A stretch of DNA of 64,000 bases from Thermoplasmatales archaeon SW_10_69_26 (GTDB taxonomy: Archaea; Thermoplasmatota; SW-10-69-26). The translations under genes were made by a program, and so were the position numbers. Shown piece by piece: positions 1-64,000 of the stretch. The notes below the pieces were generated by a model, which was given only the letters and a program-made list of their open reading frames with translations, did no database searches and was not told the origin of the DNA. How positions within the stretch are numbered: position 1 is the first letter of the stretch; every line of letters starts with the position of its first letter. The stretch lies in the NCBI GenBank assembly GCA_003009755.1, contig PXUB01000030.1, positions 36,638 to 100,637 on the forward strand, read 5' to 3'.

Positions 1-167
1 AGCCATGGTCGACCACCTGGGCGCACGGCTGGCGTGGCCGAGGGCCGGCCTGGGCCAAGCTGGGCCTGGAAAGTGAGTCACCGTGACAAGGAGATCGGGG
101 AAGCCGCAGGCGGCGGGGCCGATCCGCGGTGGGGGTCGGAGGGACCGAGGCGATCGGTGAGCCGGGC

Positions 168-575
168 TCAGAAGCCGTGCTCGGGGGCAGGCGTGGCGCC
201 GGCCGGGGCGGCGGTCTCGTGGGTCACGTTCTCCGGCTTGGAGACGTTCTCCGGTTCCCAAGCCCACAGGCGAAGGACCTCGTCGAGGCTGACCAAGCCC
301 TCCTCGAGCGTGACCAGACGGCCACCCTCCTGCTCCGTGTAAACGCCCTTCTCGGTGAAGCGCTTGGAGATCTCGCCGGTGTTGATCGTGACCTCGGCCC
401 AGCCGCGGTCGTTCATCGTCGTCTTCATCGTGACGGAAGAGAGCTTGAGCCAGCTGTCGTCGAAATCCTCGACGACGCCCTTCAGCGAACGCTCGTCGTT
501 CATCACGACGATGACGCGCTCGCCTTCGAGCTCCTCGAGCTCCTCCATCATCAAGTCCGAGCTGTCTCGGGCCAT
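168..575 (-). CDS. Sm/LSm-fold-like protein with extended loop and C-terminal tail
   Basis: N-terminal LEELEGERVIVVMNDERSLKGVVEDFDDSWLKLSSV matches the Sm1 pattern; acidic composition fits the genome. Confidence 0.6.
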   Translation of the reverse strand: MARDSSDLMMEELEELEGERVIVVMNDERSLKGVVEDFDDSWLKLSSVTMKTTMNDRGWAEVTINTGEISKRFTEKGVYTEQEGGRLVTLEEGLVSLDEVLRLWAWEPENVSKPENVTHETAAPAGATPAPEHGF

Positions 576-648
576 CGAACGGTCCCATCGCCGGTCCTCT
601 GATAACCGTTTCCCCGGTCCTCTCCGGGGTTCTCACCGGTTCTCGGGA

Positions 649-1083
649 TCAGTAGTGGCCGACGTACTCGAACAGGAACACGATCTCGCCGGACAACAGC
701 GACACCATCCACAGCCCGGCGAACGCGGCCGTCCACCGCTGGTGCTCGGCGAAGACGTTCCGGCCCTGGCGATGCCCTCGCCAGGCGAGGAAGCTGAACA
801 CCAGCAGGCCGACGAACATCGCAAGCGACAGCGCTCCGTGCCCCGCCAGCGTGGCCACCATCCAATCCGCGTGGTGGGTGCCGTGGTCGTGGGTGAACAG
901 CCGCGAGGTCATGTAGGAGATGTTGAACAGGACCTCGTAGGCGATCGCCGCGCCCAGCACGCGGCCGGCGAACTCGCCGTATTCGATCGCCCGGTGGAAG
1001 ACGTAGAACACGGCGGCCGTCACCGCCAGCTCGGTCAAGGCGGTGAACGTCGAGAACCACGGGATGGCATCCATCGCGGCCAC
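649..1083 (-). CDS. 4-TM membrane protein, DUF420-like (start may be ATG 1074)
   Basis: Four hydrophobic segments; His-containing LAGHGALS helix and H..W motif typical of DUF420. Confidence 0.6.
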   Translation of the reverse strand: MAAMDAIPWFSTFTALTELAVTAAVFYVFHRAIEYGEFAGRVLGAAIAYEVLFNISYMTSRLFTHDHGTHHADWMVATLAGHGALSLAMFVGLLVFSFLAWRGHRQGRNVFAEHQRWTAAFAGLWMVSLLSGEIVFLFEYVGHY

Positions 1084-1164
1084 CCACGCGGCCCCCCCAC
1101 CTCAAGGTTGCACGACCCCCTCGACATGTCTACCTGACGGGGTGGATGGCGCTGACGCCGTTGC

Positions 1165-1170
1165 TTTAAG
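1165..1170 (+). promoter_or_regulatory. Putative archaeal TATA box (TTTAAG) of a leaderless transcript
   Basis: AT-rich box in GC-rich DNA 25 nt upstream of ATG 1195. Confidence 0.55.
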
Positions 1171-1194
1171 GGAAGCCTGTCTTGCGCCACCGCG

Positions 1195-2367
1195 ATGAAG
1201 GGCGAGTTCACGATCGGCCACGTCCGGTCGATCCCGATCAAGATCCACTGGACGCTCATCCTGTTCCTCCCGGTCCTGGCGTTCATCCTCTCCTCGCAGC
1301 TCGAGAACGTGCGCGAGTTGCCGCTCGTCGGTCTCGATCCTACCCCTCTGTTGACGCCCGAGGGCCGCATCTACGCCGGCATCGTCGTCGCCATCGGGCT
1401 CTTCGTCAGCGTCCTCTTGCACGAGCTCGGCCACGCCGTCGTCGCCATGGCCGAGGGCGTCGAGGTCCAGCAGATCACCCTGTGGATCCTCGGCGGCCTC
1501 GCGATGCTGAAAGGCATCACGAAGGACCCCAAGGCCGAGGCCAAGATCGCGCTCGCCGGCCCGGCCGTCTCGCTGGCTCTCGGCGCGATCCCCCTGACCG
1601 TGTTCGCGTTCGTCGACCCTGGCCCCTTCATCACGTTCCCCGCCCTCTACCTGGGCTACCTGAACGTCACGCTGGCCGTATTCAACATGCTGCCCGCGTT
1701 CCCGCTCGACGGCGGGCGCGTGCTGCGAGCCCTGCTCGGCTTCCGCATGAGCTTCGCCAAGGCCACCAACGTCGCCTCGACCGTCGGCAAAGGCATGGCC
1801 GTGCTCATGGGCCTGGGCGGGCTCTTCGGCGGCAGCTTCCTGCTCATCTTCGTCGCCCTGTTCGTCTACATGGCGGCCAGCCAGGAGGCCAAGGGCGTCG
1901 AGCTCTTCGACGCGCTCGAGCGCGTCGCCGTCCGCCAGATCATGGACACCGAGGTCCCGGCCGTCCGCCCCGACGCCCACGTCGACGACCTCGTGGCCAT
2001 GATGCTGCAGACCCAGGCCACCGGCTTCCCCGTCGTCGCCGACGACACCGTGCTCGGCGTCGTCACGCTCGAGGACATCCAGTCGGTCCCCGAGGCCGAG
2101 CGCTCGCTGACCCGGATCGAGGACGTCATGACCACCGACGTCGACACCGTCACGCCGGCCGAGCGCGCCTCCAACGCCATGCGCAAGATGATGGACGAGG
2201 ATCTGGGCCGGTTGCTCGTCGTCGAGAACGGGCGCCTGGCCGGCGTGCTCACCCGCCGCAGCCTCATGCAGGCCTTCGAGATCCTGCAGATCCTCCCCCA
2301 GCGGGACCCCGACCTCGAGCGCCCGATGCCCCGCGGAACCGAGACCTCTGGCCCGTTCCGTTGGTAG
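1195..2367 (+). CDS. Site-2 (M50) intramembrane metalloprotease with CBS pair, SpoIVFB-like
   Basis: HELGH, AGPAVS and FNMLPAFPLDGGR motifs; two C-terminal CBS repeats. Confidence 0.93.
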   Translation: MKGEFTIGHVRSIPIKIHWTLILFLPVLAFILSSQLENVRELPLVGLDPTPLLTPEGRIYAGIVVAIGLFVSVLLHELGHAVVAMAEGVEVQQITLWILGGLAMLKGITKDPKAEAKIALAGPAVSLALGAIPLTVFAFVDPGPFITFPALYLGYLNVTLAVFNMLPAFPLDGGRVLRALLGFRMSFAKATNVASTVGKGMAVLMGLGGLFGGSFLLIFVALFVYMAASQEAKGVELFDALERVAVRQIMDTEVPAVRPDAHVDDLVAMMLQTQATGFPVVADDTVLGVVTLEDIQSVPEAERSLTRIEDVMTTDVDTVTPAERASNAMRKMMDEDLGRLLVVENGRLAGVLTRRSLMQAFEILQILPQRDPDLERPMPRGTETSGPFRW

Positions 2368-2418
2368 GGCGGCATCAACGGGTTGTGGCGCGAGGTCGAG
2401 GCCTTCGCCGTCGGAGGT

Positions 2419-2455
2419 CAGGCGTCGAGACCCCATAGAAAGACGGAGAGTCGAA
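2419..2455 (+). repeat. Partial (3' half) copy of dispersed intergenic repeat also at 25648-25740 and 57787-57873
   Basis: caggcgtcgagaccccatagaaagacggagagtcgaa aligns without gaps to caggcgagaaggccccgtagaaagaaagagggtcgaa at 25699-25735. Confidence 0.7.
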
Positions 2456-2596
2456 CCTTTCAACGAAGGCGTCCGAACGTTGAAGGAGGCGTCGCGAGCC
2501 CGCGCCAGCCCGGGGTGGCCAACGGATGGCCAAGGCAGCGGGCAAGACGTGTTCGTGAACGCTTGATGACAACCCTGCAGGGAGGGGGTTGTTGCG

Positions 2597-3077
2597 ATGA
2601 AGCTGATCCCCTCGATCCCGCTGACGATCCTCGTGGTCGTCGGGGGGAGCGCTGACCGCGGGCCTGGCGGCCGAAGCCAGCTCGCTCGACCAGCGCATCG
2701 AGGGCTTCGTCCCCGTCGACGACACCACCCTCCCCGAGGCCACGCAGGCCACCGGCCAAGCCGCCAACGGGACGATCGAGACCGTGGACCTGGCGATCGA
2801 GCCCGCCGGCCCCGGCACCGTGGACCTCGCCCAGCTTTCCACCGCCGGCGACGCCCACGCGGAGACGCTGGAGCCCCTCCGCGACGAGGACGGCTCGCTG
2901 GCGGAGGACCGTCTCACCGAGAGCGACCTCGCCCGCCTCACCGTCCACCTCGGCTCACCGATGCCGGGCGGCGAGGAGCGCACGATCGTCCTCGACCTCG
3001 GGTCGTCGACGGCCGAGATCACGGTCGGGGCGCCGAGGGCGATCGAGGACGGCTACACGCAGATGAGCATCGAGTGA
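2597..3077 (+). pseudogene. Archaellin (archaeal flagellin)-like gene split by one extra base in the G6 run at 2642-2647
   Basis: Removing one G joins MKLIPSIPLTILVVVGG to ALTAGLAAEASSLDQRIEGF...VDLAIEPAGPGTVDLAQL...LRDEDGSL...ESDLARLTV...AP, which resembles the archaellin globular domain. Confidence 0.55.
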
Positions 3078-3083
3078 GCGCGC

Positions 3084-4436
3084 TCAGGGCGACGGCGCGA
3101 ACCCCTCGACCGAGCCGTCCCCCGCCAACGGCGCCCCGTCGATCTGGCGCGCGTACTGCGTCACCGTGTCCTCCCCGTCGGCCGGGAGCGAGGGCCAGGC
3201 GGCGTGGACGGCGCCGTCCGGTCCGATCGCCAGCTCGTTGACCTCCCGCAGCGAGTAGTCGCCCTCGTCGATCGGTTCGTCGTTGAGCTGGTGCACGGTG
3301 ACACTGGGGTCCGAGGAGAGGCCATTTGTGATCGTCGCCAGCTCGTAGTCCCACCGTTGGGGATCCCCTTCGGTCGAGGCCTCCCGCCACGACACCGCGA
3401 GCTCACCGGCGTCGCCCGCGACGACCCACGGGATGATCTGCTCCTCGCCCGGATCGGGATCGACGACTTCGGGGGTGGTCCACGTCCGGCCGCCGTCCCC
3501 GCTGGTCGAGAGCACGATGCGATCGTCGAGCGTCGTGACCAGGTACAGGTTCCCCGCGTTGTCGTCGGCGATCACGGGGAAGACCGTCGTCTGCTCGTCG
3601 ATCCCCGGGATGGAGGTGTGCTCCCAGGTGTCGCCCTCGTCCGGGGTGACCGACACGGCCACGCCCTGGCCTCCCGACGAGGTGCTGTAGGGGATCGCGA
3701 TCTCGTCGCGGGCCTCGTTGACCACGAGCGGTCCCGAGGGGGAGATGAGGTTGCGTTCCTCGGTCCCGATCGGTCGCTCGACGGAGAAGGTCTCGCCGCC
3801 GTCCTCGCTCTTCGCGAGCACGAGGTTGCTGTCGGTGTTGGCCACCTCGCGGACGGCGCCGGTCGACAGCGACTGGGCGCTCACGTAGATCGCGCCCGTG
3901 TCGGCGTGCGTGTCGATCCACTGACGGTCGATCCCGGGGAAGGTGAAGATCGCCGGCGTCGAGGTCGGCCACGTCTCGCCGTGGTCCCCGCTGGCGACGA
4001 AGCCCGCGTTGCCCGCCCACAGGTCCGTCATGTACACCTCGTCGGCCGAACCAAGGGCGAGGTCGACGTCCCCGCCGCCGAAGCTGGCCCCATAGAGACC
4101 GCTCGGCAACGGATCGATCAGCTCGAAGCTCTGGCCACCGTCGAGGGAACCGAAGATCTGCGAGGCTCCGGTCGTGTCCTCCTGGCCATCGCTGACCGAG
4201 CCGGTGACACCGGGGATGCCGGCCACGTACACGCGACCCTCGCTGTCCACCTCGACCGCGGGCTCGGTCAGATCCCGCTCGTCGTCCACGACGATCGGAT
4301 CGCTGAACACGGGATCTTGCCGCTCCTCGGTCGTCTGCCCTTCCAGCTCCCGGGCCGGGTCTTCGGCCGCGAGGCCCGCCACGCAACCGGCGGAGACCAT
4401 CGCCAAGGCTACGAACGCCACGCCTCCCAAGCGCAT
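3084..4436 (-). CDS. Lipoprotein with BNR/Asp-box beta-propeller (sialidase-like)
   Basis: Lipobox VSAGC; repeated SxDGGxT/SF/W Asp-boxes. Confidence 0.85.
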   Translation of the reverse strand: MRLGGVAFVALAMVSAGCVAGLAAEDPARELEGQTTEERQDPVFSDPIVVDDERDLTEPAVEVDSEGRVYVAGIPGVTGSVSDGQEDTTGASQIFGSLDGGQSFELIDPLPSGLYGASFGGGDVDLALGSADEVYMTDLWAGNAGFVASGDHGETWPTSTPAIFTFPGIDRQWIDTHADTGAIYVSAQSLSTGAVREVANTDSNLVLAKSEDGGETFSVERPIGTEERNLISPSGPLVVNEARDEIAIPYSTSSGGQGVAVSVTPDEGDTWEHTSIPGIDEQTTVFPVIADDNAGNLYLVTTLDDRIVLSTSGDGGRTWTTPEVVDPDPGEEQIIPWVVAGDAGELAVSWREASTEGDPQRWDYELATITNGLSSDPSVTVHQLNDEPIDEGDYSLREVNELAIGPDGAVHAAWPSLPADGEDTVTQYARQIDGAPLAGDGSVEGFAPSP

Positions 4437-4550
4437 ACCGACCGACCACTCCTCGAACGCAAAAGAGTTGCCTCTGCGGGGGTGGGCGGGTGACGGATCC
4501 CGGGACCGGCCGCACTCGCTGGAGCGTCCACCTTGGACCCACAGCGCGCG

Positions 4551-5315
4551 TCAGGCCTCCATGCGGTTGAAGCTCCAGCCCCCGACGAGCGTGGCCAGCG
4601 CCGTGTAGCCGGCGAGCACGCCGAAGCTGGTGAGGTAGCTGAAGGCCTGCTGGCCGCCGACGAGCAGCGACCGCAGCGCGTCCACGCTGTAGGTCAGCGG
4701 GTTCACGTGCGTGAACCAGGTCAGCCACGTCGGCAGGTCGACGACCGGGAACAGGGCCCCCGAGAGGAAGAACATCGGGAACGCGATGAACGTGCTCGTG
4801 ATGCGGAACCCCTCGAAGCTCTCGTAGAAGCTGCCCAGCGCCAGCCCGAAGCTCGTGTACAGCACGGCGGTCAACAGGATGACGGCGACGGCGGGCACGA
4901 CGTTCAGCCAGAGGATGTCGACGAAGAACGTCGAGATGATCAACAGCAACGTCCCCTCGACGACGGCCTGCGTGGCGCCGCCGACGACCTTCCCCAAGAA
5001 CACGATCGAGCGCGGCACCGGCGTGACGAGCACCGCCTTGAGGACGTCCATCTTGCGGTCCCAGACGATGTAGACGCCGTAGAAGATCGTCGTGAACATC
5101 AGGGCCTGGGCCACGATGCCCGGCACGATGAAGTCCAGATAGTTCAGCCCCGAGCCCAGGTCCGGCTTGAGGCCCCGCTCGATGCCGATGCCGACGATCG
5201 CGATCCACATGAACGGGGACACGATCGAGGCGACGAGGCGGGACCGTTCGCGGACGTACTGGGTCGCCTCGCGCCGCCACATGCCGACCAGGGGTCGCAG
5301 GTAGGGGATCTTCAC
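4551..5315 (-). CDS. ABC-2 type exporter permease
   Basis: YLDFIVPG, FFLSGALFP and NPLTYSVDALR motifs. Confidence 0.92.
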   Translation of the reverse strand: MKIPYLRPLVGMWRREATQYVRERSRLVASIVSPFMWIAIVGIGIERGLKPDLGSGLNYLDFIVPGIVAQALMFTTIFYGVYIVWDRKMDVLKAVLVTPVPRSIVFLGKVVGGATQAVVEGTLLLIISTFFVDILWLNVVPAVAVILLTAVLYTSFGLALGSFYESFEGFRITSTFIAFPMFFLSGALFPVVDLPTWLTWFTHVNPLTYSVDALRSLLVGGQQAFSYLTSFGVLAGYTALATLVGGWSFNRMEA

Positions 5316-5319
5316 GCGA

Positions 5320-6303
5320 TCACTCCGCGCGCTTCATGCGCTGGTAGTCCTCGGTCCATCCGTCCCCCTCGGCCTCGCCCTGCCGCAGGTGCCGGCCCGT
5401 CAGCGACAGGAACACGTCCTGCAGCGTGGGCGTGGTCACCTCCAGGTGGTCGACCTCGTCCAGCGTGCGCAAGAACGCGGGCAGCTGGGCGACCTCGCCG
5501 GCCAGCTGCACGACGAAGGTCCCCTCGCCCTCGGCCTGCACGTCCTCGACGCCGGGCGCCTGAGCCAGCTCGTCCTCGCTCGTGCCGAGGGCCCTCAGGT
5601 GGACCACGGTGCCGCCCAGCTCTCGCTTGAGCGCCTCCGGGTCGTCCAGGGCCTGGATCTGGCCCTGGTCGATGACGGCGACCCGGTCGCACAGCGCATC
5701 GGCCTCGTCCATGTAGTGGGTCGTCATCAGCACGGTCGTCCCCTCCTCGCGCAGGGATCGGATGTACGCCCACAGCCGCTCGCGCGTCTGCGGATCCAGG
5801 CCCAGCGTCGGCTCGTCGAGGAACAGGACCTCGGGATCGTGCAACAGCCCGCGGGCGATCTCCAACCGACGCTTCATGCCGCCGCTGTACTGCTTGACCG
5901 GATCGTCGCCGCGGCCGGCCAGGTCCATCAGGTCCAGCAGCTCGTCGATGCGCTCGCGCGTCTGGCGACGGGAGACGTCGTAGAGCGCGGCGGACAGCTC
6001 GAGGTTCTCCCGCCCCGTGAGCAGGTTGTCGAGCGAGGGCTCCTGGAACACGAGCCCGATGCGCTCCCGGACACCCCGGGGGTCCTCGCCCACGTCGACG
6101 CCGGCGACCTCGGCCCGGCCGCTGGTCGCCTCCGTCAGGGTCGACAGGATCCGGATCAACGACGTCTTGCCGGCTCCGTTGGGGCCCAGCAGACCGAACA
6201 CCTCGCCCTCGTCGACCGAGAACGAGACCCCGTCCACGGCGACCACGCCCTCCGGCGGGTCACCGTACACCTTACGAGCGTCGTCGACGCGGACCGCAGG
6301 CAC
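5320..6303 (-). CDS. ABC exporter ATP-binding subunit (DrrA/CcmA-like)
   Basis: GPNGAGKTS, YSGGM and LFLDEPT motifs; GTG start at 6303 chosen. Confidence 0.93.
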   Translation of the reverse strand: MPAVRVDDARKVYGDPPEGVVAVDGVSFSVDEGEVFGLLGPNGAGKTSLIRILSTLTEATSGRAEVAGVDVGEDPRGVRERIGLVFQEPSLDNLLTGRENLELSAALYDVSRRQTRERIDELLDLMDLAGRGDDPVKQYSGGMKRRLEIARGLLHDPEVLFLDEPTLGLDPQTRERLWAYIRSLREEGTTVLMTTHYMDEADALCDRVAVIDQGQIQALDDPEALKRELGGTVVHLRALGTSEDELAQAPGVEDVQAEGEGTFVVQLAGEVAQLPAFLRTLDEVDHLEVTTPTLQDVFLSLTGRHLRQGEAEGDGWTEDYQRMKRAE

Positions 6304-6409
6304 GCTTGCGACAAGCCGCGTCGGCCTCTTCAAGCCGCGGGCTGCCGAGGATGCCACCGCCCTCGCTGGAACCCGCAACGTTCAAGGCCCTGCCGGCGGC
6401 CTCGCCACC

Positions 6410-6880
6410 GTGGACGCCCGAGCCGCCCTGCAGCCCGTCGTGTGGCTGTCCTCGTGGGAGTGGCTGGGGCCGGCGACCGCGGGCGCGGCCCTCGCGGGCC
6501 TGCTCGGCTACCTCGGTCTCGCCGGCTCGGCCCCCGGCCTAGCCCTGCTCGTGGCGACCGTGTCGTGGTTGGCCGCCATGCTGGGCCTCGTGTTGCTTGT
6601 CTCGCCGGCCGAGCGCAAGATCACCTTCGAACGGCAGCTCGAGGTCGTCGGCGCCCGCGTCCTCGCTGCGGTCTTGATCTACTTCGGAGTCGGCTTCCTC
6701 GCGCTCTACGGTCTCAACGCGCTGGCGCCCGAGCAAGCCCGCGTGCCGATCGCCTGGGAAGGCCCCCTCCTGCAACCCTGGGAGAACCCGTTCTTCCGAC
6801 GGGTCACGTTCTGGCCTTTCTACGCGCTGGTGCTCCTCGGCTGCCAGGATCTGGTGCCGACGCCGCCCGGGGCGTGCTGA
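6410..6880 (+). CDS. Hypothetical multi-pass membrane protein
   Basis: In-frame GTG at 6410 downstream of a TTCAAG box; 3-4 hydrophobic segments. Confidence 0.6.
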   Translation: MDARAALQPVVWLSSWEWLGPATAGAALAGLLGYLGLAGSAPGLALLVATVSWLAAMLGLVLLVSPAERKITFERQLEVVGARVLAAVLIYFGVGFLALYGLNALAPEQARVPIAWEGPLLQPWENPFFRRVTFWPFYALVLLGCQDLVPTPPGAC

Positions 6881-6901
6881 GCACGCAGACCCCCTCAGAC
6901 G

Positions 6902-6949
6902 GCACAGAGACCAACCACAGAGGATAGCCTCCACAGAGAACACACGAGG
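6902..6949 (+). repeat. Cluster of NCACAGAG octamers (single arm related to the GxxExxY flanks)
   Basis: gcacagag 6902, ccacagag 6915, ccacagag 6931, between convergent genes. Confidence 0.5.
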
Positions 6950-7054
6950 ACGCCCGGCGTGGAGAGGAGGGGAGTTGGGGATCGAGACGCCGCACAGGAC
7001 CGGACCAACTCGCGGGGGCGCGCCTCGCGTCGACCGCCCCGAGGCCGCCTGGGG

Positions 7055-7477
7055 CTACGTCGCGCGGGCGAGGAGGATCGATCCGGCAAGGGCGGCGGCG
7101 CCGAAGCCGACGGCGATCCAGGGGATCTCGCCCTTCGCGACGGTGACCTCACCGGTCGCGTTCACCGTCGTCGTCTCGTTGCCCTCGCCGCTGGTGACGG
7201 ACAGCTCGACGTCGTAGGTGCCTGGCTCGGCGAAGTCGTGCTCGACGGGGCTGCCGGTCGCCGTCGTCCCGTTGGGGCCAAGCGTCCAAGTGATCTCTGT
7301 CACGTTGCCGGTCAGCGCCTCCTCCCCCTCGGCCTCGAAGTAGCATCGAAGCTGCTGGCAGGTCGAGGAGAACGACAGCTCCTCGTCCTCTTGGGCGAGG
7401 ACCGTCCCGGCCGACCCCAGCAGGGCCGAGCCGGCCAGCAGGGCGACGACGAGCCCGAGCTTCGCGGCGGAACGCAT
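7055..7477 (-). CDS. Small secreted single-PKD protein with C-terminal membrane anchor
   Basis: Signal peptide; W..G...VEHDFAEPGTYDVELSV; C-terminal IPW plus TM helix. Confidence 0.8.
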   Translation of the reverse strand: MRSAAKLGLVVALLAGSALLGSAGTVLAQEDEELSFSSTCQQLRCYFEAEGEEALTGNVTEITWTLGPNGTTATGSPVEHDFAEPGTYDVELSVTSGEGNETTTVNATGEVTVAKGEIPWIAVGFGAAALAGSILLARAT

Positions 7478-7564
7478 CGCAGCCCGCACGACCCTCCCCT
7501 TCCTAAACCCCCCGGACCCGCGTCGGGCTCAACGCTATAGGAGCCGGCCGCCTCTCGGCTCCCT

Positions 7565-7927
7565 GTGATCCACTGGATCGCGGTCGGGGTCGCCGTGCTG
7601 GCGACGATCCTGGGCCTGAGCCTGTGGCTCAACCGCAAGAAATCCACCGCCCACCTGTCGATCCGGTTGGCCGAGGCCTATCGCCAGGCCGGCGACTTCG
7701 AGACGGCTCGCGAGCTCTACGAGATCGCGCCCGATCTGGATCAAAACGTTGACCAGGCGCGTGAGGGCCAGCGCCGAGCCCGGGAGGAGGTGCGCCGACC
7801 GGTGCTCTCCGAGGCGCTGGTCGCCGCCGCTCGGCGGCGGTTGACCCAGGAGCGGGAGGAGGTGCAGGCCCACCTCGAGCGGGAGGGCATCGAGGTCGAC
7901 CTGCCGCCGCTCCAGCGGCGCGGCTAG
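7565..7927 (+). CDS. Small membrane-anchored TPR-like protein
   Basis: N-terminal TM; LAEAYRQAGDFETARELYE TPR-like helix pair. Confidence 0.6.
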   Translation: MIHWIAVGVAVLATILGLSLWLNRKKSTAHLSIRLAEAYRQAGDFETARELYEIAPDLDQNVDQAREGQRRAREEVRRPVLSEALVAAARRRLTQEREEVQAHLEREGIEVDLPPLQRRG

Positions 7928-9885
7928 GAGGCGTCGGCGACGGTCACGTCGTCGACGAACCAGCCCTCGTAGTCGTTGGCCTGGCTATCCCGGGAGTCGA
8001 ACACGAACCGCAGCTCGAGCGACGCGTCGGCGGGGAGGTCGTAGCTGGCCGACGTCCAGTTCGGCTGGTTGTCGTCGAGGCTGGTCCACTCGGCGATCGT
8101 CGTCCAGTCGTCGCCGGTGCGCTGCTCGACGCGCATGTGGTCGTAGCCGGAGCAGCTGATCAGACCGCAGCTCGTCGACTCCGTCTCCCACCGGTGCTCG
8201 AACGCGAGTTGGGGGCTTCGGGCGTCCGAGGTGTCGACCGAGAACGTGGCCGTGCCGTTCGTCTGGTCGCCGGTATCGTAGGTGCAGGTGTCGTCCTGGG
8301 TGTAGGCCAGGTGGTTGGGGCTGCTGTCGGCCGCGTGGCAGGCGTCCGTCACGTGCCACAGGCCGGAGAGGGCGAAGCTCTGCGCCGCGCCGTCGTCGAA
8401 GGTCTCCTCGAGGATCGCCCCCGACGTGGACCCGCTCACGGTGACGTCCGTCGTGGCGTCGTCCTGGGTGCCCTCGTCGTCGGTCACGGTCAGCGTCACC
8501 GTGTAGGTGCCCTCGGCCTCGTAGCTGTGGTCGACGACCTCGCCGGTCGCCGTGGTGCCGTCGCCCAGATCCCAGTCGTAGCTCGTGAGGTTCCCGTCTG
8601 CGTCGGTCGCGTTGCTGGCGTCGAAGGTGCAGTTCAGCTCGGTGCAGTCGGCGGTGAACGAGGCCTGCGGAGGCTCGTTCGTGTCCCCACCGACGGCGTC
8701 GAGCAGCGCGGCCGCGTCGACCTCGCCGTGGCCGAACTCGTTGTCGTGGCCGGCATCGCCGAGATCGCGCGCGGTGGTGTTCATCGCATCGCGCAGCTCG
8801 GTGTTCGTCAAGGACGGGTCGACGCTGAGCGCGAGCCCGGCGGCCCCGCTGACGTGGGGCGTGCTCATGCTCGTGCCGTCGAGCTGCGTGTAGCCGCCGT
8901 CGTTGTACGTCGACAGGATGTCGTCACCGGGAGCGGCGAGCTCGGCCTCGGGGCCCTGGCTGGAGAAGCTGCACTGCTGGCGGTCCGAGTCCGTGCAGGT
9001 CACGGCTACGACGCGCTCGCGGGCGGCCGGGTAGCCCACGCAGTCGCTGCATTGGCCGTCGTTGCCGGCCGCGGCGACGAGCAGGACGCCGCGCTCCCAG
9101 GCGTAGTCGACGGCCTGGCCGATCGTCGAGCTCGCCGAGCTCGAGCCCAGGCTCATCGAGATCACGTCGGCGCCGTTGTCGGTGCTCCAGGTGATCGCGT
9201 CCGCGATGTCCGAGGAGCTGCCGGTGCACTGCACGACCAGCGAGTCCGACAGCGCCTTCGCGACGAACAGGTTCACGCCGTCGGCGGTGCCGGCCACGCC
9301 GATGCCGTTGTCGGTGTTCGCCGACACGGTGCCGGCCACGTGGGTGCCGTGCCCGCAGCGGTCGTCGGCCGTGCCGTCGTCGCCGACGAAATCGCGCTGC
9401 TCGGCGACCGTGTTCTGCAGGTCCTCGTGGTCCTGGTCGATCCCGGTGTCGATCACGCTCACGTTGACGTCCGCGGATCCCAGCGTCGTGTCCCAGGCGG
9501 TGGGCGTCTGGATCTGCGGGAAGCCGTACTGCTCGTCGTAGCGTGGATCGTCGGGGGTGAACAGGGTGACGTAGGCGGTCGGATCCTCGCGCTCCACGTA
9601 CTCGACGTTGTCGCGATGGCGATCCTCGAGGTGGAAGCTGGCCGGGTCCTCGAGCTCGACGACGGCGAACCCGATCGCGTCGTTGACGTCGAGCACGGTG
9701 TGGCCTCGCCATTCGTCGTCGTCGACGTCGGCCGCGGCCAGATCCGCGAAACCGACGATCCACCGGTCGCCGGCGGCGACGGGAGGACCTGCCGGGTCGG
9801 GTCCGGTGGCGGCGAGGCTGGCCGTCGGTACGAGCAACACGAGGGCGACGAGGAGAGCGGCGCGTTGGCTGGACAAGGCGGCCAC
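7924..9885 (-). CDS. Secreted S8 subtilase (halolysin/thermitase-like) with PKD and C-terminal jelly-roll domain
   Basis: Catalytic IDTG, HGTHVAG and GTSMSTPHV; AAAGN oxyanion motif; PKD WDLGDG. Confidence 0.93.
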   Translation of the reverse strand: MAALSSQRAALLVALVLLVPTASLAATGPDPAGPPVAAGDRWIVGFADLAAADVDDDEWRGHTVLDVNDAIGFAVVELEDPASFHLEDRHRDNVEYVEREDPTAYVTLFTPDDPRYDEQYGFPQIQTPTAWDTTLGSADVNVSVIDTGIDQDHEDLQNTVAEQRDFVGDDGTADDRCGHGTHVAGTVSANTDNGIGVAGTADGVNLFVAKALSDSLVVQCTGSSSDIADAITWSTDNGADVISMSLGSSSASSTIGQAVDYAWERGVLLVAAAGNDGQCSDCVGYPAARERVVAVTCTDSDRQQCSFSSQGPEAELAAPGDDILSTYNDGGYTQLDGTSMSTPHVSGAAGLALSVDPSLTNTELRDAMNTTARDLGDAGHDNEFGHGEVDAAALLDAVGGDTNEPPQASFTADCTELNCTFDASNATDADGNLTSYDWDLGDGTTATGEVVDHSYEAEGTYTVTLTVTDDEGTQDDATTDVTVSGSTSGAILEETFDDGAAQSFALSGLWHVTDACHAADSSPNHLAYTQDDTCTYDTGDQTNGTATFSVDTSDARSPQLAFEHRWETESTSCGLISCSGYDHMRVEQRTGDDWTTIAEWTSLDDNQPNWTSASYDLPADASLELRFVFDSRDSQANDYEGWFVDDVTVADAS

Positions 9886-10106
9886 GCGTGCAATGACGCC
9901 CCGTGATTTGAAGCCTCGTCCGTTCGACGGACGGTCGCAGCAGCGGTCAGAGTCGCAGGTTATCGGCGTGAGGGGGTCGGCCCTAGTGGGGGCGAGCTGA
10001 ACCGTGGGGCTCCTTGCCTCCCGAGAGTCAACCCTCCTGGCCATCCTGGGAACAACGTATTCATGGGTGGAGCCTATGAATCAACGCCCTGCGAGGCCGA
10101 TGAAGC

Positions 10107-11003
10107 ATGGCCAACTTCCGTATCCTTAGGGAGCGCCTACGGATTGACCATACTGGCCCCCGAGAACGGTCGTTGCAAATTCAGTATGAAATCCAGAACA
10201 CTAGTGACGAACACGAAGAGGAAGTTTTCCTCATTCTTGATGAGTATCTGCCAGGGTTGCAGGTGACGACGGGTTCCGGGAAGGAGCTAGCATATCTCCC
10301 GGATGAAATGGTCGAGGATCGTGTCGGCGATCAAGAGGAATTTATTCGAGATGCCGTGGGCGAGGACATCTTCGAAGAGGGGGATTTCGAAGATGCGAGA
10401 ATCCTGCTAGTCGAGCTTGAGGATCCTCTCCCTCCAAACGAAGTCTTTGTCTTGAAACTCAACCACTTGGATGCCGTATCACCGCCTCAGGGCAGAGGAT
10501 TGATTCGACAACCGCGATTTGAAGTGAGCGAAGCAAAGGGTCACGAAGGCCACGATACTTTCATCGAAATCCGGGGGCCGGATAGGAGTTTGATTTCTCC
10601 AGATCAGGAACAAGGCGACCCTGATTTCACTGCCCTAGATGGCTACCTACAAGCAAAGGCAGAAGGAGGGGCGGGGTTGGTCAGCTTCCAATACGAGGTT
10701 CGACCAAGGGCTGCAGAGAAGGTTTTGGTCCGTTCTTTCTTCTTGGCTCTGACTCTGTTGCCTGTTATCGTTCTTACCGCTGCCGGGGTCTTCCAGGGCG
10801 GCCCCTGGAAATTCACTCTCCTGGGGGAGCAGATGGGGATTTTCTCCCCTCAGCAACGGTTGAGGGAGACATTGGGTGCAGTTGGCTTGACCGGAACCAT
10901 TGCGCTGATGGGGTTGACTCGGCCCCGTTGGGTCCAGCGGCTATACTTCCTCCTGCCGCTTGTCCTTTATCTAGCGCTCATCCTCTGGCGGTTTTCCCCA
11001 TGA
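10107..11003 (+). CDS. Lower-GC hypothetical protein: soluble N-terminal domain plus about 3 C-terminal TM helices
   Basis: 298-aa ORF with visibly more A/T-ending codons than its neighbours. Confidence 0.7.
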   Translation: MANFRILRERLRIDHTGPRERSLQIQYEIQNTSDEHEEEVFLILDEYLPGLQVTTGSGKELAYLPDEMVEDRVGDQEEFIRDAVGEDIFEEGDFEDARILLVELEDPLPPNEVFVLKLNHLDAVSPPQGRGLIRQPRFEVSEAKGHEGHDTFIEIRGPDRSLISPDQEQGDPDFTALDGYLQAKAEGGAGLVSFQYEVRPRAAEKVLVRSFFLALTLLPVIVLTAAGVFQGGPWKFTLLGEQMGIFSPQQRLRETLGAVGLTGTIALMGLTRPRWVQRLYFLLPLVLYLALILWRFSP

Positions 11004-11040
11004 GTAAGGTTTATGTTTCAAGCTCCCCCATCTAGTGCCT

Positions 11041-11124
11041 GTGTCTGGAAGTGACGACCGGGAAAAGGCGCTGGAATCCACGGTAGTTCTCCGGACGCCC
11101 AAGACGCAGGAGCAGGCAGATTAA
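11041..11124 (+). CDS. Possible 27-aa microprotein (MSGSDDREKALESTVVLRTPKTQEQAD)
   Basis: GTG...TAA ORF with TTTATG box at 11010-11015. Confidence 0.3.
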   Translation: MSGSDDREKALESTVVLRTPKTQEQAD

Positions 11125-11163
11125 CCGTCAAGCCTGATTTCTTGGCGGTAACGATTCGACGTT

Positions 11164-12207
11164 AGTGCTTCTCGGGGTGTCTCAGTAACCCCCTCTACGC
11201 CGCTGCCCCCAACTGCCCCGATCGTTTGAGCCGCTCGTTCGGCCGCGGCAGCATCTCCACAATGCCTCGCAACGCTTTGTTGAGGGCCCGCCCGAGGAAC
11301 GGGCGGTGGTTGAAGCGGAATGTGAACGCGTCCAAGTACGGCTGCACGTTCCAGTCCTCCACGTAGGCGTGCACCCTATACAGCACGCGTTTGAGGTTGC
11401 TGAACACCGTGTGACTCCACGGCAGCACATCGTGCATCTGCTCGCCCTCCTCGCGATCGGGCTGGCGAACCTCGCGCTCGTAGGCCGCAAGCCCGTTGTA
11501 GCCGTCCCCGTTGTCCGTCCACTAACATCGAGCCTTCCTGCACGCGGACTCGCACGGTGGGGGCCAGGTTCTCGCCGCCGGCGCCGGGCACGCATTGCAG
11601 GTGCAGGTTGCCGGCTTCCTCGTCCTTGTTGTCGACGAGGGCGACCACGCACTGCTTGCTGGTGCCCCGGCCTGAGGAATCGTCCGGGCGCTTGCCGCCC
11701 ACGTAGGTTTCATCGGCTTCCCCCACGCCGTCTAACGATCGCTGCTGGGCGCGTCTCAGGATGCGGTAGATCTTCTGGCGGATGTTGTGCGCGGTCTCCG
11801 CGTGCACGCCCAACGTGCGGGCGAGCTCGGGCTCCGTGATGCCCTTCTTGGTTTTGATGACGTGGTAGATGGCCAGGAACCAGGTCTGTAGGTCGAGTTT
11901 GGTGTCCTGGAGGATCGTGCCCGCGGTCACGCTGGTTTGCTTGCGGCACGCGTAGCACTCGAACACGTGGCGGGTCTGGATGAGGCCCCAGGGCTCGTCC
12001 TCGCCGCAATCCGGGCACGTGAAGCCGTCCTTGCCCCAGCGGTGCTCGCGGAGGTATTGCCAGCAGTCCTCCTCGGTGGGGTGTGTGTTGACGAATTCGG
12101 TCAGGCTGGGCAACGCGTCATCGGTCATGCTCCCGAAGATGGGCGATGGAGGGGTGTGGGTTCAGTCCGGGGTGGCTCGGTACCACTGACACAGGCCGAG
12201 AAGCACT
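11164..12207 (-). mobile_element. IS1595-family insertion sequence (1044 bp) with 23-bp imperfect TIRs and 9-bp target duplication
   Basis: Left agtgcttctcggggtgtctcagt versus reverse complement of right end agtgcttctcggcctgtgtcagt; ttcgacgtt repeated at 11155-11163 and 12208-12216. Confidence 0.9.
11195..12128 (-). pseudogene. IS1595 DDE transposase, frameshifted near 11521
   Basis: Zn ribbon CPDC..CYAC and EADETYVGG; after a one-base shift, WTDNGDGYNGL...FSNLK...YLDAFTFRFNHR. Confidence 0.88.
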
Positions 12208-12327
12208 TTCGACGTTTTACCGTCGAAGGTTTGCTCGGGAGACCTTGAATGCGATTAGCCACGCCGCGCCGCCTCACATCAAACTCTTATACGCCTCCCC
12301 CATATATCTGGCCTGCGCGGAAGCGTT

Positions 12328-12400
12328 GCGGGTGTAGTATAGTCTGGTAGTACACGGCCTTGCCATGGCCGTTGCGCGTGTTCAAATCACGCCACCCGCA
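12328..12400 (+). tRNA. tRNA-Gly (anticodon GCC), no encoded CCA, no intron
   Basis: Acceptor GCGGGTG/CACCCGC, anticodon arm cggcc-tt GCC at-ggccg, T loop TTCAAAT; ATATAT box at 12302-12307. Confidence 0.96.
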
Positions 12401-12668
12401 TCCTCTCTCGCGTTGATTCCTCAGGGACTCCCATCGCCAGGCTCGGCTGAGGGGCCGCTGGCGGTGTCGCGCTGCATCGGAATCCCTCCGAGGGAGCGTC
12501 ACGTGCGGGTGGCGTGAGCGGACGGCCGGCCGCAGCCACCGCCGAGGGCGTGCGAATCGAGAGCATCCGTAGCCGACGCGACCGTGCGGCTCGATGCTCT
12601 CGAGTGGCCAGATCTGCGATCTGGTCGAATCTCAGGGCCGACGGCGGAAATCGCCCGTCGGTCCTGAA

Positions 12669-12702
12669 GCCACCCGCATCCTCTCTCGCGTCGAGTCCTC
12701 GG
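12669..12702 (+). repeat. Direct repeat of tRNA-Gly 3' end plus trailer (att-like)
   Basis: gccacccgcatcctctctcgcgt identical at 12391-12413 and 12669-12691, extending imperfectly about 11 nt further. Confidence 0.85.
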
Positions 12703-13026
12703 TTCGCACGGCCTTCGGCCGTGCTCTCGTGAGGGGGGTGTGCTCTGCGTGTGAAGAGGAGGCGGGGGGCCGGGGGAGACGCCACCGGCCCCCGTCGAGG
12801 CGCCGACGGGCACAGCTGGGAGGCAAGGTCCGTCGCGGTCGTAGGCGGGTCAGCGGTAGGGAGTCGCACTGCCCTCCGACGCCAAATCGTGACAACTAGT
12901 GTCACAGTATCAAGGTTGCGGTTCGGTCGCCTCGGGCGAGGTGCGTCGACCCGGCCCGCGGGGGCTGTGGGCCGACACGGAACGACTTAACTCCCGAGGC
13001 CCGTTCCCTGCCGCACGAGGGTCACG

Positions 13027-14352
13027 ATGGCTGAGCCGAAGATCACGGTCGAGCCCCCGGGACCGGAAGCCAGGAAGGTGCTCGAGCGCGACGACGACGC
13101 GATCATCACGAACACGCGCACCACGCCCGTCGTCGCCGAGAGCGCCGACGGCTGGCTCGTCGAGGACGTCGACGGCAACCGCTTCCTCGACTTCTCCAGC
13201 GGGATCGCCGTCGTCAACACCGGCCACTGCCACCCCGGCGTGGTCGACGCCGTGCAGGACCAGGCCGAGGACCTGATGCACTTCGCCGGCACCGACTTCT
13301 ACTACGACGCCCAGGTCAGCTACGCCGAGCGTCTGACCGAGCTCGCCCCCGTGCCCGACGGCAAGGTCTTCTACACCAACTCCGGGACCGAGGGCACCGA
13401 GGCCTCGATGAAGCTGGCCCGCCACAACACCGGCCGGCCCGGCTTCCTGGCCTTCCGGCAATGCTTCCACGGTCGCACGTTCGGCTCGCTGAGCCTGACG
13501 GCGAGCAAGGCCGAGCAGCGCCGCGGCTTCCAGCCGTTGCTGGCCGGCGTCTTCCACGTGCCCTTCCCGAACCCCTACCGCAACCCCTGGGACATCGACG
13601 GCTACGCAGAGCCCGACGAGCTCACCAACCGCGTCCTCGACCGCGTCGAGGAGCTGTTCGAGGGCCTGGCTCCGCCCGAGGACATCGCCGCCTTCTTCGC
13701 CGAACCGATCCAGGGCGAAGGCGGCTACGTCATGCCGCCGGAGGGCTTCTTCGGCCGGCTCGCGTCCCTGCTCGACGAGCACGGGATCTTGCTCGGCATC
13801 GACGAGGTGCAGACCGGCTTCGGCCGCACCGGCGAGCTGTTCGCCGCCGACCTCTTCGACGTCGAACCCGACCTCATCTGGCTGGCCAAGGGCATCGCCT
13901 CCGGCCTGCCGATGGGCGCCGTCGTCGCCCGCGAGGAGCTGGACTTCCCCTACAAGGGCGCCCACTCCAACACCTACGGCGGCAACCTCGTCGCCCTCTC
14001 GGCCGCCGAGGCCACCCTCGACGCCATCGAGGACGAGGACATGCTCGCCAACACCCGCGAGGTCGGCGACCACATGCGCGAGCGCCTCGAGGAGATCCAG
14101 GCCAAACACGAACCCATCGGCGACGTCCGCGGCGTCGGCCTCATGCAGGCCATCGACCTCGTCCAGGACCACGAGACGAGGGAACCGGCCAACCAGCTGC
14201 AAGGCAAGGTCGTGCAGGGCATGTTCAAGCGCGGCGTGCTCGTGCTACCCTGCGGGTCCAGCTCGATCCGGTTCATCCCACCCCTGAACGTCGACCGGTC
14301 CTCGGTGGACGCGGCCGTCGAGGTGCTTGAGGAAACCTTGAAGGCGGTGTGA
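13027..14352 (+). CDS. Class III PLP aminotransferase (4-aminobutyrate/acetylornithine type)
   Basis: FHGRT, EPIQGEGG, DEVQTGFGRTG, AKGIASG and SNTYGGN motifs. Confidence 0.93.
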   Translation: MAEPKITVEPPGPEARKVLERDDDAIITNTRTTPVVAESADGWLVEDVDGNRFLDFSSGIAVVNTGHCHPGVVDAVQDQAEDLMHFAGTDFYYDAQVSYAERLTELAPVPDGKVFYTNSGTEGTEASMKLARHNTGRPGFLAFRQCFHGRTFGSLSLTASKAEQRRGFQPLLAGVFHVPFPNPYRNPWDIDGYAEPDELTNRVLDRVEELFEGLAPPEDIAAFFAEPIQGEGGYVMPPEGFFGRLASLLDEHGILLGIDEVQTGFGRTGELFAADLFDVEPDLIWLAKGIASGLPMGAVVAREELDFPYKGAHSNTYGGNLVALSAAEATLDAIEDEDMLANTREVGDHMRERLEEIQAKHEPIGDVRGVGLMQAIDLVQDHETREPANQLQGKVVQGMFKRGVLVLPCGSSSIRFIPPLNVDRSSVDAAVEVLEETLKAV

Positions 14353-14364
14353 GGTCCCCCACCC

Positions 14365-16971
14365 ATGGTGTCCGTCCCCGCTCGCCGCCTGCTGCTGGTC
14401 GTCGCGGTCCTCCTCGTGGTCGTGCCGGCCGTCGACGCCGTGCGCGTGCTCGACAGCCCCGGCCAGCTGCCGGACCGCGTCCACGGCTACGGCACCGCGC
14501 AGATCGACGACGAAAGCTACCTCGTCGGCGGCGGGCGCGGGCAAGGCTACATCGACGAGATCACGCTCCTCCGCGCGGACGGGACCGCCGATACGGTCGC
14601 CAGCCTGCCCACCGCGCTGAAATCCCCGGCCGCAGCCGCCCACGAGGGCCAGGTGTACGTCTTCGGCGGCGCCCAAGCCTCCGCCAGCGACGACCTGCCG
14701 GAGACGACGAGCGCGATCCACCGCTTCGATCCGCAGACCGGCGAGGCGACCCGGATCACGGGCGTCTCCCTGCCCGACCCCGTCGCCGCCGCCTCCGCGG
14801 TGACGATCGACGACCGGATCTACGTGCTCGGCGGGCTCTCGATCCAACCCAACGAGGACCCGCAGGTCGACTTCCACCCGTGGGTGGCAGCCTTCGACCC
14901 CGAGCAGGAGACGATCACCCAACTCGACGCCGAGCTGCCCACCGGACGGGCCCAGGCCAGCGCCCTCGCCGTCGACGGCGAGATCGTGTACCTGGGCGGC
15001 CACGCGGAGGCCGGCGAGGACACCTGCCCCGGGCAAGCTTCCACCTGCTTCGTGCCCGACGTCCTCACGCTCGACCCCGAGGCCGACACCCTCACGAAGA
15101 TCGGCGAGCTGGACGAGCCGCTGCGCTGGACGGCCGCCATCGAGCACGAGGGCACCGCCTACGTCCTGGGCGGTTGCAGCGCCAACTGCGATCCCCACCG
15201 CGGCTCGGCCGCGATCCAGACCGTCGATCCCGCGACGGGCGAGACCGCGACCCTGCCGGTCACGATGCCGCTCACCGGCGGCCGCAACGGCGCCTTCCTC
15301 CACGGTGACGAAGCCTGGGTCCCCGGCGGCGTGCGCGCCACCCAGAACGGCACCGAGGACCACGCCACCGTCCTCCGCGTCGAGCTGGGGCCGACCCGGT
15401 CGTGGGCACCCACGAACCTCTCCGCCGAGGCCGTGCCCGGCGGCATCCGCCTCGACTGGGAGCCCCCCGAGTACGACGGCGGCAGCCCCGTCGAGGGCTA
15501 CATCGTCGAGCGCTCGCGCGGGGCCCGCGAACCCGTGCGCCTCGACGCTGTCTCCGACACCCGGTTCCGCGACACCAACGCCAGCCAGGGCACCACCTAC
15601 ACCTACCAGATCCGCGCCGAGAACCCCCACGGGGTCAGCGCCCCCAGCGGCGGCGTGGACGTGCGAGCCACCCAGACGCCCCAGGCGCCGGCCGTGACCG
15701 CCCAAGGGGGCGACGGGAAGCTCGTCGTGCAGTGGAGCCCGCCCGACGACACCGGCGGCCTCGACATCGAGTCCTACCGCGTGTTCGCCTACGCCCCCGA
15801 CAGCGATGCCGACCTCGAACGCTGTGCCTCCGCCTGCTGGGGCACCGTCTCCGAGTCCGCCACGCGCGCCTCGATCACCTCCGTCCAGGACGAACCGGTC
15901 GAGAACGGCGCCACCTACGAGATCCGGGTCCAAGCCCGCAACGGGAACGGGTGGGGTCAACCCTCCGATCCCCAGCAGGTCCAACCCCGTCCCGTGCCCG
16001 AGGCGCCCACCGAGCTGACGGCGCGGGCCGACGAGGGCTCGGGCCAGGTCGAGCTCGGCTGGCAACCGCCCGCGGAGGACGTCGACGGCTACGCCGTCTA
16101 CCGCGGGCCGGCGCTCGACGAGCTCGAGCTGTTGACCCGCTCCAGCGACACCGAGCACACCGACGGCGACGGCGTTCCCCGCGGCCAGACGGTCGTGTAC
16201 GCCGTGGCGGCTCGCAACGGCGACGCCGAGAGCCCGCTCGGCCAGCCCGCGCGCGCCGTGTTCGCGACGCCGCCGGGCGAGGTGGCCGATCTCTCGGCGC
16301 GCTGGACCGGCTCCCACGTCCACGTCTCGTGGTCCCCGCCGAACGAGACCGGCGGCGAACCGCTGCAGGCCTACGAGGTCGCCCGCACCCGCGGCGCCAT
16401 GGACCCCGAGGAGGCCGACGCCGAGATCCAGCGCACCGCCGTGGAGCGCTACCGGGACAGCAACCCGCCGCGCGGCAAGCCCGTGTCCTACCACGTGCGC
16501 GCCGTGACCGACGCCGGCGAGGGGCCCTGGGAGTTCCGCCAGGTCCGCGTCCCGCTGACGCAGGACAGCCGCCCGCCGGTGCCGGCGCTGGCCGCCCACC
16601 CCGGCCAGGTCGACGTCGGCGGCCGGGTCGTGTTCGACGCCAGCGGGAGCCAGGACGACGAGGGCATCGTCGCCTACAACTTCACGTTCGGCGACGGCGA
16701 CGGCACCGGCTGGCGCTCGAGCCCCCGCGTGACGTACAACTACGAGGAGCAGGGCGTCTACGAGGCCACCGTCACCGTGCGGGACGCCAGCGGGCTGCAG
16801 GCCGCCAGCCAGGCCACGATCGCCGTCGGCCCGCCGGAGGACGATGGATCCCAGGAGCCCGTCGGCGGCGACGTCAACCAGACGGTCGGCGAGACCGACG
16901 ACGCGCCGATCCCGGCGCTGGCGGCGTTGCTCGGCTTGGCCGCGGCCGCGCGGCTGGCTCGCCGGTCGTGA
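14365..16971 (+). CDS. Surface protein: Kelch propeller, about 4 FN3 domains, PKD, C-terminal anchor
   Basis: YVFGG/YVLGG Kelch repeats, WEPPEYDGGSPVEGY FN3 motif, FGDG PKD motif, PIPALAALLGLAAAARLARRS tail. Confidence 0.88.
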   Translation: MVSVPARRLLLVVAVLLVVVPAVDAVRVLDSPGQLPDRVHGYGTAQIDDESYLVGGGRGQGYIDEITLLRADGTADTVASLPTALKSPAAAAHEGQVYVFGGAQASASDDLPETTSAIHRFDPQTGEATRITGVSLPDPVAAASAVTIDDRIYVLGGLSIQPNEDPQVDFHPWVAAFDPEQETITQLDAELPTGRAQASALAVDGEIVYLGGHAEAGEDTCPGQASTCFVPDVLTLDPEADTLTKIGELDEPLRWTAAIEHEGTAYVLGGCSANCDPHRGSAAIQTVDPATGETATLPVTMPLTGGRNGAFLHGDEAWVPGGVRATQNGTEDHATVLRVELGPTRSWAPTNLSAEAVPGGIRLDWEPPEYDGGSPVEGYIVERSRGAREPVRLDAVSDTRFRDTNASQGTTYTYQIRAENPHGVSAPSGGVDVRATQTPQAPAVTAQGGDGKLVVQWSPPDDTGGLDIESYRVFAYAPDSDADLERCASACWGTVSESATRASITSVQDEPVENGATYEIRVQARNGNGWGQPSDPQQVQPRPVPEAPTELTARADEGSGQVELGWQPPAEDVDGYAVYRGPALDELELLTRSSDTEHTDGDGVPRGQTVVYAVAARNGDAESPLGQPARAVFATPPGEVADLSARWTGSHVHVSWSPPNETGGEPLQAYEVARTRGAMDPEEADAEIQRTAVERYRDSNPPRGKPVSYHVRAVTDAGEGPWEFRQVRVPLTQDSRPPVPALAAHPGQVDVGGRVVFDASGSQDDEGIVAYNFTFGDGDGTGWRSSPRVTYNYEEQGVYEATVTVRDASGLQAASQATIAVGPPEDDGSQEPVGGDVNQTVGETDDAPIPALAALLGLAAAARLARRS

Positions 16972-16980
16972 CCTCGGTCC

Positions 16981-18924
16981 TCAGGCGAGCTCGTCGAAGC
17001 CGATCTCGCCCTCGATGTAGGATGCCAGGTTCCCAGCCAGCGCGTCCACCGGCACCCGGACCTGCTCGGTCGAGTCCCGGTCGCGCACCGTGACCTCGCC
17101 CTCCTCGAGCGTCTCGTGGTCCACGGTCACGCACACCGGCGTGCCCGCCTCGTCCATGCGAGCATACCGGCGCCCGATCGAGCCGCCCTCGTCGTAGTTG
17201 GTGACCAGGCCCGCCCGCTTGAGCTCGGTCTCAATCTCGCGGGCGCGCTCGGGCAGCCCGTCCTTGCTGACGAGCGGGAACACGCCCACGTCCAAGGGGG
17301 ACAGCTCGCGCGGCAGGGACAGCGTGTCCACGTCGCCGGTCGTGTCCCAGTTGTGCTCGAGCACCGCGTACAGGATCCGGTCGACGCCGTAGGAGGGCTC
17401 GATGACGTGCGGGAACACCCACTCGCCCTCCTGGCGATCGGTCTCCTCGACGAGCTCGTAGGCCTCGGCGGGCACCTCGATGTCCTCGCCGTCGACCTCG
17501 ACCGTGACGGCCTGGCTGGGGTCCACGCCGTCGGCATCGCGCTTGCGCAGCGCCTCGGCCACGGTGCCGGCCTGGCCCTTGAACTCGGGGCCGAGCAGGC
17601 TCATGTCCGGTTCCAGCCGGGAGATCTCGCGCTCGATCGCCTCCTCGAAGCGGCGGAACACCTTCATCCGCTCGCCGCTCTCCCGCTCGTGGCTTTCGAG
17701 GTCGTAGCAGCCGCGGTCGGCGATGCCGACGCACTCGACCCAGCCGTACCGAGCGGACGCGAACTCGGCGTCCCAGCAATCCGTCGCGTAGTGTGCCATC
17801 TCGTCGGACTCGTGCTGGCGGAACCGCAGCCGCTCGCGGTCGACGCCGGCGTCGGTGAGCACCTGCTGGGTGCGACCGACGAAGTAGGCCACCATCTCGT
17901 TCGCGATCGTGCCCGCCTCGACGGCCTCCGCCAGCGTCGTCGTCACCGGCTCGCCCTCGGCCGGCACGAGATCGACCTCCAGGCCCGCCACGTGGTCGAA
18001 GTCGTCGTGGGTCTTGTCGTCGGGATCCACGAACACCTCGGCCTCGGCCTGCCAGAACTCCCGCAGACGGACCAGACCCTGGCGGGGCGAGATCTCGTTC
18101 CGGTAGGCCCGACCGATCTGGACGGCGCCGAAGGGCACCTGCTCGCGAGCGTACCGGTACAACCACTGCGAGTTGACGAACAGGCCCTGGGCGGTCTCGG
18201 GCCGCAGGAAGCCGCTGTCGCCGTCGCCGGGCCCGATCCGGGTGCTGAACATCAGGTTGAACGGGCCCACCTCGGCCGTGCCGGGGGACACGGTCTCCTC
18301 GCAGCCCAGGCAGGTCAACCGCTCGTCGAGAACGATCTCGCCGGCGGCGTCCTCCACGCGGATCCCGCCGGGGCGGACGCCGATCTCGTGGTCGTCGGCC
18401 TGCCAGGTAAGCTGCTGGGTGCCCTCGTCGAACTGCGGGTGTTCGCCGCTGAGCAGGGCCTCGATGTCCTCGGGGCCCGGTTCACGCTCGGCGGCCTCGA
18501 TGATCGAGTGCACCTTCCGGTGCACCTCCTCGTAGAGCTTGGTCCACCCGTGCTCGTCGGCGACGGGCTCGAGCTGCTCGACGACGCGCATCCACTCCTC
18601 CTCGAGGTAGTGGTCGCCGCGGAAGGCCGTCCCGCACGACAGGCACTCGACGAGGGTGTCGTCGAACTGGTCGAGGTGGCCGCTGGCTTCGAACACGGCC
18701 TCGGGGGCGACGGTCGGGGTGGAGACCTCGCCGAAGCCCTCCTCGACGACGTAGTACTGCCGCCAGAGATCCTCGAAGTTGCGCTTGAGGCCCTGGCCGA
18801 GGGGACCGTAGTCGTAGAGGCCGGCGACGCCTCCGTACAGGTCGTAGGCGGGCTTGAGGAAGCCGCGCCGCTTCAGCATCGCCATCAGCTCGACGGTCTC
18901 CTCGGGTGGGTCCTCGTCGGCCAT
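16981..18924 (-). CDS. glyS: Glycine--tRNA ligase, archaeal/eukaryotic homodimeric type
   Basis: YDYGPLG, LRPETAQG, RNEISPRQGLVRLREF, EPSYGVDR and SIGRRYARMDE motifs. Confidence 0.97.
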   Translation of the reverse strand: MADEDPPEETVELMAMLKRRGFLKPAYDLYGGVAGLYDYGPLGQGLKRNFEDLWRQYYVVEEGFGEVSTPTVAPEAVFEASGHLDQFDDTLVECLSCGTAFRGDHYLEEEWMRVVEQLEPVADEHGWTKLYEEVHRKVHSIIEAAEREPGPEDIEALLSGEHPQFDEGTQQLTWQADDHEIGVRPGGIRVEDAAGEIVLDERLTCLGCEETVSPGTAEVGPFNLMFSTRIGPGDGDSGFLRPETAQGLFVNSQWLYRYAREQVPFGAVQIGRAYRNEISPRQGLVRLREFWQAEAEVFVDPDDKTHDDFDHVAGLEVDLVPAEGEPVTTTLAEAVEAGTIANEMVAYFVGRTQQVLTDAGVDRERLRFRQHESDEMAHYATDCWDAEFASARYGWVECVGIADRGCYDLESHERESGERMKVFRRFEEAIEREISRLEPDMSLLGPEFKGQAGTVAEALRKRDADGVDPSQAVTVEVDGEDIEVPAEAYELVEETDRQEGEWVFPHVIEPSYGVDRILYAVLEHNWDTTGDVDTLSLPRELSPLDVGVFPLVSKDGLPERAREIETELKRAGLVTNYDEGGSIGRRYARMDEAGTPVCVTVDHETLEEGEVTVRDRDSTEQVRVPVDALAGNLASYIEGEIGFDELA

Positions 18925-19088
18925 CGAAGGCGCGATGCGACCGCTTGGAAAAAGGGTTGCGTCCTCGGCGGGGGGACAAGTGATGGATGGGGGCCGGGCG
19001 GGCCACAGGGGTGGTCGGTCGTCGAACCAGGGGTGAGTGGGCTGGGGGCCCGGCGCCCGACCCCGGGGATGAGCGGGAAGCGGGCGCC

Positions 19089-19193
19089 TCAGTCGAACTT
19101 GTAGGCGCTGCCGACGTTCATCGGTTCCTTGGCGATCGTGGACATGATGCTGGCCACGCGGACGAGACCTTCGAGGTTCATCTTCTCGGACAC
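19089..19193 (-). CDS. Probable 34-aa microprotein (MSEKMNLEGLVRVASIMSTIAKEPMNVGSAYKFD)
   Basis: Nearly all codons end in G/C; upstream GGTAGGT and TTCATAA box; GC hairpin after the stop. Confidence 0.6.
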   Translation of the reverse strand: MSEKMNLEGLVRVASIMSTIAKEPMNVGSAYKFD

Positions 19194-19361
19194 GGGGATC
19201 GACCTACCCCATGCTCCCTCAGGGGGGTTATGAACGAGATGTGGTACAGCCGTTGAACAGGGGGAGGCCGGGGCGGAGACGGAGGGCTCTGTGACCTCTC
19301 GTTCCTCTCCCCTCCTCTGCTTGGGCGAGGTTTTTAGCCCCGAGCCGGTTAGCTGGCTTCG

Positions 19362-20018
19362 ATGGCCGGCCAGGAGGACGTCGAGCAGTTCCTCTGGGAC
19401 CTCGAGCGGGAGCTGGCGCACCTCGACGGGGAGGAGCGACAGGAGCTGGTCAAGGAGGCCGAGGATCGGCTGCACGAGGTCGCCACGGCGATCGCCGAGG
19501 GCGAGGACGCCGACCGCGTCCGCTGGTTCCACTACGTGCAAGCCACGGCCGAGATCGGCCCGCCCGAGCGCCTGGCGGCCGAGCTCACCGGCGAACCGCT
19601 GCCGGACGACAGCCAGCGCCACGTCAAGCTCTGGGCGGCCGCCGGCGCGCTGGTCCTCGCCGTCGTCGGCATCGCCGCCTTCGCTTGGTTCACCACGGGA
19701 ACGCTCGTCCCGCTCGACGACTGGAGCGGGCAGGGCGAGGACCTGACCGAGCGCCGGACGTTCACGTTCGACGTGGCTCCCGAGGCGGACTCGGTGTTCC
19801 TCAGCCTCTCGTTCACGCCCACGCGCGACGGATCTACCGCCCAAATCACGGTGCTGGACGGTGACGCCGACGTCGTCTACGAGGCCGAAGCCTCGACCCA
19901 GCGCCAGATCCAGGACTCCGAGTTCCTGCAGGGGAGCTCGGGGACGTGGCGCGTGATCGTCGACTTCCAGTCCTACCACGGCCCCTGGAGCCTCGAAGCC
20001 CAACAGGAGATCGACTGA
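19362..20018 (+). CDS. HAAS/DUF1700-like helical domain, TM helix and extracellular beta domain
   Basis: FLWDLERELAHL..EERQELVKEAEDRLHE...IGPPERLAAEL pattern. Confidence 0.7.
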   Translation: MAGQEDVEQFLWDLERELAHLDGEERQELVKEAEDRLHEVATAIAEGEDADRVRWFHYVQATAEIGPPERLAAELTGEPLPDDSQRHVKLWAAAGALVLAVVGIAAFAWFTTGTLVPLDDWSGQGEDLTERRTFTFDVAPEADSVFLSLSFTPTRDGSTAQITVLDGDADVVYEAEASTQRQIQDSEFLQGSSGTWRVIVDFQSYHGPWSLEAQQEID

Positions 20019-20156
20019 TCTGGGGGGACTGGGGGAGCCCGGGACCGGGGGGAGCGGGGGAGCCTCCCCGGGGCGACAACCTAGGCCGTGGGCAACGCTT
20101 AATAGGGGGGACTTGGAGAGCTACGTTCGTCGCCGAAGGGGCGGCGGTGAGCGGCC

Positions 20157-20354
20157 ATGTACATCGAACCAGAGAAAGACGAGGACGAACAAGAGATCCG
20201 CGAGATGAAGGTCCGTATCCCCAGTGACTTCTACATGAAGCTTCACTCGCTGAAGCTTCTGACTGGGAAACAGATCTCCGAGGCGGTGACCGAAGCTCTC
20301 GACATGTACTTCACCGAGGAGAGCTTCAACAAGCGGGTCGAGAAGAACTCCTAG
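20157..20354 (+). CDS. Ribbon-helix-helix (CopG/MetJ-like) DNA-binding protein
   Basis: MKVRIP strand followed by two helices (ISEAVTEALDMYF); CTTAATA box upstream. Confidence 0.75.
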   Translation: MYIEPEKDEDEQEIREMKVRIPSDFYMKLHSLKLLTGKQISEAVTEALDMYFTEESFNKRVEKNS

Positions 20355-20383
20355 CTCCGGGTGCAGCATGGGCTCCGGCAGGG

Positions 20384-21463
20384 GTGGCGGAGCCGACCAC
20401 GGCGATCCGGGGACGAGACCGAACGCGTGACGCCGGTCCCCAGGGGCCGCGTCCTGTTCCTTTCCTCTTCCGAGCCGCGGCAAGCCACGGCTCAATCGCT
20501 GGCAGCGTCGGCGTCCACTTCGACGGTGAGCGTCGCGTTGCCGGGTGCATCGTGCCCGAGGACATGCCAGCCTTGCGTGAGGAGCTGGGCTATGCCTCCG
20601 TCGACCAGCCCGATCTCGTCGTCAAGGCTCGGGCATCCACGCAGACGCCCACCGTCGACGAAGCGGTCGAGCTCACGGCCGAGACCGAGGGCCTGCCGAT
20701 CGATGCCGCCGAGATCACATGGGACGTCAATGGGACCACGCACGAGGGCCCCGCCGTCGAGACGAGCTTCGCCGACGCCGGCGCGCACCCGGTCACCGTG
20801 GAGGCCTCGGGCCCTAACGGGACGCAGGCGACCGACGCCATCGAGATCCAGGTCCAAGCCAACCAGCCGCCCGAGGCCGCCGTGAGCATCGACGCCGAGC
20901 AGCTGCAAGCCGGGGAGACCGTCGCGATCCGCGCCGAGGCGTCCACCGATCCCGACGGCGACGAGCTCACCTACGAGTGGCGGGTCGACGACGAACCCGT
21001 CGACGCCGGCCCGGTCCTCGAGACCAAGCTCCGCGCCGGCCCCCACATCGTAGCGGTGACGGTCACCGACGGCTACGCCGAGGACACCGCCGAGCGAACG
21101 TTCGCCGTCGACGATCGGTTCCGCCACCAGGCCAACCTGTCGCTGACGGACAGCTCCACGCAGTTCCCCGTCTCCGTCGCCGACGGTCTCGCCGAGGCCG
21201 AGATCACCCTCACCCACTCGACGACGCAGGGGGCGGACACCGTCAACCTCACGCTGCAGGACGACGACGGGGCGGCGATCGCCAACGTCGTCACCGATCC
21301 CGAACCCGGCAGCGACGAGGCCCGGGCCCAGCTCGTGCTCGATGGGGGCCAGCTCGCCGCCGAACCGCACACCCTGATCGTCGAGCTCGACCAGGGCTCG
21401 GAAACGATGGCCACCATCGAAGGAGTTTTCACCTACTCGCCGTTACCCTCGACTCCCGGATAG
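20384..21463 (+). CDS. PKD-domain protein, probable lipoprotein; true start uncertain
   Basis: Two PKD repeats (NQPPEA, STDPDGDELTYEW); VAGC lipobox-like motif without an upstream hydrophobic core. Confidence 0.7.
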   Translation: MAEPTTAIRGRDRTRDAGPQGPRPVPFLFRAAASHGSIAGSVGVHFDGERRVAGCIVPEDMPALREELGYASVDQPDLVVKARASTQTPTVDEAVELTAETEGLPIDAAEITWDVNGTTHEGPAVETSFADAGAHPVTVEASGPNGTQATDAIEIQVQANQPPEAAVSIDAEQLQAGETVAIRAEASTDPDGDELTYEWRVDDEPVDAGPVLETKLRAGPHIVAVTVTDGYAEDTAERTFAVDDRFRHQANLSLTDSSTQFPVSVADGLAEAEITLTHSTTQGADTVNLTLQDDDGAAIANVVTDPEPGSDEARAQLVLDGGQLAAEPHTLIVELDQGSETMATIEGVFTYSPLPSTPG

Positions 21464-21475
21464 GCAGGTGGCCTC

Positions 21476-23515
21476 TTGGCCTCCGACGAGGACGAGGACA
21501 TCGACGACGTCGACGAGGAGCTCGCCCGCATCGAGGAGCAACTGCAGGAGCTCGATCGGAAGGCGAGCCCGGAGGCTCCGGACCCCGAGCCCGAGGACGT
21601 CGACGCTCCCGCCCCCGAGGAAGCCTTCGAGGGCGAACCCGACGTCGACGAGGACGACGGCCGCCTGTCCCAGCTTTTCGACCGCTTCCGCGCCGACGAC
21701 GACGAGCCCACCGACGAGACGTCGGGGGACGCCGACGAGGGGGATGGCGGCGGGCTCGGTTTCTTCTCCGACGACGAGGACACCGACCCCGACGAGACCG
21801 ACGACTCGCCCACCGACGAGGCCTCCCCGGCCGACACCGACACGGTGCCCGACGAGGACGGCTCCCGGCAGACCGAGGACCCGGTCGTCGACGACGATCC
21901 CCGCGGGGACGCCAGCGAGGAGCCTGTCGACGAACCCGACGAGGAGCCGGGCTCCGCGGACGAGATCGACGAGGCCGACGACACCGGGACCGACGAGGAG
22001 GACGCCGACGACGACGGCTTCCTCGGTGGCCTGACCTCCCGCTTCGCCTCGGACGAGGAACCCGAGGACGAGCAAGCCGAGGTCGAAGACGCCGAAGCCG
22101 ACGGGACCGACGCCGACGACGAAGCGGACGATGGGTCCACCGGCCCCTTCGGCCTCCTCTCCGGCTCCGACGACGAGAACGAGGACGAGGAGACCGAACG
22201 CGACGAGCCGGCCGAGAACCCCGAGCCGTCCGACGACGCCAACGAAGACGACGAGGCGACCGTGGCCCCCGCGGCCGCCACGGCCGGCGACGCCGAGGAC
22301 GACCCAACCGACGATGGTGCCGACCCCCCCGAGGAGCCGGCCACCGCCGCCTCCGAGGACGAGGAGGACGAGAAGCCACGGGCCTCCGCCCTCCTGGCTC
22401 GCTTCCAAGGCGGCTCGGGCGACCCCGACGATCCCGCGGCCGAGGACGAGGACGACGACGATGGTGGCGGGATCCTCGTCCCCGCCCTGATCGCCATCCT
22501 GCTGCTGGCCGGCTTGGCCGCCGGCGCCTACTTCCTGGTTCCCGGATCCTCGACCGGCGACGACCTCGACGCCGCGCTGGTCGCCGACTCCTTCACCGAC
22601 GACGGCGGCAGCTACGTCGCCACCACCGGCGAGCCGATCACGCTCGACGCCACCGCCAGCACAGGCTCGATCGACAGCTACGTCTGGAGCTTCGGCGACG
22701 GCAGCGAGGAGACGACGAACGAGCCCACCGTCGAACACACCTACCGGGAGCGCGGCACGTACACGGTCGAGCTCGCCGTCGAGAACGGCGACGGTCAGGC
22801 CGAGACCACGATCGAGGTGACGGTCGTCGACCCGCCGAGCGCCACGGCCAGCGCCCGCCTCGGCGGCGAGGCCGTCGCCGAGCCCGGCACGGTCGGCAAC
22901 AACGTGTTCGTCGGCGACGGCCTCACCCTCGATGCCAGCGCCTCCAGCGCCGATCCCGACCGGTCGCTGTCCGGCTACGAGTGGGACGTCGACGGCGACG
23001 GCGAGACCGACGCCAACGGCCCCAACGTCGAAGTCACCCTGGACGATGTGGGCCGCTGGACGCCGACCCTCACCGTCCGCGACGACCTCGGCAACGAGGA
23101 CACGACGAGCCTGCCGGTGCACGTCTCCGACCGACGCACCCTCGAGGACACGCTGGGCCCCAGCTCCACCGAGGCCGACACCGACTCCTACCCCCTCCAG
23201 GTCGATCTCGGCCGGCAACAGGCCCGCCCGATCCAGCTCGGGCTCGAGCTCACCTACAACGCCTCCGGCAACGACACCGGCGACGTCCCCGTCCAACCGA
23301 TGGTCGAGCCGGATCTGGACCTCAACGTCACCGACCCCGAGGGGACCGTCTTCCAGGCCGACGACGACGAGGGCGAGGGCGCCGAGTCCCTGACCGTCGC
23401 CGGCGAGGATCTGGCCAACCTCGGCGAGTGGAACGTCACCGTCGCCCAAGACAGCCAGAACGCCGGCACGGCCAGCGAGGCCGAGTACGAGCTGACGATC
23501 CGCCGCCTGTACTGA
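21476..23515 (+). CDS. Membrane protein with about 330-aa hyperacidic disordered N-terminus, one TM and two PKD domains
   Basis: TTG start after AGGTGG; D/E-rich tract; ILVPALIAILLLAGLAAGAYFLV; WSFGDG and WDVDGDG. Confidence 0.82.
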   Translation: MASDEDEDIDDVDEELARIEEQLQELDRKASPEAPDPEPEDVDAPAPEEAFEGEPDVDEDDGRLSQLFDRFRADDDEPTDETSGDADEGDGGGLGFFSDDEDTDPDETDDSPTDEASPADTDTVPDEDGSRQTEDPVVDDDPRGDASEEPVDEPDEEPGSADEIDEADDTGTDEEDADDDGFLGGLTSRFASDEEPEDEQAEVEDAEADGTDADDEADDGSTGPFGLLSGSDDENEDEETERDEPAENPEPSDDANEDDEATVAPAAATAGDAEDDPTDDGADPPEEPATAASEDEEDEKPRASALLARFQGGSGDPDDPAAEDEDDDDGGGILVPALIAILLLAGLAAGAYFLVPGSSTGDDLDAALVADSFTDDGGSYVATTGEPITLDATASTGSIDSYVWSFGDGSEETTNEPTVEHTYRERGTYTVELAVENGDGQAETTIEVTVVDPPSATASARLGGEAVAEPGTVGNNVFVGDGLTLDASASSADPDRSLSGYEWDVDGDGETDANGPNVEVTLDDVGRWTPTLTVRDDLGNEDTTSLPVHVSDRRTLEDTLGPSSTEADTDSYPLQVDLGRQQARPIQLGLELTYNASGNDTGDVPVQPMVEPDLDLNVTDPEGTVFQADDDEGEGAESLTVAGEDLANLGEWNVTVAQDSQNAGTASEAEYELTIRRLY

Positions 23516-23576
23516 GCGGGCCGACGGTCGGCCCTGGCAGTCACCTTCATAGGTGGGGAGTCCGTGGCCTACCTAG

Positions 23577-24908
23577 ATGAGCGAGGACCGCAGCTGGCTG
23601 GACTACTACACCAGCCCGTGGCTGGGGTTGGCCCTGCTGCTGACGGGCTTGTCGCTCGGAACCTGGGCTTCCGGGCTCGTCACTCCCGTGCAGGACACTG
23701 TGGACTACCTGATCACCGGACTGAACACAGCTGCTCCGTACATCATCCTCTTCACCGTTCTCCCCGCGCTCGTCGACCTCTTCGATACGGCGGGCGGACG
23801 GGCTCCGCTCATCGTGCTCCTCCTCTTCCTCGGCTCGTCGGTGACCGCTGGCCTCTTCGGGCTTGCCGTCTCCGGCTTGGCCTTCCAGCTCCCGCTGGCG
23901 GGTGGCAGCGGAGGGGGCTTCCTGAGCGTTCTCGTCGAGAACCTGACGCAGCTGTCGGCGGCTCCTGCGATCATCGCCGTCTTCTGGGCCTTCGCCAGCG
24001 CGATCGTCCTCCACCTCCTGATCGTGGTCGACCGGAAGACCGCTGACGATGGGCTGTTGGCCGGCGTCGTCGGGCCGCTGGGGTACTTCGCCCGTCAGAC
24101 GCGACGGATCTTCTTGATCATCTTCGAAAAGGGAGTGGATCGCTTGGGGGGCCTGCTCGAGTACACGATCCCGATCCTCCTCTTCTCGATCGGGACCTAC
24201 GTCCCCGTCTCCGTCCAAGATGCATCACAACGGGCCGCCGAGGCCAGCGAGGGTTTCAACGCCGTCGCCTGGTACCTGGGAACGGCCGCGCTGGTCGCCG
24301 GGGCCACCCTCGTGTTCCTGGCGCTCGTCGGCGTCCTGGCCATCAAGCTCGCCGGTCGTGACCCCGGCAGGGCGTTCCGCGAGTACGTGGTCCCCGTCTA
24401 CGCCTTCGCCTGGTCGTCGGTCTCCAGCACCGCCACGATCCCGATCAACCTCGAGAAGGCCGACGAGGGGCTCGACGCCCGGGAGTCCACGCGCGGGTTC
24501 GTCATCCCGCTTGGCGCCACGATCAACCTCGACGGCACGCTCATCGCTTCGATGCTCATCACGCCCGTCGTCGCGGAAGCGATCGGACTGGGCCTCACCT
24601 TCCCCGAGCTGGCCGCCACGCTGCTCCCGCTGCTCGTCATGACCGTCGGCGCCCCCGGGCTCCCCGCCGGCATGTCGTTCCTCGCGCCACCCGTCATCGC
24701 GGCCGTGCTCGGCCTCTCCGGCGCCGTCGAAGAGGCCTTCATCGGGGTCTGGTTCGCGTTCAGCCTCGGCCTGGCCGACCAGTTCCGCACCGGCGTCAAC
24801 AGCGTCAACAACGGCTTCATCACGCTGATCGCCGAGCGCATCCTCTACGGCCCGCCCAGCGAGGTCGACACGACGACCGCCGAGGACCCCGAGCCGACGC
24901 CGGCGTGA
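23577..24908 (+). CDS. Dicarboxylate/amino acid:cation symporter (DAACS, GltP-like)
   Basis: SSTATIP, GATINLDGT and DQFRTGVN motifs. Confidence 0.88.
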   Translation: MSEDRSWLDYYTSPWLGLALLLTGLSLGTWASGLVTPVQDTVDYLITGLNTAAPYIILFTVLPALVDLFDTAGGRAPLIVLLLFLGSSVTAGLFGLAVSGLAFQLPLAGGSGGGFLSVLVENLTQLSAAPAIIAVFWAFASAIVLHLLIVVDRKTADDGLLAGVVGPLGYFARQTRRIFLIIFEKGVDRLGGLLEYTIPILLFSIGTYVPVSVQDASQRAAEASEGFNAVAWYLGTAALVAGATLVFLALVGVLAIKLAGRDPGRAFREYVVPVYAFAWSSVSSTATIPINLEKADEGLDARESTRGFVIPLGATINLDGTLIASMLITPVVAEAIGLGLTFPELAATLLPLLVMTVGAPGLPAGMSFLAPPVIAAVLGLSGAVEEAFIGVWFAFSLGLADQFRTGVNSVNNGFITLIAERILYGPPSEVDTTTAEDPEPTPA

Positions 24909-25020
24909 GGCGGGGTTCGCGGCGGACGACCCAGAGGCACCCTTGGGGTATCCCGATGCAGACCAAGGCAGCTGACGTCCGCCGATCGGGCCAACCCGGT
25001 GGTGGGGGAACCCAGGCGAG

Positions 25021-25500
25021 CTACCCGTCGAGGAACTTCTCCATCGTCCACTCGGCGTGCTCGAGGCCGGCGTCCTCGTACATCTGTTCGACCTCGGGCA
25101 GCCACGAGAGGACGTCCACGCGGTAGTAGGGGAGGTCCTTGCCCTCGAACCAGGCTTCGGCAGCCTGCAACAGCATGCGGCCCACGCCCTTGCCGCGGTG
25201 ACCCTCCTTGACGAAGTGGCCGTAGACGTGGCCGTGCTTGGAGACCTTGAACACCGGGTGACCGCCGGTGATGCGGGCTTCGATCACGCCGACGAGCTCC
25301 TCGTCGTCCTCGGCGACGAACAGGGTGGCGTGCTCGGCGTCGACCATCCGGTTCAGGAAGTAGTCCCGCCACTTCCCGTAGGCGCCCTCGCGGGCCTCGT
25401 AGCGGTCGTCTGTGGGCGCCAGGAAGCCGACGAAGCTCTTCCAGAGGTCCACGATATCGTCGGCGTCTGCTTCCTCGGCGGGACGGACGATGACCGACAC
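25021..25500 (-). CDS. GNAT acetyltransferase
   Basis: VRPAEEAD start; V..GHRGKGVGRML acetyl-CoA motif A. Confidence 0.88.
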   Translation of the reverse strand: MSVIVRPAEEADADDIVDLWKSFVGFLAPTDDRYEAREGAYGKWRDYFLNRMVDAEHATLFVAEDDEELVGVIEARITGGHPVFKVSKHGHVYGHFVKEGHRGKGVGRMLLQAAEAWFEGKDLPYYRVDVLSWLPEVEQMYEDAGLEHAEWTMEKFLDG

Positions 25501-25647
25501 GCCGTCGGCAACCGGACGCCCCGTCAAGAGGTTACCGGAGCTTCGACGTGCCCGTCGACGGCGACCGCGCCGACACGGGCCCGGCGACGGTAGCTCTGCG
25601 CGAGGATTCAACCGCGCCTAAGATCGGTAACACTGGGGCCTAGGCCG

Positions 25648-25740
25648 CTGGCGAGGGGGGTTTCTTTCTTCGCGACCGTTTTTCTTTGTCCCCCTCGCCA
25701 GGCGAGAAGGCCCCGTAGAAAGAAAGAGGGTCGAAGAGAG
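25648..25740 (+). repeat. Dispersed structured intergenic repeat (pseudoknot-capable), copy 1
   Basis: Stem ctggcgaggggg/ccccctcgccag; loop cgaccgtttttcttt complementary to downstream aaagaaagagggtcg. Confidence 0.8.
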
Positions 25741-26088
25741 GAAGAACGAGCGGACGAGGGGGCGAGGATCCGATGAAGAGGTGTTGCCGAGGTGTTGCCG
25801 AACCCACACACGCCCGGCCTCGTCCGCTTCACGCCCAACGTCCCCGCGGGCCCATATCAATCGTCTCGTGAAGCCGTATTCGCGTCGTCGAACAGGCGTT
25901 GGTCGGGCCTGTCAGGCGATGTGGCGGGTCGCCTGCGGGTCGGCGGCACGCGTACCCGACGGCTGCCCCGTCGAGGCGGACAGAGGGAGCTCGCGGGCGG
26001 GGCCGGCTCCCTCAGCGCGTGGGTCCGACGGACTGACGGGTCCCGTGAAAGATAAGCCTCTTATCAACCGGCACCGGTAGTTGGCCTG

Positions 26089-27432
26089 ATGACAGGCCCG
26101 GGGGTGCGGATGCCCGACGCGGGGGACGAGCCGGCGTTGCGGAAGACGATCCGGCAGCGGCTCGCCGACACGCGATCGCGGACGCTGGCGTTCCTGGACG
26201 CGATGCAGGACGAGCACCTCCACGGGCAACCCGAGCCCACGATGGGGGTCCCTGCCTGGGACGTCGGCCACATCGGCTGCTTCGAGCACCGCTGGCTCGT
26301 CGACGAGCTCGGCGGCGAGGAGGTCGAGCCCGAGCTGCTGGCGCTGTTCGATCCCATCGAGCATCCCCGCAGCGAGCGTGGCGGGATCGAGATCGGCTCC
26401 CGGGAGGAACTGTTGGGCTTCCTGGCGGACGTGCGCTCGGCCAGCCTCGCCAGGCTGGAGGAGACACAGCTCGACGGGAGCCAGCGGCTGACCCGCGACG
26501 GGTTCGTGCACGACATGGTCGTCCGCCACGAGGACCAGCACCGCGAGACGGTGCTGGCGACCCTCCAGATGTTCGGCGGATCCGACACCGAGCCCTACGA
26601 GCTGCCCGACCCACGCGAGCTGCCCGAGGCCTCGCGGGACGTCGACGGCATGGTCGAGGTGCCCGAGACGACGTTCACGCTGGGCGCCCAGCCCCAGGTG
26701 GGCACCTACGATGCCGAGTGGCCCGTCCAGGAGGTCGACCTCGACGCCTTCGCGATCGATCGCGCCCCGGTGACGAACGCCGAGTTCCTCGCCTTCGTCG
26801 AGGACGGCGGTTACGACGATCCCGAGCACTGGAGCGAGGATGGCTGGATGATCCGGGAAGCCCTCGACCGGGAGCACCCCAAGTACTGGACGCACACCGG
26901 CGAGGGTTGGCGCGTGCGCCGCTACGACCGGACCCAACCCCTCCCACCCGAGGAACCCGTCGTGCACGTCAGCTACTACGAGGCCGAGGCCTACGCGAAC
27001 TGGGCCGGCAAGCGTCTGCCCACGGAGGCCGAGTGGGAGGCAGCCGCCGGCGTCGACCCCGACACCGGCACCAAGCACCGGTTCCCGTGGGGCGAGGAGG
27101 CCTGGACGGCCGGCAAGGCCAACCTCGGGCAGCGCTCGGGCCGCCCGGCGCCGGTCGGCGCCTATCCCGAGGGGGTCTCCCCGGCCGGCTGCCACCAGAT
27201 GGTCGGCGACGTCTGGGAGTGGACCTCGACCGAGTTCACCGGCTACCCCGGGTTCGAGGCGTTCCCCTACCCCGAGTACGCCGCCGAGCACGTAGACCAC
27301 GGGTTCCAAGTGTTGCGCGGCGGCTCGTGGGCTACGATGCCGTCCTGCGCGCACGTCACCTTCCGCAACTGGCACCAGCCGGACCACCAGCAGATCTTCG
27401 CCGGCTTCCGCTGCGCGAGGGACCTCGCGTGA
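26089..27432 (+). CDS. egtB: Ergothioneine sulfoxide synthase (DinB plus FGE-sulfatase domains)
   Basis: WDVGH and HEDQHRE iron ligands, RLPTEAEWE, GDVWEW, RGGSW; overlaps egtD. Confidence 0.88.
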   Translation: MTGPGVRMPDAGDEPALRKTIRQRLADTRSRTLAFLDAMQDEHLHGQPEPTMGVPAWDVGHIGCFEHRWLVDELGGEEVEPELLALFDPIEHPRSERGGIEIGSREELLGFLADVRSASLARLEETQLDGSQRLTRDGFVHDMVVRHEDQHRETVLATLQMFGGSDTEPYELPDPRELPEASRDVDGMVEVPETTFTLGAQPQVGTYDAEWPVQEVDLDAFAIDRAPVTNAEFLAFVEDGGYDDPEHWSEDGWMIREALDREHPKYWTHTGEGWRVRRYDRTQPLPPEEPVVHVSYYEAEAYANWAGKRLPTEAEWEAAAGVDPDTGTKHRFPWGEEAWTAGKANLGQRSGRPAPVGAYPEGVSPAGCHQMVGDVWEWTSTEFTGYPGFEAFPYPEYAAEHVDHGFQVLRGGSWATMPSCAHVTFRNWHQPDHQQIFAGFRCARDLA

Positions 27433-28376
27433 GCGAACCCGACACGCTTGGCGAGGCCGTCCGTCGGGGCTTCACCGCCGATCCCAAGCGCGTCAACTCG
27501 CGCTGGCTGTACGACGATCGCGGCTCGCGGCTGTTCGAGGAGATCACCGAGCTCCCCGAGTACTACCTCACCGACTGCGAGCGCGAGATCTTCCGCGAGC
27601 ACGCGGACGACGTCGTCGACCGATGCCCGCCGGGGACCGAGCTCGTCGAGCTGGGGGCCGGCAGCGCCGAGAAGACCCGCCACCTGTTGTCGGCCCTCAA
27701 GCGACGCCAAGGGTCCACCACGTACGGCCCGATCGACATCAGTCGCGAAGCCCTCGACATGGCCGTCCAGCGGTTCGCCGACGACGACGCGATCGAGGTC
27801 CACCCGATCGAGGCCAGCTTCACCGAGGGGCTGGCCAAGCTCGGCCACGACCCCGCGACCCCGCGCCTCATCGCGTTCATCGGGTCCAGCATCGGCAACA
27901 TGACGCCCGAGGCCCAGCGGTCGCTTCTCCGGGAGGTCCGCCGCCACCTGGGCGAGGAGGACCGGTTCCTGCTCGGCACCGACCTCCGCAAGGACGAGGC
28001 CCCGATGCTTTCGGCCTACGACGACAGCCAGGGCGTCACCGCCGAGTTCACGCTGAACCTGCTGCGCCGCGTCAACCGCGAGCTCGACGCCGAGTTCGAC
28101 CTCGGCGCCTTCGAGCACGTCGTCCGCTTCGACGAGGAGAAGAGCGCGATCGAGAGCTACCTGGAGAGCCAGCGCGACCAGACCATCGCGATCGACGCGA
28201 TTGATCTCACCGTGACCTTCGACGAGGGCGAGCGGATCCACGTCGAGGACGCCTACAAGTACACCGACGAGATGCTGGCCGCTCTCTTCGCGGACACCGG
28301 GCTCGAGCGGCGGGCGAGCTGGATCGACGAGGACGGCTGGTTCGCGGTGCACCTGCTGGCCGCCGACGAGCGCTGA
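27429..28376 (+). CDS. egtD: L-histidine N-alpha-methyltransferase
   Basis: LYDDRGSRLFEEITELPEYY, ELGAGSAEKT, GSSIGN and AYDDSQGVTAEF motifs; GTGA overlap with egtB. Confidence 0.92.
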   Translation: MSEPDTLGEAVRRGFTADPKRVNSRWLYDDRGSRLFEEITELPEYYLTDCEREIFREHADDVVDRCPPGTELVELGAGSAEKTRHLLSALKRRQGSTTYGPIDISREALDMAVQRFADDDAIEVHPIEASFTEGLAKLGHDPATPRLIAFIGSSIGNMTPEAQRSLLREVRRHLGEEDRFLLGTDLRKDEAPMLSAYDDSQGVTAEFTLNLLRRVNRELDAEFDLGAFEHVVRFDEEKSAIESYLESQRDQTIAIDAIDLTVTFDEGERIHVEDAYKYTDEMLAALFADTGLERRASWIDEDGWFAVHLLAADER

Positions 28377-28380
28377 CCGC

Positions 28381-29502
28381 TCACATCCCAGGTCGGCGCA
28401 CCAGCGCGAGAGCGCCCACGCTGGCCACGGCCACACCGAACGCCAGGCCAGCGTCGGGCAGGAACGGGATCGCCGTCGCCTCGACGACCGGGCAGCGCTG
28501 GGCCTCGCCTGCCGGGTTCTTGGCCGTCACCTCGTAGCGGTACGTCGTGCCCGCCTCGGTCGTCGTGTCGACGTAGGTCGTCGCCTCCAGCTCGGCGACA
28601 GCCTCCCGGTCCCCGTCGGTCGGCGTCCGGTGGACGTGGTAGCTGTCCGCCTCGGTCGGGGCGTTCCACGAGAGACGGATCGGTCCATCCTGGGTGGCCT
28701 GGGCCTGCAGGTCCCTGGGGCAGGTCGGCCGCCGACGGTCGTGGACCGTGACCGTGGCGTGATCGCAGGGGTAGCCCTGGTCTCGCGAGCCCTCGAGGAT
28801 CTGCGTCACGAAGTAGTGGTAGGCCTGTCCCACCTCGACGTCCGTGTCCCGGTAGTCGGTGGCGTTCGGGGTGGGTCGGGCGACCGCCTGGAAGTCCCGC
28901 GTGCCGGCCGGCGCCCGCTCGACGACGTGCGCCAGCTCGTGCTCGTCCGCGAACGGTTCCTCGGCCCACTCCACGACCACGGCTCCACCCTCGACGCGGG
29001 CCGTCACCGTCTCGGGCGCCTGGCACCCGTGCGGGTCCTCGCCCGGCAGCGGCCAGACGAACCCCTCGCAGACCGTGTAGGTGACGCGCGAGACGTTCGT
29101 GGAGTGACCATCGCCCATCTTCGCCGTGAACCACTGCTCGCCGGCCTCGACGTGGCTGTGCCGCTCGAGGGGACCGATCCGGACGTCGAAGGTGCCGTTG
29201 GCGTTCTCGGCCCCCTGGGCCTCGACCGCGGTGTGGACGTGCCGGTCCTCGCGACGGTCGTGGACGACCTGGATCGTCACGTTGGCGTGGCTCATCCGGT
29301 GCCCTTCGATCCAGAACTGGCAGGAGAGATCCTCGCTCGGCGGGCCGTCCTCGGTGTCGTGGAACGTCAGCTGGCCGTGCTCGTCGCTCGTGTGGGCGGC
29401 CCCCGCACCCGCCAGGGTGACGATCGCGGCCAACATCGCCAGGCCCGCGACGGCGATCGTGGGCCCGGCGAGCCGCCACCGGTCGGCATCCCTCGCATAC
29501 AT
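28381..29502 (-). CDS. Secreted two-FN3 protein with IPFLP-TM-RR C-terminal sorting-like signal
   Basis: Signal peptide, YRYEVTAKNPAGE FN3 motif, AIPFLPDAGLAFGVAVASVGALALVRR. Confidence 0.78.
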   Translation of the reverse strand: MYARDADRWRLAGPTIAVAGLAMLAAIVTLAGAGAAHTSDEHGQLTFHDTEDGPPSEDLSCQFWIEGHRMSHANVTIQVVHDRREDRHVHTAVEAQGAENANGTFDVRIGPLERHSHVEAGEQWFTAKMGDGHSTNVSRVTYTVCEGFVWPLPGEDPHGCQAPETVTARVEGGAVVVEWAEEPFADEHELAHVVERAPAGTRDFQAVARPTPNATDYRDTDVEVGQAYHYFVTQILEGSRDQGYPCDHATVTVHDRRRPTCPRDLQAQATQDGPIRLSWNAPTEADSYHVHRTPTDGDREAVAELEATTYVDTTTEAGTTYRYEVTAKNPAGEAQRCPVVEATAIPFLPDAGLAFGVAVASVGALALVRRPGM

Positions 29503-29587
29503 CGGCGAGGCACGGTTCTCGGCCGTGCTTGAAGGAGTCTGAGGGACAGGCCCCGGCCAAGCGGGCGCCAGGCCCGGCTAGGCTCGC

Positions 29588-30649
29588 TTAGGGCGTCCAG
29601 GCGCCGGTGAGCACGGCGACGGTGCTCTCGTCCCCGTCGAGCCGGCCCTCGGCCCGCAACCGCCGGATGCCGGCCAGCGTCGTCGCCGCGGAGGCCTCCG
29701 CCAGCAGGCCGTGGGCGTGCAGGTCCGCCATCGCCTCGCGCGTGGCCTCCTCGGGCACGCTGAGCGCGGTGCCCCCGCTGGACCGAAGGGCTTCGACGAT
29801 CTGCTCGTCGCGGGGCGGCTCGGGCACGAGCAGCCCGTCGGCGAAGCGGTTGTCCCCGTCGACGTCGCCGTCGAACCGCTGCGCGATGGGATCGATCCCG
29901 GCCGCCTGCACGGCGACCAGGCGCGGCATCGCGTCGATCGCGCCGCCGGCCTTGAGCCGTGCCAGGCCCCGCTGGAGGCCGAGCACGACCGAGCCCATCG
30001 CGGCCGGCGCCACCACCGTGTCGGGCGCGGTCTCGTGTTGACGCACGATCTCGAGCGCGATCGTCGAGCAGCCCTGCACGAACCACGGCGGGTAGGTGTG
30101 GCTGGCGTAGTAGGCGTCCTCTCCCTGGCCCGCCTCGGCGGCGGCCTCGGTCACCTCGCGGCGGGGGCCCTCGACGACCTCGACGTCGGCGCCCAGCGTC
30201 CGCATCCGCTCGCGTTTGGCGTCGGTCACGTGCTCGGGCGAGAACACGGTGCAGGAGAGGCCCGCGTGGGCGGCGTAGGCGGCCACCGCGGCGCCGGCGT
30301 TGCCCGAGGAGTCCTCGGTCACGCGGCGAGCCCCCAGCGCCTGCGCAGCGCCGACGAGCACGCTGGCGCCGCGATCCTTGAACGAGCCGGTCGGGTTGGC
30401 GCCCTCCACCTTGAAGCTGGCGCCCAGCTCGTCCACGTCGACGAGCGGCGTCCACCCCTCGCCCAACGAGATCCGCCGCCGAGCGGGCGCGACCGCGCCG
30501 AAGACGTCCTCGCGGCTCGCCCAGGCCTGCAGCTCGTCGGCCCCGATCGCGTCCCCGGCATCGGGCGGGTCGAGGGCGCCCCCGCACCCGCACCGGCTTC
30601 GCTCCACCGGGTGGGCCTGACCGCAATCGATGCAGACGAGCTCGTCCAT
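29588..30649 (-). CDS. Threonine synthase-like fold-II PLP enzyme
   Basis: CxxC..CxC N-terminus, LGEGWTPL, NPTGSFKDRG, DSSGNAG. Confidence 0.85.
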   Translation of the reverse strand: MDELVCIDCGQAHPVERSRCGCGGALDPPDAGDAIGADELQAWASREDVFGAVAPARRRISLGEGWTPLVDVDELGASFKVEGANPTGSFKDRGASVLVGAAQALGARRVTEDSSGNAGAAVAAYAAHAGLSCTVFSPEHVTDAKRERMRTLGADVEVVEGPRREVTEAAAEAGQGEDAYYASHTYPPWFVQGCSTIALEIVRQHETAPDTVVAPAAMGSVVLGLQRGLARLKAGGAIDAMPRLVAVQAAGIDPIAQRFDGDVDGDNRFADGLLVPEPPRDEQIVEALRSSGGTALSVPEEATREAMADLHAHGLLAEASAATTLAGIRRLRAEGRLDGDESTVAVLTGAWTP

Positions 30650-30787
30650 CGCCGAGCCAACACCGCTGGGGCTGTTCAAAGCGACGGTCCCTCCCCCCGA
30701 CCCCGGGTCCCCGGCCGGGTGGCCCCCTGTCACCTCGCGGCCTGGCGTCCACACTTTTAACAATAGGGGAAGCCTCAACCCCAGGGG

Positions 30788-33097
30788 ATGGAGGTTCTCT
30801 CGCGCGACGAGCTCTCCCGCGAACGAGAGAACGAGCTCCGTTCAGCGGGGGCCACCGTGGACGCGACCGGGCGCTGGCTGCGCGTGCCCGAATCCACGCC
30901 CGACACGGTGGATCGACCGGTGATCGAGCTGGCGGCCTCGGACTTCCACACCACGGCCTACGTTCCAGAGGAGGCGCTCGACGACGTGAGCGACGTCCTC
31001 GAGGACAGCCGCTGGCGGGAGACCGACGACCCCGAGGTCTTCCAAGCCGGCGTCTACCGTCTCAGTCGCGGGCACAGGGCCCTCCGCGACACCGGGGTCC
31101 CGGTCTTCTGGCGGCGTGGCGACACGCGCGAGGAGCTGTCCTTCGAGCTGCGGCACTTCCAGGAGCGCGCCGGCGGCGACGTGATGGTGCTCCTCGAGCG
31201 CTACGATCCCGACCACTGGCTCGTCGAGCGCGTCGTCTCCAACGCCAAGCAGACCTGGTACCGCGAGGAGGGCCTGCTCATGGTGGGCCCGCCCGCCTAC
31301 AACAAGACGATCGCCGAGCTCGCCGCGCGCGGCGCCAGCTGCGTCTACGAGCCCGATCTCGTCGACCGCGCCGAGGGCGAGGGCGTCGACACCGACACCG
31401 ACGTCAAGCTCCGCGTCGCCAAGGACATGGTCGCCAACCCCTGCCGCTTCCGCATCATCGAGGGATCGATGACGATGGCCAAGGGCCTGGCCGACCGTCT
31501 GAACGAGGTCGGCGAACGCGAGGAGGACCAGTGGCTGGTCCCCCGCGAGGAGGCCGTCCCCCTCGTCGACGATCTGCGCGAGCGCGGCATCGAGATGGTG
31601 ACCCGCCGCCTGGACGGTCGACGCACCGACTACGAGCACTGGCGGCCCGACCTCCCGATGGACCGCGGCCCCGGGCGCCCGAAGGAGCGCGACCCGGTCG
31701 ATCTCGAGCTGGAGGAGCCCGTGCCGGATCTGCAGGCCCACACGGTGCTCGACGACCACCAGCGCCGCGGCGTGGCCTACATCCGCGGACGCGACTACCG
31801 CTGCGTCGTCGGCGACGAGATGGGCCTGGGCAAGACGTTGACCAGCCTCTCGGCCGCCCAGTACCTCGAGGGACCCACGCTCGTCGTCTGCCCCTCGAAC
31901 GCTCGCCCGGTCTGGCCGCGCGAGATCGAGAAGTGGATCGAGGCCGACGACCGCGTCCTCTCGCCCGGCGACGACGTCGAGGAAGCCATGGCGCAGATGC
32001 AGGGCGCGGACCCGCCCGACTACGCGATCGTCAGCTACGACGGCATGGATCGCTTCTACGACGTGATCGAGGAGACGGACTGGTCGCTGGTCATCATCGA
32101 CGAGGCCCACTACCTCCGCAACCGACGCACCAAGCGCGTCCAGCTCGCTCGGGAGCTGTTGCTCGACGTCCCACGCCGGGTCCTGTTGACCGGGACCCCG
32201 CTGATGAACGATCCCAGCGAGCTCCGGTCGCTTCTGTACTTCGTGCATCCCGACGAGTGGGAGGACGCCTCCTGGTTCCGCCGCCGGTTCAAGAAGCCCT
32301 GGGAGCGCGGCACGCCCGAGGTCCGCGAACAGGTCGTCGAGCGCCTGCACGAGTACCTCGACGACGTCATGGTCCGCCGCGTCAAGTCCGACATCTTCCG
32401 CCAGCTGCCCGACAAGGCCACCCACGTCCACCAGGTCGACCTCACGCCCGGCTGGCGGCGCGAGTACCGCGAGGAGGAGCAACAGTACGCCGAGGAGCAC
32501 GAGGCCAGCTCCGACGCGCTGGGGTCCCTACAGCGCCTCAACCGGCTTCGACAGCTCGCCGTCAACGGCAAGCTCGAGGACGTCATCCCGCACATCGAGC
32601 GCCTGCTCGCCAAGGACGAGAAGGTCGTCGTGTTCGGGTTCTTCCTCTCCGGGCTCCGCACCCTCGAGGAGGCCTTCGACGACCGCGAGCCCGCTTGGCT
32701 CACCGGCAGCTCGTCCGACAAGCAGCGCAAGCAGGCCGTCCAGCGGTTCCAATCCGACCCCGACTGCCAGCTGTTCCTCGGCCAGATCAACGCCGCCGGG
32801 CAGGCGATCACGCTCACCGCCGCCCGCCACGTCGTGTTCCTCGACCTCGTGTGGAATCCCAGCGTGATGCGCCAAGCGATGGACCGCGTGCACCGCCGCG
32901 GCCAGGAGGACAGCGTGCACGTGCACTTCTTCGTGACCGAGGACACGATCGAGGAGGACATCCGGACCGTGCTCGAGGAGAAGGCCCGGCTCGTGGACGC
33001 CGTCGTCGACGACGCCGCGTTCCGCGACATGGACGCCGTCCACTGGGAGATCACCGAGCGCCTGCTCGACCGCCGCGGCGACGATCAGGGCGAGTGA
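30788..33097 (+). CDS. SNF2/SWI2-family ATPase (SMARCAL1/HARP-like)
   Basis: DEMGLGKT, DEAH, LTGTP and WNPS..QAMDRVHRRGQ motifs. Confidence 0.92.
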   Translation: MEVLSRDELSRERENELRSAGATVDATGRWLRVPESTPDTVDRPVIELAASDFHTTAYVPEEALDDVSDVLEDSRWRETDDPEVFQAGVYRLSRGHRALRDTGVPVFWRRGDTREELSFELRHFQERAGGDVMVLLERYDPDHWLVERVVSNAKQTWYREEGLLMVGPPAYNKTIAELAARGASCVYEPDLVDRAEGEGVDTDTDVKLRVAKDMVANPCRFRIIEGSMTMAKGLADRLNEVGEREEDQWLVPREEAVPLVDDLRERGIEMVTRRLDGRRTDYEHWRPDLPMDRGPGRPKERDPVDLELEEPVPDLQAHTVLDDHQRRGVAYIRGRDYRCVVGDEMGLGKTLTSLSAAQYLEGPTLVVCPSNARPVWPREIEKWIEADDRVLSPGDDVEEAMAQMQGADPPDYAIVSYDGMDRFYDVIEETDWSLVIIDEAHYLRNRRTKRVQLARELLLDVPRRVLLTGTPLMNDPSELRSLLYFVHPDEWEDASWFRRRFKKPWERGTPEVREQVVERLHEYLDDVMVRRVKSDIFRQLPDKATHVHQVDLTPGWRREYREEEQQYAEEHEASSDALGSLQRLNRLRQLAVNGKLEDVIPHIERLLAKDEKVVVFGFFLSGLRTLEEAFDDREPAWLTGSSSDKQRKQAVQRFQSDPDCQLFLGQINAAGQAITLTAARHVVFLDLVWNPSVMRQAMDRVHRRGQEDSVHVHFFVTEDTIEEDIRTVLEEKARLVDAVVDDAAFRDMDAVHWEITERLLDRRGDDQGE

Positions 33098-34302
33098 AGC
33101 TCGCGCACCACGTGCGCGACCTCCCAATCGGTGCCGCCCTCGTCGAGGCTGGCCTGCCCCTCGTAGGTGCCGGTCACGAGGTCCCCGTCGGCCAGCTCGC
33201 TCGTCCACGACAGCTCGACGCCTCCACCGTAGACGCCGGCCACCGAGGACTCGATCACCGTCGCGGCCGGGCTGGCGAGCTGGACGTCCAGGCTGCCGGG
33301 CCCGGTCGTCGCCATCGGTCCGGCGGGCCGAGCCACCAGGCCCGCCTGCACCGGTGCCTGCGCCTGCTCGAAGGTCCACGAGACGTCCTCACCGGACGAG
33401 ACCGTGTTCCACGAGCCCTGGGTCGTCTCGGTCGGGACGACGTCCAGGGGCGCCTGCGGCGGGTTGGACGCGTTGACGGGACGGACCGCGATCGAGCTCG
33501 CGGCCACGCCGGTCGTCTCCCCGCCAGGTGTGACGAGCACGGTGTAGGTCCCCGCGGCGTCGGCACCGACGGGCCGGCTGACGACGCCCGAGCGCGGTTC
33601 CAGCTGCTCGCGCTCGCCCGAGGGGCCCCACACGTTCACCGCGCCGAGCGAGGCACCCTCGGCCGCCTCGAGGGCGAACCCGCCGCTGGTCTCCGTGACC
33701 GGGACCGCCGTCGGGACGCCGGCGAGGGTGGCATCGCCGTGAGCCGTGATCGTGGCCTCGAGCGTGTACTCCTGCTCGGGGCTCTCGCCGCTGGTGTCCG
33801 CCTGCACGAGGGCGACGACGGACCCAACGTTGCCCGTGCGAGCCAGCGAGGCCTCCATCCAGATCGTGTCCTGCTCGAAGCTCTTCACGTAGTGGGTATC
33901 GTAGACCTCGACGTTCTCGAACAGCCACTCCCCGTTGAGTTGGGTCGTCTCACCGCTGTACTCGATCGTGACGTTCACGGTGACGGGGACGCCGGTCGGG
34001 ACCTCGGGGGTGAGATCGTGCTCGCGCGTGTCCGCTCCGCGCAGGCTGCCGCCGGCGAAGGCGCCATCCCCGGTCGTGAACGTGCCCGTCTGGGAGATCC
34101 TGGCCGTCTGCGAGGGCGCCTCGAACGCCAACCGGGCCTCGGCGCTGGCGTTGGCTGCCTCCCGCTGTGTGGGATCGTCGGCCTCCGCCTGCGTCTGATC
34201 CAACGCCTCCTCGTCGCCGCCCACGCCCAGGCATCCCGCCGCCAGCGCCACCAGTGCCAAGGCGGCCGCGAGCCCGAGCCGCCGCGCTCGCCATCCTCCC
34301 AT
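33085..34302 (-). CDS. Hypothetical lipoprotein
   Basis: RR-containing signal with LAAGC lipobox; beta-rich acidic body. Confidence 0.75.
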   Translation of the reverse strand: MGGWRARRLGLAAALALVALAAGCLGVGGDEEALDQTQAEADDPTQREAANASAEARLAFEAPSQTARISQTGTFTTGDGAFAGGSLRGADTREHDLTPEVPTGVPVTVNVTIEYSGETTQLNGEWLFENVEVYDTHYVKSFEQDTIWMEASLARTGNVGSVVALVQADTSGESPEQEYTLEATITAHGDATLAGVPTAVPVTETSGGFALEAAEGASLGAVNVWGPSGEREQLEPRSGVVSRPVGADAAGTYTVLVTPGGETTGVAASSIAVRPVNASNPPQAPLDVVPTETTQGSWNTVSSGEDVSWTFEQAQAPVQAGLVARPAGPMATTGPGSLDVQLASPAATVIESSVAGVYGGGVELSWTSELADGDLVTGTYEGQASLDEGGTDWEVAHVVRELHSP

Positions 34303-34375
34303 GAGAAACGATGACGCGCCAGCGTCTGGTTAAGCGTTGGGGGTGCCGGGGGCCCGGCTGTCTCGTTAAGCGGGG

Positions 34376-34493
34376 CCGCGAAGGACACGAAGGATCGCCA
34401 AGGCCACGAAGGGCCTGTGTACTCGCCGCCGGGCGGCTCTGTCACGGCAGCTGCTCTACTTTGTGCCCTGGCGTCCCCTCGCGTACTTGGTGG
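34376..34493. repeat. Gene-less inverted pair of tandem CRCSAAG-like 9-mer arrays
   Basis: ccgcgaag-gacacgaag-gatcgccaag-gccacgaag faces inverted ccaccaag-tacgcgagg-ggacgccagg-gcacaaag. Confidence 0.6.
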
Positions 34494-34567
34494 TCTCCCC
34501 CCGTTTCTCATCCTTACAGCGCGGCCGTGGGCTCGGCTGGCGGCCTCACGGATCGATGAGGGCGAAG

Positions 34568-35086
34568 CTACCGGCGCCGGGCGACCATCTCCTCCAGGCG
34601 GAGGACGTGGCCGTTGTTGACCTCGACGTACGTCGTCGCGTACACGCCGGCGTCGATCTCGTCCTTGGGGGGACGGGCGACCTCGAGGACATCGCGGCCC
34701 TCCAGCCGATCCTCGGTCGTCAGCGCCTCGAAGTCCCCCTCGGCGCCGATCGGCTCGGTGTCGTGCTCGGGCAGGTCCTCGCGAGCGGCCGGCTGATCGG
34801 GGCCCGGGGCCGGCTCCTCCTCGTCCTCGAGGTGGTCGGGATGCCCACCCATGAGCAGCACGACCTCCACGACGAGCAGGATCACCAGCACGACGAGCCC
34901 GCCGATCGCGATCTGGCCGACGGTGAGGCTCTCGTGGATCGAGCTGGGGTCCAAGATCCGTGCCCCGAACAGCAGGACGATCACGATCGTGGCGACCGCG
35001 ACCACGGGGATCGCGACGAGCCACCAGTTGAACCCCTGGCCGGATCCGGTCGCCTCGTCGGCGTCGGCGTTGCCGTCTTCGGCCAT
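34568..35086 (-). CDS. Hypothetical 2-TM membrane protein
   Basis: Two hydrophobic helices and an acidic C-terminal domain. Confidence 0.75.
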   Translation of the reverse strand: MAEDGNADADEATGSGQGFNWWLVAIPVVAVATIVIVLLFGARILDPSSIHESLTVGQIAIGGLVVLVILLVVEVVLLMGGHPDHLEDEEEPAPGPDQPAAREDLPEHDTEPIGAEGDFEALTTEDRLEGRDVLEVARPPKDEIDAGVYATTYVEVNNGHVLRLEEMVARRR

Positions 35087-35115
35087 GATGGGAGACTCCT
35101 TGAGACCTGGTGAAT

Positions 35116-35466
35116 TCAGGAGGCTTCTTTAGCCCTTTCGGTGCCGGACGAGGGACCCGATCGGCCCGTCGAGCCCGACAAACCGCAGGAAGGGCACTCG
35201 ATCGTATCCCCCCGACGAGGGGGATCGAACACGCTGTCACATCGGGGGCAACGGACCAGCTCGGGGTTGACCTCCCCGGTCTCGAAGTCGGCGTCCGGCC
35301 ACGCGTAGAGCAGGGCCAGGCCGACCAGGCACACCGCCTCGACGGCGATCGCCACCCACAGCAGGGTCGCCTCCTGCCAGATCCAGAAGGTCACGATCGC
35401 GCCGAGGAACGCGGCCACGGCTGCAGCCGTCAAGACCCCACCCAGCAGGCGTTCGTCGAGATCCAC
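35116..35466 (-). CDS. 2-TM protein with C-terminal zinc ribbon
   Basis: CPRC...CPSC after two TM helices. Confidence 0.75.
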   Translation of the reverse strand: MDLDERLLGGVLTAAAVAAFLGAIVTFWIWQEATLLWVAIAVEAVCLVGLALLYAWPDADFETGEVNPELVRCPRCDSVFDPPRRGDTIECPSCGLSGSTGRSGPSSGTERAKEAS

Positions 35467-35478
35467 GTGCGTCCACCT

Positions 35479-38400
35479 TCACGTCCAACGGCGGTTCAGG
35501 CCGAGCACGCCGAGCGCGACGGCCGTCGCCGTCAGGACCGTGAGCAGGGTCCATTCGGGGATGAAGTTGTCGCCTTCGACCTCGTCCCCCTGGACGGAGA
35601 ACGCGTGCGCCGAGTCCGCCGTTTTCGGTCCCTCGTCGGTGACCGCGGAGAGGCTGATCTCGTAGTCGCCGCGCTCCTCGGGCGCCTGGAAGGTGCCCTC
35701 CCAGCTGGATCCGCCGACGTTCTCGAGCTCGACCCGCTGGACGACCTCGCCACCCGAGGTGATGTTCGCCCAGGCGCGGCGGACGTTGCCGTCGATCTGC
35801 ACCCGGAACGTCGTCTCCTGGTTCGGCGAGAGCACGTCCTGGCCGTCCTCCTCGCGCGTGTCCTGCAGCTCGGGCGAGGAGAACGTCTCGCCGAGGTTGC
35901 GGACGGTCACGTTGACCTCGTCCGCGGCGAAGTTCTGCCCGTCGAGCACGAACACCTGCAGCGTGACGTCGCCGTTCGGCAGCGCGGTCGTGTCCAGGCG
36001 GTAGGAGCCGCGGTTCGGGATGTCCTGCGCCTCGGGGATCTCCTGGAACGTTCCGCCCGGCTGCTTGTAGAACAGGCTGATCCGCAGCTCGTCGGTGGGC
36101 GTCTCGGCGTCCGTCGCCGTCCAGGCAGCCTGCGTGGTCCCGGTGATCGTGTCGCCCTCCGCCGGACGGTCGAACGCCACGCTCGGCACGCTGTCGCCGG
36201 CGGTGAAGTTCTTCTCCGTGCTCGAGCGCACGTTGCCGAAGATGTCGGTCGCCTCGACGGTGAAGCGGACCGTGGCGCCCTCCTGGAAGGCCTGGTCGGT
36301 GCGCTGGTTGAACAGACGCACGCTCCACGTGCCGTCCTCCTCCTCGAGCGCCAGGGTCTGATCGGGGCCGTCGTCGACGTTGTAGACGGCCTCGACCTTC
36401 TGCACCTCGGCGTCCTCGGTCACGTTCGCGAACACGACCTCGCGCGGCTTGCCGGGCTCGGCGAACACCTCGATCGAGGGGCCCAGCTGGTCGAACAGGA
36501 CCGGCTGCTGCCGCTCGTCGCCGGTGTTGCCGACGGCGTCCTCGGCGACGACCGAGATCTGGTAGACGCCGTGCCCGTCGACGACCTCGTCGAACTCCTG
36601 CAGGCGCAGGGTCCCCTCGCCGCCGGCGAGCGTGATCGTCTGGCTGGCGCCCGAGTCGGCGTGCGTGACGGTGACCTCCGTCTGACCGGCTCCGGAGGCG
36701 CCGTCGGTGACCGAGACGTCGATGTCGGTCGGGAGACCGATGACTTGTCGGTCGCCGCGCTGGATGGCCGGCCCCATCTCCAGCTCGGCCGAGGGCCCCT
36801 CGGCGTCGACCTGGAACTGGTGACGGAGGGTGTCGCTCTCCTGCGGCGGCTCGGAGACGTCGGCCGCCTCCAGCGTCACGTCGACGGTCGACCCCGACGC
36901 GAAGCTCTCGGGAGGGTCGTACTTGACGCGGTAGCAGTCCTCGCAATCGTCGATCGGCGAGATCTCGGCCTCGTCGGTCACGTCCTCGCCGTTGACGCCG
37001 AAGCTGATCGAGCTCTTGTTGACGCCTTGACCGAAGTCGACGACGTCGGCCCGGATCGTCGGTTCGGCCGGTCCATAGGTGCCCTCGGCCGGTCCGCGGA
37101 CGTCGGGCGAGAACTTCTGGGCCTGCGGCGGCAGGTTGTCCTTGACCTGCAACTCGCCGGCGGCGGTCGACTGCTTGCCGGTGTAGTCCTCGACGGTCAC
37201 GTCGTAGGTCCAGGTGCCGACGTCGACCTCGGTGGCGTTCACGGGGCCGTAGACCCAGCGATCCTGGGTCTCGTTGTAGGTCATGTCCAGCGCGCCGGTC
37301 GCCCCGGAGGTGGGTCGGTCGATGCGGAGCGTCGGCGGCTGCACGGCCGTGTCGTCGGAGACGTCGGCCACCCACGTGATGGGTCCGCCGACCTCCTGGG
37401 TGCCGTTCGGGATCGTGCGGAAGTCCACGATCGTCGGTGCTTGGGTGTCGTTGACGGCGACGGAGACGTCTTGGCCGCGTGTCACCTGGTCGGCGAAGTC
37501 GGTGACGGCCAGGCGAACCGTGTACGTGCCGCCGCGGTCGAAGAACTCGGCGTCCGGACCGACCGCGACGTTGGCCTCGTAGGTGCCGTTGCGGGTCGTC
37601 TGATCGTCGATCTGGTCGACCGGCAAGGGAGCGTCGACGAACTCGTCGGCGCCGGGCTTGCGGATCTCGAGGCTCACGTTCTCGACGCGGAGGGCATCGC
37701 GCGCGTCGGCGCGGGCCGTCACCTCGTCGCCGGGGTCGACGGCGGTGGGACTGACGCTTGCGTTCGAGAGCAGCGGCTCCGTGTTACCGTTCTCGTTCAC
37801 GCGATCGGCGATCTCGCCGACCCGGCCCTCGGTCGTGTTGCGTCCGAAGTTGTCGCTCACGTGGTAGTCGACGTCGAACTCGCCGACCCAGTCGAGGTCC
37901 AGGTCCTGGTCGGAGCTGTTGGCGTAGTACCACTGCCAGCTCTCCGTCTTGGTCTCGGTCTCGTCGCCTTCGGTGTCGCACCCACCGCCGGTGCGTTGGT
38001 CGGTGCCGGTCGCCGTGTCGACCCGGCAGTGCTCGATCATCTCGACGTCGAGCCAGGCGGCCGTCGTCCCGTTCGGGCGGACGACCTCGACGCTCGTGTT
38101 CTCGGCGACGGCCTCGTCCGAGAGCTCGGTGCCGTTGATCGACGCGGTGATGTTGAACCGGTTGTCGGGCTCGTCGGCGGAGCCGCGGTACCGGGGCGGG
38201 TCGGAGCCGAAGCTCGCCTCGCCGTTGACGCGGAAGCCGTCCCCGCCGGGCGGATCGATCTCGATCTCGGTCGGCAGCGAGGTGAGATCGAACTGCATGC
38301 CGTCGGAGACCGTCGTGTGCTCGGTGTCCTCGGCGCGGACCTTGAAGACGTAGCGATCGGGATCGCCCTGGATGGTCGTCGTGACCTCCCAGATGGCGCG

Positions 38401-40506
38401 GTCGTCCTCGTTGCGCTCCATCTGGAGCTCGGAGAACTCCTCGCCGGTCGCGTTCGTGAAGTTGGCCGGGGCCCCGTCCGGCGTCTCGAAGACCGCCGTC
38501 ACGCCGTCCTCCTTGAGGGAACCGTCGGCTTCGTCCTTGCTGTTGAGGATCTCGGCTTGGAAGGTGACGTTGTTGCCCTCCTGGACCTGGGGGACCTGAC
38601 TGCTGCCGTCGTCCCCGTCGATCGAGGTGGACTCGATGTTCGGCGCGTTCTGGTCGACGAACACGAGATCCAGGCACCAGGTGTTGTCGGCGTTGTCGGG
38701 CTGCCGGCCGCACTCCTGGTGCTCGTTGAGCTCACCGATCTCGCCGGCCTCTGGGCGCGGCGTGGGCGGGGAATCGTAGTTGTCCGGGTGGTCCAGGCGG
38801 ACCATGATGCGCTGCTCGCCGCCCTCGTCGTTGGCGTTGACGACGAGCTGTTGATCCCACAGGTCCTGGGAGCCTTGCGTGGACGAGGGGATCGCGTACT
38901 CGCTGTTGTCGACGTCCTCGGCGTCGACGTCACGGTCGAAGCGCTCGATCCGTTGCCCTTGGAACCAGATGGAGGCCCGCCATCCGTTGTCGCGGAGATC
39001 CTCCTTGGCGGCGTCCGACTCCAGGAGGTTCTCGTCGCCGCTGTTCTGGAACTCGGGCTGGAGCTTGATATCCGAATCCACCGGACAGGGCTCCTCCTCC
39101 GTGCAGTCGCTCACGGTCCCGTTCCCGGTGTCGACGAAGAGGTTGTGCTCGACGAACTCGAGGTCGACGCCGCGGAGCTGCAGGGACCGCTGACCGGCGT
39201 TGTTGTTCTCGTTGGATTCGGGGATGGCGCCCTCGCCGTCGAGGTCCTCGTCGGCGATGGCCTTCAGGAAGAACTGGCCGGCGCGCTTGAGGCGGTCGAA
39301 GGCGGTGACCTGCGTGGAGGTTTGGGTGCTGGGTTGGATGACCTCCTCGCTGTCCTTGTCGTAGATGCCGGCGTCGGTCCGGTTGGCGTAGATCGTGGTT
39401 TGGCTGGTGTCGAGGGGTTCGCCGTCTTGTTCGGCGCGGGTCTCGGTGTGGAGGTTGGTCTCCAGGGGAGCGCCGAAGCGGTAGGAACAGGGGTATTCGG
39501 TGTCGGGGTCGTCAGTCCGTTGGATCCACTGGCAAGTGGGTCCATCGGAGGATCCGGTGTACTTGTAGGTGTCGTAGGTGCGCGTGTCCCGCTCATCGGG
39601 CTCGTAGTCGCTGTCGTCGCTGTCGAAGCTGGATCGGTTGGCGAACTCGCCGTCGTCCCGGGCACCGTTGGGGTTCCAGTTGGGGTAGCTGCCCTCGTTG
39701 GTGATCCCGATATCGAATTTGGCGGAGTCGTCGCCGGTGTAGGAGGTGCGGCGGTCGTCCTTGTCGGTCACCCAGTTCACGTCGTTGTTGTCGACGAGCA
39801 GGTCGGGGCGTTGGTCGACGACGATGACGCGTTCGGCCGCGATGCAGGCTGCACCGCCGGCCCCGCAGTTGTCGAGGTTGCCGAACCCGCTGTCTGTCGT
39901 GTCGCCCTCGTTGTTGGTGTCGGCGTCGATGTCGAAGACGAGGAACCGGACGCGGTGTTCGCCGGGGTTGTCTTGGACGCCGTCGACGCTGATCGTATCC
40001 GAGAGGCTGATACTCGCGGTGCACTTCTGGCTCGGCTGGAGGCTGTTGGGCTTCTCCGCGGAACTGCTATCGGGGCAGTCGAGCCCGCGCGTAGGATAGT
40101 TGTGGGCCGCACCGCTGCGGTCCTGGTAGGCTTGGTCGTCCTTCAGGTCGTGGTCGCCGTGCAGGTATTGGATCTGCAATCGCAGCTCGTCGCTATCAAC
40201 GGACGAGTAGCCCTGGCAACTGTTGTCGTCGGCCAGCCGGTTCTCGACCGTGACGTCGAACTGGATGTCCACGCCGGGCTTGGCGAAGACCGCTTGCTCG
40301 CCTGTGATCTGCAGATCGTCGCCGGCTCCACCGGTGGGCACGGCCTCGATGTCGGTGATCCACAATGGGTTCTCAGCGTGGTCGCAATCACCCACCAGCC
40401 CCTCCTGGGCCTGGGCATCCTCGTCGGACATGGTGACGAGGGGGACGAGGAGGCTGAGGGCAGCGACGAGGACGAGCGCGCGGCGGGCGTTGATGACGCG
40501 AGACAC
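35479..40506 (-). CDS. 1675-aa cell-surface protein (CARDB/Ig-like repeats) with IPEW-TM-RR C-terminal anchor
   Basis: Signal peptide, IPESNENNN CARDB-like motif, repeated A.D..GN Ig-like strands, FIPEWTLLTVLTATAVALGVLGLNRR. Confidence 0.85.
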   Translation of the reverse strand: MSRVINARRALVLVAALSLLVPLVTMSDEDAQAQEGLVGDCDHAENPLWITDIEAVPTGGAGDDLQITGEQAVFAKPGVDIQFDVTVENRLADDNSCQGYSSVDSDELRLQIQYLHGDHDLKDDQAYQDRSGAAHNYPTRGLDCPDSSSAEKPNSLQPSQKCTASISLSDTISVDGVQDNPGEHRVRFLVFDIDADTNNEGDTTDSGFGNLDNCGAGGAACIAAERVIVVDQRPDLLVDNNDVNWVTDKDDRRTSYTGDDSAKFDIGITNEGSYPNWNPNGARDDGEFANRSSFDSDDSDYEPDERDTRTYDTYKYTGSSDGPTCQWIQRTDDPDTEYPCSYRFGAPLETNLHTETRAEQDGEPLDTSQTTIYANRTDAGIYDKDSEEVIQPSTQTSTQVTAFDRLKRAGQFFLKAIADEDLDGEGAIPESNENNNAGQRSLQLRGVDLEFVEHNLFVDTGNGTVSDCTEEEPCPVDSDIKLQPEFQNSGDENLLESDAAKEDLRDNGWRASIWFQGQRIERFDRDVDAEDVDNSEYAIPSSTQGSQDLWDQQLVVNANDEGGEQRIMVRLDHPDNYDSPPTPRPEAGEIGELNEHQECGRQPDNADNTWCLDLVFVDQNAPNIESTSIDGDDGSSQVPQVQEGNNVTFQAEILNSKDEADGSLKEDGVTAVFETPDGAPANFTNATGEEFSELQMERNEDDRAIWEVTTTIQGDPDRYVFKVRAEDTEHTTVSDGMQFDLTSLPTEIEIDPPGGDGFRVNGEASFGSDPPRYRGSADEPDNRFNITASINGTELSDEAVAENTSVEVVRPNGTTAAWLDVEMIEHCRVDTATGTDQRTGGGCDTEGDETETKTESWQWYYANSSDQDLDLDWVGEFDVDYHVSDNFGRNTTEGRVGEIADRVNENGNTEPLLSNASVSPTAVDPGDEVTARADARDALRVENVSLEIRKPGADEFVDAPLPVDQIDDQTTRNGTYEANVAVGPDAEFFDRGGTYTVRLAVTDFADQVTRGQDVSVAVNDTQAPTIVDFRTIPNGTQEVGGPITWVADVSDDTAVQPPTLRIDRPTSGATGALDMTYNETQDRWVYGPVNATEVDVGTWTYDVTVEDYTGKQSTAAGELQVKDNLPPQAQKFSPDVRGPAEGTYGPAEPTIRADVVDFGQGVNKSSISFGVNGEDVTDEAEISPIDDCEDCYRVKYDPPESFASGSTVDVTLEAADVSEPPQESDTLRHQFQVDAEGPSAELEMGPAIQRGDRQVIGLPTDIDVSVTDGASGAGQTEVTVTHADSGASQTITLAGGEGTLRLQEFDEVVDGHGVYQISVVAEDAVGNTGDERQQPVLFDQLGPSIEVFAEPGKPREVVFANVTEDAEVQKVEAVYNVDDGPDQTLALEEEDGTWSVRLFNQRTDQAFQEGATVRFTVEATDIFGNVRSSTEKNFTAGDSVPSVAFDRPAEGDTITGTTQAAWTATDAETPTDELRISLFYKQPGGTFQEIPEAQDIPNRGSYRLDTTALPNGDVTLQVFVLDGQNFAADEVNVTVRNLGETFSSPELQDTREEDGQDVLSPNQETTFRVQIDGNVRRAWANITSGGEVVQRVELENVGGSSWEGTFQAPEERGDYEISLSAVTDEGPKTADSAHAFSVQGDEVEGDNFIPEWTLLTVLTATAVALGVLGLNRRWT

Positions 40507-40634
40507 GGTTCCACCTGCGAAGGGAGGGCAACCGCCACGCCCGACGGGAGGCGCTTAAAGGTTGCCCTGCCCGATAGGCAGACCGGTGATGCTTGAACGT
40601 TTCGGTACGCGCCCTGTCCAGTCGGACGGTCGCT

Positions 40635-40671
40635 CCCCCTCCCCTCCCCTCCGTCGAGGGAGGGAAGGGGG
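40635..40671. terminator. Polypyrimidine/polypurine hairpin (terminator or REP-like palindrome)
   Basis: ccccctcccctcccctc-cgtc-gagggagggaaggggg just downstream of 40694-41341. Confidence 0.4.
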
Positions 40672-40693
40672 CGGAGAGGAGGTCAGAGGCGAA

Positions 40694-41341
40694 CTAGCCA
40701 CCGAAGTCGCCCTTGCTGCCTTCCATGCCGAAGGAGAAGTGCTCGGTGTAGGGGCCGACGAGATCGTCCTCGATCTGGATGCCGCTGACGGTTCCCGAGG
40801 ACAGGTAGACGACGGCGAACGTCGCCCCGCCGGGCACGGGGGTGTCGCAGTCGTCCTTGCTCTCCTGGCCTTCGCCGGCGTCCACGTCGCCCTTCAGGTC
40901 GTAGGCGGGGCCCGGGCCGTAGAACGCCACGCGGTAGTTGTGATCCCGCGGCTGCAGGATCGGGATGCCGACGAAGTTCTCACGGTCCTCGACCGGGTCG
41001 AGGCGTTCGATGCAGAAGCTCTCCACGTCGGCCGCCGTCTTGCAGGGAAGGTCGACGACGTAGGCGTCCTGGCCGTTCGTCCAGTCCTGCAGCGAGATCC
41101 CCCCGATCGTCGCCGGGGCGAAGCCCTGGTCGAACAGCTGCAGGTACAGGGTCTGGCTGGCGCGGATGTTCTGGTTCACGCCGGGGTGGGACGCGGCGAC
41201 GTACCCGCGGTCGAAGAACTCCATCTCCTTCTCGCAGGGGCCCACATCGTGGTCGGCGGCGGCCGGCGTCGCAGGCAGCGTGACGGCGACGAGCGCGAGC
41301 GCCAGCAGCGCCGTCACGGCACGGTTCGTGATCGTGGTCAT
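40694..41341 (-). CDS. Hypothetical secreted protein
   Basis: Signal peptide ending PAAA; GGAGG RBS; four Cys. Confidence 0.75.
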   Translation of the reverse strand: MTTITNRAVTALLALALVAVTLPATPAAADHDVGPCEKEMEFFDRGYVAASHPGVNQNIRASQTLYLQLFDQGFAPATIGGISLQDWTNGQDAYVVDLPCKTAADVESFCIERLDPVEDRENFVGIPILQPRDHNYRVAFYGPGPAYDLKGDVDAGEGQESKDDCDTPVPGGATFAVVYLSSGTVSGIQIEDDLVGPYTEHFSFGMEGSKGDFGG

Positions 41342-41435
41342 CGGTCGTCAGCCTCCGTGTAGGGTGAGGTGTCGGCGGGGGGCATCATCAGCACGGGGTC
41401 GTCACCGAGACGGGGTGAACCGGTGCAGACCACGC

Positions 41436-42353
41436 TCATCCTTGGCCCTCCATGATCGAGGTACCCAGCAGCCGGTTGACGCGTTGCTCGAACGGTCCGG
41501 AGCCGGGCATCTCGGGGGATTGCCCGATGCCGAGCGGGAGACCGATGCCCTCGCCGGCGCAGTACAGCACGTCGCTGGGGCCACCGATCCACTCATCCAA
41601 GTGGAACGGCTGATCGGGCTGCTGCTGGATCTGCTTGTTGTCGCGGAGGATGAACTGCTCGCCTTCGCCTTCGGCGATCTCGACCTCCGTGGTGATCTTG
41701 GCTTCCTCGCCCGTGAGGCCCGTCGCGGCTTGCGGGTACACAGCGACGATGTAGGAGTCGTCGGGGGCCAGATCGATGCTCATCTGGGTCGAGCCTCCGG
41801 CGCCGGCGGCTCGCTGGGTCTGTGATGCCTTCTGCAGGATGCGGAACGCGTAGCCCAGGCCCTCGCCCTGTTCGGGGTACAGGTCCTCGACGAGGTGCTG
41901 GGGGCAGTTCGGCGTCATCCCGGTCCCGTCCTCCTGGACGCGGAACACGTCCATCGCGGCGACGACCGGGCCCTCGACGGTCACGGTGACCTCGTAGGGG
42001 AGGTCGCCCACGGAGGTCCCGGGCGTGATGGATAGCCAGGTGATCTTCTCCTCTCGCTCCGTGTCGGCGCCGTTGAGGGCAAGGCCCGCCGGCACGGTGG
42101 GGACGTCGTCGTTGCCGGTCTCCTCGCGGAGGGAATCGTCCTCTCCCCAGTAGCCTTGATCCACGTAAGCGTCGTCTTCGACGACGATCTCGTCCCTGTA
42201 GGGGATGTCCGAGGTGATCTCGTGGTTCGGGTTGTCGTCACCTTCGGTGTGGAATTCGTCACCGTCGTCCCGGGCTGTCGATGCCGTGTGGGCGAGCGCA
42301 GGCGTCATCCCGACGAGCAGGACGACGGCGACGCCCAACGTTGCAAGCCTCAC
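41436..42353 (-). CDS. Hypothetical secreted protein
   Basis: Signal peptide ending ALA; GAGGTGA RBS and TTTAAG box upstream. Confidence 0.75.
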   Translation of the reverse strand: MRLATLGVAVVLLVGMTPALAHTASTARDDGDEFHTEGDDNPNHEITSDIPYRDEIVVEDDAYVDQGYWGEDDSLREETGNDDVPTVPAGLALNGADTEREEKITWLSITPGTSVGDLPYEVTVTVEGPVVAAMDVFRVQEDGTGMTPNCPQHLVEDLYPEQGEGLGYAFRILQKASQTQRAAGAGGSTQMSIDLAPDDSYIVAVYPQAATGLTGEEAKITTEVEIAEGEGEQFILRDNKQIQQQPDQPFHLDEWIGGPSDVLYCAGEGIGLPLGIGQSPEMPGSGPFEQRVNRLLGTSIMEGQG

Positions 42354-42512
42354 GCGTAGTCACCTCTTCCGTCGACGACCAGTTCACCCAGCGCTACTTA
42401 AAGCTTCACGCGTCACGCCGACGGAGAAGCACCCCCAGCCGGGGGCAGGTTCCCCTTGAGACCCGTGCCGAGAGCGCAAACGCTTTTATACCGTGCCGGC
42501 TACCATTCCAAC

Positions 42513-43499
42513 GTGCGGGAGAAGCTCGTCGAACGCGTTCGCGGCATGATGGCCCAAGCGGGCTTCGCTGTGTCGGAGCCGCTCAGCCATCGCCCGATCA
42601 GCTTCGACTTCCTCGCGCGCCGGGACGAGAACTTCTACATCCTGAAGGTCCTGACCAACATCGACTCCCTGAGCGAGGAGGTCGCGCGCGAGATGCGCAT
42701 CCTCGCTCGCTTCCTCAACGGCCGGCCGCTGCTGGTCGGGATGAAGGCATCCAGCGCCCCGCTGGAGGCCGGCGCCGTCTACGTCCGCCACGGCATCCCG
42801 ATCCTCTCCGTCGAGGGCCTCAAGGACTACCTCATCGAGGGCGCGCCCCCGATGGCCTTCGCAGCTCCGGGCGGCTTCTGCGTGAAGCTCGACGGCGAGA
42901 AGCTCCACGCGATCCGGCAGGACGAGAACCTGTCCCTCGGCCAGCTGGCCGACGTCGCCGGCGTCTCCCGGCGCACGATCAGCATGTACGAGGACGGCAT
43001 GAGCGCCACCGTCGAGGCTGCCCTCCGCCTCGAGGAGTTCCTCGAGCGCCCGCTGATCCGCCCGATCGACCCCTTCGCCCGCACCGAGGACGACGAGGAG
43101 CCGGCCGAGCCGAACGAGATCGAGGACGTCTCCGACCCGTACACGCGCTCGATCTTCGACCTGCTCTCCGAGATGGGGTTCGGCATCGTGCCCACCGGGC
43201 GCAGCCCCTTCCACGGCATCGGGCTCGTCGACCCGGCCGAGTACGACCCCTCGGACCCCAACGAGGCGCTGCTCCTCACGGCCGCCTCCAAGAGCCGAAG
43301 CGTCGAGGACCGCGCGGCGCTGCTGCGCAGCGTGTCAACGATCTGCGAGCGCACCGCCCTGTTCATCACCGGCGACGACAAGGAGGGCCCCCACGGGACC
43401 GCGTTCGTCAAGAAGGAGAAGCTCGACCGCTTCGACGAGGTCGAGGGTCTCGTCGAGCTCGCTCGCGAGAGAGGCGAGAGCGGCGACGAGGACGAGTGA
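42513..43499 (+). CDS. Conserved archaeal Cro/C1 HTH regulator (COG1395/MJ1164-like)
   Basis: SFDFLARR, KVLTNIDSL, YVRHGIP, APGGF.V and LSLGQLADVAGVSRRTISMYEDG; TTTTATA box at 42484. Confidence 0.88.
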   Translation: MREKLVERVRGMMAQAGFAVSEPLSHRPISFDFLARRDENFYILKVLTNIDSLSEEVAREMRILARFLNGRPLLVGMKASSAPLEAGAVYVRHGIPILSVEGLKDYLIEGAPPMAFAAPGGFCVKLDGEKLHAIRQDENLSLGQLADVAGVSRRTISMYEDGMSATVEAALRLEEFLERPLIRPIDPFARTEDDEEPAEPNEIEDVSDPYTRSIFDLLSEMGFGIVPTGRSPFHGIGLVDPAEYDPSDPNEALLLTAASKSRSVEDRAALLRSVSTICERTALFITGDDKEGPHGTAFVKKEKLDRFDEVEGLVELARERGESGDEDE

Positions 43500-43526
43500 C
43501 GAACCGACGCGGGCGCGGTTGGCTCG

Positions 43527-44146
43527 GGGCACACAGAGATAAACAGGCACAGAGACACAGAGACCGGGCCGAGGGGGGGACGCCAGAAGCTTCAGAGCGC
43601 GACGCGTTCGACCCCGTCGACGAGCTGAGGCACGTTGAAGTTGATCAAGAGCCCGAGAGGTGCATTCGCCATCTCGAGGTACGTCAAAACCTGGCTCTTG
43701 AAGACCGGGTGGAGGTCCTCGGCGGCCTTGACCTCGACGACGAGGCGTTCGTCGATCGAGAGATCGATCCTGTAGGAGGCCTCCAGTTCTCGCACGCGGA
43801 ACCGAGCTGGGATCGTCACCTCCCGAGCGACCGAGAGCCCTGTATCCTCCAAGGCTTCCGCGAGGCATTCGACGTAGACCCTCTCGAGGAGACCGGGCCC
43901 GAGTTCCCTGTGAACCTCGATCGCAGCTCCGATCACGTCCCGACTCAGGGCGTTCAACGTAAGGGCCGGCTCCTCGGCGGTCGTGGCCGAACCTGACCGT
44001 CGTCCCTCGTCAGGGCTCTCCGGAACTGACACCGTCTCTGCGTGCCCCTCTCGTGGATCCCCCGATACCGTCCCTCCGAGGTCCCTGGATCCCGTGCAAC
44101 GCCTACGTTCCTCTGTGGCTCCGTGACTCGGTGCCTCTGTGTGCCC
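43527..44146. mobile_element. Candidate 620-bp element: GxxExxY gene between 36-bp inverted arms of tandem octamers
   Basis: Left gggc-acacagag-ataaacag-gcacagag-acacagag; reverse complement of right arm gggc-acacagag-gcaccgag-tcacggag-ccacagag. Confidence 0.6.
43592..44032 (-). CDS. GxxExxY protein (PD-(D/E)XK nuclease superfamily)
   Basis: VHRELGPGLLERVY, RIDL...VVEVKA, QVLTYL and GLLINF motifs. Confidence 0.92.
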   Translation of the reverse strand: MSVPESPDEGRRSGSATTAEEPALTLNALSRDVIGAAIEVHRELGPGLLERVYVECLAEALEDTGLSVAREVTIPARFRVRELEASYRIDLSIDERLVVEVKAAEDLHPVFKSQVLTYLEMANAPLGLLINFNVPQLVDGVERVAL

Positions 44147-44183
44147 AGCGGCGACCGCAACCGCGGACCGCTCGGTCCGTCCA

Positions 44184-47100
44184 CTAGGGCTGCTCGCCGC
44201 TCCAGATCTTCACGTCGCCCTCCGGCTTGGCGATGCAGGTGAGCACGTAGTCCTCCTGCTCCTCGTCGGAGAGCACCTGGCCCTCGCTCTGGTCGGGCGC
44301 GGCGCCCTCCCACTTCGCCGAGCAGCTCACGCAGGAGCCGGCCCGGCAGTCGAAGGGCAGGTCGTCGAAGCCGTGCCGCTCGGCGGCGTCGAGGATCGAC
44401 TCGTCCTCGTAGACGGGGATCGCGGCGTTCTGCTTGACGAGCTCGACGCGGTGGGCGTCGTCGGGGATGTCGAACTCCTCGAACTCCTCCTCGCCGCCCA
44501 CGTCCACGTCGGCGAGATCGACCCCGCCCTCGCGCGTCTCCATGCGCTCGGCCACGAGGTCGTGCACCGTGACCACGTCGACGCCGGCGTCGTCGAGCAC
44601 GTAGGCCAGGTCGGTGCAACCGACCAGGACCGTGCCCGACAGCTCGGTCTGCGCCTTCGTCGTCAGGGCCTCGGTCTGGTTGGGATTCACGAGCGCGTAC
44701 GCGCGATCGGGGATCAGCGTGTCCCCGATGTCGGCCACCTCGGCCTCCACGTCGGGCAGGAACTCGGCGAGGTCCTCGAGCGCGGCGCGCTCGCTGTCCT
44801 TGGCGAACGGCGAGTGGAGGATCGTGGCCTCGATCGTCTCGAAGCCCTCCTCGTCCTCATCGCCGCCGTCGGCGTCCTCGCTCTCTTCGTCGGCGTCTTG
44901 GTCGGCCTCGCTGTCCTCGTCCCCGGCGGCGTCCTCGTCGTCGGCTTCGGCGTCCTGGTCGTCGCCTTGGCCTTGGAAGGTCAGCCGGCCGGCCTTGGCG
45001 AGGCTGGCGGTGACCTCGGTCGCGGTGAGGATCCGAGGCGAGTATCCCTCGTGGTCGGTGTCCGCGAGCAGGTCGTCGAGGCGTCGGCGGAGGACGTCGG
45101 CGTCCTCGCTGGACAGCGTGACCAGGGTCGAGGGACGCTCGCCGTCGAGCAGGTCCATCGCCTCGTCGATCAGCTGGCTCGTCTGCTGGGAGGCTTCGGC
45201 GAAGGCGCCCAGACGGTAGGGCACGGTGCCGAGGTGGACCTCGTCCTCGCCGAGCGTGGTGAACCCGAACCCGGCGTTCTGGAAGGCGTTGAAGACGCTC
45301 AGCGCGTCGTCGGTTCGATCGAAGGCGGCCTGGTCGCCGGTGACGAGCAGCGTCGTCGTGTCGACACCGCTCGGGACGGCGCTGGGCAGCCAGTCGCCGC
45401 GCGTCTCGGGGTCCTCGCCGAGCACGTTGTCGGTTTCCTCGAGGTCGTCGACGACGTCCTGCACGCGGGGGTCGAGCCCGCAGGCGGCCTGGCCGGCCTC
45501 GCGGACGGCCTCGATCGTCCCCAGGATCGGCGTGCCGTTCTGGCTGTTGTCCTCGTAGGTCGGCACGGCCGGCAGCGACAGCGCGTGCGAGACCATCTGC
45601 TCGGTGGGCTCGTTGCCCTCGATGATGGCTCGGGCGCTGGCGACGACGCCGCGCGGCAGCTGGGTGTCGAAGCGGACCGCGCGCACGATCGAGCGGGGGC
45701 GCTCCTGCTCGAAGCTGATGCCTCGGTGCAGCTCGCCGGTGCGGTTCGTGTGGCCTTGGCGCGAGCAGCGCTGGACGCCGTCGGTCAGGCTGCCGAGCCG
45801 CTTGGACAGCCGGCGGCCGTACACGCTGTTGAGCGCCCGGTTGGAGGGCTCCATCGAGGAGCCGCGCCGGTGGTCGTACTGGGCGCGGGCGCTCTTCAGC
45901 ATGAGGTTGCCGGGCACGACGGCGGCGCTCGTCGGGATGAACGGGATCCCCTTGACGCCGGCCGCCAGCACCTTGCCCGGGTTCATGATGTTCTCCGGGT
46001 CGTTGGCCGTCTTCCAGGACGACAGACGCTCGACGCGGTCCTTGCCGAGCACGTCCTTGCCCTCGCCCGGCGTCAACAGGCCGGGCGCGACGGCGGAGCC
46101 GCCGGCGGACTTGACCGCGTCGAGGAACGCCAGCCGGTTGCCCCAGGCCAGCGGCCAGCTGGGCAGCCGGCGGTCGCCGAGCACGTTGAGCACGAGGGTG
46201 AACTCGTCGGGGCCGCTGGCGATGGCCCAGATGGACCACTCGCGGGCCTCGACGGCTTCCATACCGGCTTGCCAAGCCTCGGTGAGATCCTCGCGCGAGC
46301 ACTTGGCCTTCGCGACGAGGAGCGAGGGACCGTAGCGCTGGAAGTTGCGCTGCTGGTAGCGGCGCTCCCACTCCCAGCTGGCCTTGTCCTCCTCGACCCA
46401 CTCACCGTCGAGCGTGTCGACGCGGGCCTCGAGGTCGGGCACGAGCTCCTCGGCCTTCTCGTCCTCGATCGTGTGGATGACGACGTAGCTGTCCTTGGGG
46501 AGGGCCCGAGCGGTCTCGGGCTCCATCTTGAGGTCGACGTGGCGGGGCCCGAGGATGTGGACGTGCCGGATGCCGTCGTGGGGGAGGCCGCCGATGTAGC
46601 TCTCGGCGCCGGCGATCGAGTCGAAGGCCGCTGCCGTCGGGTGCGTGTCGGTGCGCTCCTCGAGCCGGAGCTCGACCTCGGTGACGAACCCGGTCGAGCC
46701 TTGGCAGCCCTCGGTCAGATCGAGGCCTTCGCCGCGACGGTTCTCGAGGTCCAGGCTCGTCGACAGCACCTCGGCCTCGACCACGTTGTCGCGGATCGAG
46801 CCGGAGGTGTACGAACCGAACCCGGCCTTGCCCATCGCCAGCGCGCCGCCGACCGTGGAGTAGGGGGCCTCGATCGGTTCGGCGCGGGCGCGCAGCCCGT
46901 GCTCGGCGAGCTTCTCGTCGAGATCGGCCCAGGTCAGGCCGGCGCGGACGCGGGCCTGCATGGCGTCCTCGTCGACCTCGAGCACGTCGTCGAAGCCGCG
47001 CATGTCGGCCACGATGCCGCCCTCGACGGGCACGGCGCCGCCGTGGACGCTGGTCCCGCCGCCGCGGGGGACGACGGGGATCTGGTTGTTGCGGGCGAAC

Positions 47101-47402
47101 TCGATCAGCTCGAGCAGCTCACCCTGCGAGCGCGGGAGCACGACGGCGCCCGGCGTGCGCTTCACGAGCGCGTCGACGGAGCCCGGGTAGGACACCGAGT
47201 CCTCGGCGTAGGCTTCGCAGACGACCGGGTCGCTGCTCGCGTAGGTGCGCTCGTCCCGGACCGCGGCGCGGTGCTCGCCCTCGCGGACCCGGTTGAACAT
47301 CCAAAGCAGCTCGTTCTCCTGGCCTTCGGTCAACCCCTCCTGGAGGGGCGAGTATCGACGGGCGGCCTTGAGCGGGTGCATCAGCAGGTCCAGGAGCTTC
47401 AT
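44184..47402 (-). CDS. GlcD-like FAD oxidoreductase fused to a Cys-depleted GlcF/CCG-like region and a C-terminal 2Fe-2S ferredoxin
   Basis: PRGGGTS..GG, STVGG, G.QGSTGFVTE and MNPGK; C-terminal CRAGSCVSC...LTC. Confidence 0.85.
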   Translation of the reverse strand: MKLLDLLMHPLKAARRYSPLQEGLTEGQENELLWMFNRVREGEHRAAVRDERTYASSDPVVCEAYAEDSVSYPGSVDALVKRTPGAVVLPRSQGELLELIEFARNNQIPVVPRGGGTSVHGGAVPVEGGIVADMRGFDDVLEVDEDAMQARVRAGLTWADLDEKLAEHGLRARAEPIEAPYSTVGGALAMGKAGFGSYTSGSIRDNVVEAEVLSTSLDLENRRGEGLDLTEGCQGSTGFVTEVELRLEERTDTHPTAAAFDSIAGAESYIGGLPHDGIRHVHILGPRHVDLKMEPETARALPKDSYVVIHTIEDEKAEELVPDLEARVDTLDGEWVEEDKASWEWERRYQQRNFQRYGPSLLVAKAKCSREDLTEAWQAGMEAVEAREWSIWAIASGPDEFTLVLNVLGDRRLPSWPLAWGNRLAFLDAVKSAGGSAVAPGLLTPGEGKDVLGKDRVERLSSWKTANDPENIMNPGKVLAAGVKGIPFIPTSAAVVPGNLMLKSARAQYDHRRGSSMEPSNRALNSVYGRRLSKRLGSLTDGVQRCSRQGHTNRTGELHRGISFEQERPRSIVRAVRFDTQLPRGVVASARAIIEGNEPTEQMVSHALSLPAVPTYEDNSQNGTPILGTIEAVREAGQAACGLDPRVQDVVDDLEETDNVLGEDPETRGDWLPSAVPSGVDTTTLLVTGDQAAFDRTDDALSVFNAFQNAGFGFTTLGEDEVHLGTVPYRLGAFAEASQQTSQLIDEAMDLLDGERPSTLVTLSSEDADVLRRRLDDLLADTDHEGYSPRILTATEVTASLAKAGRLTFQGQGDDQDAEADDEDAAGDEDSEADQDADEESEDADGGDEDEEGFETIEATILHSPFAKDSERAALEDLAEFLPDVEAEVADIGDTLIPDRAYALVNPNQTEALTTKAQTELSGTVLVGCTDLAYVLDDAGVDVVTVHDLVAERMETREGGVDLADVDVGGEEEFEEFDIPDDAHRVELVKQNAAIPVYEDESILDAAERHGFDDLPFDCRAGSCVSCSAKWEGAAPDQSEGQVLSDEEQEDYVLTCIAKPEGDVKIWSGEQP

Positions 47403-47503
47403 CGGGGCCCTCGCGAGCGCAAGCCACTCGGTGTATTAAAGCCTCGGTGGCGTGGGGGAGGACATGCTGGGGCCCGCTGGGCCCCGGTCGGATCGTGATC
47501 GCC

Positions 47504-48649
47504 CTACCGTGGGAGGCCGGGCGGCCGTAGGGGAACCGGGCTCTGCTGGGGCAGTTGGCCGTTCTCGATCAGCGGCCACGTCTTGAGCTCGAGCTCCAGG
47601 CGGGTGTGGTTCTCCGCGAACGCGACGGCCTTCATCATGGGGACGAGGCCGTTCTCCGCGGGTGCCCCGCCGAGCGAGGTGTTGCCCGAGGTGAAGTTGG
47701 GGGTTATCTCGAGGGTCTTCACGAGGCCGATGGCGTGCCCCTCGTGGTCGATCACGGGGCTGCCGGAGTCGGCGGGGATGGCCGTCGTGTTGAAGCGGGC
47801 GAAGTGCTGCCACGGCGTCCGCTCGGCCAGGTATCCCTCGCGGGGATCGAGGTTGTCGGGAGGGGTCCCGCGGACGGCAGGGTCCGGCTCGCGGAAGGAC
47901 GAGTTGCCGTAGCTCATCACCTTCATCTCGGGAGCTGGAGCCTCGCCAAGGTCGGTCGGGCCGCCGAAGTGCTCCATCGCGGGGTGGACGAGGTCGCGGG
48001 CCTCCTCCGGGATCCGCACGAGGGCGAAGTCGTTCCGGTCGGTCCGTTGCTCGTCCTCGTAGCCGTGGCGTTCGGCGGTGGCGAAGCTGTTGTACGCCAG
48101 CGTCCCCTCGGCGATGCCGCCGCCGATCGACACGGGATCGCCGGCCTGCAGGCCGGCGTCGTCGAAACAATGCGCGGCCGTGCCCAGGTACAGCGTCCGG
48201 TTGTCCGAGCTCGAGAACAAGAAGTTCGCGGTGCATCCCCACGCACCGACCGCCACGGGTCGCGTCGGAGGGCCGATGCCGACGCCCGGCCGGATCCGGG
48301 CCTCTTCGATCGGAGGCCAGCCGGGATCGTAGCGACCGTCGGTCGTGGTCTCCTCTCCGGACGCGGTCCGGTTCCCCTCGGCCGTCGCGTTCGTCGCCTC
48401 GTCGTCGGACCCCGTGCCGTTCGGCCCCCGGTCCTCGGTGGTCTCGCCTTCATCGGATCGGTTGGCCTCGTTCCCGGCGGACCCGTTGCCGGTGTCGTTG
48501 GCGGGGGGCTGCAAGCCGGTGGCGTTGCCCGGCTCGGTGGAGGTCTCGCCGGCGGGCGAAAGCTCTTCGCCGCCCGCCAGGCAGCCGGCGGCCGCCGCCG
48601 CAAGCAGCAACGGGGTCGCGAGGAGCAGGATCCTGCGTGGATCGGCCAT
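47504..48649 (-). CDS. Lipoprotein S1 (chymotrypsin-fold) serine protease
   Basis: AAAGC lipobox; CTANF, TAAHC, DFALV and ADSGSP motifs. Confidence 0.85.
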   Translation of the reverse strand: MADPRRILLLATPLLLAAAAAGCLAGGEELSPAGETSTEPGNATGLQPPANDTGNGSAGNEANRSDEGETTEDRGPNGTGSDDEATNATAEGNRTASGEETTTDGRYDPGWPPIEEARIRPGVGIGPPTRPVAVGAWGCTANFLFSSSDNRTLYLGTAAHCFDDAGLQAGDPVSIGGGIAEGTLAYNSFATAERHGYEDEQRTDRNDFALVRIPEEARDLVHPAMEHFGGPTDLGEAPAPEMKVMSYGNSSFREPDPAVRGTPPDNLDPREGYLAERTPWQHFARFNTTAIPADSGSPVIDHEGHAIGLVKTLEITPNFTSGNTSLGGAPAENGLVPMMKAVAFAENHTRLELELKTWPLIENGQLPQQSPVPLRPPGLPR

Positions 48650-49059
48650 CGCGGATCGATGCGGCTGGGCGCGGGAAAGCCTGGTGGCCACGTCGGCAAA
48701 ACTCGCCGCCTAGACTGCCGGACGTTATCTGCGTGCCTCTCGCCGTCCTCAGGAGGTCGAAAGCTATGAGCCAAGACGACGGAATGCCGGAGGCATTTCG
48801 AGGTCGACGGCGACGACGCTTGCGGGAGCGGCGAGGGCGTTCCCGTCGGCGTCGGCCTGCTGAGGGCGGCCCCTCGGGCGGCGGCCTGAGCGGCCAATCT
48901 CATCGTCGGCCTGCATCGGGAACCCGCAGAGGGGTTCCCTGCTTCGGCCTCCTTGACCTTGCCTCGCCCCCTCGCACGGGCTTGCGCCCCTACTCTCGGA
49001 AGACCGTGGCCGGTCTCCCGAGACCGCCGCGAGATGGTAGGCACATCGAGTCCGGCAGG

Positions 49060-50067
49060 CTAGGTTTCCAGGTAGGGCATCAGGCTCTCGAGCCCCTCGA
49101 TGCCGTGCACCGGGCCCATCGCGGGCACGACCGCGACCGGGCCCGAGCGCTCCTGCAGGCGAGCGATGCCGTCCATGTGGACGCGAGCCAGGCGCGCATA
49201 GTGGTCGAGCAGCGCGCGCTCGTCGCCCTCGGCCTCGCCGTCCTCCAGCGGTGGGTACACGCGGTTGGCGATCGCGAAGTTCGTCGACAGGCCGATCTCG
49301 CTCACCCGCTCGTGCAGGTCGATCGCCTCGGAGACCGAGCCCTCGTCGGCCATCGACACCAGTCCCAGCCCGGTGCGGGACTCGTCGCCGAGCAACCGCT
49401 CCATGCGGTCGACCCGGTCCTCCATCTCGTAGAACATCTCCTCGAACTGGATCATGAACTCGGACAAGGCCTCGAGGTAGTCCTCGCTCGTCCAACGGGA
49501 GAGGAACTTGGCGATGCGGCCGCCGGCGGCGGAGAAGATCTTGCTCGGTTGGAAGGCGATCTTGGTGAAGCCGGACTCGAACACGCGCTTGAGCCGCCGG
49601 TTGACGGTGAGGAAGTCGATGCCGTGCTGGGCGGGCGGCGTGTCGACGATGATCAGATCGTAGTCGTGGCGGACGTGGTACTCGTGCAGCAGGCCCATCG
49701 CCGCGAACTCCTCGCTGCCGACGAGCGCGCTCGACAGCTGCTGGTAGAAGGGCGAGTCGAGGATGCGCTCGAGCCGGTCGGGCGAGGGGGCATACCGGGT
49801 CACCATCTCGTCGAGGGCCTTCTTCGTGTCCACCATGACCGCGTCCAAGCCGTCGCGCACGTGACTGATCTCGTGGCCCAGCTCGAGGCCGAGCGCGGTC
49901 GCCAGCCGCTTGGCGGGATCGATCGTGACGACGAGCGTGTCCTGATCCGAGCTGGCCATCACGCCCAGCGTCGCCGACAGCGTCGTCTTGCCGACGCCGC
50001 CGGGACCGAGCACGGCCACGACCTCGCGTCGGTCCAGCGTGCGCTGCAGGGCGCGGTTGGCGTTCAC
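49060..50067 (-). CDS. ArsA/Get3-family ATPase, subunit 2
   Basis: GPGGVGKTT, TIDPAKRLA, DTPP and ANRV motifs; GTGA overlap with the upstream gene. Confidence 0.9.
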   Translation of the reverse strand: MNANRALQRTLDRREVVAVLGPGGVGKTTLSATLGVMASSDQDTLVVTIDPAKRLATALGLELGHEISHVRDGLDAVMVDTKKALDEMVTRYAPSPDRLERILDSPFYQQLSSALVGSEEFAAMGLLHEYHVRHDYDLIIVDTPPAQHGIDFLTVNRRLKRVFESGFTKIAFQPSKIFSAAGGRIAKFLSRWTSEDYLEALSEFMIQFEEMFYEMEDRVDRMERLLGDESRTGLGLVSMADEGSVSEAIDLHERVSEIGLSTNFAIANRVYPPLEDGEAEGDERALLDHYARLARVHMDGIARLQERSGPVAVVPAMGPVHGIEGLESLMPYLET

Positions 50068-50924
50068 GGGAACCCCTCCACGAACGTCGAGACCTCCTCG
50101 GCCAGGTCCGGCCGCCCGGGCAGGCTGGGGACGACGCGGCAGGGGACCTCGCGGCTCTCGAGCTCGTCGAGCCAGCGCTCGGCCTCCTCGCGCTCGGCCG
50201 CCAGCAGGGACAAGGCGTCCTCGGGCCCGATCGAGCCGACCGTGGGCCCGTCGCCGGCGCGGGTCGAGGACCGCGGCGAGGGCTTGGGCCGGGGCCCCAG
50301 CTTGCCGACGTCGAAGGGGATCGGCGGCGGCATGCGGTTCAAGATCACGCCCGACACCGGGAAGCCCTCGCGTTGCAGGTTGTCGGCCAGCTCCATCGTC
50401 TCGCGCGCCGGCAGCTCCTCGGGGAGGGCCACGAGCACGATCTCGGTGTGCTCGGGATCGGTCAGCATGTCGTCCACGTCGGCCAGCCGCTGGGAGACCT
50501 TGCCGGTCGTGACGCGCTCGAGCTTGCGGGGAGCCTGCAGGAAGTGCAGGCCGTGGCCGGTGGCGGGACCGTCGACGACGACGCGGTCGTTGCGGCGCGC
50601 CAGGAAGTCGTACAGGTGGTTCAGCACCGCCGCCTCCTTGATGCCCGGCGCGATCTCGAGGAACGACTCGAAGGCGGGATGGCCGGTGACCATCCGGGTC
50701 AAGGGGCCAAGCGGCACCAGGCTTTGCACCTGCTCGTGCAGCAGCGCCTCGGGGTCCAGCACCTGGACCGAGAGGTTGTGCACCCGCTCGTCGGGGACCT
50801 GGGTGGAGGGCTGGGTGTGCAACAGCGCCGTGGACCGCTCCTCGGCGAGGTTCAACGCGAGGGCGCGTCCGATCGTGGTCCGACCGGTGCCGCCCTTCCC
50901 CAGCAGGATCGTGACCCGCGCCAC
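50064..50924 (-). CDS. ArsA/Get3-family ATPase, subunit 1
   Basis: GKGGTGRTT, APGIKE, DGPATGH and LPEELP..ET motifs. Confidence 0.88.
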   Translation of the reverse strand: MARVTILLGKGGTGRTTIGRALALNLAEERSTALLHTQPSTQVPDERVHNLSVQVLDPEALLHEQVQSLVPLGPLTRMVTGHPAFESFLEIAPGIKEAAVLNHLYDFLARRNDRVVVDGPATGHGLHFLQAPRKLERVTTGKVSQRLADVDDMLTDPEHTEIVLVALPEELPARETMELADNLQREGFPVSGVILNRMPPPIPFDVGKLGPRPKPSPRSSTRAGDGPTVGSIGPEDALSLLAAEREEAERWLDELESREVPCRVVPSLPGRPDLAEEVSTFVEGFP

Positions 50925-51329
50925 GAGCCAGCAACCGAGAAGGTCCTCTTCAGTTCCCGGGTGAACGGGGAAGAAACCAAACGGAGGACGGCCGGGGCAA
51001 CCGGTCCCAGAGGGACGCCGACGGTGGCAGCTGGGCGTATCGATGGAGGCGGCGACGATCCCCCAGGCCCCCGGCAGCGGGGCATGCCCGCCGCCAGCTC
51101 ACCCGGCCGCGCTCCCGGGAGGCTCTGGCGGTCCGCCGCTGGTCTCCTCCATCCGCTTCCGTCATCGTTCTCCCCCGCCCTTCCGCCGTCCCCTCTGAGG
51201 CTGTGGTCGCTGCCCGTCCCTTCCCCCTCTGTGGTATCCGATCTGGCTGTTCGTCTCTGTGGTCGGGTTCGCCACTCTGCGCCCTCCCTCCGCGCAACGT
51301 TTCATGAACCCCGACGTCTTGCGGTCGCC

Positions 51330-51992
51330 GTGGACCTGGCGGGTCTCAGCCGGCGGCTGCGTGACACGCGCCTGCTGATCGGGGTCGTCCTCGTCAACCT
51401 CGTCGGGATCGCGTACGGGTTCGTCTACTACGTGCCGCAGTTCGCCCTCACGCCGGGGCTCCTGTGGCCGCTGGTGCCCGACAGCCCCATGGCGGTCCTG
51501 TTGATGACGGTCGGCTTGGCGTTCGTGCTCGCCGGGCGCTGGCGCCCCTGGGTGAACCTGCTGGGCGCAGCCGCCATGGCCAAGGTCGGCCTCTGGACCG
51601 CCTTCGTGCTGCTGGCGTTCCCCGAGCACTTCGGCTTCTCGCTGTTGCCCGATCTCGGCTGCGAGACCGGGCTCCTCGGATGCGGGAACCTGAACACGGT
51701 CCTGTTCTACAGCCACCTGGGCATGGCCTTGGAGGCGCTGGTCGTCGCCGACCTGCTGCCCCGGGAGCCCGGCGGGTTCCTGGCGGTGGGCGGCCTGCTC
51801 GTGGCCCACGATATCCTCGACTACGCCTGGCCGGCCGACCACGTCGGCCGCGGCTGCGAGGGGATCTTCCCGCACACGGTCCCGTGCACGAACGTCGAGC
51901 TCACCTTCGCCGTCACGGTCGGGCTCACCCTGGCCACGATGGCCGGCCTGTGGTGGATGAGCCGGTGGGCGAGCTCGCCGGTCGAGCCCTAG
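51330..51992 (+). CDS. DUF1405-family membrane protein
   Basis: NLVG..YGF.YY..Q, VPDSP, K.GLWT, SHLGM and DILDY motifs. Confidence 0.82.
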   Translation: MDLAGLSRRLRDTRLLIGVVLVNLVGIAYGFVYYVPQFALTPGLLWPLVPDSPMAVLLMTVGLAFVLAGRWRPWVNLLGAAAMAKVGLWTAFVLLAFPEHFGFSLLPDLGCETGLLGCGNLNTVLFYSHLGMALEALVVADLLPREPGGFLAVGGLLVAHDILDYAWPADHVGRGCEGIFPHTVPCTNVELTFAVTVGLTLATMAGLWWMSRWASSPVEP

Positions 51993-52816
51993 GCCTCGAT
52001 CGCGGGCACGTCGGCCCCGCCGGCTCGCCACAGCCGCCAGGCCGCCACCGGAAGGGCGGCGGCCTTGAGCACGGGTTCGACGAGATCGAACCAATGCCGT
52101 TCGAGCTGGGGGATGTCCTGGCTCAACCGGTCGGCCAGCCGACGGTTCGACAGGTAAGCCATGGCGCCGCCGACGTTGTAATCGAACTGCTTGCCGGCCA
52201 CGGCCCGGTAGGTGTCGAGCCGCGTCAGGTCGTGGTGGACCCAGGCCTCCTCGACGAGCGTGCCCTCGAAGCCAGCCCGCGCCGCGCGCAGGGCCAGATC
52301 CCAGTCCTCGCCACCCATCGCCAGCCGCTCGTCGAAGCCGTCCACGTCGGCGAACACGCGCCGATGCCAGGCGCTGTTGCCCATCGGGATGCGGGTCGGG
52401 TCCTCGCGCGCGGCCGCGTACAATCGGCGCTCCTTGAGCGCCATCAGATCCAGCTCGGTCTCGGGCCGCGTGGGGCCGCCGGCCCAGTCGGCCTCGCCCG
52501 CTTCGACCGGGGCCACGAGCGCCGACAGCCACCCCTCGGGCGCGCGCTGGTCGGTGTCGAGGAACGCCAAGATATCGCCTTCGGCGGCCTGCAGGGCGAG
52601 GTTGCGCGCGCGGGCCACGCTGGCGCCGGCCTCGTGCACGGTGCGGGCGCCGTGCTCGTCGGCCCAGCCTGCCAGCTTCTCGCGGAACTGCGGGTCGCGG
52701 CTGCCGTCGGCGATCACGATCTCGGCCGGGGGCCGGTCTTGCTCGCTCACGCTGGCCAGCGTCGACCGGATGCGAGGGTCCTCGTACTGGGTGAGGACGA
52801 GGCTCACCTCGCTCAT
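51989..52816 (-). CDS. GT2 glycosyltransferase
   Basis: ADGS, ARNLA, FLDTD and GGFDE-like/GEDWDL motifs. Confidence 0.9.
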   Translation of the reverse strand: MSEVSLVLTQYEDPRIRSTLASVSEQDRPPAEIVIADGSRDPQFREKLAGWADEHGARTVHEAGASVARARNLALQAAEGDILAFLDTDQRAPEGWLSALVAPVEAGEADWAGGPTRPETELDLMALKERRLYAAAREDPTRIPMGNSAWHRRVFADVDGFDERLAMGGEDWDLALRAARAGFEGTLVEEAWVHHDLTRLDTYRAVAGKQFDYNVGGAMAYLSNRRLADRLSQDIPQLERHWFDLVEPVLKAAALPVAAWRLWRAGGADVPAIEA

Positions 52817-53813
52817 CGCCGGGCCTCCCCAGCGACGTCGGCGTACAGCTGCTCGAAGCGGCCCACGATGCGCTCCCAGTCGTAGCGGTCCGCGATCGAC
52901 GGGTTCTCCTCGCCGTGACCGGCTCGCAGGGTCTCGATCGAGCGGGCCAAGCCCTCGGCGTCGTCGGCGACGAGCACCTGGGCCCCGGCGTCGACGAGCT
53001 CGGGGATGACGCCGACCTCGCGAGCCACGACCGGCAGCCCGCAAGCCATCGCCTCCAGGTAGACGAGCCCGAAGCCCTCGTTGGTGGAGGCGCTGGCGAA
53101 CACGTCGGCCGCGTGGTACAGCGAGCGCAGGTCCTCGCGCGGGATGCGGCCCAGCAGGTGCACGCGGTCGCCGAGGCCGTGCTCGCGGATGCGCTCCTCG
53201 ATGGCCCCGCGGTGGCCCTGGTCGCCGCCGGCGAGGGCGAGGTGGATGTCCTCGAGCTCGGCGAGCGCGTCGACGAGCGTCACCACGTCCTTGTGCTCCC
53301 ACAAGCCGCCGGCGAACACGGCGAGATCGGCCTCGGCCGGCAGCTCGTAGCGCTCGCGGACGTCGCCGGCCTCACCGTTGGCCCACCAGCCCGCGTCGAC
53401 GCCGTTCGGGATCCGCACGAGGTGGTCCCCGATCCCGTCGGCGAGGTTCAGGTCCCGGAGGTCACGTCGGTGAACTCCGTCGGGCAGTACACCCACCGCT
53501 GGGCCAGCTCGTCCGGGAACGGGAACAGGGCCAGGTGCGTGAACACCTTCGAGTGGTAGGTCATCACGACGTCCCAGCGGTCGTCGGCCAGCCCGTCCAT
53601 CACCCACCGACGGTAGGCCAGGGCGCCCCTCGGGGAGGCCTCGAACCCGTGCACGGGCACGCCCTCCACCGTGTCCCCTCGATCCCGGTGGGCGGAGGTG
53701 GCGACCTCGACCTCGTGGCCGCGCTCGGTCAGGCCCTCGGACAGCCGCCGGACGACGGCCTCCGAGCCCCCGGTGTCGGGCGGGTAGGCGTGCACGGTGT
53801 GCAGGATGCGCAC
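52813..53813 (-). pseudogene. GT4 glycosyltransferase with frame break near 53455
   Basis: RILHTVHAYPPDTGGSE in one frame; IPNGVD and EGFGLVYLEAMACGLPVV in another. Confidence 0.8.
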
Positions 53814-53919
53814 GCTCCCCCAAGCAGCGGGCAGGGCACATAAATTCAGCATCTTGGCCCCGCCGCTGCGCCCACCGGAAAAGGCCAGCTTTATGACCGC
53901 GCCTGGGGATGCCCCGCCG

Positions 53920-54969
53920 ATGGCGGACCCCCGGTCGGCGCTGCTTGGGCTTGTGCTGGTAACCGTGTCCCTCACGGGATGCATGGGCTTCGATCCCCCG
54001 CAGACCGGGTGCTCGGCCCAGCACGTCTACGCCGACCGGCTCGTCCTCAAGCAAGAGGGCCTCTACCGAGCGCTGGGCGAGGCCACCGATCGCGCCAACG
54101 CGACCGCCGACGCCAACTACGATCGCCAGCTGCAGGGCACCTGGAACGGGACCCGCGGCGTCGTCGAGGTCGTGCGCGTCGACGACCGCGTCCACGGCCA
54201 CTACGAAGCCTCGCCGGACGCCGACCCCTCCCTGCTCGTCCAGGATTCAGCGCTGGCCACCTACGGACCCTTGACGCTGGACCGCGTCGACTGGACCCCG
54301 ACCGACAGCGAGGACGGCACGATCACCGTCACCGCGCCGGCCTCCGCGGGCGGTTCGCACACGCTGGCGATGACGTTCGCGACGTCGAACACGACCGAGG
54401 AGGAGGCGGCCAGCTACGTCCGCACGCTGCACGAGGCCCTGTTCCCGCACCACGACTACGGGCCCCTGGACGATGGCTCGTTCTCGCGCGCCTGGCTGGG
54501 CACCTACGAGATCGCGCCGCCGGGCCCGGTGCACGGGGACGTGTTGCTCACCACGCTCATCGACGAGGGCCAGCTGCAGGCCCGTCAGGCCCCGTTCGCG
54601 GACCTCGTGTTCCCGCACACGCTCGGCACCGTCCACCTGCAGGGCGAGGACGTGGGCCCCTACGTCGGCACGATCGACGTCCGGCTGGCTCACGACGTCC
54701 GCGCCGTCGCCGTCGGCACCGAGCCGACCCTCGTGCTCGAGGCCACCCCCGGCGACCGCGGCTACGTCTCCAACCTCGGCTCGGCCGATCTCGGCGCCCA
54801 GCAGCTGCGCGAGACGGCCAACGAGACCTTCGCCACCATCGACGGGCTCCCCCAGCTCGAGCTGGACGACGCCGACTACGAGGATGGCGGCCAGGCCTCC
54901 GCGGGCGCCGACACCGATTGCACCCCGATGCAGGCGCTGGGCGAGCCGCTCACGACCGGGCCCAGCTGA
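53920..54969 (+). CDS. Hypothetical lipoprotein
   Basis: SLTGC lipobox; TTTATG box at 53890. Confidence 0.75.
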   Translation: MADPRSALLGLVLVTVSLTGCMGFDPPQTGCSAQHVYADRLVLKQEGLYRALGEATDRANATADANYDRQLQGTWNGTRGVVEVVRVDDRVHGHYEASPDADPSLLVQDSALATYGPLTLDRVDWTPTDSEDGTITVTAPASAGGSHTLAMTFATSNTTEEEAASYVRTLHEALFPHHDYGPLDDGSFSRAWLGTYEIAPPGPVHGDVLLTTLIDEGQLQARQAPFADLVFPHTLGTVHLQGEDVGPYVGTIDVRLAHDVRAVAVGTEPTLVLEATPGDRGYVSNLGSADLGAQQLRETANETFATIDGLPQLELDDADYEDGGQASAGADTDCTPMQALGEPLTTGPS

Positions 54970-55038
54970 CGAGGGGGAGCGCTCGCGGCGGGCCCAGACC
55001 GGTAAGCCTCTTCACGGCGAAACGTGTGCGCCGGCGCC

Positions 55039-55791
55039 GTGGCCACGCCGCGCACCCAGATGGACGTCGGCCAGGCGGTCGCCGCCTGGGAGAAGATCGC
55101 GCAAAGCTTCTCCGAGACGCGGAACCGTCCCTGGGACCAGGTCGTCGACTTCCTGGAGACGCTGCCCGAGGACGCCACGCTCGTCGACGTCGCCTGCGGG
55201 AACGGCCGCCACGGCGTCATCGCCCGCAAGATGGGCATGCGCGTCATCGGGGTCGACGCCTCGCTCGAGCTGGCCGACATCGCCCGCGAGCGCTTGGCCG
55301 AGGCCGGCGACAAGGACGCCTCGCAGGCCGACGCCGTCGGCGGCTCGGCCATGAACCTGCCGCTGGCCCGCAACAGCGTCGACCACGGCCTGTTCATCGC
55401 GGCCCTCCACAACATCCCCGGACGAGAAGGTCGCGTGCAGGCCCTGCGCGAGCTGCGGCGCGTGCTGCGACCGCGAGGGATGGCGCTCGTCAGCGTCTGG
55501 GCGCGCTGGCAGGATCGCTTCGCCGACCACTACGTCAAAGAGCTGCTCCGCCACGTGCCCCGCAAGCTGCGCTACGGGGACGAGGCGCCGGAGTTCGGCG
55601 ACATCCTGATCCCCTGGCAGGGCGACGAGATGCGCTTCTACCACCTGATGAGCCTGCGCGAGACGATCCTCACCTGCAAGCAGGCCGGCCTGTTCATCCG
55701 CGACGCCTGGAGCGAGAAGCTCGCCAGCCAGTGGCTGCCCGACAACCACTTCGTCGTCGTCGAGAAGCCGCAGAACGTCGACGGCGCGTGA
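55039..55791 (+). CDS. Class I SAM methyltransferase, Trm9/ALKBH8-like (putative tRNA wobble-U methyltransferase)
   Basis: IAQSFSETR..PW, DVACGNGR, IAALHNI, SVWA..Q, D.LIPW and RFYHL motifs. Confidence 0.78.
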   Translation: MATPRTQMDVGQAVAAWEKIAQSFSETRNRPWDQVVDFLETLPEDATLVDVACGNGRHGVIARKMGMRVIGVDASLELADIARERLAEAGDKDASQADAVGGSAMNLPLARNSVDHGLFIAALHNIPGREGRVQALRELRRVLRPRGMALVSVWARWQDRFADHYVKELLRHVPRKLRYGDEAPEFGDILIPWQGDEMRFYHLMSLRETILTCKQAGLFIRDAWSEKLASQWLPDNHFVVVEKPQNVDGA

Positions 55792-55795
55792 CCGG

Positions 55796-56950
55796 CTACC
55801 GGAGCGGCTTGATGCACAGATCGACCGGTGCGCAGGTGCGCGGATCGCTGACGCGTCCGTCCTCGCCAGCGAACGTCAGCGTCGCCTCGTGCGTCGTCTC
55901 CTCGACGTGGATCCCTGCGTCCGCTGTCGCCGTGTAGGTCGTCTGGTGGTAGGTCCACGTCTCGCCGACCTCGGGGACCTCGTCGACGACGCTGACCTGC
56001 TCGGGGTCCTCGATCGAGGCGACGAGCCGAGCAGGGAGCTTTGCCTCGTGGCCGTCCTTCTGGACGGCGTAGACCTCGTAGCGATCGAAATCGCGGTCTT
56101 CATAGGGCTCCCAATGGACCGTCGCGCTCGTCCCGTCCACGGTCGGCGTCTCGACGGCGGCGAGGTCGATCATCGTGTAGTTGCGGTAGGCGCTGGCGGT
56201 GTTCGCCGCGTTGTCCTCCGCGTCGGCTCGCACGTCGAACCAGGCTCGGCCGTCGTCCGCATGCGACCAGCGGCACTCCTCCGGCGTCCCGAGGTTCTCG
56301 CAGGCGATCGGCCGCTCGTCACCGGCGAGGGGTCCGATCGAGCGATTGTAGGGTTGGACCTCCCACACCCCAGCTGCGGCCGGGCCCGGGTCCTCGGTTC
56401 GGAGCTCGACGGTCAGCTCACCCAACGCGTACGCGCGGTCACCTCCGATGCCCGGCGTCGGGGAAGCGACGGGGATGGTCTCGCCGGAGGCGAGCTGCAA
56501 CGTGGCGGCGGCCGGGTGCGCGAACCCGGGCTCGGGGGCCTGCGTGTCGAGCCAGGCGCAGTTCATCGTGCTCGCCGGCCCCACTTGGCCCGCCGTATCG
56601 ACGGCGGCGACCTCGATGCAGATCTTCCCGTCCATCGGCGCTTGAGCTTCGTAGGTCCGCTCGTCGGGCTCCGTCGCGGCTTCGTACACGGTCCCATCAT
56701 CGCCGAGGTGGTGTTCGGTGATCTCGTAGGCCGCCACGCCGTGGTCGTCGGTCGCTGGGGCCCACGTCCACGAGGGCGGTGTGTTGACGTTCCGCTCGAA
56801 ATCGCGAGCGTGGAACGGGGTCTGGAGGGTGACGTCCGACACCTCGGTGGGCGGGTCGTCCTCGCCGTCGTGGTCGGCCGGTGCCGGCGGAGCGAGGGAG
56901 ATCGCCGAACCCAGGAGGAGGACGAGTGCGGCCAAGCAGCGCGATCTCAT
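55796..56950 (-). CDS. Secreted FN3/Ig-like protein
   Basis: Signal peptide; W.PATDDHGVAAYEI and VAAVDTAGQ motifs. Confidence 0.72.
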   Translation of the reverse strand: MRSRCLAALVLLLGSAISLAPPAPADHDGEDDPPTEVSDVTLQTPFHARDFERNVNTPPSWTWAPATDDHGVAAYEITEHHLGDDGTVYEAATEPDERTYEAQAPMDGKICIEVAAVDTAGQVGPASTMNCAWLDTQAPEPGFAHPAAATLQLASGETIPVASPTPGIGGDRAYALGELTVELRTEDPGPAAAGVWEVQPYNRSIGPLAGDERPIACENLGTPEECRWSHADDGRAWFDVRADAEDNAANTASAYRNYTMIDLAAVETPTVDGTSATVHWEPYEDRDFDRYEVYAVQKDGHEAKLPARLVASIEDPEQVSVVDEVPEVGETWTYHQTTYTATADAGIHVEETTHEATLTFAGEDGRVSDPRTCAPVDLCIKPLR

Positions 56951-57119
56951 GCCGAACCCCTCAGGGGACCGGACGATGCGGTGGTCGGGGACGGAGCCTC
57001 ACAGCCACCCCAGACAACTGCAGGTATGATTCAGCCTCCAACGGGTCAACGATCCCGCCGAGGTATCAACGTTGGCCTTGCCGGCGCTGCACCCGCCCGC
57101 AAGGTCGGTTGGCGGACGA

Positions 57120-57527
57120 TCACATCCCCGTCCGCGGCTCCCCACCGCGGGCGGTCATCATGATCGCGCCGCTGACCAGCATCACCGCCGCGAGCGCGAC
57201 CATGCCCGCATCCCAGCTCATGCCGCCGGCCATCGGCATCCCGTCGGGACCGCCCGTCCAGGCCAGCCACGCCTGGTTGCCCAACATGAGGAGCGCCCAG
57301 ACCATCATCAGCGGTCCGCTGGCCGCGCCCAGCCGCTCGTGCGCCCGGGTCAAAAGCGCCAGCCCGTGGACGAGGACGATCGCTCCCAGCGCCAGCATGA
57401 GCCACGCCCCGCCGGTCATCCCCGTCCCCGTCGTCGCGACGTAGACGGAGTACAGCCCGGAGACGACAGCGATGGCGCTGCCGTACCACCGCATCAACGA
57501 CCGGCCCGGCTCGACGGGTCCATCCAT
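57120..57527 (-). CDS. Small 4-TM membrane protein, Met-rich
   Basis: Four hydrophobic segments. Confidence 0.7.
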   Translation of the reverse strand: MDGPVEPGRSLMRWYGSAIAVVSGLYSVYVATTGTGMTGGAWLMLALGAIVLVHGLALLTRAHERLGAASGPLMMVWALLMLGNQAWLAWTGGPDGMPMAGGMSWDAGMVALAAVMLVSGAIMMTARGGEPRTGM

Positions 57528-57786
57528 GGCGGCTGGGCCGACCACGGCGCCCCAGATCGTGAAACCCCGTCAACGAGGTCCTGTGGACGCTGGCGAGCCC
57601 GTCGGCCGCCAACCGTCGGCTTGGGGCCTCCGGAGATGCAGGCGGCTGGGTCGGCGCCTCCGGCTCCCGCCGACTCCTGCTTCTGGACGGTTCGAGCCGG
57701 CCCGTTCGCCGTTGCCTGTCAAGCGGAGATCGCCCTGCGCGAAGGTCCAACCACGTCCAAGACCAGGGCCATCGGGGCCTGGGTCA

Positions 57787-57873
57787 CTGCCGACCCCCGT
57801 TTCCTCTTTCGCGACCGTTTCTCTTTTCCGGGGGTCGGCAGGCGTCGAGGCCCCGTTGAAAAGAGAAAGGGTC
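57787..57873 (+). repeat. Dispersed structured intergenic repeat (pseudoknot-capable), copy 2
   Basis: Stem ctgccgacccccg/cgggggtcggcag; loop gaccgtttctcttttc complementary to gaaaagagaaagggtc. Confidence 0.8.
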
Positions 57874-57915
57874 CAGGGTAAGCGCTTATGTGCTGGCCTT
57901 CCATCGTCCGCCGCC

Positions 57916-58974
57916 GTGGCCAACGAGGGTGCCTCCGAGACCGGACCGACGACGCCGCTGGCCGCCCTCCACGAGGACCGGGGGGCCAAGTTCACGTCCT
58001 TCGCGGGATGGCAGATGCCCTTGCAGTTCACGTCCATCCTCGACGAGCACGAGGCCGTGCGGGAGCGCGTCGGCGTGTTCGACGTCTCCCACATGGGGAA
58101 CCTCGAGGTCCCCGACACGCAAGCCGAGGAGCTGGCCTCGGCCCTCGGGGCCGACGTCACCGAGCTCGCCGCCGAGCGGGCCCGCTACACGCTCGTCCTC
58201 GAGGACGAGGGCACGATCCTCGACGACGTGATCGTCTTCCACCGCGGCGACCGCTTCCACGTGGTCCCCAACGCGGGACGCAACGAGGTCGTCGGGAACC
58301 GGCTCGAAGACCAAGGCTGCGGCGTCGCGGACCTCACCCGCGACCGATGCATCCTGGCGCTCCAGGGCCCGGAGGTGCACGAGACCCTCGAGGAGGCCAC
58401 CGGGCTCGAGCATCCCGGCCGGTTCCGCCTGACCGAGCTGCCCGAGCAGGAAGGCTTCGTCTCCGGCACCGGCTACACCGGCGAGGAGGGCGTCGAGTTC
58501 GTCGTCGACCCCGAGCACGCCAAAGCCCTGTGGTCCGACCTGGTGGACGCCGGCGCCGACCCCGCCGGGCTCGGCGCCCGCGACACCCTGCGCCTGGAGA
58601 AGGGCTTCCCGCTGGCGGGCAACGAGTTCGACCCGCCAGTCACGCCGGTCGAAGCCCAGATGCTGTGGGCGATCGATCTCGAGCACGACTTCGTCGGTCG
58701 TAGCGAGGTCGTCACCCGACGCGAGGCCGGCCCCGAGCGCCTGCTCACCGGCGTCAAGCTGCAGGAGAAGGGCATCCCTCGGCGGGACTGCCCGGTCCTG
58801 CAGGACGGCGACCGCGTCGGCCGCATCAGCTCCGGCACGATGAGCCCCTCCCTGGGCGTCGGCATCGGGCTGGCGTACCTCGAGCCCGAGGTCGCCGAGG
58901 AGGGCACCGAGATCGCCGTCGAGGTCCGCGAGCGCGAGCTCTCCGCCCTGATCGAGGAGGCACCGTTCCTGTGA
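57916..58974 (+). CDS. gcvT: Glycine cleavage T protein
   Basis: FAGWQMP, FDVSHMG, GYTGEEG and GLGARDTLRLEKG motifs. Confidence 0.95.
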   Translation: MANEGASETGPTTPLAALHEDRGAKFTSFAGWQMPLQFTSILDEHEAVRERVGVFDVSHMGNLEVPDTQAEELASALGADVTELAAERARYTLVLEDEGTILDDVIVFHRGDRFHVVPNAGRNEVVGNRLEDQGCGVADLTRDRCILALQGPEVHETLEEATGLEHPGRFRLTELPEQEGFVSGTGYTGEEGVEFVVDPEHAKALWSDLVDAGADPAGLGARDTLRLEKGFPLAGNEFDPPVTPVEAQMLWAIDLEHDFVGRSEVVTRREAGPERLLTGVKLQEKGIPRRDCPVLQDGDRVGRISSGTMSPSLGVGIGLAYLEPEVAEEGTEIAVEVRERELSALIEEAPFL

Positions 58975-59029
58975 GCCGAGACAACGGCAGCCAAACCCTG
59001 GCACCGACCGATCTGTTGGAGGCCTGAAC

Positions 59030-59425
59030 GTGGGATTCGACACACCCGAGGACGTCCGTTACACCGAGGAGCACGAGTGGATCAAGGACGAGGGCGACGG
59101 CGAAGCCCGCATCGGCATCACCGACTTCGCCCAGGACCAGCTCACCGACGTCGTCTACGTCGATCTGCCCTTCACCGAGGAGGAGTTCGACCAAGGCGAC
59201 GCCATGATGGTCGTCGAATCGGTGAAAAGCGTCTCCGACGTCTACGCGCCCGTCGACTGCACCGTGACGGACATCAACGAGGAGCTGGAGACCGCGCCCG
59301 AGCTCGTCAACGAGGACCCCTACGGCGACGGCTGGATGGCCCTCGTCGAGCTCGACGATCCCTCCCAACTCGACGAGCTCATGGACGCCGAGGACTACCG
59401 CGAGTTCACCGAGAACGAGGCCTAA
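59030..59425 (+). CDS. gcvH: Glycine cleavage H protein
   Basis: HEW, GITDFAQ, lipoyl-Lys ESVKS and NEDPYGDGW motifs. Confidence 0.97.
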   Translation: MGFDTPEDVRYTEEHEWIKDEGDGEARIGITDFAQDQLTDVVYVDLPFTEEEFDQGDAMMVVESVKSVSDVYAPVDCTVTDINEELETAPELVNEDPYGDGWMALVELDDPSQLDELMDAEDYREFTENEA

Positions 59426-59428
59426 CCC

Positions 59429-60759
<1,331 letters not shown>

Positions 60760-60763
<4 letters not shown>

Positions 60764-62250
60764 TGCCCGACGAAGACCGAGGCTTCCGGCAGGCCTACTG
60801 GGACGAGCCCACGCTGTTCGACCTCGACGAGGGCCCCCAGCCCAGCGACCAGTTCCCCGAGGGCGCCGACCACGGCCTGCCCGAGGACCTGACCCGCGAG
60901 GACGCCGGCGTGCCGACCGTGATGCGCTCGCGCGTCACGCGGCACTTCACGCGGCTGGCGCAGATGACCTACGGCGTCGACACCGGCACGTACCCGCTGG
61001 GGTCGTGCACGATGAAGTACAACGCCAAGGCCGCCGAGCTGCTCGCCCAGGACGAGGGCCTCCTGCACGCCCACCCGCTGCAGCGCGAGGAGGACGTCCA
61101 GGGCATCCTCGAGCTGCTGTACGACCTCGGCGACCGCCTGCGCGAGATCGCCGGCCTCGACGCCGTCACCTTGCAACCGGCGGCCGGCGCCCAAGGCGAG
61201 TTCGTCGCCATGCGCATGGTGCGCGCCTACTTCGAGGATCGCGGCGAGCTCGGCGAGGACAGCCGCTGCGAGGTCGTCATCCCCGACAGCGCCCACGGCA
61301 CCAACCCGGCCAGCGCCGCCATGGCCGGCTTCGACGTGCTCGAGATCCCCTCCGGCGACGACGGCTGCGTGGACCTGAGCGCGCTCGAGGACGCCCTCTC
61401 CGAGCGCACCGCGGCCTTCATGCTCACCAACCCCAACACGCTGGGCCTCTTCGAGCAGAACGTCGAGAAGATCGCCGAGATGGTGCACGACGTCGGCGCC
61501 AAGCTGTACTACGACGGCGCCAACCTCAACGCGATCCTCGGTGTCACCTCGCCCGGCGCCATGGGGTTCGATCTGGCCCACTTCAACGTCCACAAGACGT
61601 TCGCCACGCCCCACGGCGGCGGCGGACCCGGCGCGGGCCCGGTCGCCTGCACCGACGAACTGGAACCCTACCTGCCGGTGCCCCGCATCACCCGCGACCC
61701 CGAGGCCGAGCCCGAGCACCGCCTCGACTGGGAGCGCGAGGACTCGATCGGTGCCGTGCGCGGCTTCCACGGCAACGTCGGCGTGCTCGTGCGCGCGGCG
61801 GCCTACATCCTGATGCACGGCAGCGACGGCCTGGCCGACAACACCCGGCGCGCCGTCGCCAACGCCAACTACGTCCACCAGCGCATCAAGGACGCCTACC
61901 CGGCCCCCGGCGGCGACCTGAAGAAGCACGAGTTCGTCGCCAGCGCCGCCGACCTCGAGGAGACGAAAGGCATCACGGCCAAGGACGTAGCCAAGCGCCT
62001 GCTCGACCACGGCATCCACGCCCCGCAGACCTACTGGCCGATGGTCGTCGACGAGGCCTTGATGATCGAGCCCACCGAGACCGAGAGCCGCGAGGAGCTG
62101 GACGCCTTCGTCGACGCGCTGTTGTCGATCGCCGACGAGGACCCCGAGACGGTCACCTCGGCCCCGCACACGACGGCGCTGTCCCGCGTCGACGACGTCG
62201 GGGCGGCCCGCAACCCGATCCTCACCTGGGACCAGGCCAACGACGAGTAG
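60760..62250 (+). CDS. gcvPB: Glycine dehydrogenase subunit 2
   Basis: PLGSCTMKYN, SAHGTNPASA, HKTFATPHGGGGPG and IEPTETES motifs. Confidence 0.96.
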
Positions 62251-62305
62251 GTTCGCCACCGTCCCGGGAGAACCCTCATCGGGTAGGGGACGGATCACGG
62301 CCTCG

Positions 62306-62710
62306 ATGGATCCGGACAAGGCCCAGCGCCTGCTTTCGTTCCTCACTGCCCTCGGCTTCGCGATGGCGATCCTCGGCGCCGTCGGCGAGCTGCTGGGTTG
62401 GTGGAACGACGTCGGGCAGGCCCTCATGGTGCTCGGTGCGCTCGTCGGCGTCGTCGTGGGCGCCGCCAGCGTGACGGCCGGCTCGACGAACACCCAGGTC
62501 CGTCGCGTGCGCGAGGGCGTGGACGCGGCCCGCGTCCGCCTGGGGTCGATGGACGGCAGGCTCGACGCGGTCCACGGCAAGCTGGACTCGATGGACGGGA
62601 AGCTGGACAGGCTCGACGAGCTCGACGTGATCGAAGCCGAGCTGAACGCCCAGACCGGCGCACTCGACCGCCAGATCCAGGTCCTCGAGGAGATCCGAGA
62701 CACCGTCTGA
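62306..62710 (+). CDS. 2-TM protein with C-terminal coiled coil
   Basis: Two TM helices then heptad repeats (LGSMDGRLDAVHGKLDSMDGKLD). Confidence 0.7.
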   Translation: MDPDKAQRLLSFLTALGFAMAILGAVGELLGWWNDVGQALMVLGALVGVVVGAASVTAGSTNTQVRRVREGVDAARVRLGSMDGRLDAVHGKLDSMDGKLDRLDELDVIEAELNAQTGALDRQIQVLEEIRDTV

Positions 62711-62796
62711 GCAGGCGGGCGAGGCGTCTTCGGTCCCGCGGACCTGGCGCTGGACGAGGGCCAAGGCTTTCGGGCAGGCCCGCCTAGAGCCGCCCG

Positions 62797-63915
62797 ATGT
62801 CGGAGCGGCAGCGGATCGGCCTCATCCTGAACCCGATCGCCGGCATGGGCGGCCCCGTCGCCCTCAAGGGCACCGACGACGCCATCGCGGAGGCCCGAGC
62901 CCGCGGCGCCGAGCCCGTCTCGCCCGGCCGCGCTCGCCGGTTCCTCGACGTCTTGGACGTCCAGGCCGAGATCCTCACCTGCTCGGGCCCGATGGGCGCC
63001 GACGTCTGCACCGAGGCCGGGTTCGAGCCGACGATCGTGCTCGGGGTCCGCGAGCCGACCACGCCCGACGACACCGAGGCCGCCGCCCGCCGCCTGCTGG
63101 ACGAGGGCGTGGACCTGCTCGTGTTCGTCGGCGGCGACGGCACCGCCGTCGACATCGCGCAAGCCATCGACCACGAGGTCCCCGTGCTGGGCGTCCCCGG
63201 TGGCGTCAAGATGAACAGCGCCGTCTTCGGTGAGACGCCCGAGCGCGCCGCCCGCGCCGTCCACGACGCTCTCGCCGGGCGAACCCCGATCCACACCGTC
63301 GACGTCGTCGAGGTCGACGAGGACCGCCTGCGCGAGGGCGAGATCGAGCGCGTCGAGCTCGGCTCCCTGCGCGTCCCCGATCACCGCAACCTGCAAGCCG
63401 GCAAGGCAGCCTCCGGCGGCGGGCTGGCCCCGATCGTCGAGGCCGGCCGCGAGCTCGCCCAGCCCGGCACCCGGCTCGTGCTCGGTCCGGGCTCGACGGT
63501 GAACGCGATCGAGGACGAGCTCCTCGGCGAGGGCCAGGGCACGCTGCTCGGCGTCGACCTCGTCACGGTCGACGAGGACGGGAGGGCCGAGCTGGCGATC
63601 GCCGACGCCACGGCCGAGGACCTGGCCGACGAGGACGAGGCCCTGATCGTCGTCTCACCGATCGGCGGCCAAGGCTTCGTCGTCGGCCGGGGCAACCAGC
63701 AGCTGTCGCCCGGCCTGCTCACCCGGGTCGGCTGGGACAACGTCCGCGTCGTCGCCACGCCCACGAAGCTGAACGAGCTGGAGGCCCTGCGCGCCGACAC
63801 CGGCGACCGTGACCTCGACGAGCGGGCGCCGGCCTACGTCGACGTCCTCACGGGCCCCGGCTTCCGCACGCGCAAGCGGTTGATCGCCGGGACCGAAAGT
63901 GCCCGCCGGCGATGA
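62797..63915 (+). CDS. ATP-NAD kinase-like protein (COG3199 type)
   Basis: NPIAGMGG..ALKGTD, GGDGT, GVKMNS and GGQGF..GRGNQQ motifs. Confidence 0.85.
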   Translation: MSERQRIGLILNPIAGMGGPVALKGTDDAIAEARARGAEPVSPGRARRFLDVLDVQAEILTCSGPMGADVCTEAGFEPTIVLGVREPTTPDDTEAAARRLLDEGVDLLVFVGGDGTAVDIAQAIDHEVPVLGVPGGVKMNSAVFGETPERAARAVHDALAGRTPIHTVDVVEVDEDRLREGEIERVELGSLRVPDHRNLQAGKAASGGGLAPIVEAGRELAQPGTRLVLGPGSTVNAIEDELLGEGQGTLLGVDLVTVDEDGRAELAIADATAEDLADEDEALIVVSPIGGQGFVVGRGNQQLSPGLLTRVGWDNVRVVATPTKLNELEALRADTGDRDLDERAPAYVDVLTGPGFRTRKRLIAGTESARRR

Positions 63916-64000
63916 TGGACGACCCGGGCCCATCGTCCCGACGTGGGGGATCGGGCGGTGGCCTCGAGCGGAGCTCTCGAACCCCGGCCCGCTCGGGTCG

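Follow-up and report, generated by a model that had tools for sequence, protein, structure and literature searches.

The 64,000-nt stretch of DNA analyzed here (the window) contains two full copies (A and B) of an intergenic repeat, both on the + strand, and one 37-nt fragment of it (C; Table 1). Copy A is situated in the 560 nt that separate a divergent GNAT gene from egtB, approximately 350 nt from the latter, the product of which scores as the NCBIfam equivalog of EgtB (362.7 bits against a cutoff of 360). Copy B lies 43 nt before the start of gcvT, which opens the gene order gcvT-gcvH-gcvP1-gcvP2, and its divergent upstream neighbor encodes a small membrane protein. Copy C has the gene for an M50/CBS protease upstream, and the gene downstream of it starts at position 2597. 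Each locus shares the strand of the gene that follows, and the functions named for these neighbors are glycine cleavage, ergothioneine synthesis, and that of a small secreted protein. We found no ORF common to the copies. In searches with GcvT and GlyRS, the labeled matches came from Thermoplasmatota or Thermoplasmata archaea only; the nearest NCBI-sourced proteins were 59-60% identical, and closer relatives (98%, 78-82%, and 65-72%) were present in metagenome sources only. On this basis, the host is most likely a Thermoplasmatota-like archaeon.

The sequence-only reading had described a repeat of about 90 nt in three copies. Alignment of A (25584-25732) with B (57723-57873) by blastn-short covered 151 nt with 69.5% identity (E 3e-18), which extends the homologous unit to about 150 nt. 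The exact cores that had been seen to be shared between 25648-25740 and 57787-57873 were found again: a mismatch search of the window detected the 13-mer core twice with 0 mismatches, in A and B, while all other matches had at least two mismatches (2-3) and occurred at chance level (25 found versus 21.6 expected). The 3' core pattern gave 3 matches at up to three mismatches versus 0.03 expected, and 3 matches were reached in 0 of 100 shuffles. The proposed 3' copy at locus C is real, with 37 nt 78% identical to A (blastn-short, E 4e-4). Its blastn-short matches are confined to 37-39 nt (E 4e-4 and 4e-3); the conserved linker and a purine tract with interruptions remain in it, the pyrimidine tracts and stem 1 are missing, and the upstream part of the unit is common to A and B only. 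We also built a covariance model from A and B and ran it across the whole window with filters off. Besides the two copies, its matches were the reverse strands of A and B (26 and 20 bits); the next-best match scored 12.8 bits, and C was not recovered. Thus, the count of three in 64 kb holds for the loci, which represent two full copies and one decayed fragment.

Neither the mismatch searches nor blastn-short, a listing of purine/pyrimidine tracts, or the covariance model found further copies in the window. The tracts at 10.2-10.7 kb and 20.17 kb, considered as extra copies, were rejected as coding sequence. Because the G+C content of the window is approximately 70%, the T-rich and A-rich tracts of the repeat are conspicuous. 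Four of the seven T-rich pyrimidine tracts of at least 8 nt on the + strand belong to copies A and B, and runs of four or more T are rare (14 on the + strand and 12 on the - strand), several of them being TATA boxes.

No family of Rfam 15 matched the repeat, and in the whole window only a tRNA passed the gathering threshold; the best matches around A and B were to microRNA or sRNA models, with 12-19 bits versus thresholds of 40-98. The models of HgcC, HEARO, IS605-orfB, and the glycine riboswitch (RF00504) gave no match at E up to 10. A scan of 185,579 species genomes, a set that does not include the source genome, with one strict 3' core pattern, too strict for diverged relatives, found no homologues. 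It returned 13 loci from unrelated taxa, all of which were without the pyrimidine tracts and the 13-nt core and are thus chance matches. Plasmids and phages searched with blastn gave short chance matches or nothing, and we found no published description of this motif in the literature.

Table 1. Positions of the repeat copies and of their structural elements in the window.
Feature	Position	Strand	Pairing and evidence
Copy A, full unit (about 150 nt)	25584-25745	+	blastn-short alignment to B; covariance model 181 bits
Copy B, full unit	57723-57885	+	blastn-short alignment to A; covariance model 174 bits
Copy C, decayed 3' fragment	2419-2455	+	3' core pattern search and blastn-short
A, stem 1 (S1) and 30-nt loop	25648-25701	+	25648-25659 with 25690-25701, 12 bp, all 12 pairs Watson-Crick; hairpin -24.8 kcal/mol
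B, stem 1 (S1) and 29-nt loop	57787-57841	+	57787-57799 with 57829-57841, 13 bp; -26.9 kcal/mol
A, P1 5' strand	25634-25641	+	pairs with 25708-25715; 7 Watson-Crick and 1 U-G
A, P1 3' strand (earlier "loop 3" core)	25708-25715	+	folding and inverted-repeat scan
B, P1 5' strand	57773-57780	+	pairs with 57848-57855; 8 Watson-Crick pairs
B, P1 3' strand	57848-57855	+	folding
A, conserved 5' part	25594-25625	+	candidates P0 (25594-25597 with 25735-25738) and hairpin Pa (25605-25608 with 25622-25625)
B, conserved 5' part	57733-57764	+	candidates P0 (57733-57736 with 57875-57878) and Pa (57744-57747 with 57761-57764)
A, S2 5' strand (conserved core and pyrimidine tract Y2)	25673-25687	+	duplex -17.1 kcal/mol
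A, S2 3' strand (purine tract, G of the G-G mismatch, GGTCG)	25719-25733	+	
B, S2 5' strand	57813-57828	+	inverted-repeat scan, 16 nt, 94% complementary; duplex -21.1 kcal/mol
B, S2 3' strand	57858-57873	+	
A, first pyrimidine tract Y1 (loop 1), proposed Hoogsteen third strand	25661-25671	+	parallel to 25719-25729, 10/11
B, first pyrimidine tract Y1, proposed third strand	57800-57810	+	parallel to 57859-57869, 10/11, fixed register

Nested helices and the pseudoknot helix

Stem 1 pairs perfectly in both copies despite its changed sequence, just as the sequence-only reading had it. Between A and B, five pairs are flipped from G-C to C-G according to the count by the tool, or six if the indel is placed differently. 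Folding of longer sequences revealed an additional 8-bp helix, P1, which encloses stem 1: the AGGCCCC segment of "loop 3" pairs with an upstream GGGGCCT (-15.6 kcal/mol in A and -16.5 kcal/mol in B). No pair of P1 changed on both sides, and the helix is invariant except for one one-sided change from U-G to C-G. Two further candidate helices, P0 and Pa, of 4 bp each, carry one both-sided change each, which is weak evidence, since they were chosen by RNAalifold, a program that rewards covariation. Thus, the solid helices are S1, P1, and the pseudoknot helix S2 only.

On the A/B alignment, the nested helices amount to 29 pairs (4 in P0, 4 in Pa, 8 in P1, and 13 columns in S1). All of the 57 cells were paired (57/57); seven pairs changed on both sides (five in S1, one in Pa, and one in P0), and two pairs changed on one side only, each from G-U to G-C. 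In controls in which the 3' partners were slid by 1-3 columns, 42-58% of the cells paired and only 1-4 pairs were changed on both sides. The observed values were reached by 4 of 500 shuffles, a coarse control given that two rows offer few states, and the covariation counts as such rest on two sequences, too few for a statistically valid covariation test. Where A and B differ, the substitutions are concentrated in the stems and form complementary pairs; conservation is instead seen in the unpaired junctions, namely, the 13-nt core, the segment after S1 (the 13-nt and 9-nt blocks are untouched), and the start of the purine tract. As judged by folding energy relative to shuffles, A was unremarkable (z -0.05 and -0.37) and B was better (z -3.7 and -2.4). 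Thus, the complete pairing together with the excess of both-sided changes over the slid controls supports selection on single-strand pairing rather than on sequence, which is what the sequence-only reading had proposed.

The pyrimidine loop of stem 1 pairs with the downstream purine tract, followed by the G-G mismatch and GACC/GGTC, as had also been noticed from the letters. The resulting helix, S2, measures 15 nt in A and 16 nt in B; both copies have the one G-G mismatch, and A has a single G-U pair in addition. Its distal GACC/GGTC is identical in the two copies; counting inward from there, we found one both-sided and one one-sided change and, in B, two extra pairs. Both S2 and the triplex described below were counted by script, because the one-base indel preceding the purine tract was not resolved by MAFFT. 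Most of the compensatory change claimed earlier for the fold is thus found in stem 1, with its 5-6 pairs; for S2 it comes down to a single both-sided change plus a 2-bp extension.

The 5' strand of S2 ends 0-2 nt before the 3' strand of S1 in both copies, a spacing typical of H-type pseudoknots whose stems stack coaxially. The loop lengths of 13-14 nt, 0-2 nt, and 17 nt fit such a pseudoknot, and the order of parts is that of the H-type topology (stem 1, loop 1, stem 2, and loop 3, with stem 2 abutting stem 1), with an S1 of 12-13 bp and an S2 of 15-16 bp.

Parallel match between the first pyrimidine tract and the purine strand

In an H-type pseudoknot, loop 1 runs in the major groove of stem 2, parallel to the 3' strand of stem 2. 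We scored the first pyrimidine tract (Y1) against the purine strand in the parallel orientation by Hoogsteen rules (T over A and C over G), with the register anchored at the S1/S2 junction. Each Y1 matched its own purine strand in the same register at all but one position (Table 1), whereas Y1 of one copy matched the purine tract of the other copy at only 7 of 11 positions. At three Y1/purine positions, both strands changed and the match was kept. Like P1 and the archaeal host, this match had gone unnoticed in the sequence-only reading. The observed match was reached by 340 of 20,000 shuffles in A and by 251 of 20,000 in B (best-register score for B); against a longer target, the corresponding numbers were 1,650 and 262 of 20,000.

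Strict antiparallel Watson-Crick pairing of Y1 gave 11 matches in A (reached by 463/20,000 shuffles) and 8 matches in B (16,356/20,000, i.e., chance). Because the antiparallel pairing fits A but is at chance level in B, the relation common to both copies is, judging by these scores, the parallel one; the purine tracts are nearly symmetric, and this distinction rests mainly on copy B. In A, the tracts would allow an unbroken run of nine triples, including one over the G-U pair, and in B, runs of three and six. Thus, a major-groove triple helix with 6-9 consecutive U.A-U and C+.G-C triples may be possible. For solved natural RNA triplexes, a passage in one study puts the number of consecutive triples at six or fewer (PMC7102945), and a table in another gives nine U.A-U triples plus one C.G-C triple for MALAT1 (PMC7583470).

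This raises the idea of a natural archaeal RNA in which a long intramolecular pyrimidine-motif triple helix (6-9 U.A-U or C+.G-C triples) within a pseudoknot would act as a stability or protein-scaffold module, possibly aided by a salty cytoplasm. We consider this to be a speculative and unlikely proposal.

Strand, promoters, and competing readings

On the - strand, A-C mismatches would replace the three G-U pairs that copy A has in S2, P1, and Pa, and only the + strand would allow a pyrimidine-motif triplex. Both points modestly favor the + strand as the RNA strand; that all three G-U pairs fall on one named strand has a chance of 1 in 8.

To describe the promoters of the neighboring genes, we used a BRE/TATA-like 10-mer learned from 31 upstream windows. 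Thirteen of the 15 sites scoring at least 5.8 were centered 28-34 nt before a start codon, as is typical of leaderless mRNAs in archaea, whose promoters lie approximately 30 nt ahead of the start codon. Such matches were found at -30 for gcvT (start 57916; 57881-57890, score 6.2) and for egtB (start 26089; 26054-26063, score 6.1), and the gene after copy C has a match at 2558-2567. Copy A lies about 320 nt before the egtB match, and copy B ends 2-7 nt before the gcvT promoter-like site. The copies are thus probably located upstream of the predicted promoters of their neighbors and outside their mRNAs. Scans for sigma-70 promoters and intrinsic terminators were uninformative, being the wrong model for an archaeon. 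The promoter consensus for a Thermoplasmatota-related lineage is a usable by-product of the analysis.

A metabolite-sensing role for the repeat was suggested by the position of copy B, since 43 nt before gcvT is the classic place of a bacterial glycine riboswitch. Together with the shared orientation of all loci toward the next gene and with conserved junctions and covarying stems, which are typical of aptamers, it could point to a cis-regulatory, riboswitch-like leader controlling gcvTHP and egtB. However, gcvT and egtB have their own promoter matches at -30, as for leaderless mRNAs, so the repeat is probably not their leader, and the distance of copy A from egtB, the lack of a match to glycine or other riboswitch models, and helices of 12-16 bp, very stable for a switch, argue in the same direction. 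Nor is there an obvious ligand common to glycine cleavage, ergothioneine synthesis, and a small secreted protein. Thus, the reading as a novel glycine riboswitch, tempting as it is, is probably wrong in view of the archaeal promoter consensus, and we regard the leader hypothesis as a whole as highly improbable.

The promoter matrix also raises the question of whether the repeat acts as DNA. The S2 arms are somewhat promoter-like: the core with Y2 scores 5.1 in A, and the purine arm, read in reverse, reaches 3.8 (A) and 4.5 (B), which would put the start of transcription 2-3 nt into stem 1. Visual comparison also likens the A arm to the GlyRS promoter. The two arms could be DNA signals, and the repeat could then be an intergenic cassette in which the T- and A-rich tracts represent TATA/BRE-like promoters or oligo-T terminators on both strands and the inverted repeats represent protein sites, a cruciform, or H-DNA. 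The scarcity of T runs in the window and the nature of several of them as TATA boxes fit this explanation, as does the lack of a good promoter match closer to the starts of the divergent genes upstream. Two observations, moreover, count against an RNA gene. We detected no good + strand promoter match upstream of the unit (the best scored 3.6 in A, and none reached 3.5 in B), and Y2 of copy A holds a T5 run, oligo-T being where archaeal RNA polymerases tend to terminate. There is also a precedent in halovirus intergenic repeats, which are reported to carry promoters (PMC8707807). On the other hand, matrix scores of 4.5-5 are expected by chance, with 68 sites scoring at least 5 in the 128 kb of both strands, or about 0.16 per 300 positions, and the two promoter-like arms point toward one another. 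A protein site should have a constant sequence from copy to copy, yet stem 1 flips G to C at 5-6 pairs and is still complementary. There is no reason at the DNA level for inverted repeats to be interleaved with a spacing that suits a pseudoknot, and H-DNA would normally take a longer mirror repeat than the 9-11 nt seen here. We consider a DNA cassette to be quite unlikely.

Proliferation as a mobile element would account for three loci within 64 kb in unrelated contexts, one of them a truncated relic. In this scenario, the repeat would be nonautonomous and moved as single-stranded DNA, either REP/RAYT-like or PATE-like and derived from IS200/IS605; its hairpins would be recognition structures of a transposase, and any RNA might be a guide-RNA-like scaffold. 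REP/RAYT systems consist of an imperfect palindrome of 20-40 nt with a conserved head in many near-identical copies and a RAYT gene, and both the unit of about 150 nt and the identity between its copies depart from this definition. PATEs resemble the repeat in having no inverted ends. In a halophilic archaeon, 177-194 divergent, gene-less copies with near-terminal palindromes and without inverted ends or target duplications have been reported (PMC3119063); further reports state that PATEs often encode guide RNAs (PMC10055086) and that the 116-nt guide-RNA scaffold of TnpB combines a pseudoknot with a triple helix (PMC10097598). The unit described here likewise ends without terminal inverted repeats, and it shows no MITE features: the inverted-repeat scan of both loci returned internal helices only, the ends share a complement of at most 4 bp, and there is no flanking direct repeat. 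Several results argue against mobility. No TnpA, TnpB, or RAYT domain was found in the selected ORFs scanned, and among these ORFs no nuclease, transposase, or reverse-transcriptase gene adjoins any copy; the only sign of a transposase is a fragment of the IS1595 type at a distance of about 14 kb. The palindromes near both ends of a PATE would be expected to resemble those of a resident IS605-type element, and the scanned ORFs of the window revealed no such element. The left boundaries of A and B have no visible shared motif of 4-5 nt. An 8-bp stem with a UUCA tetraloop, reported for haloarchaeal IS1341 and PATE RNAs (PMC4615843), is absent from the folds, and the HgcC, HEARO, and IS605-orfB models gave no match. 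Finally, conservation and compensation span the whole unit rather than its ends, and the copies are far from near-identical. Thus, a mobile repeat is an unlikely explanation.

We also considered a neutral segmental duplicate with accidental complementarity, on the grounds that there are two copies only and that, in G+C-rich DNA, shuffles of A fold as well as A itself. The pairing of 57/57 cells, the number of both-sided changes relative to slid controls, and stem substitutions that remain complementary while the 13-nt and 9-nt junction blocks are untouched make this hardly credible. Several known classes were rejected as well. H/ACA guide sRNAs have an ACA box after the lower stem and a K-turn or K-loop; in the repeat, the bases after P1 are UAG, UUG, and AUAG, stem 1 is fully paired, and the ACA box is absent. 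C/D guide sRNAs are defined by the C (RUGAUGA) and D (CUGA) boxes, neither of which is seen by eye inside the unit. Origin-recognition-box and sigma-54 readings were rejected by eye, their boxes being absent or not common to A and B.

Together, the kept pairing and the absence of an Rfam match leave the "unnamed ncRNA" of the sequence-only reading as the best one, while nothing points to the ribozyme-like motif raised alongside it. Our preferred explanation, which we advance tentatively and with somewhat less than even confidence, is an unnamed family of structured RNA modules of about 150 nt, on the + strand, in an uncultured Thermoplasmatota-like archaeon. What the DNA shows directly is pairing, compensatory change, a parallel match, and the gene context; from these we infer transcription, its strand, triplex formation, and function. 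In the proposed fold, the outer P1 (8 bp) and the inner, G+C-rich S1 (12-13 bp) would form a long hairpin with a loop of 29-30 nt. The 3' half of the loop, consisting of the conserved core and Y2, would pair with the purine tract just past P1, and the resulting H-type pseudoknot helix S2 (15-16 bp) would lie against S1, separated from it by only 0-2 nt. Y1, which makes up the 5' half of the loop, would then follow the S2 major groove in the same direction as the purine strand and contribute the 6-9 triples. All three helices could coexist if P1 packs beside S1; by a geometric argument, not a computed model, a 6 x 6-nt internal loop that turns back would put the 3' end of P1 at the S1/S2 junction. 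Such a free-standing and very stable fold might serve, for example, as a protein-binding scaffold or as a degradation-resistant end; alternatively, it might be the RNA part of a nonautonomous mobile repeat. A metabolite-sensing leader for the neighboring genes it probably is not. Three loci within 64 kb, one of them the decayed C, are equally compatible with a functional gene family and with a repeat that proliferates. Whatever its function, the repeat is a candidate new RNA family, in a Thermoplasmatota-related lineage for which the closest NCBI-sourced proteins show only about 60% identity.

Comparison with known triplex and pseudoknot systems

The order of parts in the repeat (stem 1, pyrimidine-rich loop 1, and stem 2) is the same as in the core pseudoknot of telomerase RNA and in the SAM-II, SAM-V, and preQ1-II riboswitches. 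In these pseudoknots and in the repeat alike, the U-A-rich end of stem 2 abuts stem 1, and loop 1 is parallel to the purine strand of stem 2. The triplex architecture of the SAM-II, SAM-V, and preQ1-II riboswitches is described in PMC7583470, according to which the riboswitch triplexes contain about two canonical U.A-U triples together with noncanonical ones that contact the ligand. The repeat differs in that 6-9 consecutive canonical triples are predicted to be possible. It also departs from the triplex riboswitches in the length of its stem 1 (12-13 bp), in the pairing of its "loop 3" with an upstream segment to form P1, in its probable location outside an mRNA leader, and in the absence of a sequence or Rfam match. 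Copy B resembles the glycine riboswitch (RF00504) by lying directly upstream of the gcvT-gcvH-gcvP operon; however, the model did not match at any threshold used, the host is an archaeon, and the gcvT promoter match at -30 places the predicted start downstream of the repeat.

The guide scaffolds of TnpB (omega RNA) and PATEs resemble the repeat in their similar size (116 nt) and in the combination of a pseudoknot with a triple helix. In these scaffolds, the 3'-most nucleotides pair with the 5' region, and gene-less dispersed copies occur in halophilic archaea (PMC10097598, PMC10055086, and PMC3119063). The repeat differs from them in having no tnpB or tnpA nearby among the scanned ORFs, no UUCA-tetraloop hairpin, no Rfam match, and no boundary motif. 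Prokaryotic examples of triplexes described in two reviews include riboswitches, with short triplexes that contact the ligand, and group II introns (PMC7583470 and PMC13541005).

With MALAT1 and the ENEs of vertebrates, viruses, and transposons, the repeat shares an arrangement in which two pyrimidine tracts clamp one downstream purine tract of the same strand. The number of triples in MALAT1 is comparable to that predicted for the repeat, and the position of the purine tract at the 3' edge of the conserved unit can be likened to that in MALAT1 and the ENEs. In contrast, ENEs are stem-loops with a U-rich internal loop, while the repeat forms a pseudoknot inside a hairpin loop, and the A-rich strand of an ENE is a 3' terminus or a poly(A) tail, in which position it protects the transcript from decay.

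Thus, the repeat is real, structure-constrained, and so far unnamed, and it is most likely an RNA module. If true, the presence of a triplex of MALAT1 length in a telomerase-style pseudoknot would extend the motif to the third domain of life and provide a small natural model for triplex stability. By our analysis, the repeat combines an architecture of the telomerase/SAM-II type with a possible triple count like that of MALAT1, and it is a member of none of these families.

Promoter consensus and the gcvT reading frame

Throughout the window, we found a clear BRE/TATA-like consensus, roughly AAC-G/C-C-TTT-W-A, centered about 30 nt 5' of start codons (examples are listed in the table). This spacing implies that the mRNAs of this Thermoplasmatota-like archaeon are mostly leaderless. 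The gcvT frame (57445-58974) remains open upstream across the entire copy B, one of the two full copies of the intergenic repeat, and the extended ORF in this frame, starting from an ATG at 57472, encodes 500 amino acids. Gene callers could falsely lengthen the gcvT annotation over the element.

Coordinates of promoter-like sites, glycine-related loci, and a transposase fragment in the window
Feature	Position	Strand	Remark
BRE/TATA-like promoter example	18944-18953	-	
BRE/TATA-like promoter example	26054-26063		
BRE/TATA-like promoter example	42478-42487		
BRE/TATA-like promoter example	57881-57890		
ISXO2/IS1595-type transposase fragment	11198-11521	-	inside low-G+C island
tRNA-Gly(GCC)	12328-12400		adjoins low-G+C island
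Glycyl-tRNA synthetase	16984-18924	-	
Glycine-cleavage operon	57916-62250		

Surroundings of copies A and C

Downstream of copy A, the other full copy, the segment 25755-25767 can pair with the stem 1 3' strand through exact complements of 8 nt and 7 nt, and the two could form an alternative hairpin; this feature is specific to copy A, with no counterpart in copy B. The 310-nt gap between copy A and egtB holds no convincing ORF, and an 11-nt unit is repeated twice in tandem within this non-coding stretch (25777-25801).

The gene that follows copy C, a decayed 3' fragment of the repeat, seems to carry a frameshift at a G run near 2640 (gene at 2597-3077). Its signal-peptide-like start lies in one frame and its apparent remainder, with high third-position G+C, in another, a break that could be a sequencing error or genuine.

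Other features of the window

No Pfam match at E 1e-5 was obtained for the 1,691-aa protein encoded at 35482-40554 (-) or for several neighboring ORFs (33088-35478 and 40697-42359). The tRNA-Gly, glycyl-tRNA synthetase, and glycine-cleavage operon lie together within 50 kb, a clustering that may be coincidental. Last, the island at 10080-12000 has a G+C content of 59%, as compared to about 70%. It contains the transposase fragment and adjoins tRNA-Gly(GCC), so the island is probably DNA acquired at the tRNA.

Follow-up and report, generated by a model that had tools for sequence, protein, structure and literature searches.

The spacer between two convergent genes of the Thermoplasmatales archaeon SW_10_69_26 is filled by a small unit that consists of a single nuclease gene and two inverted arms of phased short repeats. 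Comparison with related and with more distant genomes confirmed that this nuclease-plus-arms cassette is real and widespread across bacteria and archaea. We read the segment of about 684 bp as one copy of a self-contained, selfish cassette that combines a REP/RAYT-like logic with a homing-like mechanism, a reading to which we assign a probability of roughly one half. In the full texts that were searched by family names and identifiers, a collection that does not extend to subscription journals, no published account of a nuclease-plus-arms cassette or of a function for the protein family was found, and the nuclease-plus-repeat cassette is apparently undescribed.

The window, i.e. the whole stretch of 64,000 nucleotides that was analysed, corresponds to C30:36638-100637 of the source genome, which comprises 2.82 Mb in 49 contigs with a G+C content of 69% and a completeness of 95%. 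The sequencing runs containing this stretch are halite metagenomes, and no RNA run was among those listed with it. The first-pass annotation had described a lone GxxExxY ORF with intact motifs between two convergent genes. This description was correct: the ORF is the only one between the two genes (43499-44184), it matches both PF13366 and TIGR04256, and all conserved residues are present. It is codirectional with the ferredoxin-domain gene upstream of it. The product of the latter is itself an unusual fusion, with an N-terminal FAD_binding_4 domain, a long acidic linker and a C-terminal plant-type 2Fe-2S ferredoxin domain. The coordinates of these and the other features are collected in Table 1.

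Table 1. Features of the cassette locus and related elements (positions refer to the window unless a contig, locus or record is named)
Feature	Position	Strand	Basis or remark
Gene-less array of three CACAGAG units, same repeat family as the arms, in another convergent spacer	6903..6938	+	word and array search
PRK04140-type HTH regulator	42456-43499	+	profile matches
Strain-variable module	43487..44183		halite contig matches end at 43486 and 44184
Left arm	43498..43562		begins at regulator stop codon; sequence and inverted repeats
GxxExxY / PDDEXK_3 gene, 146 aa, GTG start, domain residues 28-144	43592-44032	-	profiles, alignment, AlphaFold2
Third, internal arm-head copy (reverse complement of GGGGCACGCAGAGA)	44035-44048		14 nt, 13/14 (93%) match
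Right arm, mirror of left	44111..44181		ends 2 nt before stop codon of ferredoxin-domain gene
FAD_binding_4 + 2Fe-2S ferredoxin protein, 1072 aa	44184-47402	-	profile matches
Gene-less array, GGCGAACCCGAC-type-head subfamily, without inverted partner	51227..51261	-	word and array search
Phased arrays of other families (GCCTCCCAA; GCAGAG)	C25:24907, C43:7466, C43:69995, C43:70258; C17:23978, C20:4538, C21:14279		
Halite strain contigs	X2 records 2, 3; X3 records 10, 11; X5 records 28, 29		
Cassette copies of the Pirellulaceae MAG	L055, L057, L059, L063, L064, L065, L090		CAVYFC01 contigs

The left arm is composed of an outer palindromic part (43498-43526), the head GGGCACACAGAG (43527-43538) and three NCACAGAG-type 8-mers, one of which is degenerate. 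The right arm shows four 8-mers, then the head at 44135-44146 as the reverse complement of GGGCACACAGAG, and again an outer palindromic part. Thus the inverted arms of 36 bp with a 12-bp head and four in-register 8-mers each, as originally reported, are all present in the sequence. The extra unit noticed near 44036 is real as well; it lies directly upstream of the GTG start and is absent from the sister cassette on contig C36. The unit length of 620 bp had to be revised. The inverted repeat extends the arms to 55 nt (43508-43562 / 44111-44165, 75% complementary) and is followed by a further outer inverted pair (43498-43521 / 44158-44181). Since it runs to 43498 and 44181, the entire stretch from one stop codon to the other is taken up by an imperfect palindrome of about 684 bp. 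Target-site duplications had not been visible in the initial inspection, and likewise none was seen by us at the ends of the window cassette. Neither arm alone folded better than shuffled sequences (z -1.0 and -1.6), and a scan against Rfam gave nothing above the gathering score.

The product of the GxxExxY gene was recognised unambiguously by the PF13366 (PDDEXK_3) profile (E 9.3e-36, 123.2 bits against a cut-off of 22) and by the TIGR04256 (GxxExxY) profile (E 3.6e-36, 124 bits against a cut-off of 35). In an alignment of 29 sequences G17, E22, Y25, D62 and Y90 were invariant and E72, K74 and Q86 were conserved in at least 90%; the window protein possesses all of them, so that the D, ExK and QxxxY motifs are intact together with the motif that gave the family its name. 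AlphaFold2 yielded a confident model of a compact alpha/beta protein (pLDDT 97.1). With this model Foldseek placed Cas4 on top (E 1.5e-3, TM 0.56), and lambda exonuclease and Hjc were also found. All of these matches were weak and none reached E ≤0.001; the structural neighbours included the Cas4 / RecB-family entries 4r5q and 4ic1 and lambda exonuclease 3sm4 of the PDB. A profile search of PDB sequences gave no significant match to solved chains, with Cas4 alone appearing at E 0.35. The motif order D...ExK...QxxxY is presumably that of the RecB-family nucleases, and the window protein has it in common with Cas4/RecB nucleases and lambda exonuclease. We therefore predict from profile, alignment and model that it is a minimal nuclease of the RecB/Cas4-like branch of PD-(D/E)XK enzymes. 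RecB-family nucleases hydrolyse DNA and cannot join it. Unlike Cas4, the window protein has a domain of only about 117 aa, and since there is no cysteine among the conserved columns of the 29 sequences, no sign of a Cas4-type Fe-S cluster can be recognised. Nor does the GxxExxY locus show a CRISPR context. PF13366/TIGR04256 is a very large family, the function of which is given as unknown in one review (PMC3424549).

Arms of this kind are a regular companion of GxxExxY genes. Arms were scored by comparing the 350 nt upstream of a gene with the reverse complement of the 300 nt downstream, with a threshold of 36. A total of 110 loci was collected, 30 from related genomes and 80 from named genomes retrieved with the window protein as query, and 106 of them had enough flanking sequence. 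The 80 loci span Planctomycetota, Verrucomicrobiota, Bacteroidota, Acidobacteriota, Chloroflexota, Cyanobacteria, Proteobacteria, Gemmatimonadota, Myxococcota and one archaeon; cultured hosts such as Caenispirillum bisanense and Novipirellula sp. are among them. A score of at least 36 was reached by 83 of the 106 loci and by 15 of 1835 crudely called genes of the source genome. Among the relatives, where PF13366 has a patchy distribution (14 of 41 genomes), the matched arms scored above the 95th percentile of mismatched pairs in 25 of the 29 loci with enough flank, with a median of 48 for matched and 20 for mismatched arms. In other words, each arm matches its partner in the cassette but not arms taken from elsewhere. 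The suggestion of the first-pass annotation that inverted arms are commoner beside GxxExxY genes than beside random genes was thereby borne out, and a chance meeting of arms and gene can be rejected on the basis of the mismatched pairs and the control genes.

The arms also follow a common plan. The frame NNCNNAG fits 57 of 77 distinct arm pairs with at least two units per arm, and 148 of 182 spacings between units measure 8 or 9 nt. The unit itself varies from cassette to cassette (CACAGAG, CACGGAG, CGCAAAG, CGCAGAG, CGCCAAG, AACGGAG and others). The layout is constant: the left units run from the outside in, their complement is found on the right, and the downstream arm is found near the stop codon. 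In many of the bacterial cases the gap between the upstream arm and the matched portion of the gene measures about 20 nt. Five loci from Planctomycetota (L071, L081, L085, L105 and L111) show a complete arm-loop-arm hairpin on each side, and thus a hairpin-gene-hairpin structure in place of arm-gene-arm. Relatives of the protein were rare on plasmids (8 in 72,556 records), and none was detected by tblastn in 50,697 phage records.

The junction between the regulator and the ferredoxin-domain gene differs widely among related archaea. In two genomes of the same family, G001 and G004, the two genes are adjacent, with spacers of 19 and about 50 nt, respectively, and no cassette. Empty sites between the regulator and the flavoprotein gene, for which the first-pass annotation had proposed a search in relatives, do therefore exist. 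The junction holds another gene in G003 and G005 and two membrane-protein genes in G019. In G010, which belongs to another family of the class, a gene-less array is located there (L119, on its contig C17), composed of three CTATAGG units and a G/A-rich tail. A GxxExxY cassette abuts the same end of the ferredoxin gene in G014, a member of another family. Its protein falls into another clade (42% identity), its units are of the type GGCGCCAAG and its orientation is opposite, so that it is not an orthologue of the window cassette. At the same place G016 has a PF13366 match that is interrupted by a single TGA codon. A second empty site was found for the sister cassette on C36, the junction of which is empty in G001 as read by eye from the protein ends; a DNA search with the gene to the left of this cassette gave no match among the relatives, and G001 was the only one in which an empty site could be recognised.

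Turnover was seen at a much shorter distance as well. Contigs from three halite runs of one other study have flanks that are 93-99% identical to those of the window (98-99% for the longest), and the matches stop exactly at 43486 and 44184. Beyond these points most of the contigs carry unlike sequence, up to 632 and 483 nt of it. Because the contigs break at these two positions, close strains differ in exactly the cassette module. The window cassette itself is held by a fourth halite run from yet another study. Among the halite contig matches no joint across the gap 43486/44184 was reported, and an exact 24-nt pattern from the end of the regulator gene had no match in the metagenome contigs searched for alternative alleles. 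The replacement at strain level could be plain homologous recombination in the conserved flanks. With the junctions empty in G001 and G004, the second empty site for C36 and the unlike DNA in near-identical strains, the locus is not fixed by vertical inheritance.

That cassettes can multiply within a genome is evident from one Pirellulaceae genome, in which seven copies, near-identical over about 640 bp, are found in different flanks. The repeated unit extends about 70 nt past each octamer arm, and one copy is situated about 0.5 kb behind another. Older, weaker repeats are common to the flanks of the seven copies. No target-site duplication was visible at any of the seven.

The arm units also occur without the gene. 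The bare word CACAGAG is not enriched: there are 11 occurrences in the window with 8.0 expected, a number reached by 24 of 100 shuffles, and genome-wide there are 185 with about 293 expected from base composition. Arrays of at least three loose units, on the other hand, number 34 in the source genome against 0.19 expected (maximum 2 in 200 random placements), which means that the word is clustered far above chance and that dispersed gene-less arrays of arm units do occur. According to a crude gene map at least 25 of the 34 arrays are intergenic, mostly in spacers at gene ends, and about 22 are solo, i.e. without an inverted partner. One solo subfamily, distinguished by a GGCGAACCCGAC-type head some 25 nt long, is without an inverted partner in every case (window 51180-51290, C17:9285, C22:22589, C36:49202 and C40:11422). 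Other phased arrays of short units (GCCTCCCAA or GCAGAG) were noticed in spacers of the source genome with no adjoining GxxExxY gene; a general search for phased 6-mer arrays of any sequence was dominated by codon repeats.

Five inverted array pairs were found in the source genome. Three enclose a nuclease gene, one a PKD-like lipoprotein ORF, and one is gene-less (221 nt); no gene remnants were detected by tblastn within gene-less arm pairs of this genome. The pair around the lipoprotein ORF (L123, C29:20650-22154) is strong, with a score of 72; its arms lie 1.4 kb apart around an ORF of 215 aa, without a nuclease, and it may be a cassette with other cargo. The three GxxExxY loci of the CACAGAG type, on C30, C36 and C35, all have arms on both sides. 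Their genes are pairwise only 70% and 46-48% identical and are therefore not recent copies of each other. One of them is broken: the gene on C35 (L124, C35:11297-11886) is interrupted by a dispersed repeat about 200 nt long, which looks MITE-like and is found elsewhere in the genome in three full-length copies with 94-97% identity, one with 76% and one fragment of 30 nt. A fourth GxxExxY gene, a more distant paralogue, is preceded by a CACGAAG-like array and lies at the end of contig C20, where its downstream flank is missing. With arms of the window cassette matching at 75%, most arrays solo and one gene broken, the CACAGAG family looks old in the source genome.

In the relatives the gene-less form is a clean arm-loop-arm hairpin. 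A copy from G006 (L131) was folded and gave a stem of about 43 bp that is paired throughout (-51.8 kcal/mol, z -13.6). Two patterns of unit dimers were tried: CACAGAG or CACGGAG dimers reached at least five hits in 9 of the 14 genomes with PF13366, and the 27 genomes without it had at most two hits per pattern. The latter include G001 and G004 of the same family and G008 of the same class, which fall inside the two carrier families. The contrast is inflated by kinship. The link between a repeat family and its own cassette is looser. G006 (99% complete) has 86 CACAGAG dimer hits and about 43 hairpins, but the units of its three cassettes are GCGACG, CACGAAG and one other type; in G002, 49 hits for the CACGGAG dimer are not matched by any cassette with this unit. 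These two families without a cognate cassette argue against each nuclease reading its own units.

A covariation of unit sequence and protein tree, which the first-pass annotation had proposed as a check, was found in part. The tree of 57 cassettes is poorly resolved, with 31 of 53 forks open. It requires 32 changes of the unit label, compared with a mean of 41.8 and a minimum of 35 for shuffled labels. There is thus some signal, but it is weak: only unit position 1 clusters clearly on the tree, and positions 2, 4 and 5 are near random. Moreover, gene and arms are linked, so a signal of this strength can be explained without the protein recognising the units. Between the two arms of one cassette the unit cores are 91.7% identical and the spacers between the units 72.5%. 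As the spacers are also alike, arm complementarity itself may be kept.

The architecture of the cassette, the matching of its arms, its turnover and multiplication and its co-occurrence with gene-less repeats were observed directly; each step that involves the protein we infer. The cassette is made up of one gene for a predicted minimal nuclease between inverted arms, each with a head and 2-5 phased NNCNNAG units of 8-9 bp. The arms would serve as the cis-acting sites of the element, and the nuclease would act on them, most likely when they are folded back as a hairpin or cruciform. Positions C3, A6 and G7 of the unit would be those that are read, with the variable positions free to drift and homogenised within each cassette. 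Because a hydrolytic nuclease cannot join DNA, host recombination or repair, rather than transposition, would have to complete the process, either by copying into matching arms or by loss or deletion, in a homing-like gene conversion. The first-pass annotation had envisaged spread without a DDE or HUH transposase, in the manner of RAYT/REP. This agrees with the turnover, with the dispersed arrays and with the fact that no Y1/HUH transposase (PF01797) was detected in the 95%-complete source genome (as a control, it was found in six genomes); the cognate pairing of gene and repeat that the comparison implies fails in G006 and G002.

A bolder version of this scheme we consider less likely than not. 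GxxExxY cassettes would then be a new autonomous class of elements in bacteria and archaea, in which the nuclease reads NNCNNAG on folded arms, cuts, and copies its gene into matching gene-less hairpins by homology-directed repair. The hairpin families would serve as its landing pads, and a hidden turnover of genomes would be driven by a protein family that ranks among the largest orphan ones. A constant genomic context would offer a first testable role for PF13366/TIGR04256. If the nuclease does work on its own arms, archaea and many bacterial phyla harbour a selfish element whose enzyme belongs to a class so far not known to propagate repeats of this kind, and many short phased intergenic arrays and hairpins now taken for terminators or regulator sites would be explained. 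The units are short, phased and variable between cassettes, which makes binding and cleavage assays simple to design.

It might be thought that mobility resides in the arms or hairpins themselves, which a different enzyme of the host or of an element would move, with the GxxExxY gene as their commonest passenger, perhaps kept for a benefit in repair or defence. The large hairpin and array families without a cognate cassette in G006 and G002 would be explained in this way. So would the solo state of about 22 of the 34 arrays of the source genome, the strong arm pair around a non-nuclease ORF on C29 and the weak covariation of unit type and protein tree, observations that we also counted against the cassette reading, as we did the weak Cas4 fold matches and the rarity on plasmids and absence from phage records. 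However, no other enzyme gene accompanies the arms, the source genome lacks a detectable Y1 transposase, and the arms are paired with one protein family from archaea to Planctomycetota, Bacteroidota, Cyanobacteria and others. Genomes without PF13366, furthermore, hardly contain the repeats, with no more than two dimer hits per pattern. On balance we consider the passenger role rather unlikely.

The cassette might also act at the RNA level, like the ORF-bearing intervening sequences (IVS) of 23S rRNA: the arms would pair in a read-through transcript, a double-strand RNase of the host would excise the stem, and the arms would be kept for RNA pairing. Excision from the transcript would make the cassette harmless between genes. 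Both arms would indeed be cotranscribed, because the gene is codirectional with the upstream ferredoxin-domain gene; the short distance between upstream arm and gene at many bacterial loci leaves little room for a promoter, and arm complementarity continues into the spacers between the units. Yet RNase III (PF14622) was not detected in the 95%-complete source genome, while as a control it was found in eight bacteria, and arm mismatches show no G-U-compatible bias on the sense strand (122 versus 111, p 0.51). Together with the missing Rfam family at threshold, this speaks against an IVS-like stem processed by RNase III, other roles of the RNA being possible, and a plain stem has no need of phased, conserved NNCNNAG units. 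We regard the explanation as improbable. Still less probable, and indeed very much so, is a resident host gene for a housekeeping or stress nuclease, vertically inherited, with arrays that act as operators, other regulatory sites or terminators. The preference of the arrays for gene-end spacers and the additional head copy immediately in front of the start codon would suit such a gene. The patchy distribution among the relatives would not, nor would orthologous junctions that are empty, non-orthologous cassettes at one junction, seven near-identical copies in one genome and broken gene copies; and the sister cassette on C36 lacks the internal head copy.

The selfish cassette that we prefer resembles several known systems without being identical to any of them. 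A parallel in organisation is REPIN/RAYT, for which the literature (PMC3116915, PMC3337134 and bioRxiv 10.1101/2022.05.22.493013) describes RAYTs as single-copy and mostly vertically inherited. Both systems have an enzyme gene flanked by inverted copies of a short repeat, both have the same repeat dispersed as gene-less, hairpin-forming copies in spacers, and in both the repeats are confined to genomes with the gene family. The enzyme of the GxxExxY cassette, however, is a PD-(D/E)XK hydrolase and not a Y1/HUH transposase, its arms are tandem, phased 8-9-mers and not a single palindrome, and the gene is patchily distributed, with several diverged copies per genome. In addition, repeat families of the GxxExxY type exist without the cognate gene, as in G006 and G002. 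A likeness of another kind is offered by the helix-45 IVS of the 23S rRNA of Coxiella burnetii, which has 428 nt and carries an S23p ORF (PMC4990558). Both are small selfish inserts with pairable inverted ends around one small ORF, tolerated where they are harmless. They differ in that the GxxExxY cassette lies between protein genes and not in an rRNA helix, has an ORF from another family and arms of phased units, and in our case resides in a genome without detectable RNase III and shows no wobble bias on the sense strand.

The suggested mechanism has its parallel in homing. Free-standing homing endonuclease genes are lone nuclease genes without transposase or integrase that are patchily distributed and horizontally spread, and the gene of a hydrolytic nuclease can be copied only if the host repairs a cut. 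Empty alleles exist for the cassette sites, too (in G001 and G004 at the window junction and in G001 at the C36 junction). The homing genes described so far have as their target either a conserved gene or the site of an intron or intein and are not known to possess inverted arrays of tandem units or gene-less repeat families, and the window protein has no significant sequence match to any solved chain. Finally, insertion sequences and MITEs have terminal inverted repeats, short gene-less derivatives, multiple copies and a tendency to insert into spacers, all of which is likewise true of GxxExxY cassettes. They are set apart from the latter by their transposases: the GxxExxY unit contains no gene for a DDE or other transposase, the nuclease being the only ORF with a family match. 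Target-site duplications were seen neither at the window locus nor at the seven Pirellulaceae copies, and the ends of the cassette are made of iterated units.
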